Positions 1 through 64,000 of a stretch of 64,000 nucleotides of DNA are shown piece by piece; position 1 is the stretch's first letter; the number at the start of each line of letters is the position of its first letter. Made by a program: the position numbers and the translations under genes. The notes beneath the pieces were generated by a model. It had not been told where the DNA came from and made no database searches. It worked only from the letters and a program-made list of their open reading frames with translations. The stretch comes from Dudresnaya verticillata (taxonomy: Eukaryota): positions 434,001-498,000 of the forward strand of contig OZ374565.1 in assembly GCA_977862235.1 (NCBI GenBank), in the 5' to 3' direction.

Positions 1-327
1 GAATGACTTTCCGTCCGTCCCCGACCCTCTGTGGGACGGCGGGTGTGAACACATCCACCTGTTCAGGTCTATCTGACTTGGAGCGGATCCCGCGAGCATG
101 CGGGCCACAAATACTGTGGGTCGCTTTGAGCCGTCCGGCTGTAGAAATAATAAAGGCAGCACGCTGGCGTCGAACGACGACGACGAGGGACAACACACCA
201 CTCCTCATCCACGCCGTGACTTTGCCTTCCACTTTGCCAACCCCAACTTTCTCTCTACCGACCTTTTACTTTTCCTTTTCGCGTTCGCGATCTACTGCTT
301 CGAAGGCAAAAGCGGTTACGCGTCACA
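1..327 (+). mobile_element. 3' part of a Gypsy element A-family LTR (cut by window start)
   Basis: Matches 44162-44488, ends ...GCGTCACA and has the same 3' flank AGAGC. Confidence 0.95.
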
Positions 328-1785
328 AGAGCAATGAGGAAGCGATGATTCTTTTTAATGAATGTGTACGGTGGTCTTATGCGTGGGGCTGTTCCCGACA
401 GGCAAGCATACCGGTGGGGTTTGGGTCTATCCTATGGAAGGGTTTGAGTTATGTGAGAACCTAAAGGGTTTTTTGGGGGACCCGAAAGGGTAAATTCGTG
501 CCTGCAGGCGTCTCGGATGGACGAGATTGCACCGACGATGGCGCAGAGATTACATGCGCCAAGTGATGGTAGCGAAAGGGCTTTCAGAGAATGGGCCAGG
601 AGTTGGGCTTCTTCGTCGAAAAATGGGTACCGAGGCGGGATGAGGAACGTCCAGACGTGCCACTGATTTCCGCTTTCCTCCTCTGCGGTTCGACAACTTC
701 AAGACAGGTGCTAACCGGTTTGCAGAGTACACAGGGCCAGGGAATCGCCCAGATAATTCCGCAAACCATTCTTGTAGCAGCGCTTCGCGCAATTCCCTCT
801 GCGCTCCTGTGTGTCGGGGTGCTTGGCACCAAAAACACGTTGTGTAGTCTTAACAGCAAGTGTTATTTGAGCAAGCCGGGAGCTCAGAAGTTTTGCTACG
901 TCAACAAGGTTTCGTAACCCGCGCGCATCATAGTGCCCTAAAACGTATGCTGAGCGTTAGAAAAGGATGTTCGATGCGGAAGAGGTCCCTGAGATCCTGC
1001 TAACGTGTGGCAGTGGTAACAAAATTGCCGTCAGGAACGCAAAAGCTGCTCTAGAAGTCACTCAGAGGGACACAGGTGTAGAGAAACCTCGGGGTAGAGG
1101 ACAGGAGTCCGTCTACAGTACGTTTAATGTGGTGAAGTGGGGTCGGCTGCGTACGAGCGCAGATGAAGTGCCTAGATACGCAGGGTAGTGTGCAATCGCA
1201 AGCGTAGGTTCAGATGCCGCAGGTCTTCACTTAGGCTGAAATGTATAGGACTATTGCCGATTGGCATCACAACACTTTACGTATTTGTACAGACGGACCT
1301 ACGCTGTATAGCGACTAACTTACCCAAGAGCCGGCAGCTCACACTGTTGCTCAGTCAGCAGTGGCTGCGACGCTTCCCCGGCTCGGGTTCACGGAGAGCG
1401 CCTCTGGGTGGCGCTTCGGCCAAAAGACACAGCCAATCATGGCGGTTTACATTTACGGTGCCGTCACGAAACGCAAACCGCGAAGCTCCGCACCAATTAC
1501 AAAGCGGAGCGCCGCTTAACATTAATTTTGTGCACTCTACAGTACGCACTGTACTCTAATTTATGGGAAAATTCCCCCGGTCAAGGACACGCGATGGACT
1601 CCGCGATAAGTTAGAGCGAGGATGGTATGCCGCGGCACGGAGGGGAAGGGTATTCGGTCAATGCAAAGTTTACTTAGGCGTTACAACGCGGAAAGGTCCA
1701 CTAGCTAATCGGGCGCTCCCCCACTCACACCAATCTACTATCCCTAGGGAGCGTCCGATGCGAGCACTACAATGAGGAAATGACG

Positions 1786-4116
1786 TCAGTCCGAGTCAGA
1801 GTCCATTAGGTCAATGACTTCGTTTGGGCGCAACGGCGGATTCGCAACGGGGCCTTGCCCTGGCATCATGGTCACGCGACGGACCTCGCGTACCATGCGA
1901 CGACCGCGGCCGCGCCGAGCTCCGACTCCCCGCGCCGTAACTTCACCACCCGCCTCGCTAGGCCCGGAATCTCCATCGCCAGACGGCGCGTCACCCTCCT
2001 GGACACCCATGTCCTCTTCCTAGAGCTCCTCCTTGAGCAGCAGCTCCGTCTTGACAATAACCTCTTGCGGCTCAGCCGCCGCCGGGGGAGATTCAACGGC
2101 GTTAGCAGGAAGGGTCAGCTCGAGTTGCAAACCATGGCCAGCGGGCACTTCTGGCACGGGTAGGTTGACCGTTACCTCCATGGGTGAAGAAGTCGGGGCG
2201 CTCTCCTCAACGGCTCCTACCGCCAGCTGCGAAGCTGCAGCGGTTGGAGAATTGGTATGCGGACCCGAGGTAGCGACGGAAGACCCTTCACGCGGAACAG
2301 CGGATGTATCGGCAAGCGTGCCCTCGCGCGGATCCGCACCCTGTCTACCACCGACTGGTGCCACGGGAGCACCCATACTTGGCAGCGAAACAGCGCGACT
2401 GTCTTGATGACCCAAGCCCAAACGGGAACGGCGCTGAAGTCGCGGGTCTCTTGAAACGGAAGCGGAAGCTGAGGCGCTCGGCGCGCTCGCCGCAGCTGAA
2501 GGATCTGCCACAGCGGAACCCAACACACTCGGCGCGCTCGCCGCAGCCGAAGGGCCTGGAGCCACGGCACTCGTCGGAGCTTCCTGAGCCTGCTCCGACT
2601 CCACGACGGTCTGCTGACCGACAGGCGGAAGCGCGGCTAACGACGCCTTCAACGCCTCGATGGGCCCCGGTGAGCTCACCCAGTTCGACTCATAGTTGCA
2701 AAGGACGTCTTCGACCCAATCCGCGAGACTGTAGAGAGTCAGATGGGTCACCTCCCAATGGACAGCCAAGCGGATGGCGAGACCTCGACGGTTGAATAAG
2801 TCCCGAATGGCGGCATCAGCCCTTGCGACGTTTCGCACTCTGGGTGCGTACGGACCCTGGGGCTGTCCCGACACAGTAGTGTCCATCGGCGGCACGTCAG
2901 CCGGAGTCGCGGGAGCCTCGCCGGAAGCACTATGCCAGTCTTTGGTGTAACCAGTCATGCGCTCACCGGTGTCAACGAGAAGCGTCTCACCTTCGGCGGG
3001 TTGCGGTTGCAGCAGATACTACGGTAGGAGAGGGTGCCACTGCACCGGGTCGAAGTCGACCCAATCACCACGGTCGTACACCGGCGTCACAAACCCGGTG
3101 TCCTCCGGAAGGTAGCGATTGCGCTTGCTCACACGACTCCAACGAATGCGTTCGACGAACACGAGGAGCGCCTCCAAATCCGTAGCGTCGACAGCTGTCG
3201 TGGTGAGTAGGCCAATTCCAAGTCCCCGGATCTCGGTGCGCAGACCTGCGTTGATGTAATACAAGTACCCCCGACGGGCTTCATACATGAAGGTCTGCGC
3301 CACCATCACCACCCATTCGCTACGGAAGATCATCCACAAGAGGCCATGATGATAGCTTTCGTGCATCATATCAAGGCCTCTATACGCCACGACTGGGGGT
3401 GTGCCGACAGGCATGGAGTAGGAAACTTCGTACTCACGATGATCCGTGGGAATAGGGACGTACTTCCCCGTGTAGAACTCGGGCTTGATGGCCACCACTT
3501 CTTGGCAGTGCGCCGGCACGAAGCACCCGGTCCGATGACGATGACGACGCTCGAAGCGAAGGAGCTCGCGAGACATCACTGTCTGCGGATTGTCCAATGC
3601 GTACTTGAAGTTGGACGTCTCGTCCCACCACGTAATGCGCGCCATCGTGAATGGATAGTTATCCCGACCGGGGCGGATGAGTGGTCGTTCAAAAGCGACC
3701 AACTCCAGGCTGTAGCCTCCCTTCGCGTGGAACTCAATCAGCTCCGGCATGAACTCCATGAAGGCTTGAGAGTGGTGCTCCACGTAACGTTGCTCGAAGA
3801 GGAAGCGCACCATCGCGAGGTCCCACTTGTGGTTCGTTGGCAACGGCGGAAGCGCGATATTGGTCCCTCGCAGGATACCAATTCGCTCACGAATGAGAAA
3901 CTCCCACGAGCGGGCTTGAGCGCGATGACGGCCATAACGGCGGATATCTTCACGACGCGCACCGGCGGTGGCCCGAATATGGGTGAGGTCCGTTCGGAGC
4001 AGCCAGTCGCGGCTCTTCGTGATAGACAAAGGCACACCTGCCGCATCAACGCCAAACCCGAGGACAGCCGAGCTAGAGCCCGCCTGCCCATACGGGAGGT
4101 TGGGAGTCGTCGCCAT
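1786..4116 (-). pseudogene. Antisense accessory ORF of LTR element B (~776 codons, two in-frame TAG stops), unknown function
   Basis: ORFs 3019-4116, 2020-2958 and 1786-2010 are all in one frame, separated only by TAG codons at 3019-3021 and 2020-2022. The N-terminal half looks globular, the C-terminal half is Ala/Ser/Pro-rich and ends EVIDLMDSDSD. It lies just 5' of the PPT and LTR at 4879-5692. Confidence 0.75.
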
Positions 4117-4606
4117 GCGGGCCGAAAAGAGTAGTGAAGCGGAGCGCCGCGCGGATGAGATCTTCTACTTGAGTTCTTCTCCCTGAAGCTTGAAAACTTG
4201 AAGGTCTTCTGCCTGAGGTCTTCTACCTGAAAGCTTGAGCCTGAGACTTGATGGTCTTCTCCCTGAGATTCTTGAAGGTGTAGCAACACCGGCACAACCG
4301 GCCGCGCCAACAAGGCGATGAGAAGCGACGGCGAAGCGCGCAGTCGCGTGAGCACCGCTCCGAAGCAGCTCGCGGAAGCGCCGCTGCGTACGACGCCGTG
4401 CAGGGAAGGGCGAGCGCGATTCGCGTTATGAAAGGAAAGACGCGCACGCCGCGTGGGAGTAATGAAGGATGAAGGCCGGAGGGCGACAAAGGAGGAGAGA
4501 GAAGGAAGCCGATGGCGCAGCGCAGCTGGGAACGTTGAAGAGCGTTGAGTTGCTGCGGGCTGTTGATGCCGAGACGTGAGAAGTCGCAATCGGGTTGCAA
4601 CCCTTT

Positions 4607-4618
4607 GCTTATATAGCC
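4607..4618 (-). promoter_or_regulatory. Putative TATA box for the antisense ORF
   Basis: Minus strand reads GGCTATATAAGC in GC-rich context, about 490 bp upstream of the ATG at 4116. Confidence 0.45.
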
Positions 4619-4891
4619 GCGCCGCCGCGCCAAAATTGGCTCACGCAAACTCGTGAGCCGCAATGCTCACGAGTCGCCGACGTCGAGACGGGCGTGCCCG
4701 CACACTGAGGTGATGGTCCGCGATGACACGCATGTAACCCGGGCCTGCACGGCCGCTGGCCCGACTTAATTCCCCACCGGGCGCGATACATAGACAGACG
4801 TTGGGCGCTCAACCGCTCAGGAAGGAGATTTAAGATTCAGAAACCGCCAATCATAGCCTCGCGGGCCGCTTCGGTCTTCAGAGGGGGGCTG

Positions 4892-5692
4892 TGTGGCAGT
4901 ATGGACGCTGTCAGCAGAAGGGCTTACAGAAGCGCACTTCTTTTCGCGGGACAGACTGTCCCTTAATCAGGACAGCTGTCCTTTCATCGCTGTACACGTG
5001 GATGACACTTGGGATACACGTGTGTACACGTGGACTTACAGCTGCACACGTGGCATACACGTGGCCTTGTAATGACGCCAGTTGGGCGTCTCGTATTGGC
5101 TGATTTATGACGCGCCGCTGCGCTCCTACTCACGGACGAGGAGCACCTCTGCGCTCAGGGTATCGACAGTGCAGCCGGGACCTCGGCTTGCGCACCGGCG
5201 CATCCGCCACCAAGTCCCCTAACTGGAATGCATTCCCACTTTTGACTTGTACTGACTGTACTAATCTTTGTATCTATAATCGTAGACTAACTTATACCCC
5301 CTTTTGGGCTGATAGAGTTTTCGGCTGTCAAGCCCTACTTATGGGCGCCGGAATAGCCGGCGCCCTCAGAATAAACACTCAGCGGAGTTGTCCGGGAAGT
5401 TTCCATCTTTTGGTCGCTCGGACGCTCCGCGCCTGCAGGGGTCGCCCAGTACAGGCCCGGACATCGTACGACAAGTACTCTACGAAACACCGGGTCGCAA
5501 CCTCTATACTTTCCTTCAGTCGGTCGCGCCGAGTCTTTACCTTGCTTCCGCACCCCCCCTTTCGGGTCATCAGGGCCCGCCTTTTCCAAGCCTCTACCAA
5601 TCCTCCCTCGAGCTACCACCAATTAGCGTGTGACATCGGACAGCTGTCTTTTCTTGTTCTTTGCTGTTTCTGGCCGCTGCCATACTGCTACA
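4892..5692 (+). mobile_element. 3' LTR of Gypsy element B (801 bp)
   Basis: Inverted termini TGTGGCAGTATGG...CCATACTGCTACA, preceded by PPT-like CAGAGGGGGGC (4879-4889). No partner 5' LTR was found. Confidence 0.88.
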
Positions 5693-6018
5693 GCTCACAC
5701 CGCGGAAGGGCAAGGCTAAGGTTGATAAGAACAACAGGTCCAAAGACGGTCAGAAAGGCAGTGCTACCGACCGGGGAAACTCCGTAAACAATGCAGGGAA
5801 GGACCGGGAACGTCCTGCGCCTATTTTTCTAAACGAGGTCTGTGCGAAGAAGTGGAAGCTCCATCCTGGAGGGGTTCGTAATTGCCCGTTCACCGACCCT
5901 GAGAAGGCTGAGGCCGTGATCAAGGAACACATTACCCGCAAGTGAGATAAGGCTGAGGAGGCAAGGCAGGTTCGCTTCGACCAACAAGACATTTATGTGA
6001 ATACTACGCTAATGGGAG

Positions 6019-6692
6019 TGTGGTGTAGTGAGCCGAGGCGCGCATGCGGCACGCCGACGGCGAGCGAACCGTAACGGGTGATGTGGCAATACGCCACGCT
6101 GATGATCTGGCAACTGTAATCGTGGCGGGTGTGTGCGCATTACTGTGCACTTGTCTGCATCGCTGTACTGTAAGTGGAGCGCACCAAACGTAGCGGAGTA
6201 TTTGTAGTCTTTATTCTTTATTTTTAGTGAGTCTGTGTACAGTGTGTAGAGTAGCGCGCCAGCCAATGAGAATGCTGCGCATGTCCGTGTCGGAGATTCG
6301 GACCAGCAGGGCCAATTCCACCATAGGACCAGACCACTAGGGTCCGGCCCCCACGGACCGGACCGCTCGGTGCCACCCTGACTTGTATATCAGGGCGGCA
6401 CCGCAGCGGCTCCTAAGGTAAAGGGGTAAGCAACCTTAGCCCAATCCTTTGCGGTTTTCCCCGCGCCGAGCCCGTTGCAGTCTACCACCACCACCGTTAC
6501 GGAGTCCGTCCCGGCACTTGTACCACCCCCTTGTCTGTTGCTTCCGAATATCCGTCTCGGTTAGCCGCTCGCTGTACTCCCGTTTCGGTGCGAACTGCTC
6601 TACCACCCCGTGGAGGTAGTGTTGCTCTCGTCCGTTAAGGAAAGTCAGGCCAGCTGTCCGTCTCGGAGTTCGTTGGTTTTCACTACACCACA
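6019..6692 (+). mobile_element. Solo LTR D (674 bp)
   Basis: Termini TGTGGTGTAGTG...CACTACACCACA with perfect TSD GGGAG (6014-6018 / 6693-6697). Internally similar to LTR F. Confidence 0.95.
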
Positions 6693-6818
6693 GGGAGCTA
6701 CATTCGCTGGGCTAGTGGAACGCACGACGTGTGCTGATGGCGTTTCAGACATAAATTTGATGCCGCCAGGACTGTATGCCACACTTCTAGAGAAGAGAGC
6801 AGACATGTCAGTGAAGAC

Positions 6819-7592
6819 TGTAATATAGACGTCGGGTCGATCTGACGTCTGGTACTTGCTGGTCCGAAGCCGCCAAACAGACCCGTCGATGGGTAGCTGT
6901 TGGGGTTGGTAGAGCGGTGTCGGCCGCGTGCGCCCCGCAGGTGCGGATCGACGACGTCGATGCCGAAGCGCGCACGGGGCGTACCGTACGTGGGTAGGCA
7001 GCGGCCGGATCCCAGCGTTCCTGTCGAAGGGCGGCACGAAGCCGACGGAAAGGAAAAGGAAAGGGGAAAGCCTAGCGAGGCAAGGTGAAAAAGGGAAACC
7101 GCCCGCTGGCGTACGGCATAGGGATCGAACCCGAAAAGGCTGGGGGCAAGCTTCAGCGCGAGCTGTTGCTTACCCGGTTTACTGAGCCGTCGATGGCCGA
7201 CGGTCTTAAATACCCTACACTATGTGCACTACGACTAATTCTACAGTAGGTGCGCCCCACAACACCAACGCGGGAGGTGTGCGAGCGCGCGCCCATACAC
7301 GTGTCGACACGTCCGGGTAACGGTTACCCGTGGGCGCGCGCGGGGCGTAACGGGCAGCGGCCCTCTCAACGGCTCGATGCCGGAGAGCGTCACAGGGGCG
7401 CGCCATGTGCGGCACGGCGCGTGGCCGCTGCCGGCAGCAATGCGGTCGACCGCTACTAATTCAACGAAAAAACGAAGGGCACGCTGCCCAACCACGACTC
7501 GCCAGCGGGCGTCATCGTGTGCACCCTTACAGTGCAGAGCTGCCAGCATACCTTACAGCCGCTGCTGGTAGGGTGCTGACAGCTATACTACA
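6819..7592 (-). mobile_element. Solo LTR E (774 bp)
   Basis: Termini TGTAATATAG...CTATACTACA with perfect TSD AAGAC (6814-6818 / 7593-7597); the protease frame resumes after it. Strand inferred from a TATA-hairpin-AGTAAA block resembling LTR 30768-31606. Confidence 0.93.
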
Positions 7593-9007
7593 AAGACGTT
7601 TGAAAAGACAAATAAGTTCGGGCTAGCAGCGTCCGACTGTCATGTCCAGTACAGTAAGGAGGTGTCTCTTGACACCGAACTCCACATAAGGCACGGTAAA
7701 TCACTGATGATACGGAACCTAAAGTGGTATGCGTCAGTCCAGAAAATGAAAGAGCCGTTTTTGGGACGCCCGATTCAAGAAGCCCTGGGATTAGATGCTA
7801 AGAAGATGTTAAAGGCAACGTGCGATAGGTACCGAGGGATGGTAGATGCTAATGATTTAGTAGAAAGCGAGGAGTACGTAGAAGGTTCGATAGCTAGGAT
7901 CCTGTCATCGAGACTCTTCCACTCGGACAAGGCAGCGACGGAGGATGATTCCGCAGCAGAAGAAGGGCATTCGATTGATCTTGGAATCGATACGCCGGAG
8001 GAGCTAGATGCAGCATTTAATAGGATGCTCAGGCAAGCAGAAGAGAATGGGATTAGTCAACCAGGATTGGAATATATGCGAAAATTGTTGGGCGAGTACT
8101 CTGACGTGTTCTGCGTAAGATTAGGCCTCGGGCTGCCAGCGGACGTGGAGCCAATGCAAGTACACATCAAGGAAGGTTTGGTCCCATATATTGCGAAGGC
8201 ACGGTGTTAGCCAACTGATCAACGTGCGTTCATGTCGAAGTTTATGAGCAGACTGATCGACTATGGTATGGCAAAGCCCAACCCGAATGCTGAATGGGCT
8301 GCGCCTGCGCTACTGGTCCCGAAGAACCCCCGGCGAAATACAGACTCACTTTCGATCTGAGACGAGTTAATCAGTGTACGAAACCCACGACGTGGCCAAT
8401 GCCACAAATACAGTCCGAGCTCATGGACTTCTCTGGGAGTGGATTCTTCGCGAGTATTGATTTCTGTAACGGATATTGGCAGATGCCGTTACACCAGGAC
8501 AGCCAGGCCTATCACAGTTTCCTGACACCTACATGGGCATGTCAGCCGACGAGAACCCTTCAGGGCGCCCAGAACGCCGCCCAAAACTTCCAGTCAAGGG
8601 TGGAACCGTGTTTCAGAGAGTTGAAGGAATTGCTAAAGGCATTGCTCGACGATTTTGCAGTACATAATCGGCCGGAGGCTGGTCTGATACAAACTCTAAG
8701 GTCATTCTTTGAAATATGCAGATAGAGAAACTTGAAGATCTCAGCAAGAAGACGGTATTATTCGCTAGGACACTGCGTTGGTGCGGATACGTTGTCGACA
8801 AGGACGGGGTGGAATGCGACCCGCGTCGGCTCAGCGGCCTGAAGGACGGGCACCCACCCGTCAATGCAGCAGAATTGTCTCAGTTTGTCAATTGTCTCCA
8901 ATGCATGAGCGCGTACATCCCAGACTTTGCGCAAAGGATCTTGTGCACAGATCTCGCCACTACGTGATGTACTAGAACGGTCTCAACTCCTTCAGGAGTA
9001 GACTACG

Positions 9008-11095
9008 TTACGGTCTTCTTCGGCGACGAGGTCGTGCGGTGGCCCCACGCCTTGATGGCTTCTCCACCCGGGGATTCTCTGGGCACAAGGACCCTGGGGT
9101 CCTCGCGCCCCTCTCGATCTCGTCAACGCCTACTGGTGTAATCTCGTCAGGGGGTGGACTGTCCAGTCGCCCCTGTAACGGATATACACCGGATGGAGTT
9201 CCCCACTCGCACGACAACGGAATCCTTGATGGCCCCTCCGTCATGGGGTACAACCTCGAGCGGGAGCGCATCGCGTGCCAGCTCGACATTTGCTCGTTGA
9301 TTAACCACACCGGCTCGGGGTCTTCTTCTGACGGGAAATAGGCCATCTCACATCCAGAGTTGAGCGGTGGCAACAACAGCAGGCCGTCTTCATCCCAATG
9401 GTAACCGGTAAACCCTGGGTTCTCTACCATTTGGTTTTCGCGTGGACCGTGAATGAAGAGTCGCTCAACACGCGCCAAAGGGTATTCGGTCCCCTCGACC
9501 AGCCGGGCTACTCCAACTTGGTGTATAAGCGCAACCACCTTGCCGGGAAATTTGAAGATTCGCCCACACTCGCCACCCTCCGGGTCCGTCCTGTTCCGCG
9601 GGTATGCTCTCCAGTCGGTCATCTTCGAATTGGCTCTCATGCCCCGGTAGGTAACCTGTAACCACGAGAAAAGGACGAATATTGCCCATTCCGCTCGGCG
9701 TATCCGCCCCAACACGGTCATCAGTGGATGGTCAGCTGACTTCTCCCCACCTGGGTGTGCAGCTTGCCAGTCGTGATGCTGTATAAACCGATTGGAGAAA
9801 TAAGCCACCACCGTCGGAGTTGGCACTGACAACCAACGGGTGACTTAGTACTCAGCCCTCCAATCCGGAGCGGTGCAGTACAGTCGACGATGCGCGCTCC
9901 CGGCGCCACCTGGAAAAACTCGTTCGTGTTCCAAGTATGGAGTATCACCCTTCTGAGGTGGCGCACGTCTCTACCCCGCAACAGGATCCGGTGTTCTTTC
10001 GCTGCGTCATCCGCCCACCGTTGCAGATTCCCAAACCAGTGGAAGCCTTGGTAGTACGGCTTCTCGTAGCACAGGAAGAAGACACGAACTGCAAGGTCTC
10101 GCAGTCGATGGGCCAGCGCCAGCAGCCGACACACCTTGTTGGGGTAGCCTTCCTGTTCCTGACACCTCAACCACAACGATGTCGCAACCGGTTGGAGTCC
10201 TCACTCTACAATTTGAGTGGATCCACCTAGCCCTCCACATCTCCTCACGCCGATTCGGGAACCACTTGTTGTTGATTTACCCACTGGAGTCCGTTACGGC
10301 GCTATAGCGACGTCCCGGGAGGTTTTCACCATCGTTTGCCACGAGCACCGCTACCGGCATGGGGAGGAGGACCATATCAGGCTCCTCTTCAGTACGCTGC
10401 CGCCGGCCGGTACGGTGATCATAGTCCCGACCCGGCAACGTTCTTTCATCGGTGTATCCCGTCGATTCCGCGTGCCCATGGTAGCTCCCTTGCGTTCCCG
10501 GCGTATATGGCAGCGAGCCCGACGGTCCGCCGCCTGCACCCATGTGGAGTGGGGGTGAGGCTACTGCACCTCCAACTTGCCCATACGGGGGACCCGGCGC
10601 GTACGTCTCGTATCGCCGATGCGGAGTTGCCCGACGATAGCCAAGGGACCCCATCGCGGTGTTGCCTTTCGAGGGGCCAAGCCGTTGTGCCCCCAGCCCC
10701 ACTTGTCGATCCGGAGGCGGAGTAGGCGTCGTTGGAGCCTCGCCACCATCACGCCGCCTCGGCACCCGCGGGCTTATCGCACGTGTCGGCAACGCCGGTG
10801 TTGCGCTCGTTGCAGCCACAAACTCCGGCATGGTGTCCGCGGGCTCGCCGCCTTCTCCTTCTTCTGCTTCCGGCCCAGGAGCCTCTCCCACTAAGGGTGT
10901 ATGCCGTGTCGGATGGAAGGGGCGCCGTGCGCGGTCAGTGTTACTGCCCGCCATCGCTAGCGGCACATCGGGTTGGACTCGAGCGTTTGTGGATTTGCCC
11001 GAGGTGGAGCGCACTGTTGGTGTTAGTTCCGCTGTTGGATACACCTGAGTGGAGATGCCAAAGACGTGCTGCGGCGCACGAGGACGTGGCGCCAT
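9008..11095 (-). pseudogene. Antisense accessory ORF of LTR element F (~690 codons, disrupted), unknown function
   Basis: ORF 10277-11095 reads in frame through one TAA into the ORF starting at 10240, then frameshifts at ~10176 (absent in copy 2) and at ~9840 into ORF 9008-9832. It lies immediately 5' of the PPT and LTR F. Confidence 0.65.
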
Positions 11096-11110
11096 TGAAG
11101 AAGGGGGGTC

Positions 11111-11791
11111 TGTGGTGAAGTGTCCGTTTCGGAGTGCGGACGACGGGCGAGCCGACGTGCGACCGTCGACAACCCGCGCTCTGCTAAGCGCGCGTCAAAA
11201 GCCGAAGCGGGAGTACAGCGACACAGTAGCACTGTATGCCCTGCTGGAGTCTGCGCTCACCACCAATCGGAGCCAAGTAGTTGATTTATTTGTAATTAGG
11301 TAATTGTAATGATGCTGTACAGTACGTAGTGTCAGCCAGCCAATAAGAATGCCGAGCATGTCCGAAACGTTGACCGGGACCAGTAGGACCGGACCCACCT
11401 GGTGGACCAGACCCATTGGGGTCTGGCCCACACGGACCGGACCGCGGGGCGTATCTCCCAGTATAATAATGGGTGGCCACCGCGAGTCCTACAGTAAACG
11501 GGTACGCAACCCTGGGCAAAGTGACTCACCCTAAGCCTTACCCTCATACTCCTTTTCGGTTTCCCCTCGCCAGCCCGGTGCACGGATTCGTCTTACCTCC
11601 GTCCCGGCGTAGCTGTCCTGTCACTGTACCGTCCTCCTTGTCCGTTGCGTCCTGTTACTCCTTACAGGTGTTGCCGCTCTAGGTACTCCCTTCGGTCTAC
11701 GAACTAAGCTCTACCTCCCCGGTGCCGTGTTAGATCACTCCTTCTTGGGATTGCCTGATCAAATCTCCTTAAAGGTGCGCCTTTCACTACA
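11111..11791 (+). mobile_element. 3' LTR of Gypsy element F (681 bp)
   Basis: Termini TGTGGTGAAG...TTTCACTACA, preceded by PPT GAAGAAGGGGGG (11098-11108). Related to solo LTR D. Confidence 0.88.
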
Positions 11792-11820
11792 GCACATCAA
11801 GCGAAAACGTTTTGGGAGTG

Positions 11821-12463
11821 TGTAGTAGTATGGCCCGTCAAGGCAGAAACCCGCCAACCGGCAAGGACAGCTGTCCTGACGGTGCACAACACACTAGCTT
11901 GGGTAGCTCGGGAAAATGTTGGTAGAGACTTTGAAAGGCACAGAGCCTAAGGGAAAAGGGAAAAAATGGGCGGCGCCACCCAGCTCGCACAGAGCAACCG
12001 TCGTGTGGAGGCAAGGCTCGTAAAGCACCTGAAAGAGAGGTTACGGTGAGTCCGTGAATTCCAGAAAAAGGGTAAAGACCCAAAACCCACCGTGGGTTCT
12101 ATTCAGGAGGCCCCTGCTACTCAGGAGCCTATTAAGTATACAGAGCCGAAAATGCTCTTACCTCCTGTGAGCTATTCTAAGCTATTCTAACTGTCATTAT
12201 TAATCTAATTGTACTGTTGTCAGTTATAAATACGGATTAGTGGTAGTACCGCGTCGGGACGTGTGAGCGGCCACAATAAATTACCCAATGGCAATTTGCC
12301 ATCAAATTTGGTGCCAGCAGGGACGCCAGCGAGGAGCATCGCCCTTGCAGCACACGGTGCTTGTGCGCGCCTTACAGCTTGATGCGCGTGGCCGTCTTAC
12401 ACCTTAACGCGCACAAATGACTTACAGTGCGCCAGCACTTCTGCTGCGGCTCATTCTTCCACA
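11821..12463 (-). mobile_element. Solo LTR G (643 bp), B-like family
   Basis: Termini TGTAGTAGTATGG...TTCTTCCACA with near-TSD GAGTG/GAGGG. Shares blocks with 28203-28928 and with the reverse complement of LTR B. Confidence 0.8.
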
Positions 12464-13192
12464 GAGGGTTGTAGAACGGGGAATGCAGAATCCGTATTAA
12501 GACAGCATGCATATACAAACGGGCTGTGCTGCGGAGAAGGACGAGGCTACTCAATACTGATACGGTAATTGATATTTTTTGACGGTAGATCCTCCATTTG
12601 TATGCTTTGCTGGGCCCTGCAACCCATTATATTACTTTTGGATAGCTTAAACAAACAACCGGGTAGACAACCCGAACACTCAATTTAGGAGTAGCTTAAT
12701 CAGGTAGTGCCTGGCCCCATTCCTGGGTGAGACCTTCTATTTTACCCTTTTCCTAGTATATTGTACAACATTTAGCCTTTCGCTACAGTACTATAAAGCT
12801 GCAGTGAATCGGGGAGCTGAAAACTTCCCGGCACCAAGAATGTTATCAAGAACACCAACCTCAGAAGCTTCAGCAACCCGCCGTCGCAGCCGCTACCCCG
12901 GCACGATACGCCCCAGCCCTCGGTGTGTGTCTCGAGCTACCGAGTACACACCGTCGAATAGGCCGATTATTATTTTTACAAGGCCCACCGGTCCGCCCAT
13001 CGGACCAACTCCAAGTCGATTCTACGACAGCCACGTCTTTATTAAAATCCAGAGGCAATAATTACATCTTTTGAATGGCTCCTGTCATCCCCATCAGTTC
13101 CTGACAACTCCTGTTGTGGCTGCGCCACTCCTAACACGCATCATGAATTTTTATGCGCGACCACTGTACATACACGTATACCATCAACAGGT

Positions 13193-13399
13193 GTGGCGTT
13201 TGTCTCGTCAGGTTCCGACGACGGATCAGTTCATGTGTGGGATTTGCGATCTCAAAGCCTATTGCTGGAGCGGAGGACGATTCACGCGCTGCCTTCAACC
13301 TGTGCCTTATGGAACCCGGTGTACCAAATGCTCACGACTTCACGCCAAAACGTTCTGTTTTGGTTGCCGGAAGGGCCGGACTCCTCTCCCGAGTACTAG
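13193..13399 (+). pseudogene. WD40-repeat gene fragment
   Basis: Translation AFVSSGSDDGSVHVWDLRS is a typical WD40 blade end. No intact upstream frame. Confidence 0.6.
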
Positions 13400-13684
13400 G
13401 TTGCTATATGTCCGAGGTTCGTGGCATGTTGATTCGTAGACCTACTGCTGTATCAAGTGTGTAGAAACTGTTGCCTCGAAAGCTTACTGCCAACTTCTCA
13501 TTGTCGATCGAGAATCTGTCGAACAAAACTGGCCCTGTTTTTATAAAGGCGTCATCGCCCCAAACTGTACAGATTAAGACGGTATGTCACGTTTCACCTC
13601 AACTACAACTTCTTCCTTGTTCTGGAAGCAGCTTCCCATCACATGGAAAGCTACAGCATACGGTCATTCCTTCTGCGCTTCTTA

Positions 13685-16600
13685 CTAAGAACTAGGCTTC
13701 ACACTCCAATGGACATAGTCGCGTGCCTGGTCCTTAACTAGAGCACGCTTCTCCTGGTCACCAAACTCTTTCTCAAAGTCCAACCACTTCTTGAAGACGA
13801 ACTTCATCTTCTTCGAACTGAGTTCTAATGTCGTACATCTTTCGAACAGTTTCCTGGTTACTTCCACACTCTCAGTGTTTCCGCCTTCGAGGTCTCTTCT
13901 GCAGTAGCTTGTCTGCATTTCCAAGTAGATACTCCACAGATCTAACCTCTTTGGAAAGTTGCCGACCAGGGACTCAAAAACTGTTCTACCACGTTCAGAT
14001 GAGCCAAACTTGTACTCAAACTGCGCGAACTTGCATATGACAGCGACATGTTTTCGCTTCTCAAGGCTTTTCAATGCTTTCTCTAGGCATTGTCGGGCTC
14101 CGGAGATATTCCCAGAACTGAAGCGGGCGTTTCCAAGTGATATCCACACCTTCTTTGAACCTCTGAATCGGCGACTGGCTCTCCGAAGGACTTCATCGGC
14201 CAGGCCAGTGCTCGAGGAACGTAGCACAGCTGCAGCCTGCATGTGAAAGCCCTTCATATCAGTGACACGCGCGCACCCGCGATCGAATACGCGAAACACG
14301 GCGGCGCCTCTCTTCGGACCAAACGCATCCGTAACGGTATCGCTTGTGGAATTTGATGCTCCAAACTGAGCTTCCAAGTTCAAATAAGCAATCCATACAT
14401 TCATTTGTCAGTTTCTTTTTGGAGACTTATCGTCTCCAGCGCTCGTTCGGCGATAGATCTCGCCTTGTTAACCTGAGATAGAGACCAACAAAAAGCCATG
14501 TATGGAATCCACAAAACCGATGAGTTCGGCTCTCCGACGAGTAGTCGTTCAAAATCCTCTGCTGTCTCGGGGGAGTCTAGGTTATTCGCAAGAGCCTCCT
14601 CGCGCATATTTTCGCTGTCTCTGTCGCCTCCTGTCGTTTTTCTCCCTTTTGTCCCGGGACTTGCGTTTTGTTTGCTCTCCATGACCTTCGTTTTCACCCT
14701 CCAACTCTGGTTCCTCGTCTTTCTCTTCACGCTTTGTCGCCAGTTCGTCATCTTCGGCAAAGTTGAAGCCTTGTCGAACTCTAAGTGGGGCAATTTGAGA
14801 TTTTCTTCGCCTTGAACAGTCGCTAGTTCGATGTCGCCACTCTCGACAGTACAGACATTAGCGCCGGAGCCCTCATCTGAGCCAGACGAACCCTCCAGTT
14901 CACTCTCTCTGTCATTGAATGGTTCGTCTCTGTCAGCATTGCTGTCTTCTCCATCCAAGATTCTCGGAACCATGTCAACATCTTCAGCACTCCTTAAGGC
15001 TGCTTGACGAGAGTTTTGGTTACTCTCAATAAGGGCATTCATATGGTCTTCATCAAGGCCAGCGGCTTCGAAGTAACATGTTTTGGTGCCAACCTTAACA
15101 CCCTTTTCATCGACTTTGATGACAATTGCGTTAACCGTCTGTCCTACACACCATTCCTCATTCGGGTTTTGAATGAAGCGATCCTGATCTACCTCAATTT
15201 TGTGCAACAACGCAGTAACTTTTTTGGATAGTTCAAGCACCGCGCCATAGTTTCCTATGTGCTTGACAGTCCCCGTCACCTTGGTTCCCTCCTGCAAGTC
15301 TTTGACAGCTGAATTCTCTTTCAATTTCTTCGTTGGGCGCTTTCGCAAGATGAGTGGAATACGTATCTCCCCGTTGTTACTCTTGGGTTTGCCGGCCCCC
15401 TTCAACAAGCATACCAACCAGAAATTATTCTTCCGGATCCTTGACATAGCCATCCGCGAGGTCACAAAGCAAAACCTGAGCAGATGCATTTCTTCCGACC
15501 GCTACAAAGTACCCTTTCTTGCTCACAACTCTAACAAACCCACGCATTTTCGCTCCCTCTTTGATCAACGGCATGGTGGCCTTCGTGACGAGTAGATCTC
15601 CACCGGAATCCGTGTCACTGGGTCTCACGGAAAGGAATATTGCCCCATCGGCTGAATCGGAATTCGAATCGAGCCCAACCTTCCGAACCCGAACGACGTC
15701 ACCTTTCTGAACTGTTTGCATCTTCTGAGCGACCTCACCGAAGTTTACCGCCATGTCACACAGACCTACGGTTCCAAGGGCGATATTTTTCGCCGTAGCA
15801 TCACGAGTGAACCACGGGATCTCCACTCGGAGCCCAACTCCTTGCATCACGGCTTGTACTATTCCGTGGAAGAACCCAGGGTCTTTGCCGTTCTCGGAGA
15901 GAGCGCCCCAAATCCGACCATTTTCTTTCTCCTCGACTTCGGTAACCATGCACACTACTTCAGATGCCACCTTTAAATCGATAGGGTCCCCTTGGACCCG
16001 GCAGCTTACATCCATACAGCATATCGATGCAGACGCGTTCACTGCCACCCGCGTATACGACTGGGTGCGGTCCTCAGACTTGCCAGAATTAGATTTGCGT
16101 AGGCGGGACGACAAGTGGGTTACGAACCCTACCACTTTGCTCCCTTTCGCAATCGCGTGATGCCTCGCTCGTTCTTCTGAAAGGGAAAGTTCAACCACCA
16201 CTGGGGTATTCTCTTCACCCTCGCACATGCGACGGCGAATCCCAGAAATGAAGGCATGTTCAACACGGCTTCCGTCCTTCGGTAGAACAAAACGAGTACT
16301 CAGATTGGCAGGGAGAACCCCAAGAGGCATCCCTAATGTTTCCTCCGGAGTGACAAAAGAATGATTGGTCCTGTGCAGATGCCCTACAACACCGCGCGCA
16401 ATCGCCACGAAGCTATGCAGCGGGAAAGTTCGATTTATCTTGCCTTTGATGTGTCTTCCTAGAACCTTCTGCTCCTCTACTAAAGATTGTCGAAGCAGTG
16501 TCAACGTATCGCCAGTTCTGTCATCGTTGTGTTGGGTTACCTTTTGAGAATGTCGTTGCTGACTCGCCCGAAAACATTTTCAGTCAATCATAACCAAGTT

Positions 16601-19600
16601 GCTTCGTATTTCTGCCTTAACCTTGTCGAGCACTGTGCAACGCACAGACGCGCCGAGAGTAATTGACAGCTTGACTGATACAGTGTAACGCCCTGCGCTA
16701 TAAGCGCATCCTTCCGCTCTGCGAGAAAAGTAGAGAGCGTACTAGAACCTATCTGGTCTAGTTGTCTGTGAGCCGTTGGAGTAGCCCAGCACAGGGTGAA
16801 AGGTCGCAGGTTCGAGTCTCCGAGCGGGAGGCTCGAGCTCTTTTTCCTGACGCGACGCTGCGACTCCGAAACTCGCTACAACAGGCGGACTTAGGGCGAA
16901 AGCAATAGCGCTCCTAGTCTTCGATCTAGCGACAGCTAGGATCAAGTAGGCACTCTTAACAAGCAGTATGGTTGCGCTGAATGGGCTTCCTGCATTCAAA
17001 ATGGACTTTCCCGCCCCTGCAACCACCTCTTCCTGTCTGGAAAGGAGGTCGATAACACCATAAAAGGGATCCACGTCCAAGACTCGGACGTTGTCTTCCT
17101 TTGATGCTTCACTGCGTTTGGTCTTCTCAGAAAATGCTGATTCTGTGCCGATGCAGGTAGCCAGAGGAAGAGCTTCATCTCTCATCGCTTCAGAGTCTGG
17201 CTGAGTGACATCAAGACATACACCGACTGCAGACTCACCAGCTGTCTGCAACTTGTAAATCACACCATAGCTGTGTTCTGCATGCACTCGCGCTTGCTCG
17301 ATTCATCCAATTGCAAACCCCTTCAACACACCTGTCTTGCCAAGGAGGTCTTGCCATTTCTCCAGTGAGCTGAACAACGACAAAGTGTCTGCCTCAAGAC
17401 CAGAAAACCCCACATTGGAGAGTCGAAGGGATAATGAAAAACGCTGTTTCTTCTCGTCGATATTGTCCACCACAGCTGCCACACTATTGTGAATCTGCAA
17501 AGCTCTAGAAGGGTCACTTAAAAAATGGTCGGCAATGCGAGAGATACGGGTGAAACCTAACGAATCCCCAAGGAACGCAACTATCGCCCCAGTACCCAAC
17601 AGCGCCTTAAGGTAGCCACGCAAAACTGGCTTCTGCTGATCGGTTGTCGTCCTTTCAACAATGCGCTTCACATCATTACAAGATTTTGGCAATAACCCTT
17701 GTGCTGAAGCGGTCTTCAGGCTTGGTTTGAGGGTAAGAACAGGCCTGTCTTCCGAAACAGAAAGGACCATCAGGTCTGACAAAGTGATAGGAGAACCTCT
17801 TTCTCCTTTCTGGGCTTTGCCAAGAAGGCTTAGAACTTCCTTGACTAGTTGCGGGGCAATCCCGGGGACGTCTGCAATATGTCCAAACGGCAGGTAGCAT
17901 TCCACACTGCCGTTAGAGCTTCCCGATTTTCCTTGCTCGGTGGCCTGGTCTTGAGGCCCACCCTTTGCGGCTGTGGTAACAGAATTAGATGGTACCTGTA
18001 CCGACACTATGAAATGTTTCGCTTGCTCATCTGCAGAGGTGATGTGGCCACCTACAACCTGACCCAGGCTAAGGGTCTTTTGTTGCAGAAGAGCCTGAAG
18101 CACCACGCAAATCCATAGAGATAGTGATGCGCCTTCGCGGAGAGTCAATCTTAGTTAGTTTGACAAACACTGTCTGTCCGACAGGGTATACTTCTTTGAT
18201 ATCTGCCAACTGCTCAGCTTGAGTCTTGTTCGTGTCAATGCAAAGCTCGCGAATTGGTGAAAGACCTGCCATGTCTTCACAAAAGCAACAAGAACAGACC
18301 CGAAATCCAACACTTTGATAACAGATCCCGTGAAAATGCCTTTGGTCGATCAGGTTCAACCAAGTCATCTTCGGATGATCTCCTTTTGCTAACGACAAGT
18401 GACTTCTCGGCCTGCTCGAAGGGAGTAAGAAGTGGATACTTCGGGGAAAATAGGGACTTCTTCGCAGATAAATAGGTCTTTCCCCTTCCCACGTCGATAC
18501 CAATGGCTCTGCAACGTATCGTTGCTCCTATCCGCAAATTCTCCAGCATGGCCATTCGCTTCGGGGTCATCGGTACAATAGAAAGGTGTGCTGCTTGGGT
18601 AATACCAAGCAGGTGCGAGTCACCAGCCACAGCTACCGTAACGGCACCCATCGTGGTGTGACTCATCACCTTGCAATCATACAAAGCGCCGACCTCAATC
18701 TCCTCAATGGAAAGAGCTTTGCGTGCCAGAATACTTCGTCGGAGGACGATGTTAACAAGCCCATCGAATCGTGGCACCGAAATAACCCTCGCACCATCTT
18801 CAACGATCATGCCGGGGTGGTACCTTGATTCGAGTTTGACATCTTTCGAGTCTGAAACTCTGCTTATGTGAGCAAACACTGGTACAGTACGTGCATTCCA
18901 ATATTATCCCCAGCGAATTTGGCAGTGTCTTCATCTTTAAGAGTTTCTTCTGCTCCTTCCGCACCGACATAGCTCATTATGAGGCCAGACCCGGGTTTCA
19001 CTCTTTCGACTTTCAGCCGTTTCATGAAACTGCCTATCTTCCACGACTGCGGCACTTCCCGAGGGCGTAGTTCGTCGACCAGCGAAGGTAGCAGTGAAGA
19101 GGCAATGCGCTTCTGCGAGGGGTCCACGTAGAAAATCCGCGCCGTTACCAGCTTGCCGACGTCAACATCCCATGTCCCATCCGCCCTTCGCGGAACATGG
19201 GACGCATCAACAGACAACTTGGACACCGAAAACGCAGTCAAGGCAACCCCCCAGGACCCTCCTTAACGACGCGTGCGGGAACTACCATACCGGCGGTGAG
19301 CTCACTGTACGTAAGCCCAGCGGTATCTTCAACGCACGCCTTGATAACCTTCTTCTTCAGTTCCGACACATTGACGACCACGGGCAACACTGGACCGTTC
19401 TTCCGTTTCTTCTTCCGAGATACATCCGCTTCCACAACAACTTCCACCGGACTACCCATGCGCAATTCCCCCTCGCTCTCGTCGAACGGAAGAAAGGCCG
19501 TGTGCGGCACACCAGACCCGAACGTCAATACATAACCATGGTCCTCAACCGAGCGCACAACTGCGTACAGCGGGGACCCGCGGCGCGTGACGCGCTTTTC

Positions 19601-19953
19601 GGACAGGCCGGCATTAACGAGCCCCGGATTCATGGAAACAGTCAGGGCGCGCTTTCCATGGGCATTATGCTCGTTCGAAACAACAGCCACACGCACAGTC
19701 TCCCCCGTGCTGACCGCCTCGCATAGGGCGAAGTGGACTGCGCAGAGAATTCTGTTCGGGTGACTACTGCGAGGAGAGTGACACCGGGGGCAAGATGGGA
19801 GTGTCTCAGCGAGAGGCCGGTGCGGGTTACAGGGAGCGGCGGGTCTGCGTGGTCCGCGGACGGATTTCGTCGTGCGCGTCGGGCGCGTACGCTTGGACAG
19901 AGGTCGCCTTCGGACGAGGGCCTCGGTGCTGGCTTGTTGCGTGATGGCGCCAT
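13685..19953 (-). pseudogene. RRP5: rRNA biogenesis protein RRP5 (tandem S1 domains plus C-terminal HAT/TPR repeats), multiply frameshifted
   Basis: C-terminal motifs PETAEDFERLLVGEPNSSVLWIPYMAF, KARSIAERALETI, NVWIAYLNLE, KFAQFEYKFGSSERGRTVFESLVGNFPKRLDLWSIY and KKMKFVFKKWLDFEK; S1 motifs VVRSVEDHGYVL and TGTVKHIGNYGAVLEL. Split into at least 8 ORFs. The ATG at 19953 (MAPSRNK) is tentative. Confidence 0.92.
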
Positions 19954-20701
19954 GTCGTCTCGGACGGGCGCGGGTTGAGGGCGTTGGGGGCGTCTGGGGG
20001 GTGAGCACACGGTTGGCAGTTGGGGGGGAGCAGGAGAGGATATGGTCGGATCAAAAAGCTGAAGGACGGCGAGACCCAAGCGAGAAGTGGGCAAACAACC
20101 CCAGTGGGGAAAAACCTTGAAAAATGTAGAACCGTCGTACCTGTCGGGAGTCGAACCCGGTTTCCGGAAATCAACGACAGCGCCGAAACCACTGTGCCAC
20201 ACGTCCGCCTCCGCGCGCGTATATGGGGCCGACGCGCCGGCGGTGGCGGAGACGATGTGATATGATTGAAATTACAGAGAGACTTGGCTTACACGATCTT
20301 GCGTGTTTAGCGGTGACTGGTTTCATTGCCGGTCCAATGATGTCCGTGTGTGTCGACTGACAAGATACACGGCAGGTCGGTTGCCCTTCGCCCTTCTCAT
20401 GATGTCAACAACTACGACTAAGCCTCAGCAACCTCTCGTTAGTTTCATGCAGTGCAGCAATTCAAACATGCAGTCCCTAACGTACACAGTGCGGTTCCAG
20501 AAAGCACATCATCGGAGCAGTAGTCCCACAATGAAAATGACTGGCACAACAAAGGAAATTTATTACGTGTAAAAGAGAAATGGTGAAGATAAATTCTTCA
20601 CGCTTACTTCAAAAGGAGCCCTACAAAGCTCCGAGAGTTGGGCTTTCTTAGACCCGTGCGAAAGGTGAAAACCCGCCGATTGTTCGATATCCATAACCTT
20701 G

Positions 20702-22450
20702 TTAAGCAAGCTTGAATACCACGCAGTAATTAGGAGAGTTCGAAGTTCCTCGGACACGGAAAATAACTTTCAGGCACTTCCTGTCAATCCTCTCGAACGG
20801 CCGCGGGTCAAAACGATTCGGCACAACCGCGTACTGCCCATAGCGGGAAGATGCCGCAAATAGCTTCCCTTTCGCTCGAGTCTCCTGGCCATTGGGTTTC
20901 ACAAATACAGTGCGCAATATTGCAGAGCGCAACACCCCGGGATGCCTCCCATCGAGCAAGTTCACAACAGGCGGTGTGAACTTCTTCTTGAATATCGGCT
21001 CACCAGGAATCAGAAACGCTGGAATCCCAGTCGGGAATGTATGGAATCGCAGCAAGCAGTGGTAGCTTGCGCTTCTACATGCGTCTTTAAGCGGTGCGGG
21101 TGTTGGGGCAGCAGCTCCCAAACAAAGATCTCCAGCCAACTTATTCACTTGCGAAGAGAGCACTGCGAATGAAGGTGCACGCAGAGCGAAGCTGGGACTT
21201 GATGCCAGATCTTCTAGGTACTTTCCGGCCACTCCGTTTCCAATTCCGACAGTAAGAATTGCTATTCCGTGACTCTTCACTGACGCTGATATATTGGTTA
21301 CCCGAGGAACGGCATTGTCCCTTCCGTCTGTTACCACGACGAGAAGTTTCGTCCCTTTCCTTGGGTGCAGATCATTGAAACATGCCTGAACACCAGCAAA
21401 CATGTTCGTGTATCCAATCGTCCCCTTCAGAGCTGCGATAGCAGGCATGAACTGTTGCAATCTCTGCATAGTCATAGTGCGGACCGATTTCGCCCGAATA
21501 TTGAAGGTGTGAGCAGAGTAATAAGCCATAGGACTCCTCAAGGCGACCTGCCTGGAGGTTTCCCGCACAAATTCCTTCTCCATTTCAAGTTCAGCGGCGC
21601 TCATCGATCGACTGTTGTCAATTGCGAAACAAACGTTGTCGACGGGGCAAGGCGTCGGTGATGGCGACACAGATGGGGTGACAGAGGTTGATGGGGTGGC
21701 AGAGGTTGATGGAGTCGGTGATGGCGACCCAGATGGGGTGACAGAGGTTGATGAAGTGGGTGAGGCAGTTGGTGTAATTGTAGGCGTAGGGCTTGTTGTC
21801 GGGCAGGGAGAAGTTATCGAGACTTGGCACGAAGCCTTCGTAGCTTGTTGAATGACAGAAGCCAAGTTTCCGAACCTTGCGTTGACGTAGAATGCCGGAC
21901 TGCTGGCAACTTGTTTCAGAAAGGCTTCGCTTATGCCACTGCCGATGCCTATTGTGACAATGGCAATACCACTGGTAGTCTTCATGGAATTGGCAATAGA
22001 TAGGGTTGGAAAAGGACCACTATCAACTCCATCAGTCAGGGCCACAACCACACGGTTTCCGACTGTTCCAACAAGCGACCTACAGACTGCTAAGCCCCTC
22101 CCAATGTTCGTTCCTCGAGCGATTTGGGTTGTGCTCTGGATTGCATTCTTGAAACTGGAAATGCTTGAGGTACTAGTAGACACCGTGCGAGCACTATCTG
22201 AAAAAGAAGCTGCGCTGTACTTAACAATTGCCCCTTGGTTTGCAGCAGCAACAGCATCAGCTAACGATGAAACAAAGCCCTTCTGCTCTAGAAATTGGGG
22301 GGAAGTGATCGATCCACTCTCATCCAATGCGAAACACACATGTTGAATGGAACAAGTCGTTGTCCCCGTTCCGCATGGCGGCGGAGATGCAGCTTTTGCG
22401 CTGGAAATGATTCCAAGCAAAACACAGAGCAAAGAAAAGAACGTCTTCAT
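20702..22450 (-). CDS. Secreted protein with two von Willebrand factor A domains and a Ser/Thr/Pro linker (582 aa)
   Basis: Signal peptide MKTFFSLLCVLLGIISSAKA; vWA1 CFALDESGSI...LTDG; vWA2 CFAIDNSRSM...VTDG (MIDAS DxSxS); mucin-like linker; Cys-containing C-terminal domain. Single uninterrupted ORF. Confidence 0.92.
   Translation of the reverse strand: MKTFFSLLCVLLGIISSAKAASPPPCGTGTTTCSIQHVCFALDESGSITSPQFLEQKGFVSSLADAVAAANQGAIVKYSAASFSDSARTVSTSTSSISSFKNAIQSTTQIARGTNIGRGLAVCRSLVGTVGNRVVVALTDGVDSGPFPTLSIANSMKTTSGIAIVTIGIGSGISEAFLKQVASSPAFYVNARFGNLASVIQQATKASCQVSITSPCPTTSPTPTITPTASPTSSTSVTPSGSPSPTPSTSATPSTSVTPSVSPSPTPCPVDNVCFAIDNSRSMSAAELEMEKEFVRETSRQVALRSPMAYYSAHTFNIRAKSVRTMTMQRLQQFMPAIAALKGTIGYTNMFAGVQACFNDLHPRKGTKLLVVVTDGRDNAVPRVTNISASVKSHGIAILTVGIGNGVAGKYLEDLASSPSFALRAPSFAVLSSQVNKLAGDLCLGAAAPTPAPLKDACRSASYHCLLRFHTFPTGIPAFLIPGEPIFKKKFTPPVVNLLDGRHPGVLRSAILRTVFVKPNGQETRAKGKLFAASSRYGQYAVVPNRFDPRPFERIDRKCLKVIFRVRGTSNSPNYCVVFKLA
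21646..21790 (-). repeat. Coding tandem repeat of the S/T/P linker (60-bp unit with 18-bp subunits)
   Basis: GTCGGTGATGGCGAC(A/C)CAGATGGGGTGACAGAGGTTGATG occurs twice, 60 bp apart. Confidence 0.85.
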
Positions 22451-22587
22451 GCTACCTCTTAAACAGATGGAGAGGTTGCGCTTACGAATTAAATCCCAGA
22501 AACGAAGCCAACACTCTGTGTGTCGGCCGATAACAGTCTGAACACTTTCCCTGAAGCCAGAGCCCCTTGAGTTCAGAAGGGTCTTAG

Positions 22588-22599
22588 TCTTATATACTG
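22588..22599 (-). promoter_or_regulatory. Putative TATA box of the vWA gene
   Basis: Minus strand reads CAGTATATAAG about 140 bp upstream of the ATG. Confidence 0.5.
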
Positions 22600-25036
22600 T
22601 CTTATTTGAAAGACTTCCCTGATATCTTAGATGTTACGTCGGAGCAGAAGTTTTCACCATCTATCGACACATTCAAGACGATAGGTTTATACCGACCACG
22701 GGTTTATTTAAAATGTTTATGTACCTAGTCAATCGCCAACGATTTCCTGCTTATTGCAGGTTTTTCTTAATAGAAGAAACAATGCCAATCGACTAGCGTT
22801 CTGCTTGTAACGTCGCCATGCCCCCCTCTGATGCAGGAAACTTGTTCGAAACTGTGAAGTGCTGCACAGTAAGGCACAGGAAGGTACGTAAAAGCAGCAA
22901 ATCTACAAAAAATGGTGCCTAGTCTTCCCATGGATTCAGAGAGGTCATTAGATAGACATCTGCGGGGAAGAGTAAGAAGGACATCCAAGTCTGTATAATA
23001 AATTGGCAAAACTGGCAATGCCGTAGTCCATAATTTAGGAAGCTCTTCGAAATGGTGAGGCACTGTTATGCATGCACTACATTTACAGGATGTGTAGAAT
23101 ATATAAGAAAGAACGCGGTCGTGGTGCATGAGATAACTCACAAACCTTATTGAAAATGCACATTTTACACAATGAGCCTCCAGAGAGACTGGTCACTGAA
23201 CCAGACTCGTTCATTACTGCAGGGAGGGTCGATGTAGAAAGCGAGAGACCGCGTTGGGGTATCTGCCTGATTGTAGCGCGGCATTGCTCACCATCTGTCA
23301 CAGAGTACAGTACGTCACTATCGCGAGCGCTGATTATTATATCCCGATTTTTTCTGCAATAAGTATTAAACGTGTTAGAATCCAGAAATGCATCTTTCGC
23401 TGCCTGTGGAACAGCAGTACCAAGAGGCAGTCAATCCGATGCATGGCGCTTATGTACAAAATGGCACCTCTGATTAAACTGGTAGAAGGCGTTTCTGCTG
23501 GGTATATACGTCACTTGCGGCGTAACAGAACTGCATTACCGCACAAATTGAAACCCGAACGGCGGGGCCTTAAAATAGCTGCTTCAGTACTCCTCGAGAT
23601 TCATCGACATGACCTATTGCAAACGGAGACCTGATTACAAAACAAGAAAAAAACAACAGGAGACTCAACAGGGGCGGGCTCACCCGTCCCCTGTAATTTC
23701 ATTATTGTATTGAGAGAGACCTTTATTAAAGAACAAGAGTTTATTGTACTGTGTAATCGGCAGGGGGTCTTCCTAGGACACATCTCTTTTCGCACATAAG
23801 CCCATCAATCGACCGTGTGAACGTTAAACAACAAATAAAATACAACAACACATAGAAATTGCTCTTGTTGCGAAACCAATCGACAGTTTTATAAAATGCT
23901 CACCCTTTTCTGCAACATGTCGTTTTAATTCTAATATTATTGCAATCTGTGTCGTTCTGTTGTCTACACTGCAGGATCGCGTGCTACGGCGTCGGTGGCG
24001 TCGAGAGCGGCGCGGCGCATTGTGCGCGGCGCGCGTGAGCGGGGCCGGCGGGGCGAAGGCCGCGCGCGAGCGACTCGCCGCCATGGTTGCTCGCGGTCGG
24101 ACGGGGGGAGGGGGCGGGGGGGACGCGCGAGCTGAGCTCGGCACGACGGGCGCGGCGCGAGGCTGATCTGCGCGTTGGGGCGGGGAGTGAGAGCTCGCGG
24201 CGCGGCATCGGCACGAACGGCGCCGCTGCGGTGCGCGGCGCGCGCGCATTGGTCGAGGCGCGGGGCGATTGGAGTGTTTCTGTGAAGGGTTCTCGCTGCC
24301 GCGTTGCACACGTGTATCGAGCGTTTCTTGTGTGACCTGCCATGAAGGCTTCATTGCAGGCATCGCGCAGACGCTCCTTGTGCCCACTATGCACTACCAC
24401 TCTCACAATCCGCGCAAGGTCCGGAATGCTGCAAAGTAGACCTCCGGAAGCATTCCCTCACTTACAAAACACCGGCACCCTCCGCGGCACCGCCTTCCTT
24501 TCGTTCACAGCACTTTCGATACCACCCCAATTCCACTTTTGTTAGTCGACAACTTTGCGTGCTTCCATGCTCCTCATTCCGCAGCCTGCTCAACCTCGTT
24601 CTATCACTCGGATCGACCATCTCATTCTTCAAACGTTCACCGAGGCAATAAAGTTGACAAATTCTCTCGAGTTCCTATTTTCAATACTACCCATGGGAAG
24701 CAAAACAATATCACTCCCATAAAGAGAGTCGCGAGATTTAGCTTTGCACCGCAGTAACCGTAGGCCCCTTCATTGTTCAATGCCAATTAACTCCAACAAA
24801 GGGCATGATGACCAACCTTAGTGGTCTTTCCATCATTTCCATTCAGAAAATCCATACCATAAGAATCCCCTCGACAGAGCTGCTCGCTCCCTTGTGCTTG
24901 TGCTACCTCATATCAACTCCCCATCCGATCCGACCCTGTAGCAACCTCCAACGTTTCCCGCATGTTCCTCGGCTGCAAGGGCTCGTCACTGAAAAAAGAA
25001 ACGGACTACCTTGCTTGACATAACTCTGCATCGATA

Positions 25037-25621
25037 ATGACTACTGATGCATGGCTTGAAAGACTCAATCCGGAGGAAGAAGAGGTCTACAACCTGATTA
25101 ACAGTGCCGAAGAGGAATATTTGCGATATTTATCCGCAAAGGCACATCACGCCCCGCTTCCCTTAGAAGAATATCATCTTGTCTATTCTGCGCTATCACG
25201 AGCACTACGATGCCAGCAGCGTCTGGTTCTACTTGGGGTCAACGTCATGGAAAACTTCTTGGCCTCCGGAACACTCAACATTGTTGAAAACCAAATCAAC
25301 CTCCACGCTGCTCCATCGCGTAGAATTTCGTATCCGCCATTGAGGAACAATGCGCAGAAAATTGCCAGTGATACGCAAATGAAGAGAATCCAGAACACAA
25401 AACATGCCTTCAAAGCCTACATCTTCGCGAAGGACACCAGTCAAAAGAATAACCTCATTGCACAGCACTACATCAAGGACGCCACCGAAAATCTGTTGAA
25501 GGTCATCAACGATTTGCATCAGATGTTCAAACTTGCGGGGAGGAAGGCTGAAGCGATACAAAAGTCGAAAGAAGCGCTTGGATACAATGAAAGTCGTATT
25601 TCTCGAGTCGAACGGCTGTAA
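25037..25621 (+). CDS. Hypothetical alpha-helical protein (194 aa)
   Basis: ATG-initiated ORF in relatively AT-rich DNA with protein-like, amphipathic-helix composition. No domain recognised. Confidence 0.55.
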   Translation: MTTDAWLERLNPEEEEVYNLINSAEEEYLRYLSAKAHHAPLPLEEYHLVYSALSRALRCQQRLVLLGVNVMENFLASGTLNIVENQINLHAAPSRRISYPPLRNNAQKIASDTQMKRIQNTKHAFKAYIFAKDTSQKNNLIAQHYIKDATENLLKVINDLHQMFKLAGRKAEAIQKSKEALGYNESRISRVERL

Positions 25622-27239
25622 CACCCCAACAATGTGGAACGGGTTTGAAGAGCCGTAGTAGCTACTACATTAACAACGTACCAATCTATCGATATCATGG
25701 CGAGGCATGAGAAACTCTAAGCTCCCTGATCCTTCCCTATGCGGGACAAACATAATCAAGATAGCTTTTCTTGACCCGAGTACACTTTGCCTACCTCGGT
25801 AATGATGTGAGGTCGTAGTGGCTGTTAACCGCCGTGCACTCTTTGACCGTCGCCTTTCACATGAATTGTAAGTAGGTCCCCTTAAGGGCTGTAGTCTTAC
25901 CTATGCATGAAGGGCTCCCTCATCGTATTGTTTGCTTGTTTAGGCCAGGGCTTTGTCATGTACTATTGCGGTCTATTTTTCGTCAGTATTGACAATATGC
26001 AGTAATATTGCAATACTGAGAGAAAGGGCAATATTTATTGCTATTTGGTCCAATGTTTCACCAGATCGATTCCTCATATGCTATATGAAATATTCAGTCC
26101 AACGAGTCGGTATCACTATCATAGTATTGGTGACATTGATGTAGTAGACAGCACCCGCACCAACAGCATTAGTAGAATGTTGTCTGTCCAGTGTTCTCTC
26201 GATGACATATGAATGCAATCTTAGGCATTCGTTACTGTTTGGGTGCACTCCGACATATTCTATGAACAATTCCACGATACTTAACATATGCAGTGCAAGA
26301 GAGCAAACGTCTGGCCTTGGTAACTACTCTTGCTGTCGTTTTAAAGTGGACTCTTTTCTGTGTGTGAATCGTTTGATGCGTGTGTGTTGTGTCGTGCTGT
26401 CTATGTATGAACAGCCGAGGCTATGTAGAGCCTCTTCGCCACAACAAAATACTACGAAAGGAATGTATCTGAGATATACTGGCACTACGAGCTGTCACAA
26501 CGCTAGCGGTATATTATTGCCGTAGCTTTGGTGACACTCTACTATCAGAATGCAGCTGCAGTATTCGTGGAGTGCACTCTCTTACATGCAATACTTAGAC
26601 AACTGCCCTATACATACATATATATCTACTATTGAGATATATATTCAACTATATAAATAGTAGCATCTTTTCAGTCTGAAGACTATTTCCATAATGGCCT
26701 CGTTCTTTTCGTAATGGAACTGATACGGCGTTACCAGGAGCACTGTTCCTTAACACAAGCAGCATTTCTTATCTCTCAACTTTTAATTCCTTAAAAGAAA
26801 TACGTCAGCAGGCTGTCGACATCAAGAAAGAGACGACCGCATTTCGAAGCCCAGCATTTGAAGGTTGTCAAGGTACAACCGAGTAAAGGCTTAGAAGCCT
26901 TTAGGGTTACGGTACCTAATTACAGTGTCTTACACCTGGTGATATCGAAAGTGCAGAGTTTGTATGGATCTGGGGCGAATCAGTAGTTCCGGAGAGAGAG
27001 GACGAGTTTGAAGGTCCAGTGGAAGGTATAGAACGTACCCCATTGTGCACCCATTGCCCGAGAAGCACAAACATACGATTTTATGGCAGTGCAAATCCAC
27101 AAGGGGTCCCCAATATCTGATCTGATTGTCGGCGACAGGCCGTCTGCTCGACATCGCCTGATAGAGCGTGATGCGAGGACGTGAGAATATTAATTTCTAT
27201 CACAGATTCGAGTCTGTCTGGGTGTGGTGCAGTTGACAG

Positions 27240-27849
27240 TGTTACACATAGCGCTCGCACTGTTTGGGAGTACTCCCTACAATGGGATCCCAAAGCGCAC
27301 ACGCGACGCTGCAGGGTAATTCCCTAGAATGGGAGCCTGCTGGGGAACGCACTGCTGAACAATGGCAGACCCCACGGCCGATCATGGCTATCGCGCACAG
27401 ACCTGGTGAACCTGCACAAGGCAGAACTGCCGGTCTGACAAGGCGAATTTGCGTCCCTTCGGACAACCCTCTACATCTTATTGGCTAACGCTCAGGGTCC
27501 CCTGACAACAGGGTTCAGACCTGAATGACTTTCCGTCCGTCCCCGACCCACTGTGGGACGGCGGGTGTGAACACATCCACCTGTTCAGGTCTATCTGACT
27601 TGGAGCGGATCCCGCGAGCATGCGGGCCACAAATACTGTGGGTCGCTTTGAGCCGTCCGGCTGTAGAAATAATAAAGCCAGCACGCTGGCGTCGAACGAC
27701 GAAGACGAGGGACAACACACCACTCCTCATCCACGCCGTGACTTTGCCCTCCACTTTGCCAACCCCAACTTTCTCTCTACCGACCTTTTACTTTTCCGTT
27801 TCGCGTTCGCGATCTACTGCTTCGAAGGCAAAAGCGGTTACGCGTCACA
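27240..27849 (+). repeat. 5' LTR of element A
   Basis: TGTTACACAT...GCGTCACA; about 9 substitutions versus 43879-44488. Confidence 0.96.
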
Positions 27850-27899
27850 GTAATTACTTTTCCCCGGAGTAGTTTCGTTTTTGTTGACGAAGCGAGATT

Positions 27900-29665
27900 G
27901 TGTTCACGGTGACCAGCACTAGGAGTGCTACGAATGGATCCAATGCCCAAGATTCATGCACAAAATCCGTGTCCGTCAGACGATCGTCGAAACGGTGGAA
28001 GCGAAGGCTGATAGGACTGTCAACGGCTGACTTCGTCTTGTTCAAGCACGATCGCGAGATCTATGAACGACGAGTCGCTGAGAAGAATTCGGATCCGAAT
28101 GTTAAGATCCAGCTTACGACCTACAAGGACTCTATTCTACCTGCTGTGCTGGAGATCTTCGCACTAGGTGACTGGGTTCCGATGGACACCGTTGATGACA
28201 TCTGTAGTAGAATGGCTTTGAAGCCAACAGAGACGGCGACACGGCACGACAGCTGTCCTCAAAGAGCGATCCCACTCGCGTGGTTGGTAGCTCGGTAAAG
28301 GGGTGGTAGAGACTTGAAAGGGCTTAAAGCCCTAACAAAGGAAAAAGGGATAGGCGAACCCTGCTGAATAGAGCAATTCGTCGTAGACGACAGGGCTTGT
28401 AGACGCCCAAAGGGAAGTTGTAGCGGTAGCACCGTAAGCGTCCAAAAAGGGGAAAACCCAAGGCACAGACCGCTGCCGGTTTAGTGCCGGGCCCCTGCTA
28501 CTCAGGGGCCCCATAAATACAGCGAGAGCCGAAAAGTGCTCCTCGCTCAGTTAGAGCTCTATGGCTAATACTTAGCTAATACTGTACAATACAGGTACGA
28601 TATATCCTTAGATAGGAATGAGTGGTCAGGCCACAAGGCCCGCGCGGCGCCACTGTCAGGCGCCGTGCGGCAAACATCCGCCAGCAATGCATGGCGCGAT
28701 GGTGCGGCCATGGTTAATCCCCAAATGGCACAGGGCCATATTATCTGGAGCAGTGTGCCCTACAGATCAACTCTGTACACGTGTTGCCTTACAGCGCAGG
28801 AGCGTTCCAGCAATGAAATCAATCGGAGCACCAGCCATGTCATCCGGGCAGTTGTGCGCCCGTCATTCCTTACAGAGGACTCGTGTCCACGTGGCTCCTT
28901 ACAGGGCGTCAACGCCCGTTGTACCACAACATCACGGAGAACCATCTTGAGGACTGTGTGGCCAAGCAGGCTGTAGTTAATCCTGATGATTATGATCTTG
29001 GAAAGCTCGATGATTCCCTCAATGACTAGAAGCTCGGACGAGCGGATAGTGAACACAACCTAGAAGCCCAAGTTTAGCAGCTGATCTTTGAATACACCAA
29101 GATCTTACAGAACTGTGGTTACAATAAGTTTGCCGAACGGCACCCGAAGCTTGCCGTGGAGCACATACTGAAGCGTATCACTCACCCGTTCCTGAAGAAC
29201 CGCATGATCATGACTGCGCGTCTGAAGAAGGACGAGGACTTTCAGAAGAACTTCAAAGTTTTCGTACGAGAACTCGCGAAGGAGGCGCGGCTGATCGACC
29301 GCATGAACGCCGCCAAGAAATACAAAGCGCCCGCTACCGCTTTCGACAAGTTTGCTACTCGTGTTGCGGATGATCCGCCGCCGACGGCGCCATACCGATC
29401 GGGTAGTTCCGGTTCCGGACGTAAGAATAAGAACCGTTGTAATAAAGGTGGTGCATCTGGCAGTACTGCAGAAGATGGGAACCACAATCAAGACAAACCG
29501 TTCGGTGGTAACGATGGCAGAGGTAAACACTTTCGCGAACCTCCCCATTGTCTCAACCCAAAGTGCGACAAGCGCCATTGGGTTGATGACTGTGAAATAA
29601 CTGCGGACGCAGAGAAGAAACGTCTCAAGGATGAGTGCCGTGCGCGTTCGCAAGCGCGCAAGTGA
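27900..29665 (+). pseudogene. gag of element A, split by a solo LTR
   Basis: Frame ...WVPMDTVDDI|TENHLEDCVAKQ... rejoins across the insertion. Zinc knuckle CLNPKCDKRHWVDDC; in-frame stops present. The 5' limit is approximate. Confidence 0.82.
28203..28928 (-). mobile_element. Solo LTR (726 bp), B/G-like family
   Basis: Termini TGTAGTAG...GTACCACA with perfect TSD ACATC (28198-28202 / 28929-28933). Confidence 0.95.
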
Positions 29666-29737
29666 TCGAAGCAGGACTCAGAGAAGCGAGAAAACATCGG
29701 ATCTGTAGAACTACCTACCGAAGGAGAACACACTTCA

Positions 29738-30767
29738 ATGTTCTCAGCCTCATTCTGTTCAGGTGCTGTAGAGGTGTCCGCCTTAACCGATCAAGGTTCG
29801 GATGCTAATCTAATTTCACCATCAGTACTGAAGGAGATCTTACAGGCTGACCCAGATGTTCGAGTTGTGACTCTACCAAAGAAGCTGGAGTTCTCCAATG
29901 CTCATTCTTCTGCGGTGAAGATCACGTGCAGCAGGCAAGTATCCGCTGACGTAATGCTACGCGTACGCCATGGTACGAACCTCATGTTGCGAGGAATGAA
30001 GTGGCTGGTCACAAACGCTGCAGTACAGCACGTTTATGTCGGACGACATGTTCTCGCGTCTATAGGGTTGAACAACCGTGTCATGCTCGAGTTCGCGGCT
30101 GATAGATTCGGAGGAGTCGTCGACGTCCCAGAAGTTCTTCATAAGGATGGGAGTGGCGACAATCCTTGCGCCGACGCCGGTGCGTCTATCCATGGAATCC
30201 TTCGCGAACGCGGTTTGGATTTCGGAAGCACCTTCCACAGCAAAGGGGGTGCTGAGGACGATCAACTCGAAGACAGTAACGTCTACGTCGATCTTGGCGA
30301 GGACTCGCCGGATGATTTGAAACAGGCGATCGCCGCAATGGTCGAAGACGCTCGCAACAATGGACTGAGCGATACCGGAGCCGAACGGCTGACCTCTATC
30401 CTGGACAGGTACCCGGTTTTCGGATTCGGCTGGGCAAATCCCAACCAGTCGACGTTCCGCCAATGAGGGTACGACGTCAACAAGGATACCGACCGGTACG
30501 TTTGAAAGCAAGGAGATACTCCGGTGAACAAAGGAACTTCCTGAACGCGCGCGTCGTACGCGTACGTGGATCGGCTCAAGGAGATGGAATTTTCGAGGAG
30601 ATGACAACCGCCAAATGGCAAGCGGCACCTCTCCTTGTGCCGAAGCCTGGTTCCAGAGCTGGGTATCGTATGACCGTGGACCTTCGTCCGGCCAATGGCG
30701 CGACAATCAAAGAGTCGTGGCCAATGCCTCATCTGGACAGCGAGGTGTATGATTTCTCAGGGAGCAC
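29738..30767 (+). pseudogene. pol 5' part of element A: aspartic protease and RT N-terminus
   Basis: ALTDQGSDANLI protease motif; WQAAPLLVPKPG, YRMTVDLRPAN and WPMPHLD RT motifs; frameshifted. Confidence 0.9.
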
Positions 30768-31606
30768 TGTGGTGCAAGGGAAGGGCTGCCCCTTTTTCGC
30801 TGTGAGCGTATTATATGCCAACGTCTACCGACGGCACGTCGACCGCCGTTGGCGCGCGAACACGTCATGGACGGTTGGCCCACGGGCATACGGCCGCCGT
30901 TACCCGGCGCGGCGCACGCGCCCACTGTACGGCCAGATCCAGATGCACGATCCGGATCGGCCAGGCGCAAGGCGCACGCCTGTAAGCCTGGCCCGGATCC
31001 GGATCGGATCCGGATGGGACATCGGGATCCGGCATCGGGATCCACAGTGATGTAAGGAGCGCGTCTGTAATGGCCGCGCGCCAGCAATGCTGGTAGGGAT
31101 CTGGATCCGAATCCGGATCACCCACAATGCTACACGCATGCGCCTGTAAGCTACTCCTGAGCTCCCGCGCGCGCGGCTGCATGGCGACGACGACGTGTCA
31201 GACACTCGACGACGCGACACGCGTCCTGAGTCCCCGCGCACCGCGCCTGCCGCCGTCACTCACGTAGTATATGAGGTAATCCGTCTGAGACGCTGAGTAA
31301 ATCCCGGACAAGCCGGCCTTGGTCCAGACTTCCCCGTTCCGCACGCGCGTACCCTACCGCTGCCTACGGCTAAGCGTCTACCTCCCGTGCTTCTACGTCT
31401 ACCATCGTCCTTGACGTGCTCCCTTTCTGTTTCCTTTCCCCTTCCTTCACACCTTCCGCCTCGGGCGTCTACAGTCCGCCCAAGGCGTGCCCCTTTTGCT
31501 CTACCAACAACTCGCCCACGGCGGGACCACCTACCGCCAAGGGCGCAGCTACCCACCGAGCCCCGCACTGCTCGGCGGTCTATCGTCTCGGACGTTTTGC
31601 ACCACA
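30768..31606 (+). repeat. Complete 5' LTR of insert H (839 bp)
   Basis: Termini TGTGGTGCAA...TTGCACCACA, followed by a PBS. Confidence 0.9.
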
Positions 31607-31608
31607 TC

Positions 31609-31621
31609 TGGTCTCCCGACC
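31609..31621 (+). promoter_or_regulatory. Primer-binding site TGGTCTCCCGACC (possibly tRNA-Tyr)
   Basis: Starts with TGG 2 nt after the LTR. It is complementary to a tRNA ending ...GGGAGACCA, as yeast tRNA-Tyr does; the identity is tentative. Confidence 0.7.
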
Positions 31622-31810
31622 TAAAATTGTGCTACGTTTCAACGAGTTACTCCGTCGTGCGACGTCCGACTCTTCGTCTTCAGACGTTTGTCGCTAATCG
31701 TCCACGACGTTCAAGCAACTCTACGATTGTATCATGGCCTCACGACCGCCGCCGTCGAGAGGCCCAAGTTCAAGAAGACCGTCTTCGACGCCAGGGAGTG
31801 TACCCGCGTC

Positions 31811-33182
31811 ACAAGCGCCCTCGGAATGCAGCCGCGCGCCTGACACATTTGCCCACGCCACCGCGCGCGCCGCGCTAATGCTTACACCTACACGTGTTCA
31901 CGCACCGCGCTTACAGACTCTTGGTCCCATTGTCCTCCGCTGCCCTGTGACACGTGCCACGTGTGCAAGTATGCCACGGGGCGCAGCAGCGTGACCCAGT
32001 AACTACACCTCACGCGTTCTCTCAACCCGACATTGCCGTCACTATCCGCTGTGAGCGGGAGGTCTGGTTCTTGACCAAGTTGCCCGACAAAGTCGAATGA
32101 CTAGCGCCATCGGCGGAAACAGGGATCACGAGCGGGTTCGCGCCTCGAGCTCAATCCCAGTCGCCAAAGGCGGTAGAAACGTCAAAGACGGGAGCTATCC
32201 GTCTAGGACGGTACAGAGCGCCAGCGGCGTTGGATAATTTGCACCATATGGCCCCCTTCCAAAACGCGAACACGCGAAGAAAATTCGTGAGGAACGTATT
32301 ATTACCGGCCGTGCCGTGGTTATGTCACTTCCATTCCCCTCAAGGACGTGCGGCGTTGCCGAGTTTCCCGTCATAAGACGACTTGAGCAATTCACTAGTA
32401 GCGGTGTGCCCAGGGCTCCGAGGTCACCGGTGGTAGAACGTCCAAGACGGTTATCCCCGTGTAGGGCGGCTACCAGCGCTGCGCAGTAGCCGGGCGTCCA
32501 CGCGCATAAATAAACGATAAATTTTGACGGCATGCAGAAGCGCACCAATCAGCGTTCAATTTGCGTGCGGCGTGAAGCGCACCAATGAGCGCTCAATTTG
32601 GGTGTGCGCAGGTCACGTGCCTGTAAGCCCAAGCGCACCAATCAACGTCCAATTTGCGTGCAGCGCGAAGCGCACCAATGAGCGCGCAATTTGGGTGTAA
32701 GGCGAAGCGCACCAATGGGCGTTCAATTTCCTGGCGCACAGGTCACGTGCCTGTAAGCTCAAGCGCACCAATGAGTGTCCAATTTGCGCGCGGGGCGAAG
32801 CGCACCAATCACCATCCAATTTGGGTGTAAGCTGAAGCGCACCAATTAGCGCTTGATTTCCTTGTGCACAGGCCATTCGTCTGTAAGGCGGAGCGCACCA
32901 GTCATGCGTCGGGGGCTCTTACGTTCGGCGCGGCGTGCAGTGAACCGCCATCGGCGGGCGTGATCGTCAGGGACGGTATGAAAAACGCTAATGCGTGCGG
33001 TTGCGTCTTTGACGATATGGCGCGGCATGGCGCGGGTGCGGCCCAGCCGGAAAACGTCTGTGACGATATTGTGCGGCATGGCGCGGGTGTGCGCCATCCG
33101 GAAAACGTCTGAGACGGCATATCCTGGGATGGCGCAGGTATGCGCCAGCCGGGAAGCGTCTAGGACGATATAGCGCGGCATG
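31811..33182 (+). repeat. Long inverted repeat X, left arm (partner 38793-40162)
   Basis: Reverse complement matches with about 8 differences. The ORF track is mirrored (32195-32548 vs 39427-39780; 32613-32876 vs 39099-39362). Confidence 0.97.
32537..32903 (+). repeat. AAGCGCACCAAT repeat cluster with ~130-bp higher-order unit
   Basis: Nine copies spaced about 37, 57, 36, 37, 57, 36, 37, 57 bp; mirrored at ~39072-39438. Confidence 0.92.
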
Positions 33183-35497
33183 GCGCGGGTGTGCGCCAGC
33201 CAGAAAACGTCTGAGACGGTATATCTTGGGATTGCGCAGTTGTGCGCCAGCCCGGAAGCGTCTCGGACGATATAGCGCGGCAGGGCGCGAGTGCGTCTCA
33301 GCCGGAAAACGTCAATGACGATGCAAAGCGGCCGCGGCGGATCACCGTGTGGCCTCAAACGTCAATGACGATATGTAACGTCGATAACGATAAGATTCGG
33401 CACATTTCTGCTTACCCGAGAACGAAAACGTCAATGACGATATGCAACGTCTATCACGATACGAAGCGGCTCGTTCAGGGTGACCACGAACGTGCCAACG
33501 TCGATGACGGTGAAACGGGGCACTTCGCAGGTAAGCGCGTGCCCCAAAACGTCGATGACGACATTGAGCGTCGATGACGATAAGAAGCAGCTGTGGCGGG
33601 TGACCGGGTGGACCACGAACGTTCAAACGTCGACGACGGTGAAAAGGTGCACAGTGGAGGTAACCACGTGTCCCAAACGTCAATGACGCTATTGAGCGTC
33701 GACAACGTTGCAAAAGGGGTCGACAAGAGTGACCGCGTTGACCAAAATGTCATTGACGGTATGCAACGTCGATGACGATATTGAGCGGCCGTGTTAGGAG
33801 CCTGCCCCTACTAAAAACGTCGATGACGATATGAGACGTCCATGACGGTACGAAGTGGAACGGCATGGGTTACCGAGTACAACAAAACGTCAATGACGAT
33901 ATTCAACGTCGGTAACGGCACGAGGCGGCACATGCGGTTGACCCCGAGTACCAAAACGTCCATGACTGTGAAATGACGGTACGAAGCGGCACATGGCAGC
34001 TGTCCGTGAGTCTGCAAACGTCTGTGACGGTAAACTTGGCAGTTCGCGTGTGATCGCGTGCACGTAACGTCAATGACGACACGCAACGTCGATGACGGTA
34101 TGAAGCAGCACATTGCGGGTGCCGCGATCCTTAAGACGTCGACAACGGTGAGGTGTGGCTCGAGGAGGGCAACCGCGTGCACTAAAGCGTCAATAACGAT
34201 ACAAAACGTCGATGACGATTCGAAGACGCCGTTGCCGGAGACCGCGAGCCTGAGCACGTCGACGACGGCACCAAATGGCACTGCACGGGTTACCGCGAGC
34301 CGGGAAAACGTCTATGACGGTATTGAGCTGGCATGGCGCGGTGATTCGCAAGCCGGGAAACGTCTGTGACGGTGTGTATCTGTGTGCTGCGAGTGAACGC
34401 GCAACGGCAGAACGTCTGTGACGGCGTATTTCGGCATAGAACAGGGTTGTGCGAGCCGTGTGCGAGCCGCGACCCGCACCAAAACGTCAATGACGATACG
34501 AAACGTCGATGACGACAGGAAACGGCACGTTTCGGATGACCACGAGCCGGAGAACGTCGACGACGGTGCTATATCGCACTAAGTGGCTGACCGAATTCAC
34601 TAGAACGTCGATGACGATACGAAACGTCGAAGACGATACGAAGCTGTCTTTGCTTGTGACCACGGGTACCAAGTGCTGCAAAGCGTCAGTGACGGTATAA
34701 AGCGACGTTGCGTGGGCTTCACCGCGCGACTGAAGAGCAGGAAACGTCAATGAAGGTAAAAAGCAACATGTCGCGAATATCGGCGAAACGTCATTGACGG
34801 GATATCAAGGCAATAGGCCGGTTGCAGCAGAGCGGGAATCGTCGGTGACGGTAGAGAGCAGCATGGCACCGATATTCTCGTGGCATGAAACGTCCATGAC
34901 GATAATGAAACCACATGTGCCAGGTTTCTGTGTACTCGACGTCGACGACGATATACCGCAAGAGGGATCGGGTGATCACGAGTTTGCAATCGTCGATGAC
35001 GGAAAACACAGTATGGCGTGAGTAACCACGATCCAAGAATCGTCTTTGACGCTAAAATGCGTCATGAGACGGTTGGTCGCGTTCCAAGCGTCGATGACGG
35101 TATCAATCGCTTCAGCGAGATAGTGCGGCTGAGTACGCATCGGTGATCGTACATGACGGAAAAGGCAACATGGTCCACATGTCGTGAGTAACCATGCGAA
35201 TGAATCGTCTGTGACGGTGCAAAGCGGCACGCCGGGCATGGAACGCGAAGTCGCGTGCAGAACGTCAACAGTGATTAACAACCAAGTGGAGACCCCGGAG
35301 GGCCCGATTTCGATATTGTTCCAACGTCTCAAGACGGGTAAGTGTTACACCGACTCTGTCGAACCGATGAATCGTCGAAGACGTATTGGTGCGTACTGCG
35401 GTCTTGAACGTCAACGACGTTTTTGGTGGGATGGGTGTCCGGAATCACAATATCCAGTGGATATTCGGCCAAGCCGGCTTGAGCTCCGTCATCGACG
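33004..35497. repeat. Phased array of the palindrome CGTCnnnGACG with diverged spacers
   Basis: About 50-55 perfect or one-mismatch copies, mostly 50-52 bp or 19 bp apart. Confidence 0.95.
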
Positions 35498-35699
35498 CTC
35501 TATTGTTAGACTTGAACTTGAGCGCTCGGATGCACGGAGGGCAGACTCGCCAGAGGCGGAAATACGGATGACGACACGTTCGGCAGGGGATATAAAGATC
35601 CCCTGTTAGGCGAACGGTCGGAAACGTCGCATATCGGCATAGCCGGGAGAGCCGAAGCAAACACGGGGCGGACACGGTATTCCGACTTCATCGTCATGC

Positions 35700-37786
35700 G
35701 TCTTGACCGTTCGAACGATGGTTCACTGCCAATCGCCCATGACGGGCGCCTTGAAGAGGCCCCAGGGGACAGTGATGGTCGGGACGGACCCACAGTATTC
35801 TCAAAAACGTAGAAAAACGTCGTGGACGAGTAGCGAAACGCTTTGAAAGCGGTTGATCGGTCGTCGCACGACGTTGCAGTTCGTAGAAACGTAGTCCGTC
35901 CGCAAGTGGTCGTACCCTGCGCGTTACGCGCTCGCTTACTCCACCTCCGGCACCACGCCAAGTTGGCAGGGCACCCAGGGGGGCGTAAGTTGTATCATAC
36001 GCTTCGACGCGAATACTATTGGCCATCGATGCCAGTGGACTGCTATGCGACCGTCCGCAACTGCGTAACCTGCGCTAAGAATCGCGTATTGCTGCGAAAG
36101 AACACCAAGTAATTGAAGTTGTTCCCGGCAACCGAGCCTCTCGAATTCGTATCGATCGACATCCTGGGCGAACTCATACGCACGAAGCGAGGAAACAAGT
36201 TCCTACTCGTCATTGTGGACCGCTTTTCGAAGCTGGTCCGGACGGTCCCACTGCGTAGTATTGCGGCATTGGAAATCGCTAAGGCGTTTGTACGAAATTG
36301 GGTCTTCGGGTACGGTCCTCCCAAGACATTGTTGTCCGACAACGGACCACAGTTTGTGGCTAAGCTGTTTCAGGATATCTGCCGTCTTTTGGGAGTGGAG
36401 AATCTCTTCACCACGACGTACCATCCGCAATGCAATGGCCAGGTAGAACGATTCAATCGAACTATCCTGGCCTCGCTGCATCACTACGTCGCGGATCATC
36501 CGAGAGACTGGGACCTGTTCACGGATGCCTTGACGTTCGCATACAACACCCAGTTGCATTCTTCTACGCATCTCGCTCCGTTTGAATTGGTGCTGTCTAA
36601 GCCACCACGGCTATTGTCGCTCGAAGCGGAACCGTCGCTCGAAAGTGTACCCACCGCGGGGCAATACTACACCAAGTGGCGAACCTGGCTGGCCGCACTG
36701 ATGGGAGCCGCTAAAGCGTCGTTGGAGAAAACTCAAGCACGTTACAAACGACACTTCGATACCAGATTAAGGAAATCGAAGGAAGCAATCGCCATAGGCG
36801 ACTTCGTATTCGTACGTAAGGAATACTTCGCCCCAGGCGGGAGCACGGATAGCGCAGAGCGTAAGCATAAGCTGGCACCAGTGGCGGACGGACCATACTG
36901 GGTAACTCACGTTGATAACGAGACAGTAACCGTCGACAAGGGACGGGATGAGCGGGAACGTTTGTCCCAAGATCGCGTGGTCTGGGCGCCGACCCCACCG
37001 GGTCAGGCGGCCCCTCCAATCGTCGTACCACCAGGCCCGCCTGAGGAGCAGGGAGCAGTCGCCCCCACGTCACACGACGAAGGGATGACTACCCCAAGCA
37101 CGCCGCCAGCGGACCCGGAAGAGGACGCAGACACTTCGCATACTGCGAGAGATCCGCAAGAGCGTACGATCGCAGCGTCACGCAGTCGTGGGTTGGCAGA
37201 GCGTTCGCCCTTCGCCGCCGATCCCGACGACCGCGCTTCGCAATCCGTCTCCAACGACGACAGTACCCCAGGGGTTCGCACCCGTTTGGAACACGTCGCT
37301 ACGGCACCGCCGAATGAGAACAATGACTCAGCTGAAAGCGCGTCCGATAACGAAGACGTTAACCGTGCAAGCACGAAGCAAGGCGCTGCAAGCGATGAAA
37401 TCGTCTCAAGACGCAACAACCCACTGGCCGCTGATCGAGCGTCCGAGGCCCAAGGCCAACGCCTTCGGCGATCAACTCGTCGAGTACGCTTGGCCGAACC
37501 GGAACAGACGCCCATCACGCAACGAGACAAACCGCCAAAGGCGCTGGACAGGCCCACGTCCAAGCCGAACGCTGTGAGCGGAAAATAATACATGATTGAA
37601 CGCATCGAGTCGCACGCGTACGCGGATGATGATGAGATCCTCTACCGCGTCAAGTGGTTTGGATACCCCGCTTCAGCGAACACCTGGGAGCCAGTCTACA
37701 GTTTTCCGCGATCCCACGTCACACGATACCACCGTCGAAAACGTACGCAGCTACCGCCAAACGTCGACGACGCGGAGCGCGGCTAA
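35700..37786 (+). pseudogene. Gypsy integrase with C-terminal chromodomain, belonging to insert H
   Basis: HHCC zinc finger (HHAKLAGHPG...CVTC), DDE core (VSIDILG, LLSDNGPQF, NGQVERFNR), GPY module, ~200-aa disordered spacer and chromodomain IERIESH...YRVKWFGYPASANTWEP. In-frame stops near 36110 and 37586. The 5' limit is approximate. Confidence 0.93.
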
Positions 37787-38792
37787 CCCTAATCCGGAAA
37801 TACCGCTGGAAGCGAATGGACGGACGATCGAGACCGCGTGTTCGACCTACGATCGCCAAAGGCGCGGAAGCGCAACCCATAGCCTGTGGACGCGGTCGCC
37901 AGAGCGACAGCGCCAAACACGTGTGCACACCATGGACGAACGCGGACGCAAGTCGTTGCGTCATAGACAGCCTCTCGCACGCCACCTCGCAGCAGCCCCA
38001 ATACGGAACCTCTGGATGGGTGCGCTGTTGACAGTGGATCCAGATCGCAAATCGAGATCCACCACCGGCGCCCCTCAGGTAATAGGAGGCAGTAGTTGGT
38101 CAAATTTTAATTTCCAAACACGGCAGCGCGCACCACCCCGCCGTCAACGCACGACGAACGCAATCATGCCAAGTGGCTGATCAGGTGCTACGAGCCCCAG
38201 CGACGACAGGCTCAAGTGGCAGCGCACAACAACCGTCTCCGACGTCGAGACGTGCACTCGCCCCACGGCCAAGTCCCTGGGACCGCCACCCTGCCGGCCA
38301 CGGTCTCGCGCGCAAGCACCCGTCGAACGTCTCCGACGTATCTTGCCGGAGAAGGGGCGCACCGACAAACCCACCCCCGAAGGGGGGGAAGATGGTTGAA
38401 GACGCATTTGCTGTGGGTTCCGTGCACGACGCGCCAACAAATCGCCAACGACTCCACCGCTGCCCGTGGCCGCCGCGGTCGCAGTCGCGCGAGCGCGACC
38501 GACAACTCTACCCTACCCCCAAGAAGGAACGTCGAAGACGAAAGGGGCGGCAACGCTAAGGCGTCAACACCTACCTCACCGCCTTCGCGACCCTCGTTGA
38601 GGACGCCGACAAACCACGCCTAAGGCGCAGTGCGACACATGCATTATAAAAACGCTAAGTAAGCGGAAATACACCAACGCCGCACGTGAAACACGAAGAA
38701 AAACGCTACTACAGTGGACACTACCAGCCAAACACAGCCGCAGCGCAACGCACGGCCAAGGCTAAAGGCATCAAACGCCAACGCTACGGTAG

Positions 38793-40162
38793 CATGCCGC
38801 GCTATATCGTCCTAGACGCTTCCCGGCTGGCGCACACCTGCGCCATCCCAGGATATACCGTCTCAAACGTTTTCCGGATGGCGCACACCCGCGCCATGCC
38901 GCACAATATCGTCACAGACGTTTTCCGGCTGGGCCGCACCCGCGCCATGCCGCGCCATATCGTCAAAGACGCAACCGCACGCATTAGCGTTTTTCATACC
39001 ATCCCTGACGATCACGCCCGCCGATGGCGGTTCACTGCACGCCGCGCCGAACGTAAGAGCCCCCGACGCATGACTGGTGCGCTCCGCCTTACAGACGAAT
39101 GGCCTGTGCACAAGGAAATCAAGCGCTAATTGGTGCGCTTCAGCTTACACCCAAATTGGATGGTGATTGGTGCGCTTCGCCCCGCGCGCAAATTGGACAC
39201 TCATTGGTGCGCTTGAGCTTACAGGCACGTGACCTGTGCGCCAGGAAATTGAACGCCCATTGGTGCGCTTCGCCTTACACCCAAATTGCGCGCTCATTGG
39301 TGCGCTTCGCGCTGCACGCAAATTGGACGTTGATTGGTGCGCTTGGGCTTACAGGCACGTGACCTGCGCACACCCAAATTGAGCGCTCATTGGTGCGCTT
39401 CACGCCGCACGCAAATTGAACGCTGATTGGTGCGCTTCTGCATGCCGTCAAAATTTATCGTTTATTTATGCGCGTGGACGCCCGGCTACTGCGCAGCGCT
39501 GGTAGCCGCCCTACACGGGGATAACCGTCTTGGACGTTCTACCACCGGTGACCTCGGAGCCCTGGGCACACCGCTACTAGTGAATTGCTCAAGTCGTCTT
39601 ATGACGGGAAACTCGGCAACGCCGCACGTCCTTGAGGGGAATGGAAGTGACATAACCACGGCACGGCCGGTAATAATACGTTCCTCACGAATTTGCTTCG
39701 CGTGTTCGCGTTTTGGAAGGGGGCCATATGGTGCAAATTATCCAACGCCGCTGGCGCTCTGTACCGTCCTAGACGGATAGCTCCCGTCTTTGACGTTTCT
39801 ACCGCCTTTGGCGACTGGGATTGAGCTCGAGGCGCGAACCCGCTCGTGATCCCTGTTTCCGCCGATGGCGCTAGTCATTCGACTTTGTCGGGCAACTTGG
39901 TCAAGAACCAGACCTCCCGCTCACAGCGGATAGTGACGGCAATGTCGGGTTGAGAGAACGCGTGAGGTGTAGTTACTGGGTCACGCTGCTGCGACCCGTG
40001 GCATACTTGCACACGTGGCACGTGTCACAGGGCAGCGGAGGACAATGGGACCAAGAGTCTGTAAGCGCGGTGCGTGAACACGTGTAGGTGTAAGCATTAG
40101 CGCGGCGCGCGCGGTGGCGTGGGCAAACGTGTCAGGCGCGGCTGCATTCCGAGGGCGCTTGT
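38793..40162 (-). repeat. Long inverted repeat X, right arm
   Basis: Reverse complement of 31811-33182. Confidence 0.97.
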
Positions 40163-40709
40163 CACACGCACGACGGAACGACACGTGTCCTGAGTTCCCG
40201 CGCGCCGCAGCGCCACCGCCGTCGCCCACGCAGCAGTAGTAATACTTAGGTAACCCGTCTAGGACGTCCCAGTAAACCCCGGCAAGCCGGTATGCCTTCA
40301 CACTTCGCCCCTTCGCTCGTTAGCGTCACTGCCGCTACCGACGTTGGCTACGCGTTGCGACGATCGCGCTTCCGCGTCAATGTCCGTCTTTGACGTGTAT
40401 CCCCTTTTGTTTTCCCCCTTTATGGCCTTGGTAGCCGAATGCCCCTTCCCGCTAGTGTGTGCGTCGCCACCGCTTCCGTTAGGCAAAGCGTCGGTACCAC
40501 CGTCCCTCCACGTGCAACACCGTCGTTGACGTGTTTCCATTTCCGTCTTGTCTCGTTTCTTTGGTTTCGATCTACCTACCGCCCAGGGAGTTTACAGTCC
40601 GCCTTGTGGCGTTGTCCATGCTCTACCACCCCTACCGTCTCTGACGTGCTACCCGCCGGGTCTCGAACTGCCCGGGCATGTTTTTCCGTCCTAGACGTTT
40701 TGCACCACA
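40163..40709 (+). repeat. 3' half of a diverged H-family LTR, direct orientation
   Basis: Resembles 31203-31606 (GACACG.GTCCTGAG...GGTAA.CCGTCT..GACG...AGTAAA) and ends GACGTTTTGCACCACA. Confidence 0.82.
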
Positions 40710-41144
40710 TCTGACACGTCGTCGTCGCCATGCAGCCGCGCGCGCGGGAGCTCAGGAGTAGCTTACAGGCGCATGCGTGTAGCATTGTGGGTGATCCGGA
40801 TTCGGATCCAGATCCCTACCAGCATTGCTGGCGCGCGGCCATTACAGGCGCGCTCCTTACATCACTGTGGATCCCGATGCCGGATCCCGATGTCCCATCC
40901 GGATCCGATCCGGATCCGGGCCAGGGTTACAGGCGTGCGCCTTGCGCCTGGCCGATCCGGATCGTGCATCTGGATCTGGCCGTACAGTGGGCGCGTGCGC
41001 CGCGCCGGGTAACGGCGGCCGTATGCCCGTGGGCCAACCGTCCATGACGTGTTCGCTCGCCAACGGCGGTCGACGTGCCGTCAGTAGACGTTGGTATATA
41101 ATACGCTCACAGAGAAAAAGGGGCAGCCCTCCCCTTGCACTACA
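40710..41144 (-). repeat. Inverted copy of the 5' half of LTR H (30768-31202)
   Basis: Reverse complement matches with about 8 substitutions in 435 bp. Confidence 0.96.
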
Positions 41145-41149
41145 AGCAC

Positions 41150-43838
41150 GTGTTTCGCCTCCCTGGATTTCGTGTCGGGTTATTGGCAGCTTCCACCGCA
41201 TCCCGATTCCTACACCGCGTGTGGCGTCATCACACCGCGCGGGGTAATGATATCAAAACGCGTGTTGGATGATCTGGCGAACGCCCTGGCTTTTTCCAGA
41301 GCTCGGTCGAGCCTCTATTCGCCAGCCTGCGTGATTTTCTGAAGGCATGGCTGGACGATTTCAGCCTTCACGCCCCATCCCAGGAGATTCTTTTGGACAA
41401 TCTCGAGATTTTTCTCTGCATTTGTAAGGAGAAGAGATTGTGGCTTTCCGCACGGAAATGCAAACTCTTTCGCAAGAAACTTCGCTGGTACGGTCGCATT
41501 GTGTCTGGAGAAGGGTACACACTCGACCCCACACGTCTTTCGGGTTTGCAAGAAATGGGAACCCCGAAGACTGCGGAAGAACTTGCGCAGTTCATCTACT
41601 GCTATCGCTGGATGTCGCTCGCCATCCCCGACTTCGCGCGCCGCATCGCGCCGCTCAACAACATCTGGGAAGAGGCGTACGCCAAATCTGGAAGCGTACG
41701 AAGAGATCTATCCGCACGATCGCGCTCAGTAACCTGTCTTGGGGGTCCCCGCATGAGAAGGCCTTTCTCGATCTTCAAGACAGCCTACGGACCGCTGTCA
41801 CCCTCTCTTATCCGGATCCGGACAAAGCTATTTGCGTATTCACCGATGCGTCCGAACGGTTCTGGTCTGTCGTTGCCACGCAGTGCGACGAATTAGATCT
41901 GAAGAAGCCGGTCGGCGAACAGAAGCATGAACCCCTCGCATTTTTGGGTTCCCAGTTTACAGGCGCATCGTTGAACTGGTATACCTTCGAGAAAGAAGGA
42001 TTCGCGGTGTTCCAGACCTTTGAGAAACTCGACTACATGCTGCTTGGTCACGCGCGTACTCACGCGTTCACGGATCATCGAAATCTAATGTTCGTGTTCG
42101 CACCTCTTGCGCTGGAACCAGCTCTTGGAAGGCACATTGTCTCAAAAGTTCAACGTTGGGCTCTGTACTTGTCCAAGTTCAGCTACGTCATTGAGCACAT
42201 CAAGGGAGAAGAAAATGTGTTTGCAGATATTCTTACTCGCTGGGTCAAGGGCTACCGCAACGAGAAGTCAATGCTATGCAGCGTTATACTCGGAGAAGCT
42301 GAACAGCTCATCCCTGCCGCCGACGCAATTGTCTGGCCGGATATCGAAGTGATTCGCGACTCACAAGCGTCTCACACACGCACTGAAGGAGTACTCCTTG
42401 ACGAGGATGACAGATTGTGGAAGAAAAGAAATCTCTTCTAGATTCCGAAGGAGGACCTCGAACTCAAGCTCACAGTAATTGTGTGTTCACACTGTGGTAC
42501 AATCGGACACCGAGGTATGGATGCAACCAAGAGCATCATACTCGAGAACTTTTGGTGGGAGACCAAGAAGGAGGATGTCGACGAGTTGGTTCGCGGATGC
42601 CTACACTGCATCGTAACTCGTACGGGGGAGATCGTCCCGAGACCGCTCGGACACGCTCTGCACGGCGAACGCCCTAATGAAGTTGTCCACGCCGATTTCC
42701 TTTCCATGGGTCAAGGTGTGGACGAGAAGAAATACGTCCTCATCATACGGGACGACTTGTCCTCGTAAATCTGGCTTTGGCCAACAGACGAGGCGGACGC
42801 CAACGCTGCCGCTGCTGTCCTGAACTCCTGGGTTGGCAGCTTTAGTTCTATGGATTGGCTGGTCAGCGATCAGGGCTCCCATTTCAAGAACAAACTACGC
42901 AAGGAGATGGTGGAAGAACTGCGTTCGCAACATCATTTCACCACGGCTTATTCTCCGTGGGCGAACGGTTCCGTCGAGAGAGTTTGCCGCGAAGTCCTTC
43001 GTGCGTGCCGCGCGCTGCTCAGCGAATGGAAGCTATCGCCGAAGGATTGGCCTACAGTAACCGAGTAGAACATCATCAATCAAGCTCCGCTTCGGAAGCT
43101 CGGCTTCGCGACGTGGAAGTGCCAGGTGTACACCGCACTCCGCTCGAGGTCTTCACAGGACATCGACCTGTGCGTCCTCTACTGAGAGCCTTACCGAAGA
43201 ACAAGTACCGGTCGGCCAAAACAATCGAAGAGCTACGCGCACGCGCGCTTCTAAACATTGATCAACTCCAGGATGCGTTGTTCAACGTTCATCGAGATGT
43301 GAAAGAGATCTCAAGTGCTGCGCGGAAGAGAAAGGTTGACCAACACAACAAGCGCACGAACGTTCACCGCGCTAACTTCATCGAAGGCGACTTTGTCCTC
43401 GTTCATCGCGCTCAGCCCGGTGGACACATGCTGAAATTGGTTTGGCGAGGACCTCGCCGCGTCACACAAGTCCGTTCGGAATGGGTCTTCGAGATACAGA
43501 ACCTCATAACGGACAAAAGGGAAGTGGTGCACGCGCGCCGCTTACACCTTTACCGCTCGGATATGGATTGCAAGGAAGTCCTTCCTGCACTGCTTAAAGC
43601 TGCGGAGCACTCCGAGACAAGCTACCAGATTGCCGAACAAATACGCGGCATCAGCGAAGTTGATGGGAACTCCAGATTCACTTGGAGTGGAGTGGGCTCC
43701 CCGATGAGGTCGACTGGACCTGGGAAACCTTTCGCCAAGTCTTCGAGGACATGCCTGGACTGCTCGAAGATTTTCTCCACACTGCCGGGACCCGCAGTCT
43801 CAAACGACGCGCGCTCGCGCAATGCAATTTCTCGTAAC
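41150..43838 (+). pseudogene. pol 3' part of element A: RT, RNase H, integrase, chromodomain
   Basis: RT KAWLDDFS; RNase H FTDASE, EKEGFAV, FTDHRNL, VQRWAL, NVFADILTR; integrase HCGTIGH..CLHC, VSDQGSHF, NGSVER; chromodomain-like LEWSGLPDEVDWTWE. Stops and frameshifts present. Confidence 0.93.
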
Positions 43839-43878
43839 CAAGCTTCTTTGTTCACGCTGAACAGAAGCTTGGGGGCAC

Positions 43879-44488
43879 TGTTACACATAGCGCTCGCACT
43901 GTTTGGGAGCACTCCCTACAATGGGATCCCAAAGCGCACACGCGACGCTGCAGGGTAATTCCCTAGAATGGGAGCCTGCTGGGGAACGCACTGCTGAACA
44001 ATGGCAGACCCCACGGCCGATCATGGCTATCGCGCACAGACCTGGTGAACCTGCACAAGGCAGAACTGCCGGTCTGACAAGGCGAATTTGCGTCCCTTCG
44101 GACAACCCTCTACATCTTATTGGCTAACTCTCAGGGTCCCCTAACAACAGGATTCAGACCTGAATGACTTTCCGTCCGTCCCCGACCCTCTGTGGGACGG
44201 CGGGTGTGAACACATCCACCTGTTCAGGTCTATCTGACTTGGAGCGGATCCCGCGAGCATGCGGGCCACAAATACTGTGGGTCGCTTTGAGCCGTCCGGC
44301 TGTAGAAATAATAAAGGCAGCACGCTGGCGTCGAACGACGACGACGAGGGACAACACACCACTCCTCATCCACGCCGTGACTTTGCCTTCCACTTTGCCA
44401 ACCCCAACTTTCTCTCTACCGACCTTTTACTTTTCCTTTTCGCGTTCGCGATCTACTGCTTCGAAGGCAAAAGCGGTTACGCGTCACA
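43879..44488 (+). repeat. 3' LTR of element A
   Basis: Direct repeat of 27240-27849. Confidence 0.96.
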
Positions 44489-45946
44489 AGAGCAATGAGG
44501 AAGCGATGATTCTTTTTAATGAATGTGTACGGTGGTCTTATGCGTGGGGCTGTTCCCGACAGGCAAGCATACCGGTGGGGTTTGGGTCTATCCTATGGAA
44601 GGGTTTGAGTTATGTGAGAACCTAAAGGGTTTTTTGGGGGACCCGAAAGGGTAAAATCGTGCCTGCAGGCGTCTCGGATGGACGAGATTGCACCGACGAT
44701 GGCGCAGAGATTACATGCGCCAAGTGATGGTAGCGAAAGGGCTTTCAGAGACTGGGCCAGGAGTTGGGCTTCTTCGTCGAAAAATGGGTACCGAGGCGGG
44801 ATGAGGAACGTCCAGACGTGCCACTGATTTCCGCTTTCCTCCTCTGCGGTTCGACAACTTCAAGACAGGTGCTAACCGGTTTGCAGAGTACACAGGGCCA
44901 GGGAATCGCCCAGATAATTCCGCAAACCATTCTTGTAGCAGCGCTTCGCGCAATTCCCTCTGCGCTCCTGTGTGTCGGGGTGCTTGGCACCAAAAACACG
45001 TTGTGTAGTCTTAACAGCAAGTGTTATTTGAGCAAGCCGGGAGATCAGAAGTTTTGCTACGTCAACAAGGTTTCGTAACCCGCGCGCATCATAGTGCCCT
45101 AAAACGTATGCTGAGCGTTAGAAAAGGATGTCCGATGCGGAAGAGGTCCCTGAGATCCTGCTAACGTGTGGCAGTGGTAACAAAATTGCCGTCAGGAACG
45201 CAAAAGCTGCTCTAGAAGTCACTCAGAGGGACACAGGTGTAGAGAAACCTCGGGGTAGAGGACAGGAGTCCGTCTACAGTACGTTTAATGTGGTGAAGTG
45301 GGGTCGGCTGCGTACGAGCGCAGATGAAGTGCCTAGATACGCAGGGTAGTGTGCAATCGCAAGCGTAGGTTCAGATGCCGCAGGTCTTCACTTAGGCTGA
45401 AATGTATAGGACTATTGCCGATTGGCATCACAACACTTTACGTATGTGTACAGACGGACCTACGCTGTATAGCGACTAACTTACCCAAGAGCCGGCAGCT
45501 CACACTGTTGCTCAGTCAGCAGTGGCTGCGACGCTTCCCCGGCTCGGGTTCACGGAGAGCGCCTCTGGGTGGCGCTTCGGCCAAAAGACACAGCCAATCA
45601 TGGCGGTTTACACTTACGGTGCCGTCACGAAACGCAAACCGCGAAGCTCCGCACCAATTACAAAGCGGAGCGCCGCTTAACATTAATTTTGTGCACTCTA
45701 CAGTACGCACTGTACTCTAATTTATGGGAAAATTCCCCCGGTCAAGGACACGCGATGGACTCCGCGATAAGTTAGAGCGAGGATGGTATGCCGCGGCACG
45801 GAGGGGAAGGGTATTCGGTCAATGCAAAGTTTACTTAGGCGTTACAACGCGGAAAGGTCCACTAGCTAATCGGGCGCTCCCCCACTCACACCAATCTACT
45901 ATCCCTAGGGAGCGTCCGATGCGAGCACTACAATGAGGAAATGACG

Positions 45947-48277
45947 TCAGTCCGAGTCAGAGTCCATTAGGTCAATGACTTCGTTTGGGCGCAACGGCGG
46001 ATTCGCAACGGGGCCTTGCCCTGGCATCATGGTCACGCGACGGACCTCGCGTACCATGCGACGACCGCGGCCGCGCCGAGCTCCGACTCCCCGCGCCGTA
46101 ACTTCACCACCCGCCTCGCTAGGCCCGGCATCTCCATCGCCAGACGGCGCGTCACCCTCCTGGACACCCATGTCCTCTTCCTAGAGCTCCTCCTTGAGCA
46201 GCAGCTCCGTCTTGACAATAACCTCTTGCGGCTCAGCCGCCGCCGGGGGAGATTCAACGGCGTTAGCAGGAAGGGTCAGCTCGAGTTGCAAACCATGGCC
46301 AGCGGGCACTTCTGGCACGGGTAGGTTGACCGTTACCTCCATGGGTGAAGAAGTCGGGGCGCTCTCCTCAACGGCTCCTACCGCCAGCTGCGAAGCTGCA
46401 GCGGTTGGAGAATTGGTATGCGGACCCGAGGTAGCGACGGAAGACCCTTCACGCGGAACAGCGGATGTATCGGCAAGCGTGCCCTCGCGCGGATCCGCAC
46501 CCTGTCTACCACCGACTGGTGCCACGGGAGCACCCATACTTGGCAGCGAAACAGCGCGACGGTCTTGATGACCCAAGCCCAAACGGGAACGGCGCTGAAG
46601 TCGCGGGTCTCTTGAAACGGAAGCGGAAGCTGAGGCGCTCGGCGCGCTCGCCGCAGCTGAAGGATCTGCCACAGCGGAACCCAACACACTCGGCGCGCTC
46701 GCCGCAGCCGAAGGGCCTGGAGCCACGGCACTCGTCGGAGCTTCCTGAGCCTGCTCCGACTCCACGACGGTCTGCTGACCGACAGGCGGAAGCGCGGCTA
46801 ACGACGCCTTCAACGCCTCGATGGGCCCCGGTGAGCTCACCCAGTTCGACTCATAGTTGCAAAGGACGTCTTCGACCCAATCCGCGAGACTGTAGAGAGT
46901 CAGATGGGTCACCTCCCAATGGACAGCCAAGCGGATGGCGAGACCTCGACGGTTGAATAAGTCCCGAATGGCGGCATCAGCCCTTGCGACGTTTCGCACT
47001 CTGGGTGCGTACGGACCCTGGGGCTGTCCCGACACAGTAGTGTCCATCGGCGGCACGTCAGCCGGAGTCGCGGGAGCCTCGCCGGAAGCACTATGCCAGT
47101 CTTTGGTGTAACCAGTCATGCGCTCACCGGTGTCAACGAGAAGCGTCTCACCTTCGGCGGGTTGCGGTTGCAGCAGATACTACGGTAGGAGAGGGTGTCA
47201 CTGCACCGGGTCGAAGTCGACCCAATCACCACGGTCGTACACCGGCGTCACAAACCCGGTGTCCTCCGGAAGGTAGCGATTGCGCTTGCTCACACGACTC
47301 CAACGAATGCGTTCGACGAACACGAGGAGCGCCTCCAAATCCGTAGCGTCGACAGCTGTCGTGGTGAGTAGGCCAATTCCAAGTCCCCGGATCTCGGTGC
47401 GCAGACCTGCGTTGATGTAATACAAGTACCCCCGACGGGCTTCATACATGAAGGTCTGCGCCACCATCACCACCCATTCGCTACGGAAGATCATCCACAA
47501 GAGGCCATGATGATAGCTTTCGTGCATCATATCAAGGCCTCTATACGCCACGACTGGGGGTGTGCCGACAGGCATGGAGTAGGAAACTTCGTACTCACGA
47601 TGATCCGTGGGAATAGGGACGTACTTCCCCGTGTAGAACTCGGGCTTGATGGCCACCACTTCTTGGCAGTGCGCCGGCACGAAGCACCCGGTCCGATGAC
47701 GATGACGACGCTCGAAGCGAAGGAGCTCGCGAGACATCACTGTCTGCGGATTGTCCAATGCGTACTTGAAGTTGGACGTCTCGTCCCACCACGTAATGCG
47801 CGCCATCGTGAATGGATAGTTATCCCGACCGGGGCGGATGAGTGGTCGTTCAAAAGCGACCAACTCCAGGCTGTAGCCTCCCTTCGCGTGGAACTCAATC
47901 AGCTCCGGCATGAACTCCATGAAGGCTTGAGAGTGGTGCTCCACGTAACGTTGCTCGAAGAGGAAGCGCACCATCGCGAGGTCCCACTTGTGGTTCGTTG
48001 GCAACGGCGGAAGCGCGATATTGGTCCCTCGCAGGATACCAATTCGCTCACGAATGAGAAACTCCCACGAGCGGGCTTGAGCGCGATGACGGCCATAACG
48101 GCGGATATCTTCACGACGCGCACCGGCGGTGGCCCGAATATGGGTGAGGTCCGTTCGGAGCAGCCAGTCGCGGCTCTTCGTGATAGACAAAGGCACACCT
48201 GCCGCATCAACGCCAAACCCGAGGACAGCCGAGCTAGAGCCCGCCTGCCCATACGGGAGGTTGGGAGTCGTCGCCAT
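45947..48277 (-). pseudogene. Antisense accessory ORF of element B, copy 2
   Basis: As 1786-4116, plus an extra TGG>TGA stop at 47198-47200. Confidence 0.75.
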
Positions 48278-49052
48278 GCGGGCCGAAAAGAGTAGTGAAG
48301 CGGAGCGCCGCGCGGATGAGATCTTCTACTTGAGTTCTTCTCCCTGAAGCTTGAAAACTTGAAGGTCTTCTGCCTGAGGTCTTCTACCTGAAAGCTTGAG
48401 CCTGAGACTTGATGGTCTTCTCCCTGAGATTCTTGAAGGTGTAGCAACACCGGCACAACCGGCCGCGCCAACAAGGCGATGAGAAGCGACGGCGAAGCGC
48501 GCAGTCGCGTGAGCACCGCTCCGAAGCAGCTCGCGGAAGCGCCGCTGCGTACGACGCCGTGCAGGGAAGGGCGAGCGCGATTCGCGTTATGAAAGGAAAG
48601 ACGCGCACGCCGCGTGGGAGTAATGAAGGATGAAGGCCGGAGGGCGACAAAGGAGGAGAGAGAAGGAAGCCGATGGCGCAGCGCAGCTGGGAACGTTGAA
48701 GAGCGTTGAGTTGCTGCGGGCTGTTGATGCCGAGACGTGAGAAGTCGCAATCGGGTTGCAACCCTTTGCTTATATAGCCGCGCCGCCGCGCCAAAATTGG
48801 CTCACGCAAACTCGTGAGCCGCAATGCTCACGAGTCGCCGACGTCGAGACGGGCGTGCCCGCACACTGAGGTGATGGCCCGCGATGACACGCATGTAACC
48901 CGGGCCTGCACGGCCGCTGGCCCGACTTAATTCCCCACCGGGCGCGATACATAGACAGACGTTGGGCGCTCAACCGCTCAGGAAGGAGATTTAAGATTCA
49001 GAAACCGCCAATCATAGCCTCGCGGGCCGCTTCGGTCTTCAGAGGGGGGCTG

Positions 49053-49853
49053 TGTGGCAGTATGGACGCTGTCAGCAGAAGGGCTTACAGAAGCGCACTT
49101 CTTTTCGCGGGACAGACTGTCCCTTAATCAGGACAGCTGTCCTTTCATCGCTGTACACGTGGATGACACTTGGGATACACGTGTGTACACGTGGACTTAC
49201 AGCTGCACACGTGGCATACACGTGGCCTTGTAATGACGCCAGTTGGGCGTCTCGTATTGGCTGATTTATGACGCGCCGCTGCGCTCCTACTCACGGACGA
49301 GGAGCACCTCTGCGCTCAGGGTATCGACAGTGCAGCCGGGACCTCGGCTTGCGCACCGGCGCATCCGCCACCAAGTCCCCTAACTGGAATGCATTCCCAC
49401 TTTTGACTTGTACTGACTGTACTAATCTTTGTATCTATAATCGTAGACTAACTTATACCCCCTTTTGGGCTGATAGAGTTTTCGGCTGTCAAGCCCTACT
49501 TATGGGCGCCGGAATAGCCGGCGCCCTCAGAATAAACACTCAGCGGAGTTGTCCGGGAAGTTTCCATCTTTTGGTCGCTCGGACGCTCCGCGCCTGCAGG
49601 GGTCGCCCAGTACAGGCCCGGACATCGTACGACAAGTACTCTACGAAACACCGGGTCGCAACCTCTATACTTTCCTTCAGTCGGTCGCGCCGAGTCTTTA
49701 CCTTGCTTCCGCACCCCCCCTTTCGGGTCATCAGGGCCCGCCTTTTCCAAGCCTCTACCAATCCTCCCTCGAGCTACCACCAATTAGCGTGTGACATCGG
49801 ACAGCTGTCTTTTCTTGTTCTTTGCTGTTTCTGGCCGCTGCCATACTGCTACA
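49053..49853 (+). mobile_element. LTR B, copy 2
   Basis: Duplicate of 4892-5692. Confidence 0.88.
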
Positions 49854-50179
49854 GCTCACACCGCGGAAGGGCAAGGCTAAGGTTGATAAGAACAACAGGT
49901 CCAAAGACGGTCAGAAAGGCAGTGCTACCGACCGGGGAAACTCCGTAAACAATGCAGGGAAGGACCGGGAACGTCCTGCGCCTATTTTTCTAAACGAGGT
50001 CTGTGCGAAGAAGTGGAAGCTCCATCCTGGAGGGGTTCGTAATTGCCCGTTCACCGACCCTGAGAAGGCTGAGGCCGTGATCAAGGAACACATTACCCGC
50101 AAGTGAGATAAGGCTGAGGAGGCAAGGCAGGTTCGCTTCGACCAACAAGACATTTATGTGAATACTACGCTAATGGGAG

Positions 50180-50853
50180 TGTGGTGTAGTGAGCCGAGGC
50201 GCGCATGCGGCACGCCGACGGCGAGCGAACCGTAACGGGTGATGTGGCAATACGCCACGCTGATGATCTGGCAACTGTAATCGTGGCGGGTGTGTGCGCA
50301 TTACTGTGCACTTGTCTGCATCGCTGTACTGTAAGTGGAGCGCACCAAACGTAGCGGAGTATTTGTAGTCTTTATTCTTTATTTTTAGTGAGTCTGTGTA
50401 CAGTGTGTAGAGTAGCGCGCCAGCCAATGAGAATGCTGCGCATGTCCGTGTCGGAGATTCGGACCAGCAGGGCCAATTCCACCATAGGACCAGACCACTA
50501 GGGTCCGGCCCCCACGGACCGGACCGCTCGGTGCCACCCTGACTTGTATATCAGGGCGGCACCGCAGCGGCTCCTAAGGTAAAGGGGTAAGCAACCTTAG
50601 CCCAATCCTTTGCGGTTTTCCCCGCGCCGAGCCCGTTGCAGTCTACCACCACCACCGTTACGGAGTCCGTCCCGGCACTTGTACCACCCCCTTGTCTGTT
50701 GCTTCCGAATATCCGTCTCGGTTAGCCGCTCGCTGTACTCCCGTTTCGGTGCGAACTGCTCTACCACCCCGTGGAGGTAGTGTTGCTCTCGTCCGTTAAG
50801 GAAAGTCAGGCCAGCTGTCCGTCTCGGAGTTCGTTGGTTTTCACTACACCACA
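50180..50853 (+). mobile_element. Solo LTR D, copy 2
   Basis: Duplicate of 6019-6692; TSD GGGAG. Confidence 0.94.
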
Positions 50854-50979
50854 GGGAGCTACATTCGCTGGGCTAGTGGAACGCACGACGTGTGCTGATG
50901 GCGTTTCAGACATAAATTTGATGCCGCCAGGACTGTATGCCACACTTCTAGAGAAGAGAGCAGACATGTCAGTGAAGAC

Positions 50980-51753
50980 TGTAATATAGACGTCGGGTCG
51001 ATCCGACGTCTGGTACTTGCTGGTCCGAAGCCGCCAAACAGACCCGTCGATGGGTAGCTGTTGGGGTTGGTAGAGCGGTGTCGGCCGCGTGCGCCCCGCA
51101 GGTGCGGATCGACGACGTCGATGCCGAAGCGCGCACGGGGCGTACCGTACGTGGGTAGGCAGCGGCCGGATCCCAGCGTTCCTGTCGAAGGGCGGCACGA
51201 AGCCGACGGAAAGGAAAAGGAAAGGGGAAAGCCTAGCGAGGCAAGGTGAAAAAGGGAAACCGCCCGCTGGCGTAAGGCATAGGGATCGAACCCGAAAAGG
51301 CTGGGGGCAAGCTTCAGCGCGAGCTGTTGCTTACCCGGTTTACTGAGCCGTCGATGGCCGACGGTCTTAAATACCCTACACTATGTGCACTACGACTAAT
51401 TCTACAGTAGGTGCGCCCCACAACACCAACGCGGGAGGTGTGCGAGCGCGCGCCCATACACGTGTCGACACGTCCGGGTAACGGTTACCCGTGGGCGCGC
51501 GCGGGGCGTAACGGGCAGCGGCCCTCTCAACGGCTCGATGCCGGAGAGCGTCACAGGGGCGCGCCATGTGCGGCACGGCGCGTGGCCGCTGCCGGCAGCA
51601 ATGCGGTCGACCGCTACTAATTCAACGAAAAAACGAAGGGCACGCTGCCCAACCACGACTCGCCAGCGGGCGTCATCGTGTGCACCCTTACAGTGCAGAG
51701 CTGCCAGCATACCTTACAGCCGCTGCTGGTAGGGTGCTGACAGCTATACTACA
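50980..51753 (-). mobile_element. Solo LTR E, copy 2
   Basis: Duplicate of 6819-7592; TSD AAGAC. Confidence 0.92.
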
Positions 51754-53168
51754 AAGACGTTTGAAAAGACAAATAAGTTCGGGCTAGCAGCGTCCGACTG
51801 TCATGTCCAGTACAGTAAGGAGGTGTCTCTTGACACCGAACTCCACATAAGGCACGGCAAATCACTGATGATACGGAACCTAAAGTGGTATGCGTCAGTC
51901 CAGAAAATGAAAGAGCCGTTTTTGGGACGCCCGATTCAAGAAGCCCTGGGATTAGATGCTAAGAAGATGTTAAAGGCAACGTGCGATAGGTACCGAGGGA
52001 TGGTAGATGCTAATGATTTAGTAGAAAGCGAGGAGTACGTAGAAGGTTCGATAGCTAGGATCCTGTCATCGAGACTCTTCCACTCGGACAAGGCAGCGAC
52101 GGAGGATGATTCCGCAGCAGAAGAAGGGCATTCGATTGATCTTGGAATCGATACGCCGGAGGAGCTAGATGCAGCATTTAATAGGATGCTCAGGCAAGCA
52201 GAAGAGAATGGGATTAGTCAACCAGGATTGGAATATATGCGAAAATTGTTGGGCGAGTACTCTGACGTGTTCTGCGTAAGATTAGGCCTCGGGCTGCCAG
52301 CGGACGTGGAGCCAATGCAAGTACACATCAAGGAAGGTTTGGTCCCATATATTGCGAAGGCACGGTGTTAGCCAACTGATCAACGTGCGTTCATGTCGAA
52401 GTTTATGAGCAGACTGATCGACTATGGTATGGCAAAGCCCAACCCGAATGCTGAATGGGCTGCGCCTGCGCTACTGGTCCCGAAGAACCCCCGGCGAAAT
52501 ACAGACTCACTTTCGATCTGAGACGAGTTAATCAGTGTACGAAACCCACGACGTGGCCAATGCCACAAATACAGTCCGAGCTCATGGACTTCTCTGGGAG
52601 TGGATTCTTCGCGAGTATTGATTTCTGTAACGGATATTGGCAGATGCCGTTACACCAGGACAGCCAGGCCTATCACAGTTTCCTGACACCTACATGGGCA
52701 TGTCAGCCGACGAGAACCCTTCAGGGCGCCCAGAACGCCGCCCAAAACTTCCAGTCAAGGGTGGAACCGTGTTTCAGAGAGTTGAAGGAATTGCTAAAGG
52801 CATTGCTCGACGATTTTGCAGTACATAATCGGCCGGAGGCTGGTCTGATACAAACTCTAAGGTCATTCTTTGAAATATGCAGATAGAGAAACTTGAAGAT
52901 CTCAGCAAGAAGACGGTATTATTCGCTAGGACACTGCGTTGGTGCGGATACGTTGTCGACAAGGACGGGGTGGAATGCGACCCGCGTCGGCTCAGCGGCC
53001 TGAAGGACGGGCACCCACCCGTCAATGCAGCAGAATTGTCTCAGTTTGTCAATTGTCTCCAATGCATGAGCGCGTACATCCCAGACTTTGCGCAAAGGAT
53101 CTTGTGCACAGATCTCGCCACTACGTGATGTACTAGAACGGTCTCAACTCCTTCAGGAGTAGACTACG

Positions 53169-55255
53169 TTACGGTCTTCTTCGGCGACGAGGTCGTGCGG
53201 TGGCCCCACGCCTTGATGGCTTCTCCACCCGGGGATTCTCTGGGCACAAGGACCCTGGGGTCCTCGCACCCCTCTCGATCTCGTCAACGCCTACTGGTGT
53301 AATCTCGTCAGGGGGTGGACTGTCCAGTCGCCCCTGTAACGGATATACACCGGATGGAGTTCCCCACTCGCACGACAACGGAATCCTTGATGGCCCCTCC
53401 GTCATGGGGTACAACCTCGAGCGGGAGCGCATCGCGTGCCAGCTCGACATTTGCTCGTTGATTAACCACACCGGCTCGGGGTCTTCTTCTGACGGGAAAT
53501 AGGCCATCTCACATCCAGAGTTGAGCGGTGGCAACAACAGCAGGCCGTCTTCATCCCAATGGTAACCGGTAAACCCTGGGTTCTCTACCATTTGGTTTTC
53601 GCGTGGACCGTGAATGAAGAGTCGCTCAACACGCGCCAAAGGGTATTCGGTCCCCTCGACCAGCCGGGCTACTCCAACTTGGTGTATAAGCGCAACCACC
53701 TTGCCGGGAAATTTGAAGATTCGCCCACACTCGCCACCCTCCGGGTCCGTCCTGTTCCGCGGGTATGCTCTCCAGTCGGTCATCTTCGAATTGGCTCTCA
53801 TGCCCCGGTAGGTAACCTGTAACCACGAGAAAAGGACGAATATTGCCCATTCCGCTCGGCGTATCCGCCCCAACACGGTCATCAGTGGATGGTCAGCTGA
53901 CTTCTCCCCACCTGGGTGTGCAGCTTGCCAGTCGTGATGCTGTATAAACCGATTGGAGAAATAAGCCACCACCGTCGGAGTTGGCACTGACAACCAACGG
54001 GTGACTTAGTACTCAGCCCTCCAATCCGGAGCGGTGCAGTACAGTCGACGATGCGCGCTCCCGGCGCCACCTGGAAAAACTCGTTCGTGTTCCAAGTATG
54101 GAGTATCACCCTTCTGAGGTGGCGCACGTCTCTACCCCGCAACAGGATCCGGTGTTCTTTCGCTGCGTCATCCGCCCACCGTTGCGGATTCCCAAACCAG
54201 TGGAAGCCTTGGTAGTACGGCTTCTCGTAGCACAGGAAGACGACACGAACTGCAAGGTCTCGCAGTCGATGGGCCAGCGCCAGCAGCCGACACACCTTGT
54301 TGGGGTAGCCTTCCTGTTCCTGACACCTCAACCACACGATGTCGCAACCGGTTGGAGTCCTCACTCTACAATTTGAGTGGATCCACCTAGCCCTCCACAT
54401 CTCCTCACGCCGATTCAGGAACCACTTGTTGTTGATTTACCCACTGGAGTCCGTTACGGCGCTATAGCGACGTCCCGGGAGGTTGTCACCATCGTTTGCC
54501 ACGAGCACCGCTACCGGCATGGGGAGGAGGACCATATCAGGCTCCTCTTCAGTACGCTGCCGCCGGCCGGTACGGTGATCATAGTCCCGACCCGGCAACG
54601 TTCTTTCATCGGTGTATCCCGTCGATTCCGCGTGCCCATGGTAGCTCCCTTGCGTTCCCGGCGTATATGGCAGCGAGCCCGACGGTCCGCCGCCTGCACC
54701 CATGTGGAGTGGGGGTGAGGCTACTGCACCTCCAACTTGCCCATACGGGGGACCCGGCGCGTACGTCTCGTATCGCCGATGCGGAGTTGCCCGACGATAG
54801 CCAAGGGACCCCATCGCGGTGTTGCCTTTCGAGGGGCCAAGCCGTTGTGCCCCCAGCCCCACTTGTCGATCCGGAGGCGGAGTAGGCGTCGTTGGAGCCT
54901 CGCCACCATCACGCCGCCTCGGCACCCGCGGGCTTATCGCACGTGTCGGCAACGCCGGTGTTGCGCTCGTTGCAGCCACAAACTCCGGCATGGTGTCCGC
55001 GGGCTCGCCGCCTTCTCCTTCTTCTGCTTCCGGCCCAGGAGCCTCTCCCACTAAGGGTGTATGCCGTGTCGGATGGAAGGGGCGCCGTGCGCGGTCAGTG
55101 TTACCGCCCGCCATCGCTAGCGGCACACCGGGTTGGACTCGAGCGTTTGTGGATTTGCCCGAGGTGGAGCGCACTGTTGGTGTTAGTTCCGCTGTTGGAT
55201 ACACCTGAGTGGAGATGCCAAAGACGTGCTGCGGCGCACGAGGACGTGGCGCCAT
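53169..55255 (-). pseudogene. Antisense accessory ORF of element F, copy 2
   Basis: Duplicate of 9008-11095 with one frameshift fewer (ORF 53882-54400 is open). Confidence 0.65.
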
Positions 55256-55270
55256 TGAAGAAGGGGGGTC

Positions 55271-55951
55271 TGTGGTGAAGTGTCCGTTTCGGAGTGCGGA
55301 CGACGGGCGAGCCGACGTGCGACCGTCGACAACCCGCGCTCTGCTAAGCGCGCGTCAAAAGCCGAAGCGGGAGTACAGCGACACAGTAGCACTGTATGCC
55401 CTGCTGGAGTCTGCGCTCACCACCAATCGGAGCCAAGTAGTTGATTTATTTGTAATTAGGTAATTGTAATGATGCTGTACAGTTCGTAGTGTCAGCCAGC
55501 CAATAAGAATGCCGAGCATGTCCGAAACGTTGACCGGGACCAGTAGGACCGGACCCACCTGGTGGACCAGACCCATTGGGGTCTGGCCCACACGGACCGG
55601 ACCGCGGGGCGTATCTCCCAGTATAATAATGGGTGGCCACCGCGAGTCCTACAGTAAACGGGTACGCAACCCTGGGCAAAGTGACTCACCCTAAGCCTTA
55701 CCCTCATACTCCTTTTCGGTTTCCCCTCGCCAGCCCGGTGCACGGATTCGTCTTACCTCCGTCCCGGCGTAGCTGTCCTGTCACTGTACCGTCCTCCTTG
55801 TCCGTTGCGTCCTGTTACTCCTTACAGGTTTTGCCGCTCTAGGTACTCCCTTCGGTCTACGAACTAAGCTCTACCTCCCCGGTGCCGTGTTAGATCACTC
55901 CTTCTTGGGATTGCCTGATCAAATCTCCTTAAAGGTGCGCCTTTCACTACA
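55271..55951 (+). mobile_element. LTR F, copy 2
   Basis: Duplicate of 11111-11791. Confidence 0.88.
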
Positions 55952-55980
55952 GCACATCAAGCGAAAACGTTTTGGCAGTG

Positions 55981-56623
55981 TGTAGTAGTATGGCCCGTCA
56001 AGGCAGAAACCCGCCAACCGGCAAGGACAGCTGTCCTGACGGTGCACAACACACTAGCTTGGGTAGCTCGGGAAAATGTTGGTAGAGACTTTGAAAGGCA
56101 CAGAGCCTAAGGGAAAAGGGAAAAAATGGGCGGCGCCACCCAGCTCGCACAGAGCAACCGTCGTGTGGAGGCAAGGCTCGTAAAGCACCTGAAAGAGAGG
56201 TTACGGTGAGTCCGTGAATTCCAGAAAAAGGGTAAAGACCCAAAACCCACCGTGGGTTCTATTCAGGAGGCCCCTGCTACTCAGGGGCCTATTAAGTATA
56301 CAGAGCCGAAAATGCTCTTACCTCCTGTGAGCTATTCTAAGCTATTCTAACTGTCATTATTAATCTAATTGTACTGTTGTCAGTTATAAATACGGATTAG
56401 TGGTAGTACCGCGTCGGGACGTGTGAGCGGCCACAATAAATTACCCAATGGCAATTTGCCATCAAATTTGGTGCCAGCAGGGACGCCAGCGAGGAGCATC
56501 GCCCTTGCAGCACACGGTGCTTGTGCGCGCCTTACAGCTTGATGCGCGTGGCCGTCTTACACCTTAACGCGCACAAATGACTTACAGTGCGCCAGCACTT
56601 CTGCTGCGGCTCATTCTTCCACA
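55981..56623 (-). mobile_element. Solo LTR G, copy 2
   Basis: Duplicate of 11821-12463. Confidence 0.8.
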
Positions 56624-57352
56624 GAGGGTTGTAGAACGGGGAATGCAGAATCCGTATTAAGACAGCATGCATATACAAACGGGCTGTGCTGCGGAGAAGG
56701 ACGAGGCTACCCAATACTGATACGGTAATTGATATTTTTTGACGGTAGATCCTCCATTTGTATGCTTTGCTGGGCCCTGCAACCCATTATATTACTTTTG
56801 GATAGCTTAAACAAACAACCGGGTAGACAACCCGAACACTCAATTTAGGAGTAGCTTAATCAGGTAGTGCCTGGCCCCATTCCTGGGTGAGACCTTCTAT
56901 TTTACCCTTTTCCTAGTATATTGTACAACATTTAGCCTTTCGCTACAGTACTATAAAGCTGCAGTGAATCGGGGAGCTGAAAACTTCCCGGCACCAAGAA
57001 TGTTATCAAGAACACCAACCTCAGAAGCTTCAGCAACCCGCCGTCGCAGCCGCTACCCCGGCACGATACGCCCCAGCCCTCGGTGTGTGTCTCGAGCTAC
57101 CGAGTACACACCGTCGAATAGGCCGATTATTATTTTTACAAGGCCCACCGGTCCGCCCATCGGACCAACTCCAAGTCGATTCTACGACAGCCACGTCTTT
57201 ATTAAAATCCAGAGGCAATAATTACATCTTTTGAATGGCTCCTGTCATCCCCATCAGTTCCTGACAACTCCTGTTGTGGCTGCGCCACTCCTAACACGCA
57301 TCATGAATTTTTATGCGCGACCACTGTACATACACGTATACCATCAACAGGT

Positions 57353-57559
57353 GTGGCGTTTGTCTCGTCAGGTTCCGACGACGGATCAGTTCATGTGTGG
57401 GATTTGCGATCTCAAAGCCTATTGCTGGAGCGGAGGACGATTCACGCGCTGCCTTCAACCTGTGCCTTATGGAACCCGGTGTACCAAATGCTCACGACTT
57501 CACGCCAAAACGTTCTGTTTTGGTTGCCGGAAGGGCCGGACTCCTCTCCCGAGTACTAG
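57353..57559 (+). pseudogene. WD40 fragment, copy 2
   Basis: Duplicate of 13193-13399. Confidence 0.6.
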
Positions 57560-57844
57560 GTTGCTATATGTCCGAGGTTCGTGGCATGTTGATTCGTAGA
57601 CCTACTGCTGTATCAAGTGTGTAGAAACTGTTGCCTCGAAAGCTTACTGCCAACTTCTCATTGTCGATCGAGAATCTGTCGAACAAAACTGGCCCTGTTT
57701 TTATAAAGGCGTCATCGCCCCAAACTGTACAGATTAAGACGGTATGTCACGTTTCACCTCAACTACAACTTCTTCCTTGTTCTGGAAGCAGCTTCCCATC
57801 ACATGGAAAGCTACAGCATACGGTCATTCCTTCTGCGCTTCTTA

Positions 57845-60800
57845 CTAAGAACTAGGCTTCACACTCCAATGGACATAGTCGCGTGCCTGGTCCTTAACTA
57901 GAGCACGCTTCTCCTGGTCACCAAACTCTTTCTCAAAGTCCAACCACTTCTTGAAGACGAACTTCATCTTCTTCGAACTGAGTTCTAATGTCGTACATCT
58001 TTCGAACAGTTTCCTGGTTACTTCCACACTCTCAGTGTTTCCGCCTTCGAGGTCTCTTCTGCAGTAGCTTGTCTGCATTTCCAAGTAGATACTCCACAGA
58101 TCTAACCTCTTTGGAAAGTTGCCGACCAGGGACTCAAAAACTGTTCTACCACGTTCAGATGAGCCAAACTTGTACTCAAACTGCGCGAACTTGCATATGA
58201 CAGCGACATGTTTTCGCTTCTCAAGGCTTTTCAATGCTTTCTCTAGGCATTGTCGGGCTCCGGAGATATTCCCAGAACTGAAGCGGGCGTTTCCAAGTGA
58301 TATCCACACCTTCTTTGAACCTCTGAATCGGCGACTGGCTCTCCGAAGGACTTCATCGGCCAGGCCAGTGCTCGAGGAACGTAGCGCAGCTGCAGCCTGC
58401 ATGTGAAAGCCCTTCATATCAGTGACACGCGCGCACCCGCGATCGAATACGCGAAACACGGCGGCGCCTCTCTTCGGACCAAACGCATCCGTAACGGTAT
58501 CGCTTGTGGAATTTGATGCTCCAAACTGAGCTTCCAAGTTCAAATAAGCAATCCATACATTCATTTGTCAGTTTCTTTTTGGAGACTTATCGTCTCCAGC
58601 GCTCGTTCGGCGATAGATCTCGCCTTGTTAACCTGAGATAGAGACCAACAAAAAGCCATGTATGGAATCCACAAAACCGATGAGTTCGGCTCTCCGACGA
58701 GTAGTCGTTCAAAATCCTCTGCTGTCTCGGGGGAGTCTAGGTTATTCGCAAGAGCCTCCTCGCGCATATTTTCGCTGTCTCTGTCGCCTCCTGTCGTTTT
58801 TCTCCCTTTTGTCCCGGGACTTGCGTTTTGTTTGCTCTCCATGACCTTCGTTTTCACCCTCCAACTCTGGTTCCTCGTCTTTCTCTTCACGCTTTGTCGC
58901 CAGTTCGTCATCTTCGGCAAAGTTGAAGCCTTGTCGAACTCTAAGTGGGGCAATTTGAGATTTTCTTCGCCTTGAACAGTCGCTAGTTCGATGTCGCCAC
59001 TCTCGACAGTACAGACATTAGCGCCGGAGCCCTCATCTGAGCCAGACGAACCCTCCAGTTCACTCTCTCTGTCATTGAATGGTTCGTCTCTGTCAGCATT
59101 GCTGTCTTCTCCATCCAAGATTCTCGGAACCATGTCAACATCTTCAGCACTCCTTAAGGCTGCTTGACGAGAGTTTTGGTTACTCTCAATAAGGGCATTC
59201 ATATGGTCTTCATCAAGGCCAGCGGCTTCGAAGTAACATGTTTTGGTGCCAACCTTAACACCCTTTTCATCGACTTTGATGACAATTGCGTTAACCGTCT
59301 GTCCTACACACCATTCCTCATTCGGGTTTTGAATGAAGCGATCCTGATCTACCTCAATTTTGTGCAACAACGCAGTAACTTTTTTGGATAGTTCAAGCAC
59401 CGCGCCATAGTTTCCTATGTGCTTGACAGTCCCCGTCACCTTGGTTCCCTCCTGCAAGTCTTTGACAGCTGAATTCTCTTTCAATTTCTTCGTTGGGCGC
59501 TTTCGCAAGATGAGTGGAATACGTATCTCCCCGTTGTTACTCTTGGGTTTGCCGGCCCCCTTCAACAAGCATACCAACCAGAAATTATTCTTCCGGATCC
59601 TTGACATAGCCATCCGCGAGGTCACAAAGCAAAACCTGAGCAGATGCATTTCTTCCGACCGCTACAAAGTACCCTTTCTTGCTCACAACTCTAACAAACC
59701 CACGCATTTTCGCTCCCTCTTTGATCAACGGCATGGTGGCCTTCGTGACGAGTAGATCTCCACCGGAATCCGTGTCACTGGGTCTCACGGAAAGGCATAT
59801 TGCCCCATCGGCTGAATCGGAATTCGAATCGAGCCCAACCTTCCGAACCCGAACGACGTCACCTTTCTGAACTGTTTGCATCTTCTGAGCGACCTCACCG
59901 AAGTTTACCGCCATGTCACACAGACCTACGGTTCCAAGGGCGATATTTTTCGCCGTAGCATCACGAGTGAACCACGGGATCTCCACTCGGAGCCCAACTC
60001 CTTGCATCACGGCTTGTACTATTCCGTGGAAGAACCCAGGGTCTTTGCCGTTCTCGGAGAGAGCGCCCCAAATCCGACCATTTTCTTTCTCCTCGACTTC
60101 GGTAACCATGCACACTACTTCAGATGCCACCTTTAAATCGATAGGGTCCCCTTGGACCCGGCAGCTTACATCCATACAGCATATCGATGCAGACGCGTTC
60201 ACTGCCACCCGCGTATACGACTGGGTGCGGTCCTCAGACTTGCCAGAATTAGATTTGCGTAGGCGGGACGACAAGTGGGTTACGAACCCTACCACTTTGC
60301 TCCCTTTCGCAATCGCGTGATGCCTCGCTCGTTCTTCTGAAAGGGAAAGTTCAACCACCACTGGGGTATTCTCTTCACCCTCGCACATGCGACGGCGAAT
60401 CCCAGAAATGAAGGCATGTTCAACACGGCTTCCGTCCTTCGGTAGAACAAAACGAGTACTCAGATTGGCAGGGAGAACCCCAAGAGGCATCCCTAATGTT
60501 TCCTCCGGAGTGACAAAAGAATGATTGGTCCTGTGCAGATGCCCTACAACACCGCGCGCAATCGCCACGAAGCTATGCAGCGGGAAAGTTCGATTTATCT
60601 TGCCTTTGATGTGTCTTCCTAGAACCTTCTGCTCCTCTACTAAAGATTGTCGAAGCAGTGTCAACGTATCGCCAGTTCTGTCATCGTTGTGTTGGGTTAC
60701 CTTTTGAGAATGTCGTTGCTGACTCGCCCGAAAACATTTTCAGTCAATCATAACCAAGTTGCTTCGTATTTCTGCCTTAACCTTGTCGAGCACTGTGCAA

Positions 60801-63800
60801 CGCACAGACGCGCCGAGAGTAATTGACAGCTTGACTGATACAGTGTAACGCCCTGCGCTATAAGCGCATCCTTCCGCTCTGCGAGAAAAGTAGAGAGCGT
60901 ACTAGAACCTATCTGGTCTAGTTGTCTGTGAGCCGTTGGAGTAGCCCAGCACAGGGTGAAAGGTCGCAGGTTCGAGTCTCCGAGCGGGAGGCTCGAGCTC
61001 TTTTTCCTGACGCGACGCTGCGACTCCGAAACTCGCTACAACAGGCGGACTTAGGGCGAAAGCAATAGCGCTCCTAGTCTTCGATCTAGCGACAGCTAGG
61101 ATCAAGTAGGCACTCTTAACAAGCAGTATGGTTGCGCTGAATGGGCTTCCTGCATTCAAAATGGACTTTCCCGCCCCTGCAACCACCTCTTCCTGTCTGG
61201 AAAGGAGGTCGATAACACCATAAAAGGGATCCACGTCCAAGACTCGGACGTTGTCTTCCTTTGATGCTTCACTGCGTTTGGTCTTCTCAGAAAATGCTGA
61301 TTCTGTGCCGATGCAGGTAGCCAGAGGAAGAGCTTCATCTCTCATCGCTTCAGAGTCTGGCTGAGTGACATCAAGACATACACCGACTGCAGACTCACCA
61401 GCTGTCTGCAACTTGTAAATCACACCATAGCTGTGTTCTGCATGCACTCGCGCTTGCTCGATTCATCCAATTGCAAACCCCTTCAACACACCTGTCTTGC
61501 CAAGGAGGTCTTGCCATTTCTCCAGTGAGCTGAACAACGACAAAGTGTCTGCCTCAAGACCAGAAAACCCCACATTGGAGAGTCGAAGGGATAATGAAAA
61601 ACGCTGTTTCTTCTCGTCGATATTGTCCACCACAGCTGCCACACTATTGTGAATCTGCAAAGCTCTAGAAGGGTCACTTAAAAAATGGTCGGCAATGCGA
61701 GAGATACGGGTGAAACCTAACGAATCCCCAAGGAACGCAACTATCGCCCCAGTACCCAACAGCGCCTTAAGGTAGCCACGCAAAACTGGCTTCTGCTGAT
61801 CGGTTGTCGTCCTTTCAACAATGCGCTTCACATCATTACAAGATTTTGGCAATAACCCTTGTGCTGAAGCGGTCTTCAGGCTTGGTTTGAGGGTAAGAAC
61901 AGGCCTGTCTTCCGAAACAGAAAGGACCATCAGGTCTGACAAAGTGATAGGAGAACCCCTTTCTCCTTTCTGGGCTTTGCCAAGAAGGCTTAGAACTTCC
62001 TTGACTAGTTGCGGGGCAATCCCGGGGACGTCTGCAATATGTCCAAACGGCAGGTAGCATTCCACACTGCCGTTAGAGCTTCCCGATTTTCCTTGCTCGG
62101 TGGCCTGGTCTTGAGGCCCACCCTTTGCGGCTGTGGTAACAGAATTAGATGGTACCTGTACCGACACTATGAAATGTTTCGCTTGCTCATCTGCAGAGGT
62201 GATGTGGCCACCTACAACCTGACCCAGGCTAAGGGTCTTTTGTTGCAGAAGAGCCTGAAGCACCACGCAAATCCATAGAGATAGTGATGCGCCTTCGCGG
62301 AGAGTCAATCTTAGTTAGTTTGACAAACACTGTCTGTCCGACAGGGTATACTTCTTTGATATCTGCCAACTGCTCAGCTTGAGTCTTGTTCGTGTCAATG
62401 CAAAGCTCGCGAATTGGTGAAAGACCTGCCATGTCTTCACAAAAGCAACAAGAACAGACCCGAAATCCAACACTTTGATAACAGATCCCGTGAAAATGCC
62501 TTTGGTCGATCAGGTTCAACCAAGTCATCTTCGGATGATCTCCTTTTGCTAACGACAAGCGACTTCTCGGCCTGCTCGAAGGGAGTAAGAAGTGGATACT
62601 TCGGGGAAAATAGGGACTTCTTCGCAGATAAATAGGTCTTTCCCCTTCCCACGTCGATACCAATGGCTCTGCAACGTATCGTTGCTCCTATCCGCAAATT
62701 CTCCAGCATGGCCATTCGCTTCGGGGTCATCGGTACAATAGAAAGGTGTGCTGCTTGGGTAATACCAAGCAGGTGCGAGTCACCAGCCACAGCTACCGTA
62801 ACGGCACCCATCGTGGTGTGACTCATCACCTTGCAATCATACAAAGCGCCGACCTCAATCTCCTCAATGGAAAGAGCTTTGCGTGCCAGAATACTTCGTC
62901 GGAGGACGATGTTAACAAGCCCATCGAATCGTGGCACCGAAATAACCCTCGCACCATCTTCAACGATCATGCCGGGGTGGTACCTTGATTCGAGTTTGAC
63001 ATCTTTCGAGTCTGAAACTCTGCTTATGTGAGCAAACACTGGTACAGTACGTGCATTCCAATATTATCCCCAGCGAATTTGGCAGTGTCTTCATCTTTAA
63101 GAGTTTCTTCTGCTCCTTCCGCACCGACATAGCTCATTATGAGGCCAGACCCGGGTTTCACTCTTTCGACTTTCAGCCGTTTCATGAAACTGCCTATCTT
63201 CCACGACTGCGGCACTTCCCGAGGGCGTAGTTCGTCGACCAGCGAAGGTAGCAGTGAAGAGGCAATGCGCTTCTGCGAGGGGTCCACGTAGAAAATCCGC
63301 GCCGTTACCAGCTTGCCGACGTCAACATCCCATGTCCCATCCGCCCTTCGCGGAACATGGGACGCATCAACAGACAACTTGGACACCGAAAACGCAGTCA
63401 AGGCAACCCCCCAGGACCCTCCTTAACGACGCGTGCGGGAACTACCATACCGGCGGTGAGCTCACTGTACGTAAGCCCAGCGGTATCTTCAACGCACGCC
63501 TTGATAACCTTCTTCTTCAGTTCCGACACATTGACGACCACGGGCAACACTGGACCGTTCTTCCGTTTCTTCTTCCGAGATACATCCGCTTCCACAACAA
63601 CTTCCACCGGACTACCCATGCGCAATTCCCCCTCGCTCTCGTCGAACGGAAGAAAGGCCGTGTGCGGCACACCAGACCCGAACGTCAATACATAACCATG
63701 GTCCTCAACCGAGCGCACAACTGCGTACAGCGGGGACCCGCGGCGCGTGACGCGCTTTTCGGACAGGCCGGCATTAACGAGCCCCGGATTCATGGAAACA

Positions 63801-64000
63801 GTCAGGGCGCGCTTTCCATGGGCATTATGCTCGTTCGAAACAACAGCCACACGCACAGTCTCCCCCGTGCTGACCGCCTCGCATAGGGCGAAGTGGACTG
63901 CGCAGAGAATTCTGTTCGGGTGACTACTGCGAGGAGAGTGACACCGGGGGCAAGATGGGAGTGTCTCAGCGAGAGGCCGGTGCGGGTTACAGGGAGCGGC
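57845..64000 (-). pseudogene. RRP5: RRP5 pseudogene, copy 2 (5' end beyond window)
   Basis: Duplicate of 13685-19840 with the same frameshifts. Confidence 0.92.

Follow-up and report, generated by a model that had tools for sequence, protein, structure and literature searches.

Two minus-strand open reading frames, here called B and F, lie in a repeat-rich 64,000-nucleotide window of Dudresnaya verticillata DNA (contig OZ374565.1, positions 434,001 to 498,000), F beside the remnant of an LTR retrotransposon. This raises the question whether they encode the same kind of protein and whether that protein belongs to the retrotransposons. The first-pass annotation of the window had described two antisense ORFs and quoted several motif strings; both ORFs were found on the minus strand and all the strings were located.

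ORF B occupies positions 3019-4164 (381 codons) with its first Met at 4116-4114, and the segment from this Met to the residue before the stop (3022-4116, minus strand) is marked as coding by 151 relatives, an AlphaFold model, conserved residues and a codon-position GC pattern of 0.61/0.46/0.70 at positions 1/2/3 (GC3 > GC1 > GC2). It consists of an N-terminal helical part (about residues 40-170, 3655-4047) and a conserved core (about residues 190-381, 3022-3597). A TAG at 3019-3021 cuts ORF B off from an in-frame tail; past this codon the frame stays open in 2020-3018 (332 codons). The tail (2023-3018, minus strand, 332 codons) is rich in Ala, Pro and Ser, and this C-terminal low-complexity part contains 16% Ala, 11% Pro and 11% Ser. 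As it matches the post-core part of the relative P0019 (E 4.5e-4 against 150 sequences), it was likely once part of the same protein as ORF B.

A phmmer search of 1.84 billion representatives with B returned 151 relatives at E ≤ 1e-3, 58 of them at E ≤ 1e-10 and 4 at E ≤ 1e-30, each being a cluster at 50% identity. The core is covered by 84 of 150 matches, and 148 of the 150 begin with Met; the median length of the N-terminal part is 103 aa and that of the tail after the core 150 aa. Conserved positions in B are E205, R206, R209, E222, Y235, P239, E246, P256, Y261, W277, E283, W284, L301, W342, P361, G366, D367 and D372, and the family motifs follow the colinear order ER..R, YEV, TPPVV.Y, EW, ARxG and GDWV.FD..W, all of which are present in B. 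The family thus described is a mostly helical two-part core of about 340 residues, usually followed by a long Ala/Ser/Pro/Gly/Arg-rich tail. Its relatives come from environmental assemblies and not from plants. Some clusters contain 9 members that are ≥90% identical and lie on separate contigs (up to 21.7 kb long), which we count as repeated-element behavior.

The domain had been called unrecognized but conserved, and our searches bear this out. No Pfam family was matched at E ≤ 0.1 by B, the B tail, F, F2 or F3 (F2 and F3 are described below), and none at E ≤ 0.001 by any of 40 scanned relatives (40/40). NCBIfam and PHROG gave no match to the family, and the best hit of a sequence-profile search of the PDB (gyrase A, E 0.25) is noise. 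Neither B nor F retrieved a relative in word-based protein searches, and the same kind of search with the 150-sequence alignment recovered one known member only, P0141, so that the family was found by the full HMMER scan alone. DNA of relatives was found neither in metagenome contigs (P0028, P0006) nor in viral contigs (P0025, P0028, P0016 and B) nor in genome contigs (P0028, P0025).

Homology of B and F had been claimed in the first-pass annotation, and the pairwise test proposed there fails. The best direct BLASTP match has E 0.32, tblastn gives no B-F cross-match at E ≤ 10, and in Smith-Waterman alignments with three gap settings 35/500, 161/500 and 412/500 shuffles reach the observed score. 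For sub-regions chosen after the fact, 15, 36 and 11 of 1000 shuffles do so. Membership is shown instead by a profile and by intermediate sequences. A family profile built from the relatives of B alone, without B or F, scores F at E 7.8e-5 among the 1384 ORFs of the window, the next unrelated ORF having E 6.6. When F is read through its stop as X, the score is 31.7 bits (E 8.8e-9 for 1384 sequences). A 240-residue stretch of F treated in the same way scores 36.9 bits, a value reached by 0 of 3000 shuffles (maximum 7.6), and its reversed sequence scores -1.9. The match of F to a single intermediate, P0109, has E 3e-7 against 150 sequences. F aligns to 67 profile columns only, and 20 of 66 aligned residues are identical in F and B. 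Judged by sequence, B and F are members of one protein family. That they are not homologous, the shared motifs being chance and the ORFs mere open frames in GC-rich DNA, would fit the pairwise E of 0.32, the 35/500 full-length shuffles, the empty word-based database searches with B and F and the low Atlas recognition score of F. This explanation is refuted by the profile and intermediate-sequence matches, and a confident structure prediction from the 150-sequence alignment also speaks against it; we consider it very improbable.

The AlphaFold model of B has a pLDDT of 84.9 and a pTM of 0.84, and that of the core alone a pLDDT of 94.0 and a pTM of 0.89. Helices make up most of the model, which also has two or three short strands. 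With the whole model, the best match was E 5.1 in Foldseek against the PDB, E 7.7 in BFVD and Z 3.1 in VIA-align wide, where 0 of 48,161 chains reached Z ≥ 5. With the core alone, Foldseek gave kinase C-lobes at best (E 1.7, TM ≤ 0.21), and VIA-align wide again gave a best Z of 3.1 and none at Z ≥ 5. These searches yielded no structural neighbor of the predicted fold, which is possibly new, the absence of a match being no proof of novelty. A GNAT acetyltransferase was weakly suggested for B by the protein atlas (0.76) and nothing for F. The GNAT fold is mixed alpha/beta. We rejected this lead, as it has no Pfam match and the predicted fold is mostly helical; no GNAT structure is among the VIA-align matches.

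F is not an intact ORF and is broken by several stops and frame changes. Its remains are three minus-strand ORFs at 9008-9844 (278 codons; F), 9721-10200 (F2) and 10277-11194 (F3). The family core domain with an Arg-rich end, recognized by the profile match, spans 9011-9970. F2 carries, in another frame, the N-terminal part together with the beginning of the core (9724-10200, minus strand) and matches the relative P0151 in two colinear stretches (E 8.3e-5 against 150 sequences); the frame switches from that of F2 to that of F near 9890-9898. F3, from the ATG at 11095-11093 (10280-11095, minus strand), encodes a Pro/Gly/Ala/Arg-rich N-terminal region; a stop and a frame change lie between it and F2. 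The low-complexity part of F is therefore N-terminal (14% Pro, 12% Gly, 10% Ala, 10% Arg), and this composition, like that of the B tail, agrees with an earlier assignment of the disordered region to the C-terminus in B and the N-terminus in F. In-frame stops in the F gene lie at 10277-10279, 10007-10009, 9971-9973 and 9845-9847. The last, a TAA in the F frame, replaces a Glu that is 95% conserved in the family (E246 of B, the Glu of YEV); F retains the middle motifs, and its C-terminal motifs are weakly aligned.

Second copies of B and F are carried by a 44,161-bp duplication within the window. That of B with its tail (46184-48325, minus strand) has an extra stop, TGG to TGA, at the conserved W376 (47198), and that of F, F2 and F3 (53172-55256, minus strand) has a further 1-nt deletion (position 10175 of the first copy). 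Between the two copies there are 30 differences, 26 in the 12.6-kb repeat part and 4 in the 7.2-kb host-gene part, which we likewise take as repeated-element behavior. Every window copy of B and F is dead through stops or frame changes.

The retrotransposon next to F is of the Ty3/gypsy type. On the plus strand, 7572-8964 contains a protease-like and reverse transcriptase (RT) remnant in three frames, identified by an RVT_1 match (8294-8722, E 5e-9) and by similarity to the pol of a complete plus-strand element at 27237-44488 (31% over 182 aa, E 2e-25; 48% over 66 aa, E 5e-18). The complete element has the domain order RT, RNase H, integrase. No match to RNase H or integrase was found in 1-14000, hence both are missing downstream of the RT remnant. 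No gag homology was detected between the complete element and 1-14000, and the family ORF is absent from the complete element. F (9011-11095) lies opposite in strand to RT, between pol and a polypurine tract (PPT) with a 3' LTR. The PPT, GAAGAAGGGGGG (11097-11108, plus strand), is one base from the F ATG and two bases ahead of the LTR (11111-11796, plus strand), which starts with TGTGGTGAAGTG, ends with CACTACAGCACA and itself lacks a matching target duplication. A second LTR of this type is a solo copy at 6019-6692 (plus strand), whose ends form a perfect 10-nt inverted repeat, TGTGGTGTAG/CTACACCACA, and which is flanked by a 5-bp target duplication, GGGAG, at 6014-6018 and 6693-6697; it is 64% identical to 11136-11721 (E 3e-40). 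The F-type LTR is confirmed by these inverted ends and this target duplication in a second, solo copy. For the same reason, 6019-6610 and 11111-11721 were rejected as the LTR pair of one element. There is no 5' partner for 11111-11796 in the window, nor any tRNA gene for comparison with a primer-binding site. The 12-mer TGTGGTGAAGTG occurs also at 1128, where the sequence does not otherwise resemble the F LTRs (z 1.8 and -0.7). The first-pass annotation had placed both ORFs antisense, just 5' of a PPT and 3' LTR; the RT on the plus strand, the PPT and the LTR uphold this for F.

Near the start of B lies a repeat-bounded block, 4279-5692, with a 7-nt inverted end (TGTAGCA/TGCTACA), which begins 163 nt from the B ATG and is possibly an LTR ('LTR B'). 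Its right 490 nt are a reverse-oriented, diverged copy of a repeat found at 11821-12270 and 28203-28591, one of these two other copies being in the 5' leader region of the 27237-44488 element. A purine-rich run is present at 4124-4144, and no convincing plus-strand PPT precedes 4279. No pol accompanies B, including on the minus strand after B, and no partner of LTR B was found when 4165-6052, 328-2020 and 1128-2019 were aligned against the rest. The flanking sequences of B and F are dissimilar. Of the earlier proposal of two dissimilar LTR families, this dissimilarity stands; for the putative LTR B, neither a clear PPT nor a second copy nor an orientation was found. Two different LTR families are plausible for B and F, given these unlike flanks and an identity of 20 of 66 aligned residues between the proteins.

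Since F lies backwards between an RT gene and an LTR, its family is likely an extra gene of such elements. On balance, we think it somewhat probable that B and F are decayed copies of one conserved, unnamed family, likely an antisense accessory gene of Ty3/gypsy-type LTR retrotransposons located between pol and the 3' LTR. An accessory antisense gene had been proposed for both loci; of the two, only the F locus displays the arrangement. As in maize Grande gene23 and HTLV HBZ, a promoter in or beside the 3' LTR would drive transcription into the element. By this analogy, the product might be a regulatory factor that associates with nucleic acid or chromatin and influences the element's own cycle in trans. 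E205, R206, R209, E222, E246, E283, D367 and D372 could form a predicted binding or catalytic site. B would then be what is left of the 3' end of a further element of this kind.

The antisense-accessory reading is weakened by the fact that the arrangement is seen at one locus only, a defective one, and that B is without pol, partner LTR or clear PPT. The same observations would be expected if the family were an independent mobile-element gene or a multicopy host gene, whose dead copies came to lie beside LTR debris, the orientation of F being accidental. The junction 8965-9007 may join unrelated pieces, because RNase H and integrase are missing and RT ends within about 45 nt of the F stop. No LTR pair frames F, as the sole similar LTR is the solo copy with its own target duplication, and the region is a patchwork that holds, besides this LTR, another repeat in three copies and the orphan 12-mer at 1128. 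The related complete element lacks the ORF, and the GC3 of B (0.70) and F (0.63) is unlike that of RT (0.52-0.56); both facts weaken the accessory reading and favor an independent gene. However, the F ATG is one base from the PPT with no earlier Met, and the F frame runs open into the LTR, which leaves no room for the end or 5' UTR of an independent element. Moreover, no terminal repeats frame B or F, and the predicted fold has no transposase, recombinase or capsid match, which is weak evidence. We regard an independent gene as rather unlikely.

The block 4279-5692 could equally be a minus-strand LTR, in which case B would be sense. B, and possibly the whole family, would then be a sense ORF in the gag position with this block as its 5' LTR upstream. 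The right end of the block is indeed reversed relative to the two other repeat copies, one of them in the 5' leader of a plus-strand element; the lack of a convincing PPT before 4279 also fits, and helices predominate in the family, as they do in capsid proteins. Yet the plus-strand PPT, LTR start and RT at F fix the opposite orientation there, and the minus strand beyond B carries no pol. Neither Foldseek nor VIA-align (best Z 3.1) matched a capsid or Gag fold, and no Gag or zinc-knuckle Pfam match was found. On balance, a gag-position ORF is improbable in our view.

An antisense accessory gene would have known counterparts. According to the accessible text of two sources, additional antisense ORFs between pol and the 3' LTR (aORF-3R) occur in plant Ty3/gypsy elements, for example as maize Grande gene23, rice RIRE2, Silene Retand and Phaseolus PvRetro13 (PMC7264820, PMC11963269). 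As portrayed there, they resemble F in strand (opposite to that of gag-pol), in position (from pol to the PPT/3' LTR) and in encoding a protein without assigned function; non-autonomous copies also occur (PMC7264820, PMC11963269). Transposase_28 (PF04195) is given in the accessible part of one source as encoded by 97% of Retand clusters (PMC11963269), whereas B, F and the 40/40 scanned relatives have neither PF04195 nor any other Pfam match. In contrast to the plant aORF-3R, the present relatives are environmental and the arrangement here is seen at one locus only.

Retroviral antisense proteins from the 3' LTR, in the same accessible text, are HTLV-1 HBZ and HTLV-2 APH-2 (PMC7264820, PMC11963269). 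As far as these accounts go, they share with F an antisense start where the 3' LTR borders the element's interior, which would put the promoter in the LTR, and a regulatory role serves as a working analogy. The present family has no bZIP domain, by which HBZ is generally characterized, nor any other Pfam domain. A further antisense gene, brtn, belongs to Boty-like gypsy elements of Botrytis cinerea (Zhao et al. 2011, cited in PMC7264820). In what the citing account gives, the likeness consists in an extra antisense gene in a non-plant LTR retrotransposon. By size, the present family, with a core of about 340 residues and a long tail, would differ from brtn, a small gene. A search of open-access text for antisense ORFs in LTR elements of algae or protists came up empty, which is no proof of absence in print. 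To our knowledge, LTR retrotransposons with an extra antisense gene have been described in plants and in one mould, and none of these genes has an established function.

We therefore see here a new protein family in a known arrangement, that of the antisense extra ORF. A bolder proposal, which we hold to be unlikely, is that a structurally new domain, kept by selection in uncultured and probably marine eukaryotes across 150 or more diverged lineages, would be a retrotransposon antisense gene, the protist counterpart of the TRP28 proteins of plants and the HBZ of retroviruses. Its invariant Glu/Asp/Arg cluster would then be a new enzyme or nucleic-acid-binding site for controlling the element's own expression or escaping silencing. 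The 151 clusters at 50% identity are enough for evolutionary analysis, and the family offers a confident predicted structure with no solved match and at least one locus that ties it to a retrotransposon 3' end. Should this link fail, the family would stand as an uncharacterized, widespread domain with a possibly new predicted fold. If the link holds genome-wide, antisense extra genes would reach another branch of eukaryotes, and the role of such genes could be probed in a tractable protein that has intact relatives and well-marked conserved residues.

Two minus-strand reading frames, B and F, had been described in the first-pass annotation as apparently homologous, unrecognised antisense proteins of two LTR families. 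ORF B, of 381 codons, spans 4164-3022, its first Met lying at 4116-4114; it ends at a TAG at 3021-3019, past which the same frame continues for 332 further codons to 2023. ORF F occupies 9844-9011 (278 codons) and is preceded on the same strand by F2 (10200-9724), which lies in a frame other than F's, and by F3 (11194-10280), which lies in F's own frame with its first Met at 11095-11093. The window contains a head-to-tail repeat of a 44,161-bp unit (1-19840 = 44162-64000, 99.85% identity, 30 differences), and therefore B and F are each present twice. The junction of this repeat falls within a 613-bp LTR (27237-27849 = 43876-44488 = 1-327 at the window start); either a recent segmental duplication or an effect of the assembly could explain the repeat.

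All motif strings quoted for B and F in the annotation were found in the sequence. When the two proteins were compared by shuffled-sequence alignment statistics, as had been proposed there, their similarity was no better than chance: the Smith-Waterman score was reached by 35, 161 and 412 of 500 shuffles under three gap settings, the best BLASTP E-value was 0.32, and tblastn gave no cross-match at E ≤ 10. Sub-regions picked post hoc gave Smith-Waterman scores reached by only 11-36 of 1000 shuffles. Word-indexed protein database searches returned no match for B or F. A full HMMER scan of 1.84 billion representative proteins with B gave 151 relatives at E ≤ 1e-3, of which 58 passed 1e-10 and 4 passed 1e-30, with the conserved part covering about residues 190-381 of B and residues 27-377 in some relatives.

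A family profile was made from the database hits of B alone, with B and F both left out, and was used to score every one of the 1384 six-frame ORFs in the window. It picked up B, the duplicate of B, and F (E 7.8e-5), the next-best ORF being at E 6.6. With the stop read as X, the F frame scored 31.7 bits (E 8.8e-9). A 240-residue stretch of F scored 36.9 bits against a shuffle maximum of 7.6, none of 3000 shuffles reaching its score, and the reversed stretch scored -1.9 bits. Single members also connect B and F: in searches against 150 sequences, F matched P0109 at E 3e-7, and F2 matched P0151 in two colinear stretches at E 8.3e-5. Among the profile-aligned residues, 20 of 66 are identical between B and F. 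The family and the homology of B and F are real; the annotation was right on this point, and the evidence is the family profile, not the pairwise alignment.

The description of the domain as unrecognised was also borne out. At E ≤ 0.1 Pfam gave no family for B and its tail or for F, F2 and F3, and at E ≤ 0.001 none in any of 40 relatives scanned; NCBIfam and PHROG gave no match for any of 11 proteins, and a PDB sequence search gave no match (best E 0.25). The AlphaFold2 model of B, built on a 150-row alignment, was confident (pLDDT 84.9, pTM 0.84), as was that of the core alone (pLDDT 94.0, pTM 0.89); the predicted fold consists largely of helices, plus two or three short strands. Foldseek found no structural neighbour in the PDB (best E 5.1 for the whole model, 1.7 for the core) or in BFVD (best E 7.7), so that the AlphaFold and Foldseek check suggested in the annotation recognised nothing known. 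VIA-align against 48,161 chains gave no match at Z ≥ 5, with a best Z of 3.1 for both whole and core models. This value is unusual for so confident a model, being well below the typical 7-8, and 14 for helical models, that the tool quotes even for unmatched ones. No known fold is thus recognised in the models, which is no proof of a new one. A GNAT identity for B, a weak protein atlas lead, was rejected on the missing Pfam match and the mostly helical model. Residues strongly conserved in the family (B numbering) are E205, R206, R209, E222, Y235, P239, E246, P256, Y261, W277, E283, W284, L301, W342, P361, G366, D367 and D372. Logan, ENA or JGI assemblies are the source of all 30 relatives that were looked up, and some clusters of relatives contain nine near-identical members on separate contigs of up to 21.7 kb.

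F sits in a defective plus-strand, gypsy-type element. A plus-strand protease-like and RT remnant (7572-8964; RVT_1 E 5e-9) is 31-48% identical to pol of the complete element at 27237-44488, and its RT similarity stops about 45 nt from the stop codon of F. The domain order in the complete element is RT, RNase H, integrase zinc domain, integrase core and 3' LTR; in F's element no RNase H-like or integrase-like sequence was found downstream of RT. One base beyond the ATG of F (11095-11093) lies the plus-strand polypurine tract (PPT) GAAGAAGGGGGG (11097-11108), and two bases past this tract begins the plus-strand LTR (11111-11796), which starts with TGTGGTGAAGTG and ends with CACTACAGCACA. The PPT and 3' LTR beside the ATG, together with the gypsy-type RT on the plus strand, therefore uphold for F the picture of an antisense ORF immediately internal to the PPT and 3' LTR. 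Another LTR of this type, at 6019-6692, is 64% identical to the one at 11111-11796 over about 600 nt (E 3e-40). It was rejected as the 5' LTR of F's element: its 10-nt inverted ends match perfectly and GGGAG flanks it on both sides, which makes it a solo LTR from a separate insertion. No 5' LTR of F's element was found within the window. An exact copy of the 12-mer TGTGGTGAAGTG occurs at 1128-1139 with no further similarity behind it, and CACTACA lies at 1766-1772; the 12-mer may mark one end of a third, unrelated LTR that shares this integrase recognition end.

For B, neither a partner LTR nor a clear PPT was found. Past its ATG the plus strand carries a purine-rich run (4124-4144) and then a short tandem-like stretch, followed by a repeat-bounded block (4279-5692) with 7-nt inverted ends, TGTAGCA/TGCTACA, which may be the LTR that the annotation assigned to B. 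The last 490 nt of this block are a diverged reverse copy of a repeat at 11821-12270 and 28203-28591. The three diverged copies (350-490 nt, the reverse one at 5204-5692) have one terminus in common, TGTAGTAG or TGTAGCAG, are purine-rich in the middle, and may represent the end of a further LTR family. No partner copy, clear PPT or orientation-fixing feature of the block was found, and B could either precede a 3' LTR in antisense orientation or follow a minus-strand LTR in sense orientation. No retroelement domain was found in the ORF translations scanned across 1-7500.

The best-supported reading, which we consider somewhat probable, is that LTR retrotransposons carry the family as an antisense additional ORF. 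The antisense placement is seen once, at F. The main rival, which seems rather unlikely to us, is that the family is part of something else and adjoins LTR debris by accident; it gains from the absence of RNase H and integrase from F's element, from the lack of the ORF in the related complete element at 27237-44488 and from the bare surroundings of B, but the one-base gap between the ATG of F and the PPT speaks against it.

As an antisense additional ORF, the family is a new protein family within an already known kind of arrangement. One account lists antisense additional ORFs, without established function, in maize Grande, rice RIRE2, Silene Retand, Phaseolus PvRetro13 and Botrytis Boty (PMC7264820). 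By analogy, the antisense ORF would be transcribed from the 3' LTR, and its protein might have a regulatory role. Antisense ORFs of Retand mostly encode Transposase_28, according to a second account (PMC11963269), whereas the B/F family has no match to this domain. Searches of open-text papers brought up no antisense ORF of this kind described for an algal or protist LTR element.

Both B and F have decayed. F is dead: stops interrupt its frame at 10277-10279, 10007-10009, 9971-9973 and 9845-9847, the last being a TAA where the family has a 95%-conserved Glu (E246 in B numbering), and its N-terminal part lies in a different frame, with the switch near 9890-9898. B is nearly whole, yet severed from its tail by the TAG. 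Relatives typically extend past the core in a long tail rich in Ala, Ser, Pro, Gly and Arg, whose median length is 150 aa in the 84 of 150 hits spanning the core; the post-stop region of B has the same composition and, at E 4.5e-4, matches the sequence after the core in the relative P0019. The duplicate of B has an additional TGG>TGA change at the conserved W376. The two copies of the repeated unit differ in 30 places, 26 of them within the 12.6-kb repeat part and 4 within the 7.2-kb host-gene part, a skew that is consistent with neutral decay, the numbers being small.

Two host genes lie on the minus strand, one for an RRP5-like rRNA-processing protein (13685-18903; S1, OB_RRP5 and HAT repeats, long exons) and one for a protein with two VWA domains (20705-22633). 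Their GC3 of 0.48-0.54 is lower than the 0.63-0.70 of B and F. The gypsy-type element at 27237-44488 is interrupted within RT by about 10.4 kb of inserted sequence (30768-41144). Long inverted repeats, one of 435 nt at 98% and one of 1372 nt at 99%, flank the insert, which contains an rve integrase ORF at 36113-37585 and tandem arrays with 51-nt and 130-nt units.

Follow-up and report, generated by a model that had tools for sequence, protein, structure and literature searches.

A TSD-flanked insert within a Gypsy element

The insert occupies positions 30768-41144 (10,377 bp, ~10.4 kb) of the window, the whole 64-kb stretch of contig OZ374565.1 from Dudresnaya verticillata that was analysed. 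The window also holds a 19.8-kb direct repeat with 99.85% identity, and nearby assembly redundancy is possible. The first letters of the insert are TGTGGTGCAA and the last are TTGCACTACA; its tips (TGTGG...CTACA) are of the TG..CA form, as for a Ty3/Gypsy LTR retrotransposon. It is flanked by a perfect 5-bp TSD, AGCAC, with the left copy at 30763-30767 and the right copy, located by sequence inspection, at 41145-41149. This length lies within the 4-6 bp norm, and by simple count such a match would occur by chance in 1 of 1024 cases. Both the perfect TSD and the TG...CA ends had been reported in a preliminary description of this DNA, and both were found where it placed them.

The insertion site lies in the RT open reading frame of a host Gypsy element (27237-44488, + strand), whose LTRs (27237-27849 and 43876-44488) are 98.37% identical and whose RT is split by the insert. 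On both sides, the AGC within the TSD forms a codon in frame with the host ORF (at 30763 in the left copy; frames 30316.. and 41088..), and the host RT across the site reads ..DFSGST / STCFASLDFVSGYWQ; the host frame is therefore kept once the insert and one TSD copy are removed. The two short host-RT flanks taken alone gave no Pfam match, with RVT_1 found only at 41273-41893, and the colinearity of the host RT across the insert is based on codon phase and motif pattern. The insert is a defective Gypsy-type copy nested inside another Gypsy element, probably as one TSD-flanked integration.

Two unlike LTRs in direct orientation

The left LTR (LTR_a; 30768-31606, + strand, 839 bp) was delimited by terminal motif search and alignment. 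It starts with TGTGGTGCAA, ends with TTGCACCACA and is bounded by a 10-nt terminal inverted repeat (30768-30777 / 31597-31606). Its upstream part (X, the putative U3, U3_a; 30768-31202) has an inverted copy at the right tip of the insert, while its downstream part (putative R-U5; 31203-31606) is ~70% similar to 40169-40709 in direct orientation. Two nucleotides (TC) past LTR_a, sequence inspection identified a PBS-like site, TGGTCTCCCGACC (31609-31621, + strand); the 64-kb window contains no tRNA gene to match it. The left end had previously been read as a full LTR plus PBS: the LTR is indeed complete, at 839 bp and ending at 31606, and the site that adjoins it is PBS-like. A unique leader segment follows (31622-31804, + strand). 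The 198 nt 3' of LTR_a, including the PBS-like site (31608-31804), resemble no part of the LTRs, direct or inverted, which rules out a leader composed of inverted R/U5, as in a convergent LTR pair.

A second complete LTR (LTR_b; 39727-40709, + strand, 983 bp) lies in direct orientation near the right end, where alignment and terminal motif search showed that it starts with TATGGTGCAA and ends with TTGCACCACA. It consists of a 442-bp upstream part (U3_b; 39727-40168) and a downstream part (40169-40709). It is preceded by a segment, Z (38793-39726, + strand), that holds 51-bp units, 130-bp repeats and a candidate PPT, the polypurine run GGAAGGGGG (39715-39723) followed by CCA. This run, one of eight purine runs of at least 9 nt across the 10,377-bp insert, ends 3 nt before LTR_b. 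A matching layout, GGGGG-CAC followed by TG, occurs in the host element. LTR_a and its PBS-like site lie in + orientation, as do the PPT and LTR_b.

The downstream parts of LTR_a and LTR_b are ~70% similar in direct orientation (E 1e-23; score 116 against a null of 21 +/- 2.4). Beyond these, only the termini and a 30-nt core can be aligned, and the upstream parts cannot; the two direct LTRs are thus not the matching pair expected of a Ty3/Gypsy element. Terminal 10-mers with at most one mismatch occur 12 times in the window against 4.4 expected, a count reached in 0 of 100 shuffles, and the six that fall in the insert all lie at predicted LTR termini. The preliminary description held that the right end carries an inverted tip instead of a direct repeat, which is incorrect, as the complete, diverged LTR_b lies directly inside that tip. 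Its summary of the insert as having two inverted LTR 5' halves for ends holds for the tips and overlooks a right LTR that is direct, heterologous and preceded by a PPT; the structure is therefore more than two inverted LTR 5' halves. The insert is a chimera of two LTR lineages, in which each LTR is followed by the inverted U3 of the other.

Coding content and tandem arrays

Profile and protein comparison identified an integrase remnant at 35846-37585 (+ strand). It contains an H2C2 zinc finger (Integrase_H2C2, PF17921, E 2e-16; about 35912-36085), an in-frame stop at 36110-36112, an rve core (PF00665, E 4.6e-13; about 36131-36427) and a GPY/F-like region. A second in-frame stop (37586-37588) is followed by a chromodomain (Chromo, PF00385, E 1.6e-09; 37589-37783), all on the + strand; the earlier identification of a DDE integrase with a chromodomain is borne out by all three profiles. 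These domains are the sole coding content among 120 open segments scanned on both strands (31097-39126 and 40078-40815); no gag, protease, RT or RNase H domain was detected in them, and no start codon was found in frame upstream of the zinc finger. Homology to 11 related polyproteins begins inside pol, at 35846-35960 for ten and at 36107 for the eleventh, and the RT/RNase H parts of six of the 11 match only the host element. The closest named relatives of the integrase are red-algal chromovirus polyproteins, which possess RT and RNase H. As the insert encodes integrase and chromodomain only, the copy therefore needed enzymes in trans. A scan of metagenome contigs for the integrase returned 29 loci, the best 54-62% identical and on contigs of at most 1.2 kb, too short for the architecture to be seen.

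Tandem arrays at 33183-35080 (+ strand) comprise 51-bp units followed by units of 60-70 bp with CGTCAATGACG cores. Z holds three further 51-bp units (38793-38945), inverted relative to the arrays at 33-35 kb, and 130-bp repeats (39075-39464). Units at 32994, 33045, 33096, 33147, 33198 and 33249 keep their 51-nt spacing across 33182/33183, while the inverted three-unit array stops at 38793. Segments 33106-33282 and 38795-38971 are 84% complementary over 177 nt.

Inverted pieces and their junctions

Two inverted pairs were found by alignment. The right tip, X' (40710-41144, - strand), is the reverse complement of LTR_a positions 1-435 and lies flush with the TSD; it differs from 30768-31202 by 8 mismatches in 435 nt. 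The measured identity of 98.16% agrees with the ~98% given in the preliminary description for this tip and the first 435 bp of the LTR. The second piece, Y' (31805-33182, - strand), is an inverted copy of 38793-40168 and contains the reverse complements of U3_b (31805-32248) and of the PPT (32252-32260), 130-bp repeats (32537-32926) and a 51-bp array. This second pair (31805/31811-33182 against 40168/40162-38793) extends over 1372-1378 nt at 99.2-99.3% identity; its inner edge is in register within the 51-bp array on the left and coincides with the edge of the inverted three-unit array on the right. The edges of the two pairs match all four junctions proposed previously.

The insert thus has the layout of an LTR retrotransposon, 5' LTR_a, PBS-like site, tandem arrays, integrase/chromodomain remnant, PPT and LTR_b, with two extra inverted pieces: the reverse complement of U3_b and its upstream sequence after the leader, and that of U3_a after LTR_b. 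With L2 denoting the rest of LTR_a, the PBS-like site and the leader, Y denoting Z plus U3_b, C the arrays, integrase and chromodomain, and R2 the rest of LTR_b, the + strand reads X-L2-Y'-C-Y-R2-X' and the - strand X-RC(R2)-Y'-RC(C)-Y-RC(L2)-X'. Both inverted pieces start at one and the same homologous LTR position, ~431-437, at a conserved TGTCA. At the junction of LTR_b with X' (J4; 40709/40710), LTR_b stops exactly at its CA terminus; on the - strand GTGTCAGA is directly followed by TGTGGTGCAAAACG, an exact LTR terminus. A 4-nt TCTG is common to J4 and the junction between LTR_a and the PBS-like site, a match that may reflect microhomology or have arisen by chance (1 in 256).

The differences between the arms are clustered. 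Six of the eight X/X' mismatches fall within the outer 88 nt (Fisher p = 0.0012), and the arm next to the leader/Y' junction (J1) has 3 mismatches and 1 indel in 43 nt against 6 differences in the other 1335 nt (p = 0.00015). Such mosaic arms are expected if more than one template was copied. The middles of the arms are not inverted copies of each other: the left holds the sense rest of LTR_a, the PBS-like site and the leader, the right the sense rest of LTR_b, and global alignment of L2 with R2 scores 129 directly and -115 as reverse complement. No further copy of the unit was found in the 64-kb window, and one copy is known. The 20-nt LTR-end motif common to LTR_a and LTR_b had 0 matches in metagenome contigs and a single one in prokaryote genome contigs, where 21 nt matched by chance and nothing else was similar.

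Origin of the insert

We propose, with a probability of roughly one half, that the insert is an aberrant chimeric DNA of chromovirus type (Ty3/Gypsy), made before integration by errant reverse transcription of two related RNAs, here termed A-type and B-type, with U3_a-U3_a joining. It was likely inserted in one step through two identical U3_a tips, and is likely a rare fossil of a replication accident rather than a new kind of element. Each strand would begin as a PPT-primed plus strand at nucleotide 1 of U3_a and go on as a minus-sense copy of B-type RNA. The two nascent strands would have complementary 3' ends at the inverted 51-bp arrays, because this array would flank the integrase of B-type RNA on both sides, in opposite orientations: one strand would be short, ending in a copy of the three-unit array, and the other long, reaching the upstream arrays. 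Annealing, and extension of each strand to the 5' end of its partner, would then produce a duplex with U3_a at both tips, which an integrase supplied in trans could insert with a 5-bp stagger. A U3 or U5 end of ~20 nt is reported to be enough for integrase in vitro (PMC7240061). The LTR position shared by both inverted pieces (~431-437) likely marks where transcription starts or, failing that, the 3' end of the RNA.

This two-template scheme demands at least two unusual strand transfers, at J1 and J4, in addition to the annealing step, and the mosaic arms possibly need more than two templates. The putative switch from plus-sense A-type to minus-sense copying at the shared LTR position would be explained by a known intermediate only if that position is an RNA end. 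Among the origins raised in the preliminary description, the best fit is a cDNA of two molecules integrated through two U3 ends, given the flush U3_a tips, the perfect TSD and the unlike arms, although it was framed without the direct LTR_b and its PPT. The fold-back cDNA also raised there predicts RC(R2) in the left arm; L2 and R2 are instead homologous in direct orientation, an outcome that excludes folding back within one molecule and agrees with two strands whose 5' histories differ. Several other routes were considered and rejected. Simple inversion between inverted repeats cannot place a U3 start flush against the right TSD, and the flipped segments are only 70% alike against 98-99% for the arms. 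Concerted insertion of one cDNA into another would leave one U3 and one U5 tip. A Tf1-like self-priming event was set aside since, by eye, the sequence past the shared LTR position is not complementary to the PBS-like site. The scan of the 120 open segments gave no polymerase, protease or capsid domains of a Polinton/Maverick.

A history in situ seems unlikely. An A-type LTR, inserted in inverted orientation with the AGCAC TSD and solo from the outset or later, would have received a nested + strand element at LTR_a 435/436, and a 410-bp deletion between direct copies of TGTGGTGCAA, one the reverse complement of the LTR_a end and the other the start of the incoming LTR_a, would have left the flush left tip. 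This single path is the one by which the precise post-insertion rearrangement suggested earlier is possible. It accounts for J4, where an exact LTR_b terminus abuts an internal LTR_a position, as integrase makes, and the 10-nt terminal inverted repeat of the LTR would supply the direct 10-mers for the deletion; nesting also occurs at this very locus, and the 1.8% difference between X and X' is near the 1.6% of the host LTR pair. However, it requires three rare steps, and it only shifts the oddity, since the incoming element would itself need to contain unlike LTRs and the internal inverted duplication. It gives no reason for J1 and J4 to fall within ~6 nt of the same homologous LTR position, J1 has no LTR terminus on its left side, and the second nested TSD copy that it predicts is missing, which leaves the path with no positive support. 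We consider it less probable still that the unit belongs to a DNA-mobilised, Ginger-like family with long imperfect inverted arms (X..Y' / Y..X') and integrase only, of which this would be one decayed copy. Termini of TGTNR type (TGTGG / TGTAG) with a 5-bp TSD, coding limited to integrase and chromodomain, subterminal tandem arrays, and unlike LTRs that one normal round of reverse transcription does not produce would all suit such a family. Against this, the closest named integrase relatives are the red-algal polyproteins with RT and RNase H, the homology opens abruptly inside pol with no start codon and two in-frame stops, and the PBS-like site and candidate PPT occupy the very positions that a retroelement requires. 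Divergence between the arms is highest in the outer 88 nt of the tips, the stretch that a transposase would bind, and the window holds no second copy.

The related notion that the unit, rather than a one-off accident, marks the beginnings of a DNA transposon derived from a chromovirus, an integrase-only element that a Gypsy integrase could move as DNA thanks to LTR-derived inverted arms with the same U3 terminus at both ends, is quite improbable. An assembly artefact, with an ordinary element at the true locus and the inverted pieces produced by mis-joining, is equally so: the 19.8-kb direct repeat could be unresolved redundancy, but the sequence at J1 and J4 is unique, no more than 4 nt being shared, and repeats therefore did not induce these joins. 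Moreover, the arms are not identical, with 8 and about 11 clustered differences, and each outer junction independently shows the U3_a start beside the 5-bp target AGCAC, and the codon phase is identical at both.

If the two-template origin is correct, the insert would be a natural record of events mostly known in vitro or by indirect inference: one chimeric DNA copied jointly from two different retrotransposon RNAs, internal inverted repeats that let nascent cDNA strands prime on each other, and an LTR-retrotransposon integrase making a normal 5-bp insertion from two U3 ends in the cell. It would also offer a possible route by which LTR elements gain terminal inverted repeats, the structural step that a DNA-transposon lifestyle requires. 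Were the transposon-birth reading true, the insert would parallel the origin of Ginger elements, independently and in a red alga.

Comparison with known systems

Complex or unlike-LTR elements that are flanked by a TSD and formed before integration have precedents in the accounts of Sabot and Schulman (2007; PMC1950507) and Zeng and Sun (2018 preprint; 10.1101/452573). As described there, these too are single TSD-bounded chimeras of two related elements with unlike LTRs, attributed to abnormal template switching or cDNA recombination before integration. The arrangements described in those sources are LTR-internal-LTR-internal-LTR or swapped LTRs, all direct, whereas in the insert each LTR is followed by the inverted upstream part of the other and both tips are U3. 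Of the features used by Sabot and Schulman, the TSD marking a single integration is present; in place of three direct LTRs with a highly similar outer pair there are two unlike direct LTRs and inverted partial copies.

The insert resembles non-autonomous, LARD-like derivatives of Ty3/Gypsy chromoviruses in its order of LTR and PBS-like site through to candidate PPT and LTR, its TG..CA ends and 5-bp TSD, its integrase of H2C2/DDE/GPY/F-like/chromodomain type, and its lack of gag or RT, with enzymes supplied in trans. It differs from them in its unmatched LTRs, the extra inverted U3 at the right tip and the 1.38-kb internal inverted duplication. DIRS elements are not known to make a TSD. They are described as retroelements with inverted terminal repeats and a tyrosine recombinase (PMC7192593, PMC3950715). 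The DDE integrase and perfect 5-bp TSD of the insert, together with the absence of a recombinase domain from the 120 open segments scanned, rule out this class, which the preliminary description had correctly rejected.

Ginger1 and Ginger2 (TDD) DNA transposons share with the insert a Gypsy-like integrase, TGTNR termini, a short TSD and inverted termini; Ginger elements are described with 4-5-bp TSDs, integrases containing GPY/F, terminal inverted repeats of ~40-270 bp and a transposase that is a stand-alone gene of a separate clade (PMC2836005). Unlike the Ginger repeats so described, the inverted tips of the insert are 435 nt long, LTR-derived and accompanied by a PBS-like site and a candidate PPT. 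Its integrase is a pol fragment with no start codon rather than a stand-alone transposase gene.

Copy-back or self-primed products of viral polymerases arise when a nascent strand copies another to its 5' end, yielding complementary termini; copy-back products are known from the defective genomes of RNA viruses, and self-priming from retroviral strong-stop DNA. We know of none described as an integrated, TSD-flanked retrotransposon copy. The proposed origin of the insert resembles these products in that its complementary termini would have arisen from one nascent strand copying another.

Insertion into a host Gypsy element

The insert is 10,377 bp long (30768 to 41144), with TGTGGTGCAA as its first bases and TTGCACTACA as its last, and is bordered by a perfect duplication of AGCAC at 30763-67 and 41145-49; the limits and the target site duplication (TSD) given in the preliminary description are thus borne out, the 5-bp copies lying flush with the insert. 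It splits a reverse transcriptase (RT) ORF of another Gypsy element, one half of which lies on either side. In both flanking ORFs (frames from 30316 and 41088) the AGC of the TSD is read in frame as a codon, so that the host frame is kept (..DFSGST / STCFASLDFVSGYWQ) once the insert and one TSD copy are removed, with what we take to be the usual spacing of RT motifs. Pfam places RVT_1 in the host flank solely at 41273-41893, downstream of the rejoined site. Host RT 41088-41893 spans two overlapping frames (41088-41339 and 41273-41893), so that the insertion is accompanied by at least one frameshift in the host copy.

The surrounding locus contains a 19.8-kb direct repeat (1-19840 and 44162-64000; 99.85% identity, 29 substitutions and 1 indel; period 44,161 bp) that begins within a host-type LTR (1-327 vs 27523-27849, 98.5%) and continues to the window end. 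It represents either a tandem segmental duplication, bounded by LTRs and taking in cellular genes along with the host element, or redundancy left in the assembly; just beyond the window there may be another copy of the insert. The host element (27237-44488) is without a matching TSD (GACAG on the left, 27232-27236; AGAGC on the right, 44489-44493), as would be expected if its right LTR marked the joint of the large duplication and not the original flank. An RRP5-like gene (13685-20050, minus strand; S1, OB_RRP5 and HAT repeat domains), part of which falls within the 19.8-kb repeat, and a gene at 20702-22633 (minus strand) whose product has two VWA domains adjoin the elements, indicating that the locus is ordinary nuclear DNA.

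Inverted pairs and novel junctions

On the plus strand the segments of the insert follow in the order X L2 Y' C Y R2 X'. X (30768-31202, plus) is the upstream part of the left LTR, LTR_a; L2 (31203-31804, plus) contains the rest of LTR_a, a PBS-like site and a unique leader of 183 nt. Y' (31805-33182) and its inverted partner Y (38793-40168, plus) enclose C (33183-38792). R2 (40169-40709, plus) is the downstream part of the right LTR, LTR_b, so named for its different lineage, and Y and R2 together make up the 3' region Z (38793-39726), a PPT and LTR_b; X' (40710-41144) is an inverted copy of X. The second inverted pair extends over 1372-1378 nt (31805/31811-33182 vs 40168/40162-38793; 99.2-99.3%), and every junction listed in the preliminary description coincides exactly with an edge of the two pairs. 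A similarity comparison within the 64-kb window found no matches between the insert and the remaining window.

Four junctions (J1-J4) have no counterpart in normal elements. J1 (31804/5) joins the leader to the reverse complement (RC) of the upstream part of LTR_b, and J4 (40709/10) joins the exact end of LTR_b to RC(LTR_a 435..1), reading ..GTGTCAGA/TGTGGTGCAAAACG.. on the minus strand. J2 (33182/3) falls in register within a 51-bp array (units 32994...33249 spaced 51), and J3 (38792/3) at the border of an array in which three units of that repeat are oriented the other way. The inverted pieces start at one homologous LTR position, LTR_a 433-435 at J4 and the equivalent of 431-437 at J1, sharing as landmark a conserved TGTCA ~20 nt past a conserved GCGCGGCTGCAT; such agreement by two unrelated breaks is unlikely, at a roughly estimated ~1% or less. 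The LTR_a landmark (31195-31205), where the inverted tip starts, forms a short palindrome (GTGTC A GACAC), unlike its homologue in LTR_b, CTTGTCACACG. Tandem units of 51 bp and 60-70 bp occupy ~2 kb at 32994-35080 and 38793-38945, have a near-palindromic core (CGTCAATGACG / CGTCGATGACG) and recur inverted beyond the chromodomain; they are candidate protein-binding sites or a candidate satellite seed.

The 435-nt tips X and X' differ at 8 positions (98.16% identity), six of them within 88 nt of the outer end (Fisher p = 0.0012); Y' and Y differ at 9 positions and a 2-nt indel over 1378 nt, with 3 mismatches and the indel in the 43 nt beside J1 vs 6 mismatches in the other 1335 nt (p = 0.00015). 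The host LTR pair differs at 10 of 613 positions (1.6%). The bulk of the arms (0.45-0.6%) is younger than the host LTR pair, and the diverged patches suggest more than one template, or later conversion.

Two direct LTRs of unlike lineage

The preliminary description took the right end for an inverted LTR half standing in place of a direct repeat. The insert is real, but this simple anatomy does not hold, as a second LTR in direct orientation, with its PPT, lies inside the right tip. The segments that separate the inverted pairs, 31203-31804 and 40169-40709, show homology to each other as direct and not as inverted repeats: 31171-31432 vs 40136-40412 (70.8%, E 1e-23), 31356-31480 vs 40469-40603 (69%) and 31548-31610 vs 40648-40713 (74%) all align directly. 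Global alignment of the middle segments scored 129 direct and -115 as reverse complement; the local score was 116 (shuffled null 21 +/- 2.4). The terminal 10-mer TGTGGTGCAA (at most 1 mismatch) occurs at 12 sites in the window (4.4 expected; 12 reached in 0/100 shuffles), half of them in the insert, at 30768 (+), 31597 (-), 32239 (-), 39727 (+), 40700 (-) and 41135 (-). The site at 39727 reads TATGGTGCAA and has GGAAGGGGG-CCA directly upstream, GGAAGGGGG being one of just 8 purine runs of at least 9 nt in the insert; the layout matches the host element's own PPT/LTR junction, GGGGG-CAC/TG. From 39727 a 983-bp unit extends through TTGCACCACA at 40700-40709, and the left LTR (30768-31606) measures 839 bp. 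Common to both LTRs are their terminal motifs, a 13-nt block with equal offset (position 75), a 30-nt core shortly upstream of position 435 and the entire downstream part. Their upstream parts are similar in length (435 and 442 nt) but otherwise unalignable. The common motifs, the PPT and the unalignable upstream parts together identify the right LTR as direct and of another lineage than LTR_a.

LTR_a is followed by TC and then TGGTCTCCCGACC, the PBS-like site; the 64-kb window contains no tRNA gene for comparison with it. The reverse complement of 31585-31640 (minus strand), covering the LTR_a end and PBS-like site, reads TTTTAGGTCGGGAGACCAGA/TGTGGTGCAA and resembles the PPT and LTR_b start at 39700-39745 (plus strand; TTTTGGAAGGGGGCCATA/TGGTGCAA); the inner flanks of the two LTR ends resemble an imperfect inverted repeat.

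Coding content

Among 120 open segments of at least 45 aa on both strands (covering 31097-39126 and 40078-40815), just 3 contain retroelement domains: Integrase_H2C2 (ORF 35834-36109), rve (ORF 36113-37585) and Chromo (ORF 37589-37783), which share one frame and are separated by two in-frame stops. A protein search with the integrase gave 243 of 7995 scored candidates at E <= 1e-3, the best 64% identical; named matches come from Chondrus crispus and Agarophyton chilense, several with RVT_1 and RNase H domains. These matches make a florideophyte red alga the probable source of the window and mark the insert's integrase as a pol fragment. In tblastn with 11 related polyproteins, homology to the insert starts at 35846-35960 in 10 and at 36107 in the 11th, and for 6 of these queries the N-terminal RT/RNase H portion matches the host element only. 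The place of gag-pol is taken by ~2 kb of tandem arrays (33183-35080). The integrases of the insert and host element share just 32% identity over 77 residues.

Proposed origin of the insert

Both tips are flush starts of U3_a (U3_a and U3_b being the upstream parts, putative U3 regions, of LTR_a and LTR_b) and the TSD is perfect; the DNA that integrase joined to the target therefore carried an identical end twice. Most likely, the insert began as one faulty cDNA whose two ends, both U3, were used for integration. In-place rearrangement of an ordinary element would not easily give this. Simple inversion was rejected, since inverted-repeat recombination leaves the orientation of terminal LTRs as it was, as were insertion of one cDNA into another, which would give one U3 tip and one U5 tip, and intramolecular fold-back, which predicts RC(R2) on the left; this is absent, the middle segments being direct. 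An in-situ path through an inverted solo LTR_a, nested insertion at 435/436 and a 410-bp deletion between two direct copies of TGTGGTGCAA is feasible, but gives no account of the unlike LTRs, Y', or the J1/J4 coincidence. Membership of a DNA-mobilised, Ginger-like family would agree with the integrase-only content, TGTNR tips and 5-bp TSD; against it stand an integrase with two stops and no start codon, the polyprotein nature of its relatives, PBS-like and PPT sites positioned as in a retroelement, and tips more diverged than any other portion of the arms. Misassembly of the insert is unlikely, as the sequence around J1 and J4 is unique and the arms are not identical.

For the faulty cDNA, each insert strand begins with nucleotide 1 of U3_a and continues as a minus-sense copy of the 3' region of an element of the LTR_b lineage (B-type), RC(U3_b) RC(PPT) RC(Z). 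A plus strand primed at the PPT naturally has nucleotide 1 of U3 as its 5' end. A nascent strand S1 (X L2 Y') would have its 3' end in a copy of the 3-unit array, and a nascent strand S2 (X RC(R2) Y' RC(C)) in the upstream arrays; in this model the two ends would be complementary because the B-type RNA bears the array in both orientations. Over 177 nt, 33106-33282 shows 84% complementarity to 38795-38971. Annealing of S1 and S2, with extension of each to the other's 5' end, would reproduce both insert strands exactly, placing J2 in register, J3 at the array edge and both tips flush, and making X' a run-off copy and the arms asymmetric (L2 vs R2). The model does not account for the continuation of plus-sense DNA of the LTR_a lineage (A-type) as a minus-sense copy at J1 and J4. 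The shared J1/J4 landmark suggests a natural RNA end (transcription start or RNA 3' end), onto which the polymerase would jump from the end of another template. The 2-4 nt TC(TG) at J4 match the LTR/PBS-like spacer as well as LTR_a sequence, compatible with an unprocessed cDNA end, microhomology or an integrase joint. The enzymes must have been supplied in trans. Two reports propose that TSD-flanked complex or unlike-LTR elements form pre-integration (PMC1950507; 10.1101/452573), and in in-vitro work cited in PMC7240061 ~20 nt of either LTR end was enough for integrase.

Comparison with known systems

The insert, one dead copy, is a real, unusual structure with its anatomy now resolved. Literature searches did not find this architecture in print, which is not proof of absence; the search on inverted LTRs of LTR retrotransposons and reverse transcription returned only two papers, both on DIRS. 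Assignment to DIRS was rejected, the insert having a TSD and no recombinase domain among its 120 open segments, and it lacks the stand-alone transposase expected of Ginger elements. The insert is akin to a non-autonomous chromovirus derivative and to those LTR insertions, termed 'complex/abnormal', that have been attributed to template switching; its inverted pieces and two identical tips set it apart.

What the first reader, a model, noticed from the sequence alone, without database searches (positions are those of the whole stretch)
33004..35497. ~50-copy phased array of the palindrome CGTCnnnGACG with unique spacers
Seen: an 11-bp dyad (CGTC-N3-GACG, usually preceded by AAA) recurs at about 33004, 33056, 33106, 33157, 33208, 33259, 33310, 33360, 33379, 33429, 33448, 33499, 33550, 33569 and so on to ~35490. 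Spacing is mostly 50-52 bp or 19 bp (doublets). Only the first ~6 units share spacer sequence; afterwards the ~40-nt spacers look unrelated while the motif arms and spacing persist and the central 3 nt vary freely. Ordinary minisatellite decay should erode motif and spacer alike. Inference: a selected platform of helically phased sites (51 bp is about 5 turns) for a dimeric DNA-binding protein, such as transposase subterminal sites, an anti-silencing factor or a chromatin/segregation factor. A repeat-spacer RNA template is the alternative.
Basis: partly seen in the sequence, partly recalled or inferred. Interest (0 to 1): 0.85.

Follow-up and report, generated by a model that had tools for sequence, protein, structure and literature searches.

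The report
Iterated mini-palindrome array in red-algal retroelement
A 2.2-kb run of 50 evenly spaced copies of the small palindrome CGTC-N3-GACG lies inside a 10.4-kb retrotransposon-derived insertion in a likely red-algal genome, and related 4+3+4 palindromes are written over the whole insertion, even across its integrase reading frame, so they are likely a selected recognition signal of that element family.

Summary
The array is real. There are 72 exact CGTC-N3-GACG sites in the window against 1.7 expected, and 50 consecutive slots (33004-35206) are spaced 49-52 bp or exactly 19 bp. The spacers are not unique. All units descend from one 51-bp unit: arm identity is 95.5%, spacer identity 37.6%, random 26%. 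It is neither coding nor CRISPR-like.

The array sits in a 10,377-bp insertion (30768-41144). This insertion has a 5-bp target duplication, TGTNR ends and 2.4-kb inverted arms. Its only recognisable coding content is a 5'-truncated chromovirus integrase-chromodomain frame. It is nested in the reverse-transcriptase gene of another Ty3/gypsy element, in a likely florideophyte red alga.

The motif is one member of an element-wide class, CGNN-N3-N'N'CG. Perfect dyads make up 39-69% of CG-N7-CG sites in the arms, array, integrase frame and 3' region (33% in a short 336-bp stretch), against 6% by chance and 6-17% in flanking DNA. Only a 3-nt centre is enriched. Mixed half-sites are absent. The integrase frame holds 18 dyads against 2.1 in synonymous-codon shuffles.

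Best reading: a selected, self-complementary recognition signal of this family, with the array as its densest cluster. It is probably read as a small stem-loop, though duplex binding by a dimer remains a strong rival. The function is untested.

The parts
33004..35256 (+). Phased array: 50 consecutive slots of (AAA)CGTC-N3-GACG(RTA). 39 are long units of about 51 bp and 11 are short units of exactly 19 bp, often arranged as 'doublet + single' of about 121 bp.
35257..35497 (+). Decayed tail of the array: three further exact sites (35373, 35409, 35487) at irregular spacing.
33004..33322 (+). Young part of the array: six 51-bp units (102-bp higher-order period, 86% matches). The first 3.5 units also lie in the inverted right arm (38793-38971).
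30768..41144 (+). Inserted element of 10,377 bp. Its ends read TGTGG... and ...CTACA. It holds 70 of the window's 72 exact CGTC-N3-GACG sites and 125 perfect CGNN-N3-N'N'CG dyads.
30763..30767 (+). Left copy of the 5-bp target-site duplication AGCAC.
41145..41149 (+). Right copy of the 5-bp target-site duplication AGCAC.
30768..33182 (+). Left inverted arm. 30768-31202 and 31805-33182 match the right arm at 98.2% and 99.2-99.3%.
38793..41144 (-). Right inverted arm. Homology to the left arm stops abruptly at 38793, inside a 51-bp unit.
31203..31804 (.). Middle segment of the left arm. Its counterpart (40169-40709) lies in direct, not inverted, orientation and is only about 77% identical.
32537..32904 (+). 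130-bp and 37-bp repeats carrying about 9-10 CCAAT-containing boxes. The mirror copy is at 39075-39438.
35586..35603 (+). Palindrome GGGGAT-ATAAAG-ATCCCC holding a TATAAAG, about 90 bp after the last array site and about 240 bp before the integrase frame. No function was tested.
   Evidence: Read
35834..37786 (+). One reading frame with integrase H2C2 zinc domain, rve core, GPY/F motif, a long low-complexity linker and a chromodomain. It has in-frame TAA stops at 36110-36112 and 37586-37588, no start codon, and no RT, RNase H or gag upstream. It carries 18 perfect dyads.
37787..38792 (+). Non-coding stretch between the chromodomain and the right arm. 7 of 18 CG-N7-CG sites are perfect dyads.
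27237..30767 (+). Left part of the outer Ty3/gypsy element: a 613-bp repeat (27237-27849) and ORFs ending in the N-terminal RT motif at the insertion point.
41145..44488 (+). Right part of the outer Ty3/gypsy element: the rest of RT, RNase H, integrase, and the second copy of the 613-bp repeat (43876-44488, 98.4%).

Best explanation
The array is the densest cluster of an 11-nt self-complementary motif (CGNN, three free bases, N'N'CG) that is kept all over a chromovirus-derived retroelement, and it likely serves as a multi-copy recognition signal that would be read as a small 4-bp/3-nt stem-loop on the element's single-stranded RNA or cDNA by a factor specific to this element family.

Shown:
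- The array arose by tandem amplification of a 19-bp and a 51-bp unit.
- The units then diverged to near-random spacers. All 50 slots kept the dyad arms, and most kept the unit length.
- The same kind of dyad, with covarying inner pairs, is strongly enriched through the arms, the integrase reading frame and the 3' non-coding part. It is not enriched in the neighbouring retroelement or the flanking genes.

Inferred:
- The constraint acted in the active lineage before this copy inserted. Since insertion, mutations have hit sites in the right arm.
- The reader of the signal is family-specific, for example a Gag/nucleocapsid-type protein of autonomous relatives.
- The array gives high avidity, as a packaging or coating signal would.
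- Divergent spacers let a repeat array survive repeat deletion during reverse transcription.
For: 1. Conservation is site-specific. Arms are 95.5% pairwise identical, spacers 37.6% and random sequence 26%. 50 of 50 slots keep the motif with at most one mismatch. 29 of 39 long units are 49-52 bp and 11 of 11 short units are exactly 19 bp.

2. The motif is element-wide. Exact CGTC-N3-GACG counts outside the array are 10 in the left arm (0.07 expected), 5 in 35498-38792 (0.24 expected) and 12 in the right arm (0.09 expected). The other 33.8 kb of the first 44,161 bp holds 2.

3. There is covariation. In the element outside the array the counts are CGTC..GACG 27, CGCC..GGCG 21 and CGGC..GCCG 7. 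The mixed forms CGTC..GGCG and CGCC..GACG give 0 and 1.

4. Of CG-N7-CG sites, both inner pairs are complementary in:
- 27 of 50 (left arm)
- 46 of 67 (array)
- 18 of 43 (integrase frame)
- 7 of 18 (3' part)
- 24 of 50 (right arm)
- against 21 of 185 (host), and 4 of 23 and 1 of 18 (outer gypsy). Chance is 1 in 16.

5. Stems in the unique part are CGCC 16, CGTC 15, CGCT 6, CGCG 5, CGGC 4, plus seven rarer CG stems.

6. The adjacent units at 32162 and 32180 share the loop AAA and the 3' G, and differ only by the C-G to T-A pair swap.

7. The geometry is exact. Only a 3-nt centre is enriched: 82 against 25.1 expected, z 14.6. Centres of 0-7 nt were compared. Neither the flanks nor the outer centre bases extend the dyad.

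8. The dyads are overlaid on coding sequence. The integrase-chromodomain frame has 18, against 2.11 +/- 1.35 in synonymous-codon shuffles (0 of 2000 reach 18). Four control ORFs have 0-1.

9. The signal is family-specific, which fits an element-encoded reader rather than a host transcription factor. The flanking 27 kb and the outer gypsy are at background.
Against: - A 4-bp stem with a 3-nt loop is thermodynamically marginal on its own.
- Inside the array the stem never varies (C-G, G-C, T-A in 30 of 30 aligned units). The only departures are unpaired cells at the inner pair, in 5 of 30 units. The array itself therefore gives no covariation.
- Half of the dispersed counts come from the two arms, which are copies of each other.
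- Dyad classes could each have spread by duplication, so the covariation rests on few independent events.
- The wobble test was inconclusive. Near-dyads with a C.A-type mismatch on the + strand number 25 and the G.T type 13, and the excess has the same sign in the sense integrase region and in the inverted arm.
- Dyads recur in pairs 18-22 bp apart: 8 of 21 intervals in the left arm and 11 doublets at exactly 19 bp. Cooperative binding to duplex DNA would explain that equally well.
- This copy has no gag, and no autonomous relative or second copy could be examined.
- No expression data were available.
Confidence: 0.4

Rival explanations
1. The dyads are binding sites on duplex DNA for a dimeric sequence-specific protein, either a host transcription or chromatin factor or an element-encoded one. 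The array would then be an enhancer-, insulator- or tethering-type platform in the U3-like or upstream regulatory part of the element.
For: - The site is an interrupted 4-3-4 palindrome with a variable centre, the classic form of a dimer site.
- Sites are paired at 18-22 bp in the arms (8 of 21 intervals) and at exactly 19 bp in 11 doublets. The unit length of about 51 bp is also kept.
- The array lies next to an array of CCAAT-containing repeats and about 90 bp upstream of a TATAAAG that precedes the integrase frame.
- Oriented flanks (A before the site, G or A then T, A after it) are kept.
Against: - A homodimer that accepts T, C or G at half-site position 3 should also accept mixed sites. 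Mixed sites number 0 and 1 against 27, 21 and 7 homotypic ones.
- 18 dyads are overlaid on the integrase reading frame, where regulatory sites are not expected.
- The 27 kb of host DNA shows no use of the motif.
- 51 bp and 19 bp are 4.86 and 1.81 turns, so the sites are not on one face of the helix.
Confidence: 0.3
2. The array is an ordinary internal tandem-repeat array of a Ty3/gypsy element with no function of its own. [quoted passage not shown]
For: - Tandem arrays in the non-coding 3' part of gypsy elements are common, and their function is stated to be unknown (PMC11963269, passages read).
- All units derive from one 51-bp unit.
- The minimal 3-nt centre is the smallest loop a snap-back could make.
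- Since insertion the right arm has lost two sites by C-to-T changes, which shows no present constraint.
Against: - Spacers have diverged to 37.6% identity while the arms stay at 95.5%, and no slot has lost its site.
- Unit lengths are kept despite about 1.3 substitutions per site between spacers (calculated).
- The neighbouring gypsy element, also copied by reverse transcription, shows no such palindromes.
- A bias that makes only 4+3+4 palindromes ending in CG is not a known mutational process (recalled knowledge, no call).
Confidence: 0.2
3. The sites are subterminal binding sites for the element's own integrase acting as a cut-and-paste transposase, in a Ginger- or TDD-like DNA transposon with very long inverted repeats.
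For: - The element has inverted arms, TGTNR ends, a 5-bp duplication, and an integrase as its only recognisable coding content.
- TDD-4 and TDD-5 are integrase-bearing transposons with 5-bp duplications, and Ginger ends read TGTNR (PMC2836005, passages read).
Against: - The integrase frame has no start codon and begins where a pol polyprotein would continue. It also has two in-frame stops.
- It carries GPY/F and a chromodomain, and its best named relatives are red-algal polyproteins with RT and RNase H.
- The large array is at one arm only.
- The terminal sequences do not contain the dyad.
- The arms are 2.4 kb, against 45-297 bp in the Ginger2 table and about 40-270 bp given for Ginger1 in that paper.
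Confidence: 0.07

Closest known systems
Internal tandem-repeat arrays of Ty3/gypsy retrotransposons (Retand, Ogre/Tat type, between pol and the 3' LTR)
   Same: It is a family-specific array of short tandem units (tens of bp) in the non-coding part of a gypsy-type element. Its function is unknown, as the literature also states (PMC11963269, passages read).
   Different: - The units here are old and diverged, yet an 11-bp dyad and the unit length are kept.
- The same dyad class is spread over the whole element, including coding sequence.
- The host is probably a red alga.
- In this copy the array adjoins an inverted arm upstream of a truncated integrase, not the pol-3' LTR interval.
Gypsy insulator of Drosophila (about 12 Su(Hw) sites in the 5' untranslated region). 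Recalled, not checked in a call.
   Same: It is a cluster of many short conserved sites separated by variable spacers, inside a Ty3/gypsy element.
   Different: - Those sites are asymmetric zinc-finger sites for a known host protein.
- Here the sites are self-complementary with covarying halves, number about 50 in the array, and also occur in coding sequence.
Dispersed packaging-signal stem-loops of single-stranded RNA viruses. Recalled. One paper on the topic (PMC6475782) was seen only in a search listing.
   Same: Many short, individually weak stem-loops of one geometry are distributed through the genome, coding regions included. Stem sequences vary but stay complementary.
   Different: - In those viruses the conserved recognition motif is in the loop. 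Here the loop varies and the closing CG...CG is fixed.
- No capsid or Gag partner is known here.
- No array form is known there.
Ginger/TDD integrase-bearing DNA transposons (PMC2836005, passages read)
   Same: They share terminal inverted repeats, TGTNR ends, a 4- or 5-bp duplication, and an integrase with an H2C2 finger and DDE core as the only gene.
   Different: - The arms here are 2.4 kb.
- The integrase is a start-less pol fragment with a chromodomain.
- No subterminal repeats or tandem arrays are mentioned in that paper ('subterminal' 0 and 'tandem' 0 occurrences).
Highly iterated palindromes of bacterial genomes (HIP1 of cyanobacteria). Recalled, not checked in a call.
   Same: A short palindrome is over-represented throughout a replicon, coding sequence included.
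   Different: - HIP1 is one fixed 8-mer across a whole genome.
- Here it is a class with covarying inner pairs, confined to one mobile element of a eukaryote and amplified into a phased array.

Membership tests
Ty3/gypsy chromovirus (LTR retrotransposon) | Integrase with H2C2 zinc domain, rve core, GPY/F motif and a C-terminal chromodomain | tested here: met
   Pfam hits: Integrase_H2C2 2e-16, rve 4.6e-13, Chromo 1.6e-09. GPYWV is seen in the translation. Identity to chromodomain-bearing relatives is 55-64%, including Chondrus crispus polyproteins.
Ty3/gypsy chromovirus (LTR retrotransposon) | Two long terminal repeats in direct orientation | tested here: not met
   The 2.4-kb terminal repeats are inverted.
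Ty3/gypsy chromovirus (LTR retrotransposon) | gag, protease, reverse transcriptase and RNase H upstream of the integrase | tested here: not met
   121 stop-to-stop ORFs from 26933-44859 were scanned: 120 of at least 75 aa, plus the 65-aa chromodomain frame added by hand. Inside 30768-41144 the only hits that reach Pfam's curated cut-off are integrase domains and the chromodomain.
Ty3/gypsy chromovirus (LTR retrotransposon) | TG...CA ends and a 4-6 bp target duplication | tested here: met
   The ends read TGTGG...CTACA, and AGCAC lies on both sides. The flanks carry adjacent parts of one RT motif in one frame.
Ty3/gypsy chromovirus (LTR retrotransposon) | Primer-binding site and polypurine tract next to the LTRs | tested here: inconclusive
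   A purine-rich run lies near 38376-38392, and TGTGG-like words lie at 35789 (minus strand) and 38413. Their local alignment scores 21, against a shuffle maximum of 28. No tRNA-complementary site was found by eye.
Ginger/TDD DNA transposons | Short terminal inverted repeats (45-297 bp in the Ginger2 table; about 40-270 bp given for Ginger1) with TGTNR ends | tested here: inconclusive
   The TGTNR ends are met. The arms are 2.4 kb, far outside the range given in PMC2836005.
Ginger/TDD DNA transposons | A self-standing transposase gene (own start, optional introns) without pol context | tested here: not met
   There is no ATG before the zinc finger. Stops lie at 35810 and 35831 upstream, and two TAA stops lie inside the frame. 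Homology starts where relatives continue from RNase H.
Ginger/TDD DNA transposons | Integrase groups with Ginger1 or Ginger2 in a tree | not tested
   No tree was built. The best named hits are red-algal gypsy polyproteins.
Retrotransposon internal tandem-repeat array (Retand/Ogre type) | Array of at least 3 tandem units in the non-coding part of a gypsy-type element | tested here: met
   TRF and anchored alignment find 50 units.
Retrotransposon internal tandem-repeat array (Retand/Ogre type) | Position between pol and the 3' LTR | tested here: inconclusive
   In this rearranged copy the array abuts the inner end of the inverted left arm, and only 3.5 units remain at the right arm after the chromodomain. 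The parent arrangement is unknown.
Repeat-spacer (CRISPR-like) array | Identical repeats separated by unrelated, unique spacers | tested here: not met
   The spacers align to one consensus and are 37.6% identical pairwise, against 26.1% when shuffled. The genome is eukaryotic.
Coding tandem repeat (17-aa unit) | An open frame through the array | tested here: not met
   There are 12-47 stops in each of the six frames, and the longest open stretch is 166 codons. The 19-bp units shift the frame. The array ORFs gave only one sub-threshold Pfam match (FitA-like_RHH, E 0.0015, 18.8 bits against a cut-off of 27).
Foldback-type transposon | Long inverted arms built of tandem subrepeats, little or no coding content | tested here: inconclusive
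   The arms contain 130-, 37- and 51-bp subrepeats, but they are mostly unique sequence, and an integrase fragment lies between them. The target-duplication length for this family was not checked.

The most novel reading that the evidence does not exclude
A retroelement family carries a 'hairpin code'. About 125 copies of one mini stem-loop (a CG-clamped 4-bp stem with a 3-nt loop) are written across non-coding and coding sequence and amplified into a 50-unit array. They would act as a multi-copy packaging or coating signal for a family-specific protein. This would be a eukaryotic retrotransposon counterpart of the dispersed packaging signals of RNA viruses. In a gag-less copy like this one, it would be a way to out-compete autonomous relatives for their particles.
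Probability: 0.25. Interest if true: 0.8.

Novelty: new variant of a known kind. Interest (0 to 1): 0.6.

Why it matters
Tandem arrays inside Ty3/gypsy elements are widespread, and a recent survey still states that their function is unknown (PMC11963269). In this array the units are old enough to show what has been preserved: an 11-nt self-complementary motif and the unit length.

The same motif class is overlaid on the element's own coding sequence, with 18 dyads against 2 expected. That gives a concrete, mutable target. Wild-type, arm-mutant, mixed and compensatory probes can be used to ask whether such arrays are recognition platforms, and whether they are read as duplex DNA or as hairpins.

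The finding also documents an unusual insertion form in the little-studied transposons of red algae: inverted LTR-like arms, a 5-bp duplication and only an integrase fragment.

Tried and rejected
- Whole genome: none is held, so copy number and other copies could not be examined.
- Sequencing runs: none was listed and no RNA holder was listed.
- Earlier findings: five look-ups returned nothing.
- Rfam at gathering thresholds: 0 matches in the window.
- Relatives of the array elsewhere:
  - A three-site phased pattern was scanned in metagenome contigs.
  - A slightly stricter version (first site NAT-centred) scanned in prokaryote genome contigs gave 5 loci.
  - The pattern scanned in viral contigs gave 3 loci.
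  - The hits I inspected were single matches in GC-rich DNA, coding 9-bp repeats, or simple 19-bp satellites (L003, L011, L024, L059, L063, L077). None had the 51-bp architecture or convincing element-wide dyads.
- A conserved larger hairpin in the spacers: young units fold strongly (z down to -3.95) and the mean z over 39 spacers is -1.08. One anti-diagonal showed weak excess pairing (z 3.6). On the alignment the helix is only 44% paired and no better than shuffles. Rejected as a maintained structure.
- G-U wobble asymmetry to tell the functional strand: 13 against 25, with inconsistent sign. Inconclusive.
- LTR boundary by similarity of 35789 (minus strand) and 38413: alignment score 21, below the shuffle maximum of 28. 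Not accepted.
- Protein coding in the flipped middle segments of the arms: tblastn found no credible conservation.
- Literature: five spellings of the motif found one paper, on a bacterial C-protein operator, which matched only the inner GTCNNNGAC (listing only). A search on short palindromes, packaging signals and retrotransposons gave nothing relevant (listing only). One search failed on a term-syntax error and was not repeated.


Full report
**1. The observation**

CGTCNNNGACG occurs 72 times in the 64-kb window. Shuffles give 1.73 on average, and the largest shuffle gives 7. Forty-three exact copies lie in 33004-35497.

Allowing one mismatch gives an unbroken series of 50 slots from 33004 to 35206. 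Ten of them carry a single arm mismatch, and no slot has lost the site. Start-to-start distances are 51 (17 times), 19 (11), 50 (7), 52 (3), 59 (3), 49 (2), and six single values between 44 and 72. Beyond 35206 only three loosely spaced sites follow.

- The spacers are not unrelated. All 39 long units align to a single 51-bp consensus.
  - Among 24 old units of 49-52 bp, pairwise identity is 95.5% in the eight arm positions, 54% in the centre and 37.6% in the spacer. Shuffled spacers give 26.1%, with a maximum of 26.9%.
  - The first six units are 74.6% alike in the spacer.
  - TRF also sees a period of about 129 bp. The site spacings show a recurring order of 'doublet, then single' with a period of about 121-128 bp.
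- The centre is not free. GAT, AAT, TGT and GAC dominate.

The array is therefore an old, diverged tandem repeat. What stands out is how unevenly it has decayed. From 37.6% identity I calculate about 1.3 substitutions per site between spacers. The dyad arms are nearly intact, and unit lengths are held to 49-52 bp in 29 of 39 long units and to exactly 19 bp in 11 of 11 short ones.

The array is not coding. Each of the six frames has 12-47 stops, and the 19-bp units shift the frame. The array ORFs gave no Pfam match above threshold (one FitA-like_RHH match at E 0.0015, below the cut-off). Rfam finds nothing in the window.

Exact helical phasing is not shown. 51 bp is 4.86 turns and 19 bp is 1.81 turns at 10.5 bp per turn.

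**2. Where it lies**

The window is eukaryotic.
- It carries an RRP5-like gene (S1 and HAT repeats) and a VWA-domain gene.
- The best named relatives of the RRP5 piece are from Chondrus crispus (43%) and Gracilaria domingensis (41%).
- The best named relatives of the integrase are from Chondrus crispus and Agarophyton chilense.
- The host is therefore probably a florideophyte red alga, not close to either genus.
- CpG is not depleted. Observed/expected is 1.01 in the host part, 1.35 in the element and 1.62 in the array.

The array lies inside a 10,377-bp insertion at 30768-41144.
- Its ends read TGTGG... and ...CTACA.
- The pentamer AGCAC stands directly outside both ends (30763-30767 and 41145-41149).
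- The left flank ends in ...YDFSGST and the right flank starts STCFASLDFVSGYWQ, which are adjacent parts of a reverse-transcriptase motif in one frame.
- The insertion thus sits in the RT gene of an outer Ty3/gypsy element. That element's 613-bp repeats lie at 27237-27849 and 43876-44488 (98.4% identical). Its RT C-terminal part, RNase H and integrase follow at 41145-43955.

The insertion has 2.4-kb inverted arms. 30768-31202 pairs with 41144-40710 at 98.2%, and 31805-33182 pairs with 40168-38793 at 99.2-99.3%. In all there are 17 mismatches in 1,811 aligned bases.

Between the arms, in order, lie:
- the array;
- about 340 bp containing a palindromic TATAAAG (35586-35603);
- one reading frame (35834-37786) with an integrase H2C2 finger, rve core, GPY/F motif, a long low-complexity linker and a chromodomain;
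- about 1 kb of non-coding DNA.

The integrase frame has two in-frame TAA stops and no start codon. Its homology to relatives begins where their polyproteins continue from RNase H. Among 121 ORFs scanned from 26933-44859, the only hits inside the insertion that reach Pfam's cut-off are the integrase domains and the chromodomain; none is gag, protease, RT or RNase H.

Homology between the arms ends abruptly at 33182/38793, in the middle of a 51-bp unit. The right arm keeps 3.5 units, whereas the left arm runs on into the full array.

I read the insertion as a chromovirus-derived, non-autonomous element with LTR-like arms in inverted orientation. How that form arose is not settled.
- An aberrant self-templated strand transfer during reverse transcription, followed by a deletion in the right arm, would give this layout.
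- That scheme does not explain the flipped middle segment of the arms, which is only 77% identical.
- The candidate LTR boundary I looked for is not statistically supported.
- A Ginger/TDD-like cut-and-paste element is the alternative. TGTNR ends and a 5-bp duplication fit it (PMC2836005, passages read). The start-less pol fragment and the 2.4-kb arms do not.

**3. The motif is element-wide and self-complementary**

Seventy of the 72 exact sites lie in the insertion. Outside the array the left arm has 10 (0.07 expected), the stretch 35498-38792 has 5 (0.24 expected) and the right arm has 12 (0.09 expected). The other 33.8 kb of the first 44,161 bp has 2.

Counting all 256 possible 4+3+4 palindromes in the insertion outside the array showed a second one, CGCC-N3-GGCG, with 21 copies. 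21 of its 24 window copies lie in the insertion. CGGC-N3-GCCG has 7. The mixed, non-palindromic combinations CGTC..GGCG and CGCC..GACG number 0 and 1.

More generally, I took all CG-N7-CG sites and counted those in which both inner pairs are complementary. Chance is 1 in 16.

| Region | Perfect dyads / CG-N7-CG sites |
|---|---|
| Left arm | 27 of 50 |
| Array | 46 of 67 |
| 35498-35833 | 3 of 9 |
| Integrase frame | 18 of 43 |
| 3' non-coding part | 7 of 18 |
| Right arm | 24 of 50 |
| Host DNA | 21 of 185 |
| Outer gypsy, left part | 4 of 23 |
| Outer gypsy, right part | 1 of 18 |

Further properties of the dyads:
- The stems in the unique part are CGCC 16, CGTC 15, CGCT 6, CGCG 5, CGGC 4, CGAT 2, CGTT 2 and five singletons. 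Both inner pairs therefore covary.
- Only a centre of exactly 3 nt is enriched: 82 palindromes against 25.1 expected, z 14.6. Centres of 0-7 nt were compared.
- The dyad extends neither outward nor inward.
- In the left arm the dyads recur in pairs 18-22 bp apart, in 8 of 21 intervals. CGCC and CGTC sites are mixed within one cluster (32162, 32180, 32200, 32219).
- The neighbouring units at 32162 and 32180 share the loop AAA and differ only by the C-G to T-A pair swap.

The dyads are also superimposed on coding sequence. The integrase-chromodomain frame holds 18. Shuffling synonymous codons among identical amino acids gives 2.11 +/- 1.35, and 0 of 2000 shuffles reach 18. Two ORFs of the outer gypsy and two host ORFs hold 0-1.

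The right arm differs from the left by C-to-T changes that destroy two sites (32974 and 33109 in left-arm coordinates). So this inserted copy is no longer under the constraint, as expected for a dead copy. The pattern must have been shaped in the active lineage.

**4. How it most likely works**

Shown:
- The array arose by tandem amplification of 19-bp and 51-bp units.
- The dyad arms and unit length were retained over long divergence.
- A family-specific class of 4+3+4 self-complementary 11-mers is distributed over the whole element and overlaid on its coding sequence.

Inferred: what is preserved is self-complementarity. This fits recognition of a small stem-loop on single-stranded RNA or cDNA better than reading of two half-sites on duplex DNA. 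A dimer that accepts several half-site variants should also accept mixed sites.

The family specificity and the presence in coding sequence suggest a reader encoded by autonomous relatives, for example a Gag/nucleocapsid-type protein. The array would then be a high-density cluster of such signals in the non-coding (U3-like or 3') part. Divergent spacers would help a repeat array to survive repeat deletion during reverse transcription (established knowledge of retroviral template switching, recalled).

I hold this reading at about 0.4. The weaknesses are:
- a 4-bp stem is marginal;
- the array itself shows no covariation, since its stem is invariant apart from five broken inner pairs;
- the dyad classes may have spread by duplication from few events;
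- the wobble test was inconclusive;
- the paired 19-20-bp spacing suits cooperative duplex binding equally well.

The rivals are as follows.
- Duplex binding by a dimer, forming an enhancer-, insulator- or tethering-like platform next to the CCAAT-box repeats and the TATAAAG: about 0.3.
- A functionless internal array plus a family-specific templating bias: about 0.2.
- Integrase or transposase subterminal sites: below 0.1.

**5. Comparison with what is known**

Tandem arrays in the non-coding 3' part of Ty3/gypsy elements are well documented in plants, and their function is stated to be unknown (PMC11963269, passages read). This array belongs to that general phenomenon, but with features I did not find described:
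- near-perfect retention of a dyad and of spacing in otherwise diverged units;
- an element-wide, covarying palindrome class that also overlays coding sequence.

A full-text search for five spellings of the motif found one paper, on a bacterial operator, which matched only an inner part of the pattern (listing only).

No related array was found in scans with phased-site patterns of metagenome, prokaryote-genome and viral contigs (analysed in 26, 27, 51, 52, 66).

**6. Verdict**

The 'unique spacers' part is wrong, and the repeat-spacer and coding alternatives are excluded. The new evidence shifts the likely reading from paired half-sites on duplex DNA towards a self-complementary signal used throughout one retroelement family.

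It is best filed as a new variant of a known kind (retrotransposon-borne tandem arrays), of moderate to high interest. The decisive data are other copies in the genome, transcripts and binding assays, none of which were available here.

Noticed in passing
window 1-19840 and 44162-64000: A 44,161-bp direct duplication at 99.85% identity (29 mismatches and 1 gap column in 19,839 aligned bases). It is either a tandem segmental duplication or uncollapsed haplotypes. The unit holds the host genes plus the nested retroelements.
   Followed up: partly
window 27237-27849 and 43876-44488: The 613-bp repeats of the outer gypsy are 98.4% identical, but the 5 bp outside them do not match each other. The outer element is therefore not a simple single insertion, or its flanks were rearranged.
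   Followed up: partly
window 31203-31804 and 40169-40709: Within arms that are otherwise 98-99% identical and inverted, a segment of about 600 bp lies in the same absolute orientation in both arms. It is only about 77% identical, with many gaps, and is bounded by short inverted repeats. It looks like a flipped or exchanged segment and remains unexplained.
   Followed up: partly
window 32537-32904 and 39075-39438: 130-bp repeats, made of 37-bp subrepeats, each carry CCAAT-containing boxes (GCGCACCAAT...), about 9-10 per arm. They lie next to an AT-rich TATA-like stretch at about 32505-32528 and look like a promoter-proximal box array.
   Followed up: no
window 35586-35603: A TATAAAG is embedded in a 6-bp-armed palindrome (GGGGAT...ATCCCC) between the array and the integrase frame.
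   Followed up: no
window 36110-36112 and 37586-37588: The integrase-chromodomain frame is broken only by two TAA codons. Two TAG codons lie just upstream (35810, 35831). Otherwise about 650 codons are open and well conserved against relatives.
   Followed up: yes
window 30993-31043 and 40869-40919: Short CCGGAT/GGATCC-type simple repeats lie near the outer part of both arms.
   Followed up: no
L024 1291-1547 and L077 992-1188 (metagenome contigs): Two related environmental contigs carry a 19-bp satellite whose unit starts with CGTCGATAACG or CGTCGGTAACG. These are the same variant sites and the same 19-bp period as the second member of several doublets in the array. No coding or element context was recognisable, so a relationship is unproven.
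   Followed up: partly
L011 3044-3383 (metagenome contig): A 19-bp simple repeat contains AACGTC(G/A)ATGACGA, identical to the extended motif of the array. It is embedded in ACGACA-type low-complexity DNA downstream of a eukaryote-like gene and is probably coincidental.
   Followed up: partly
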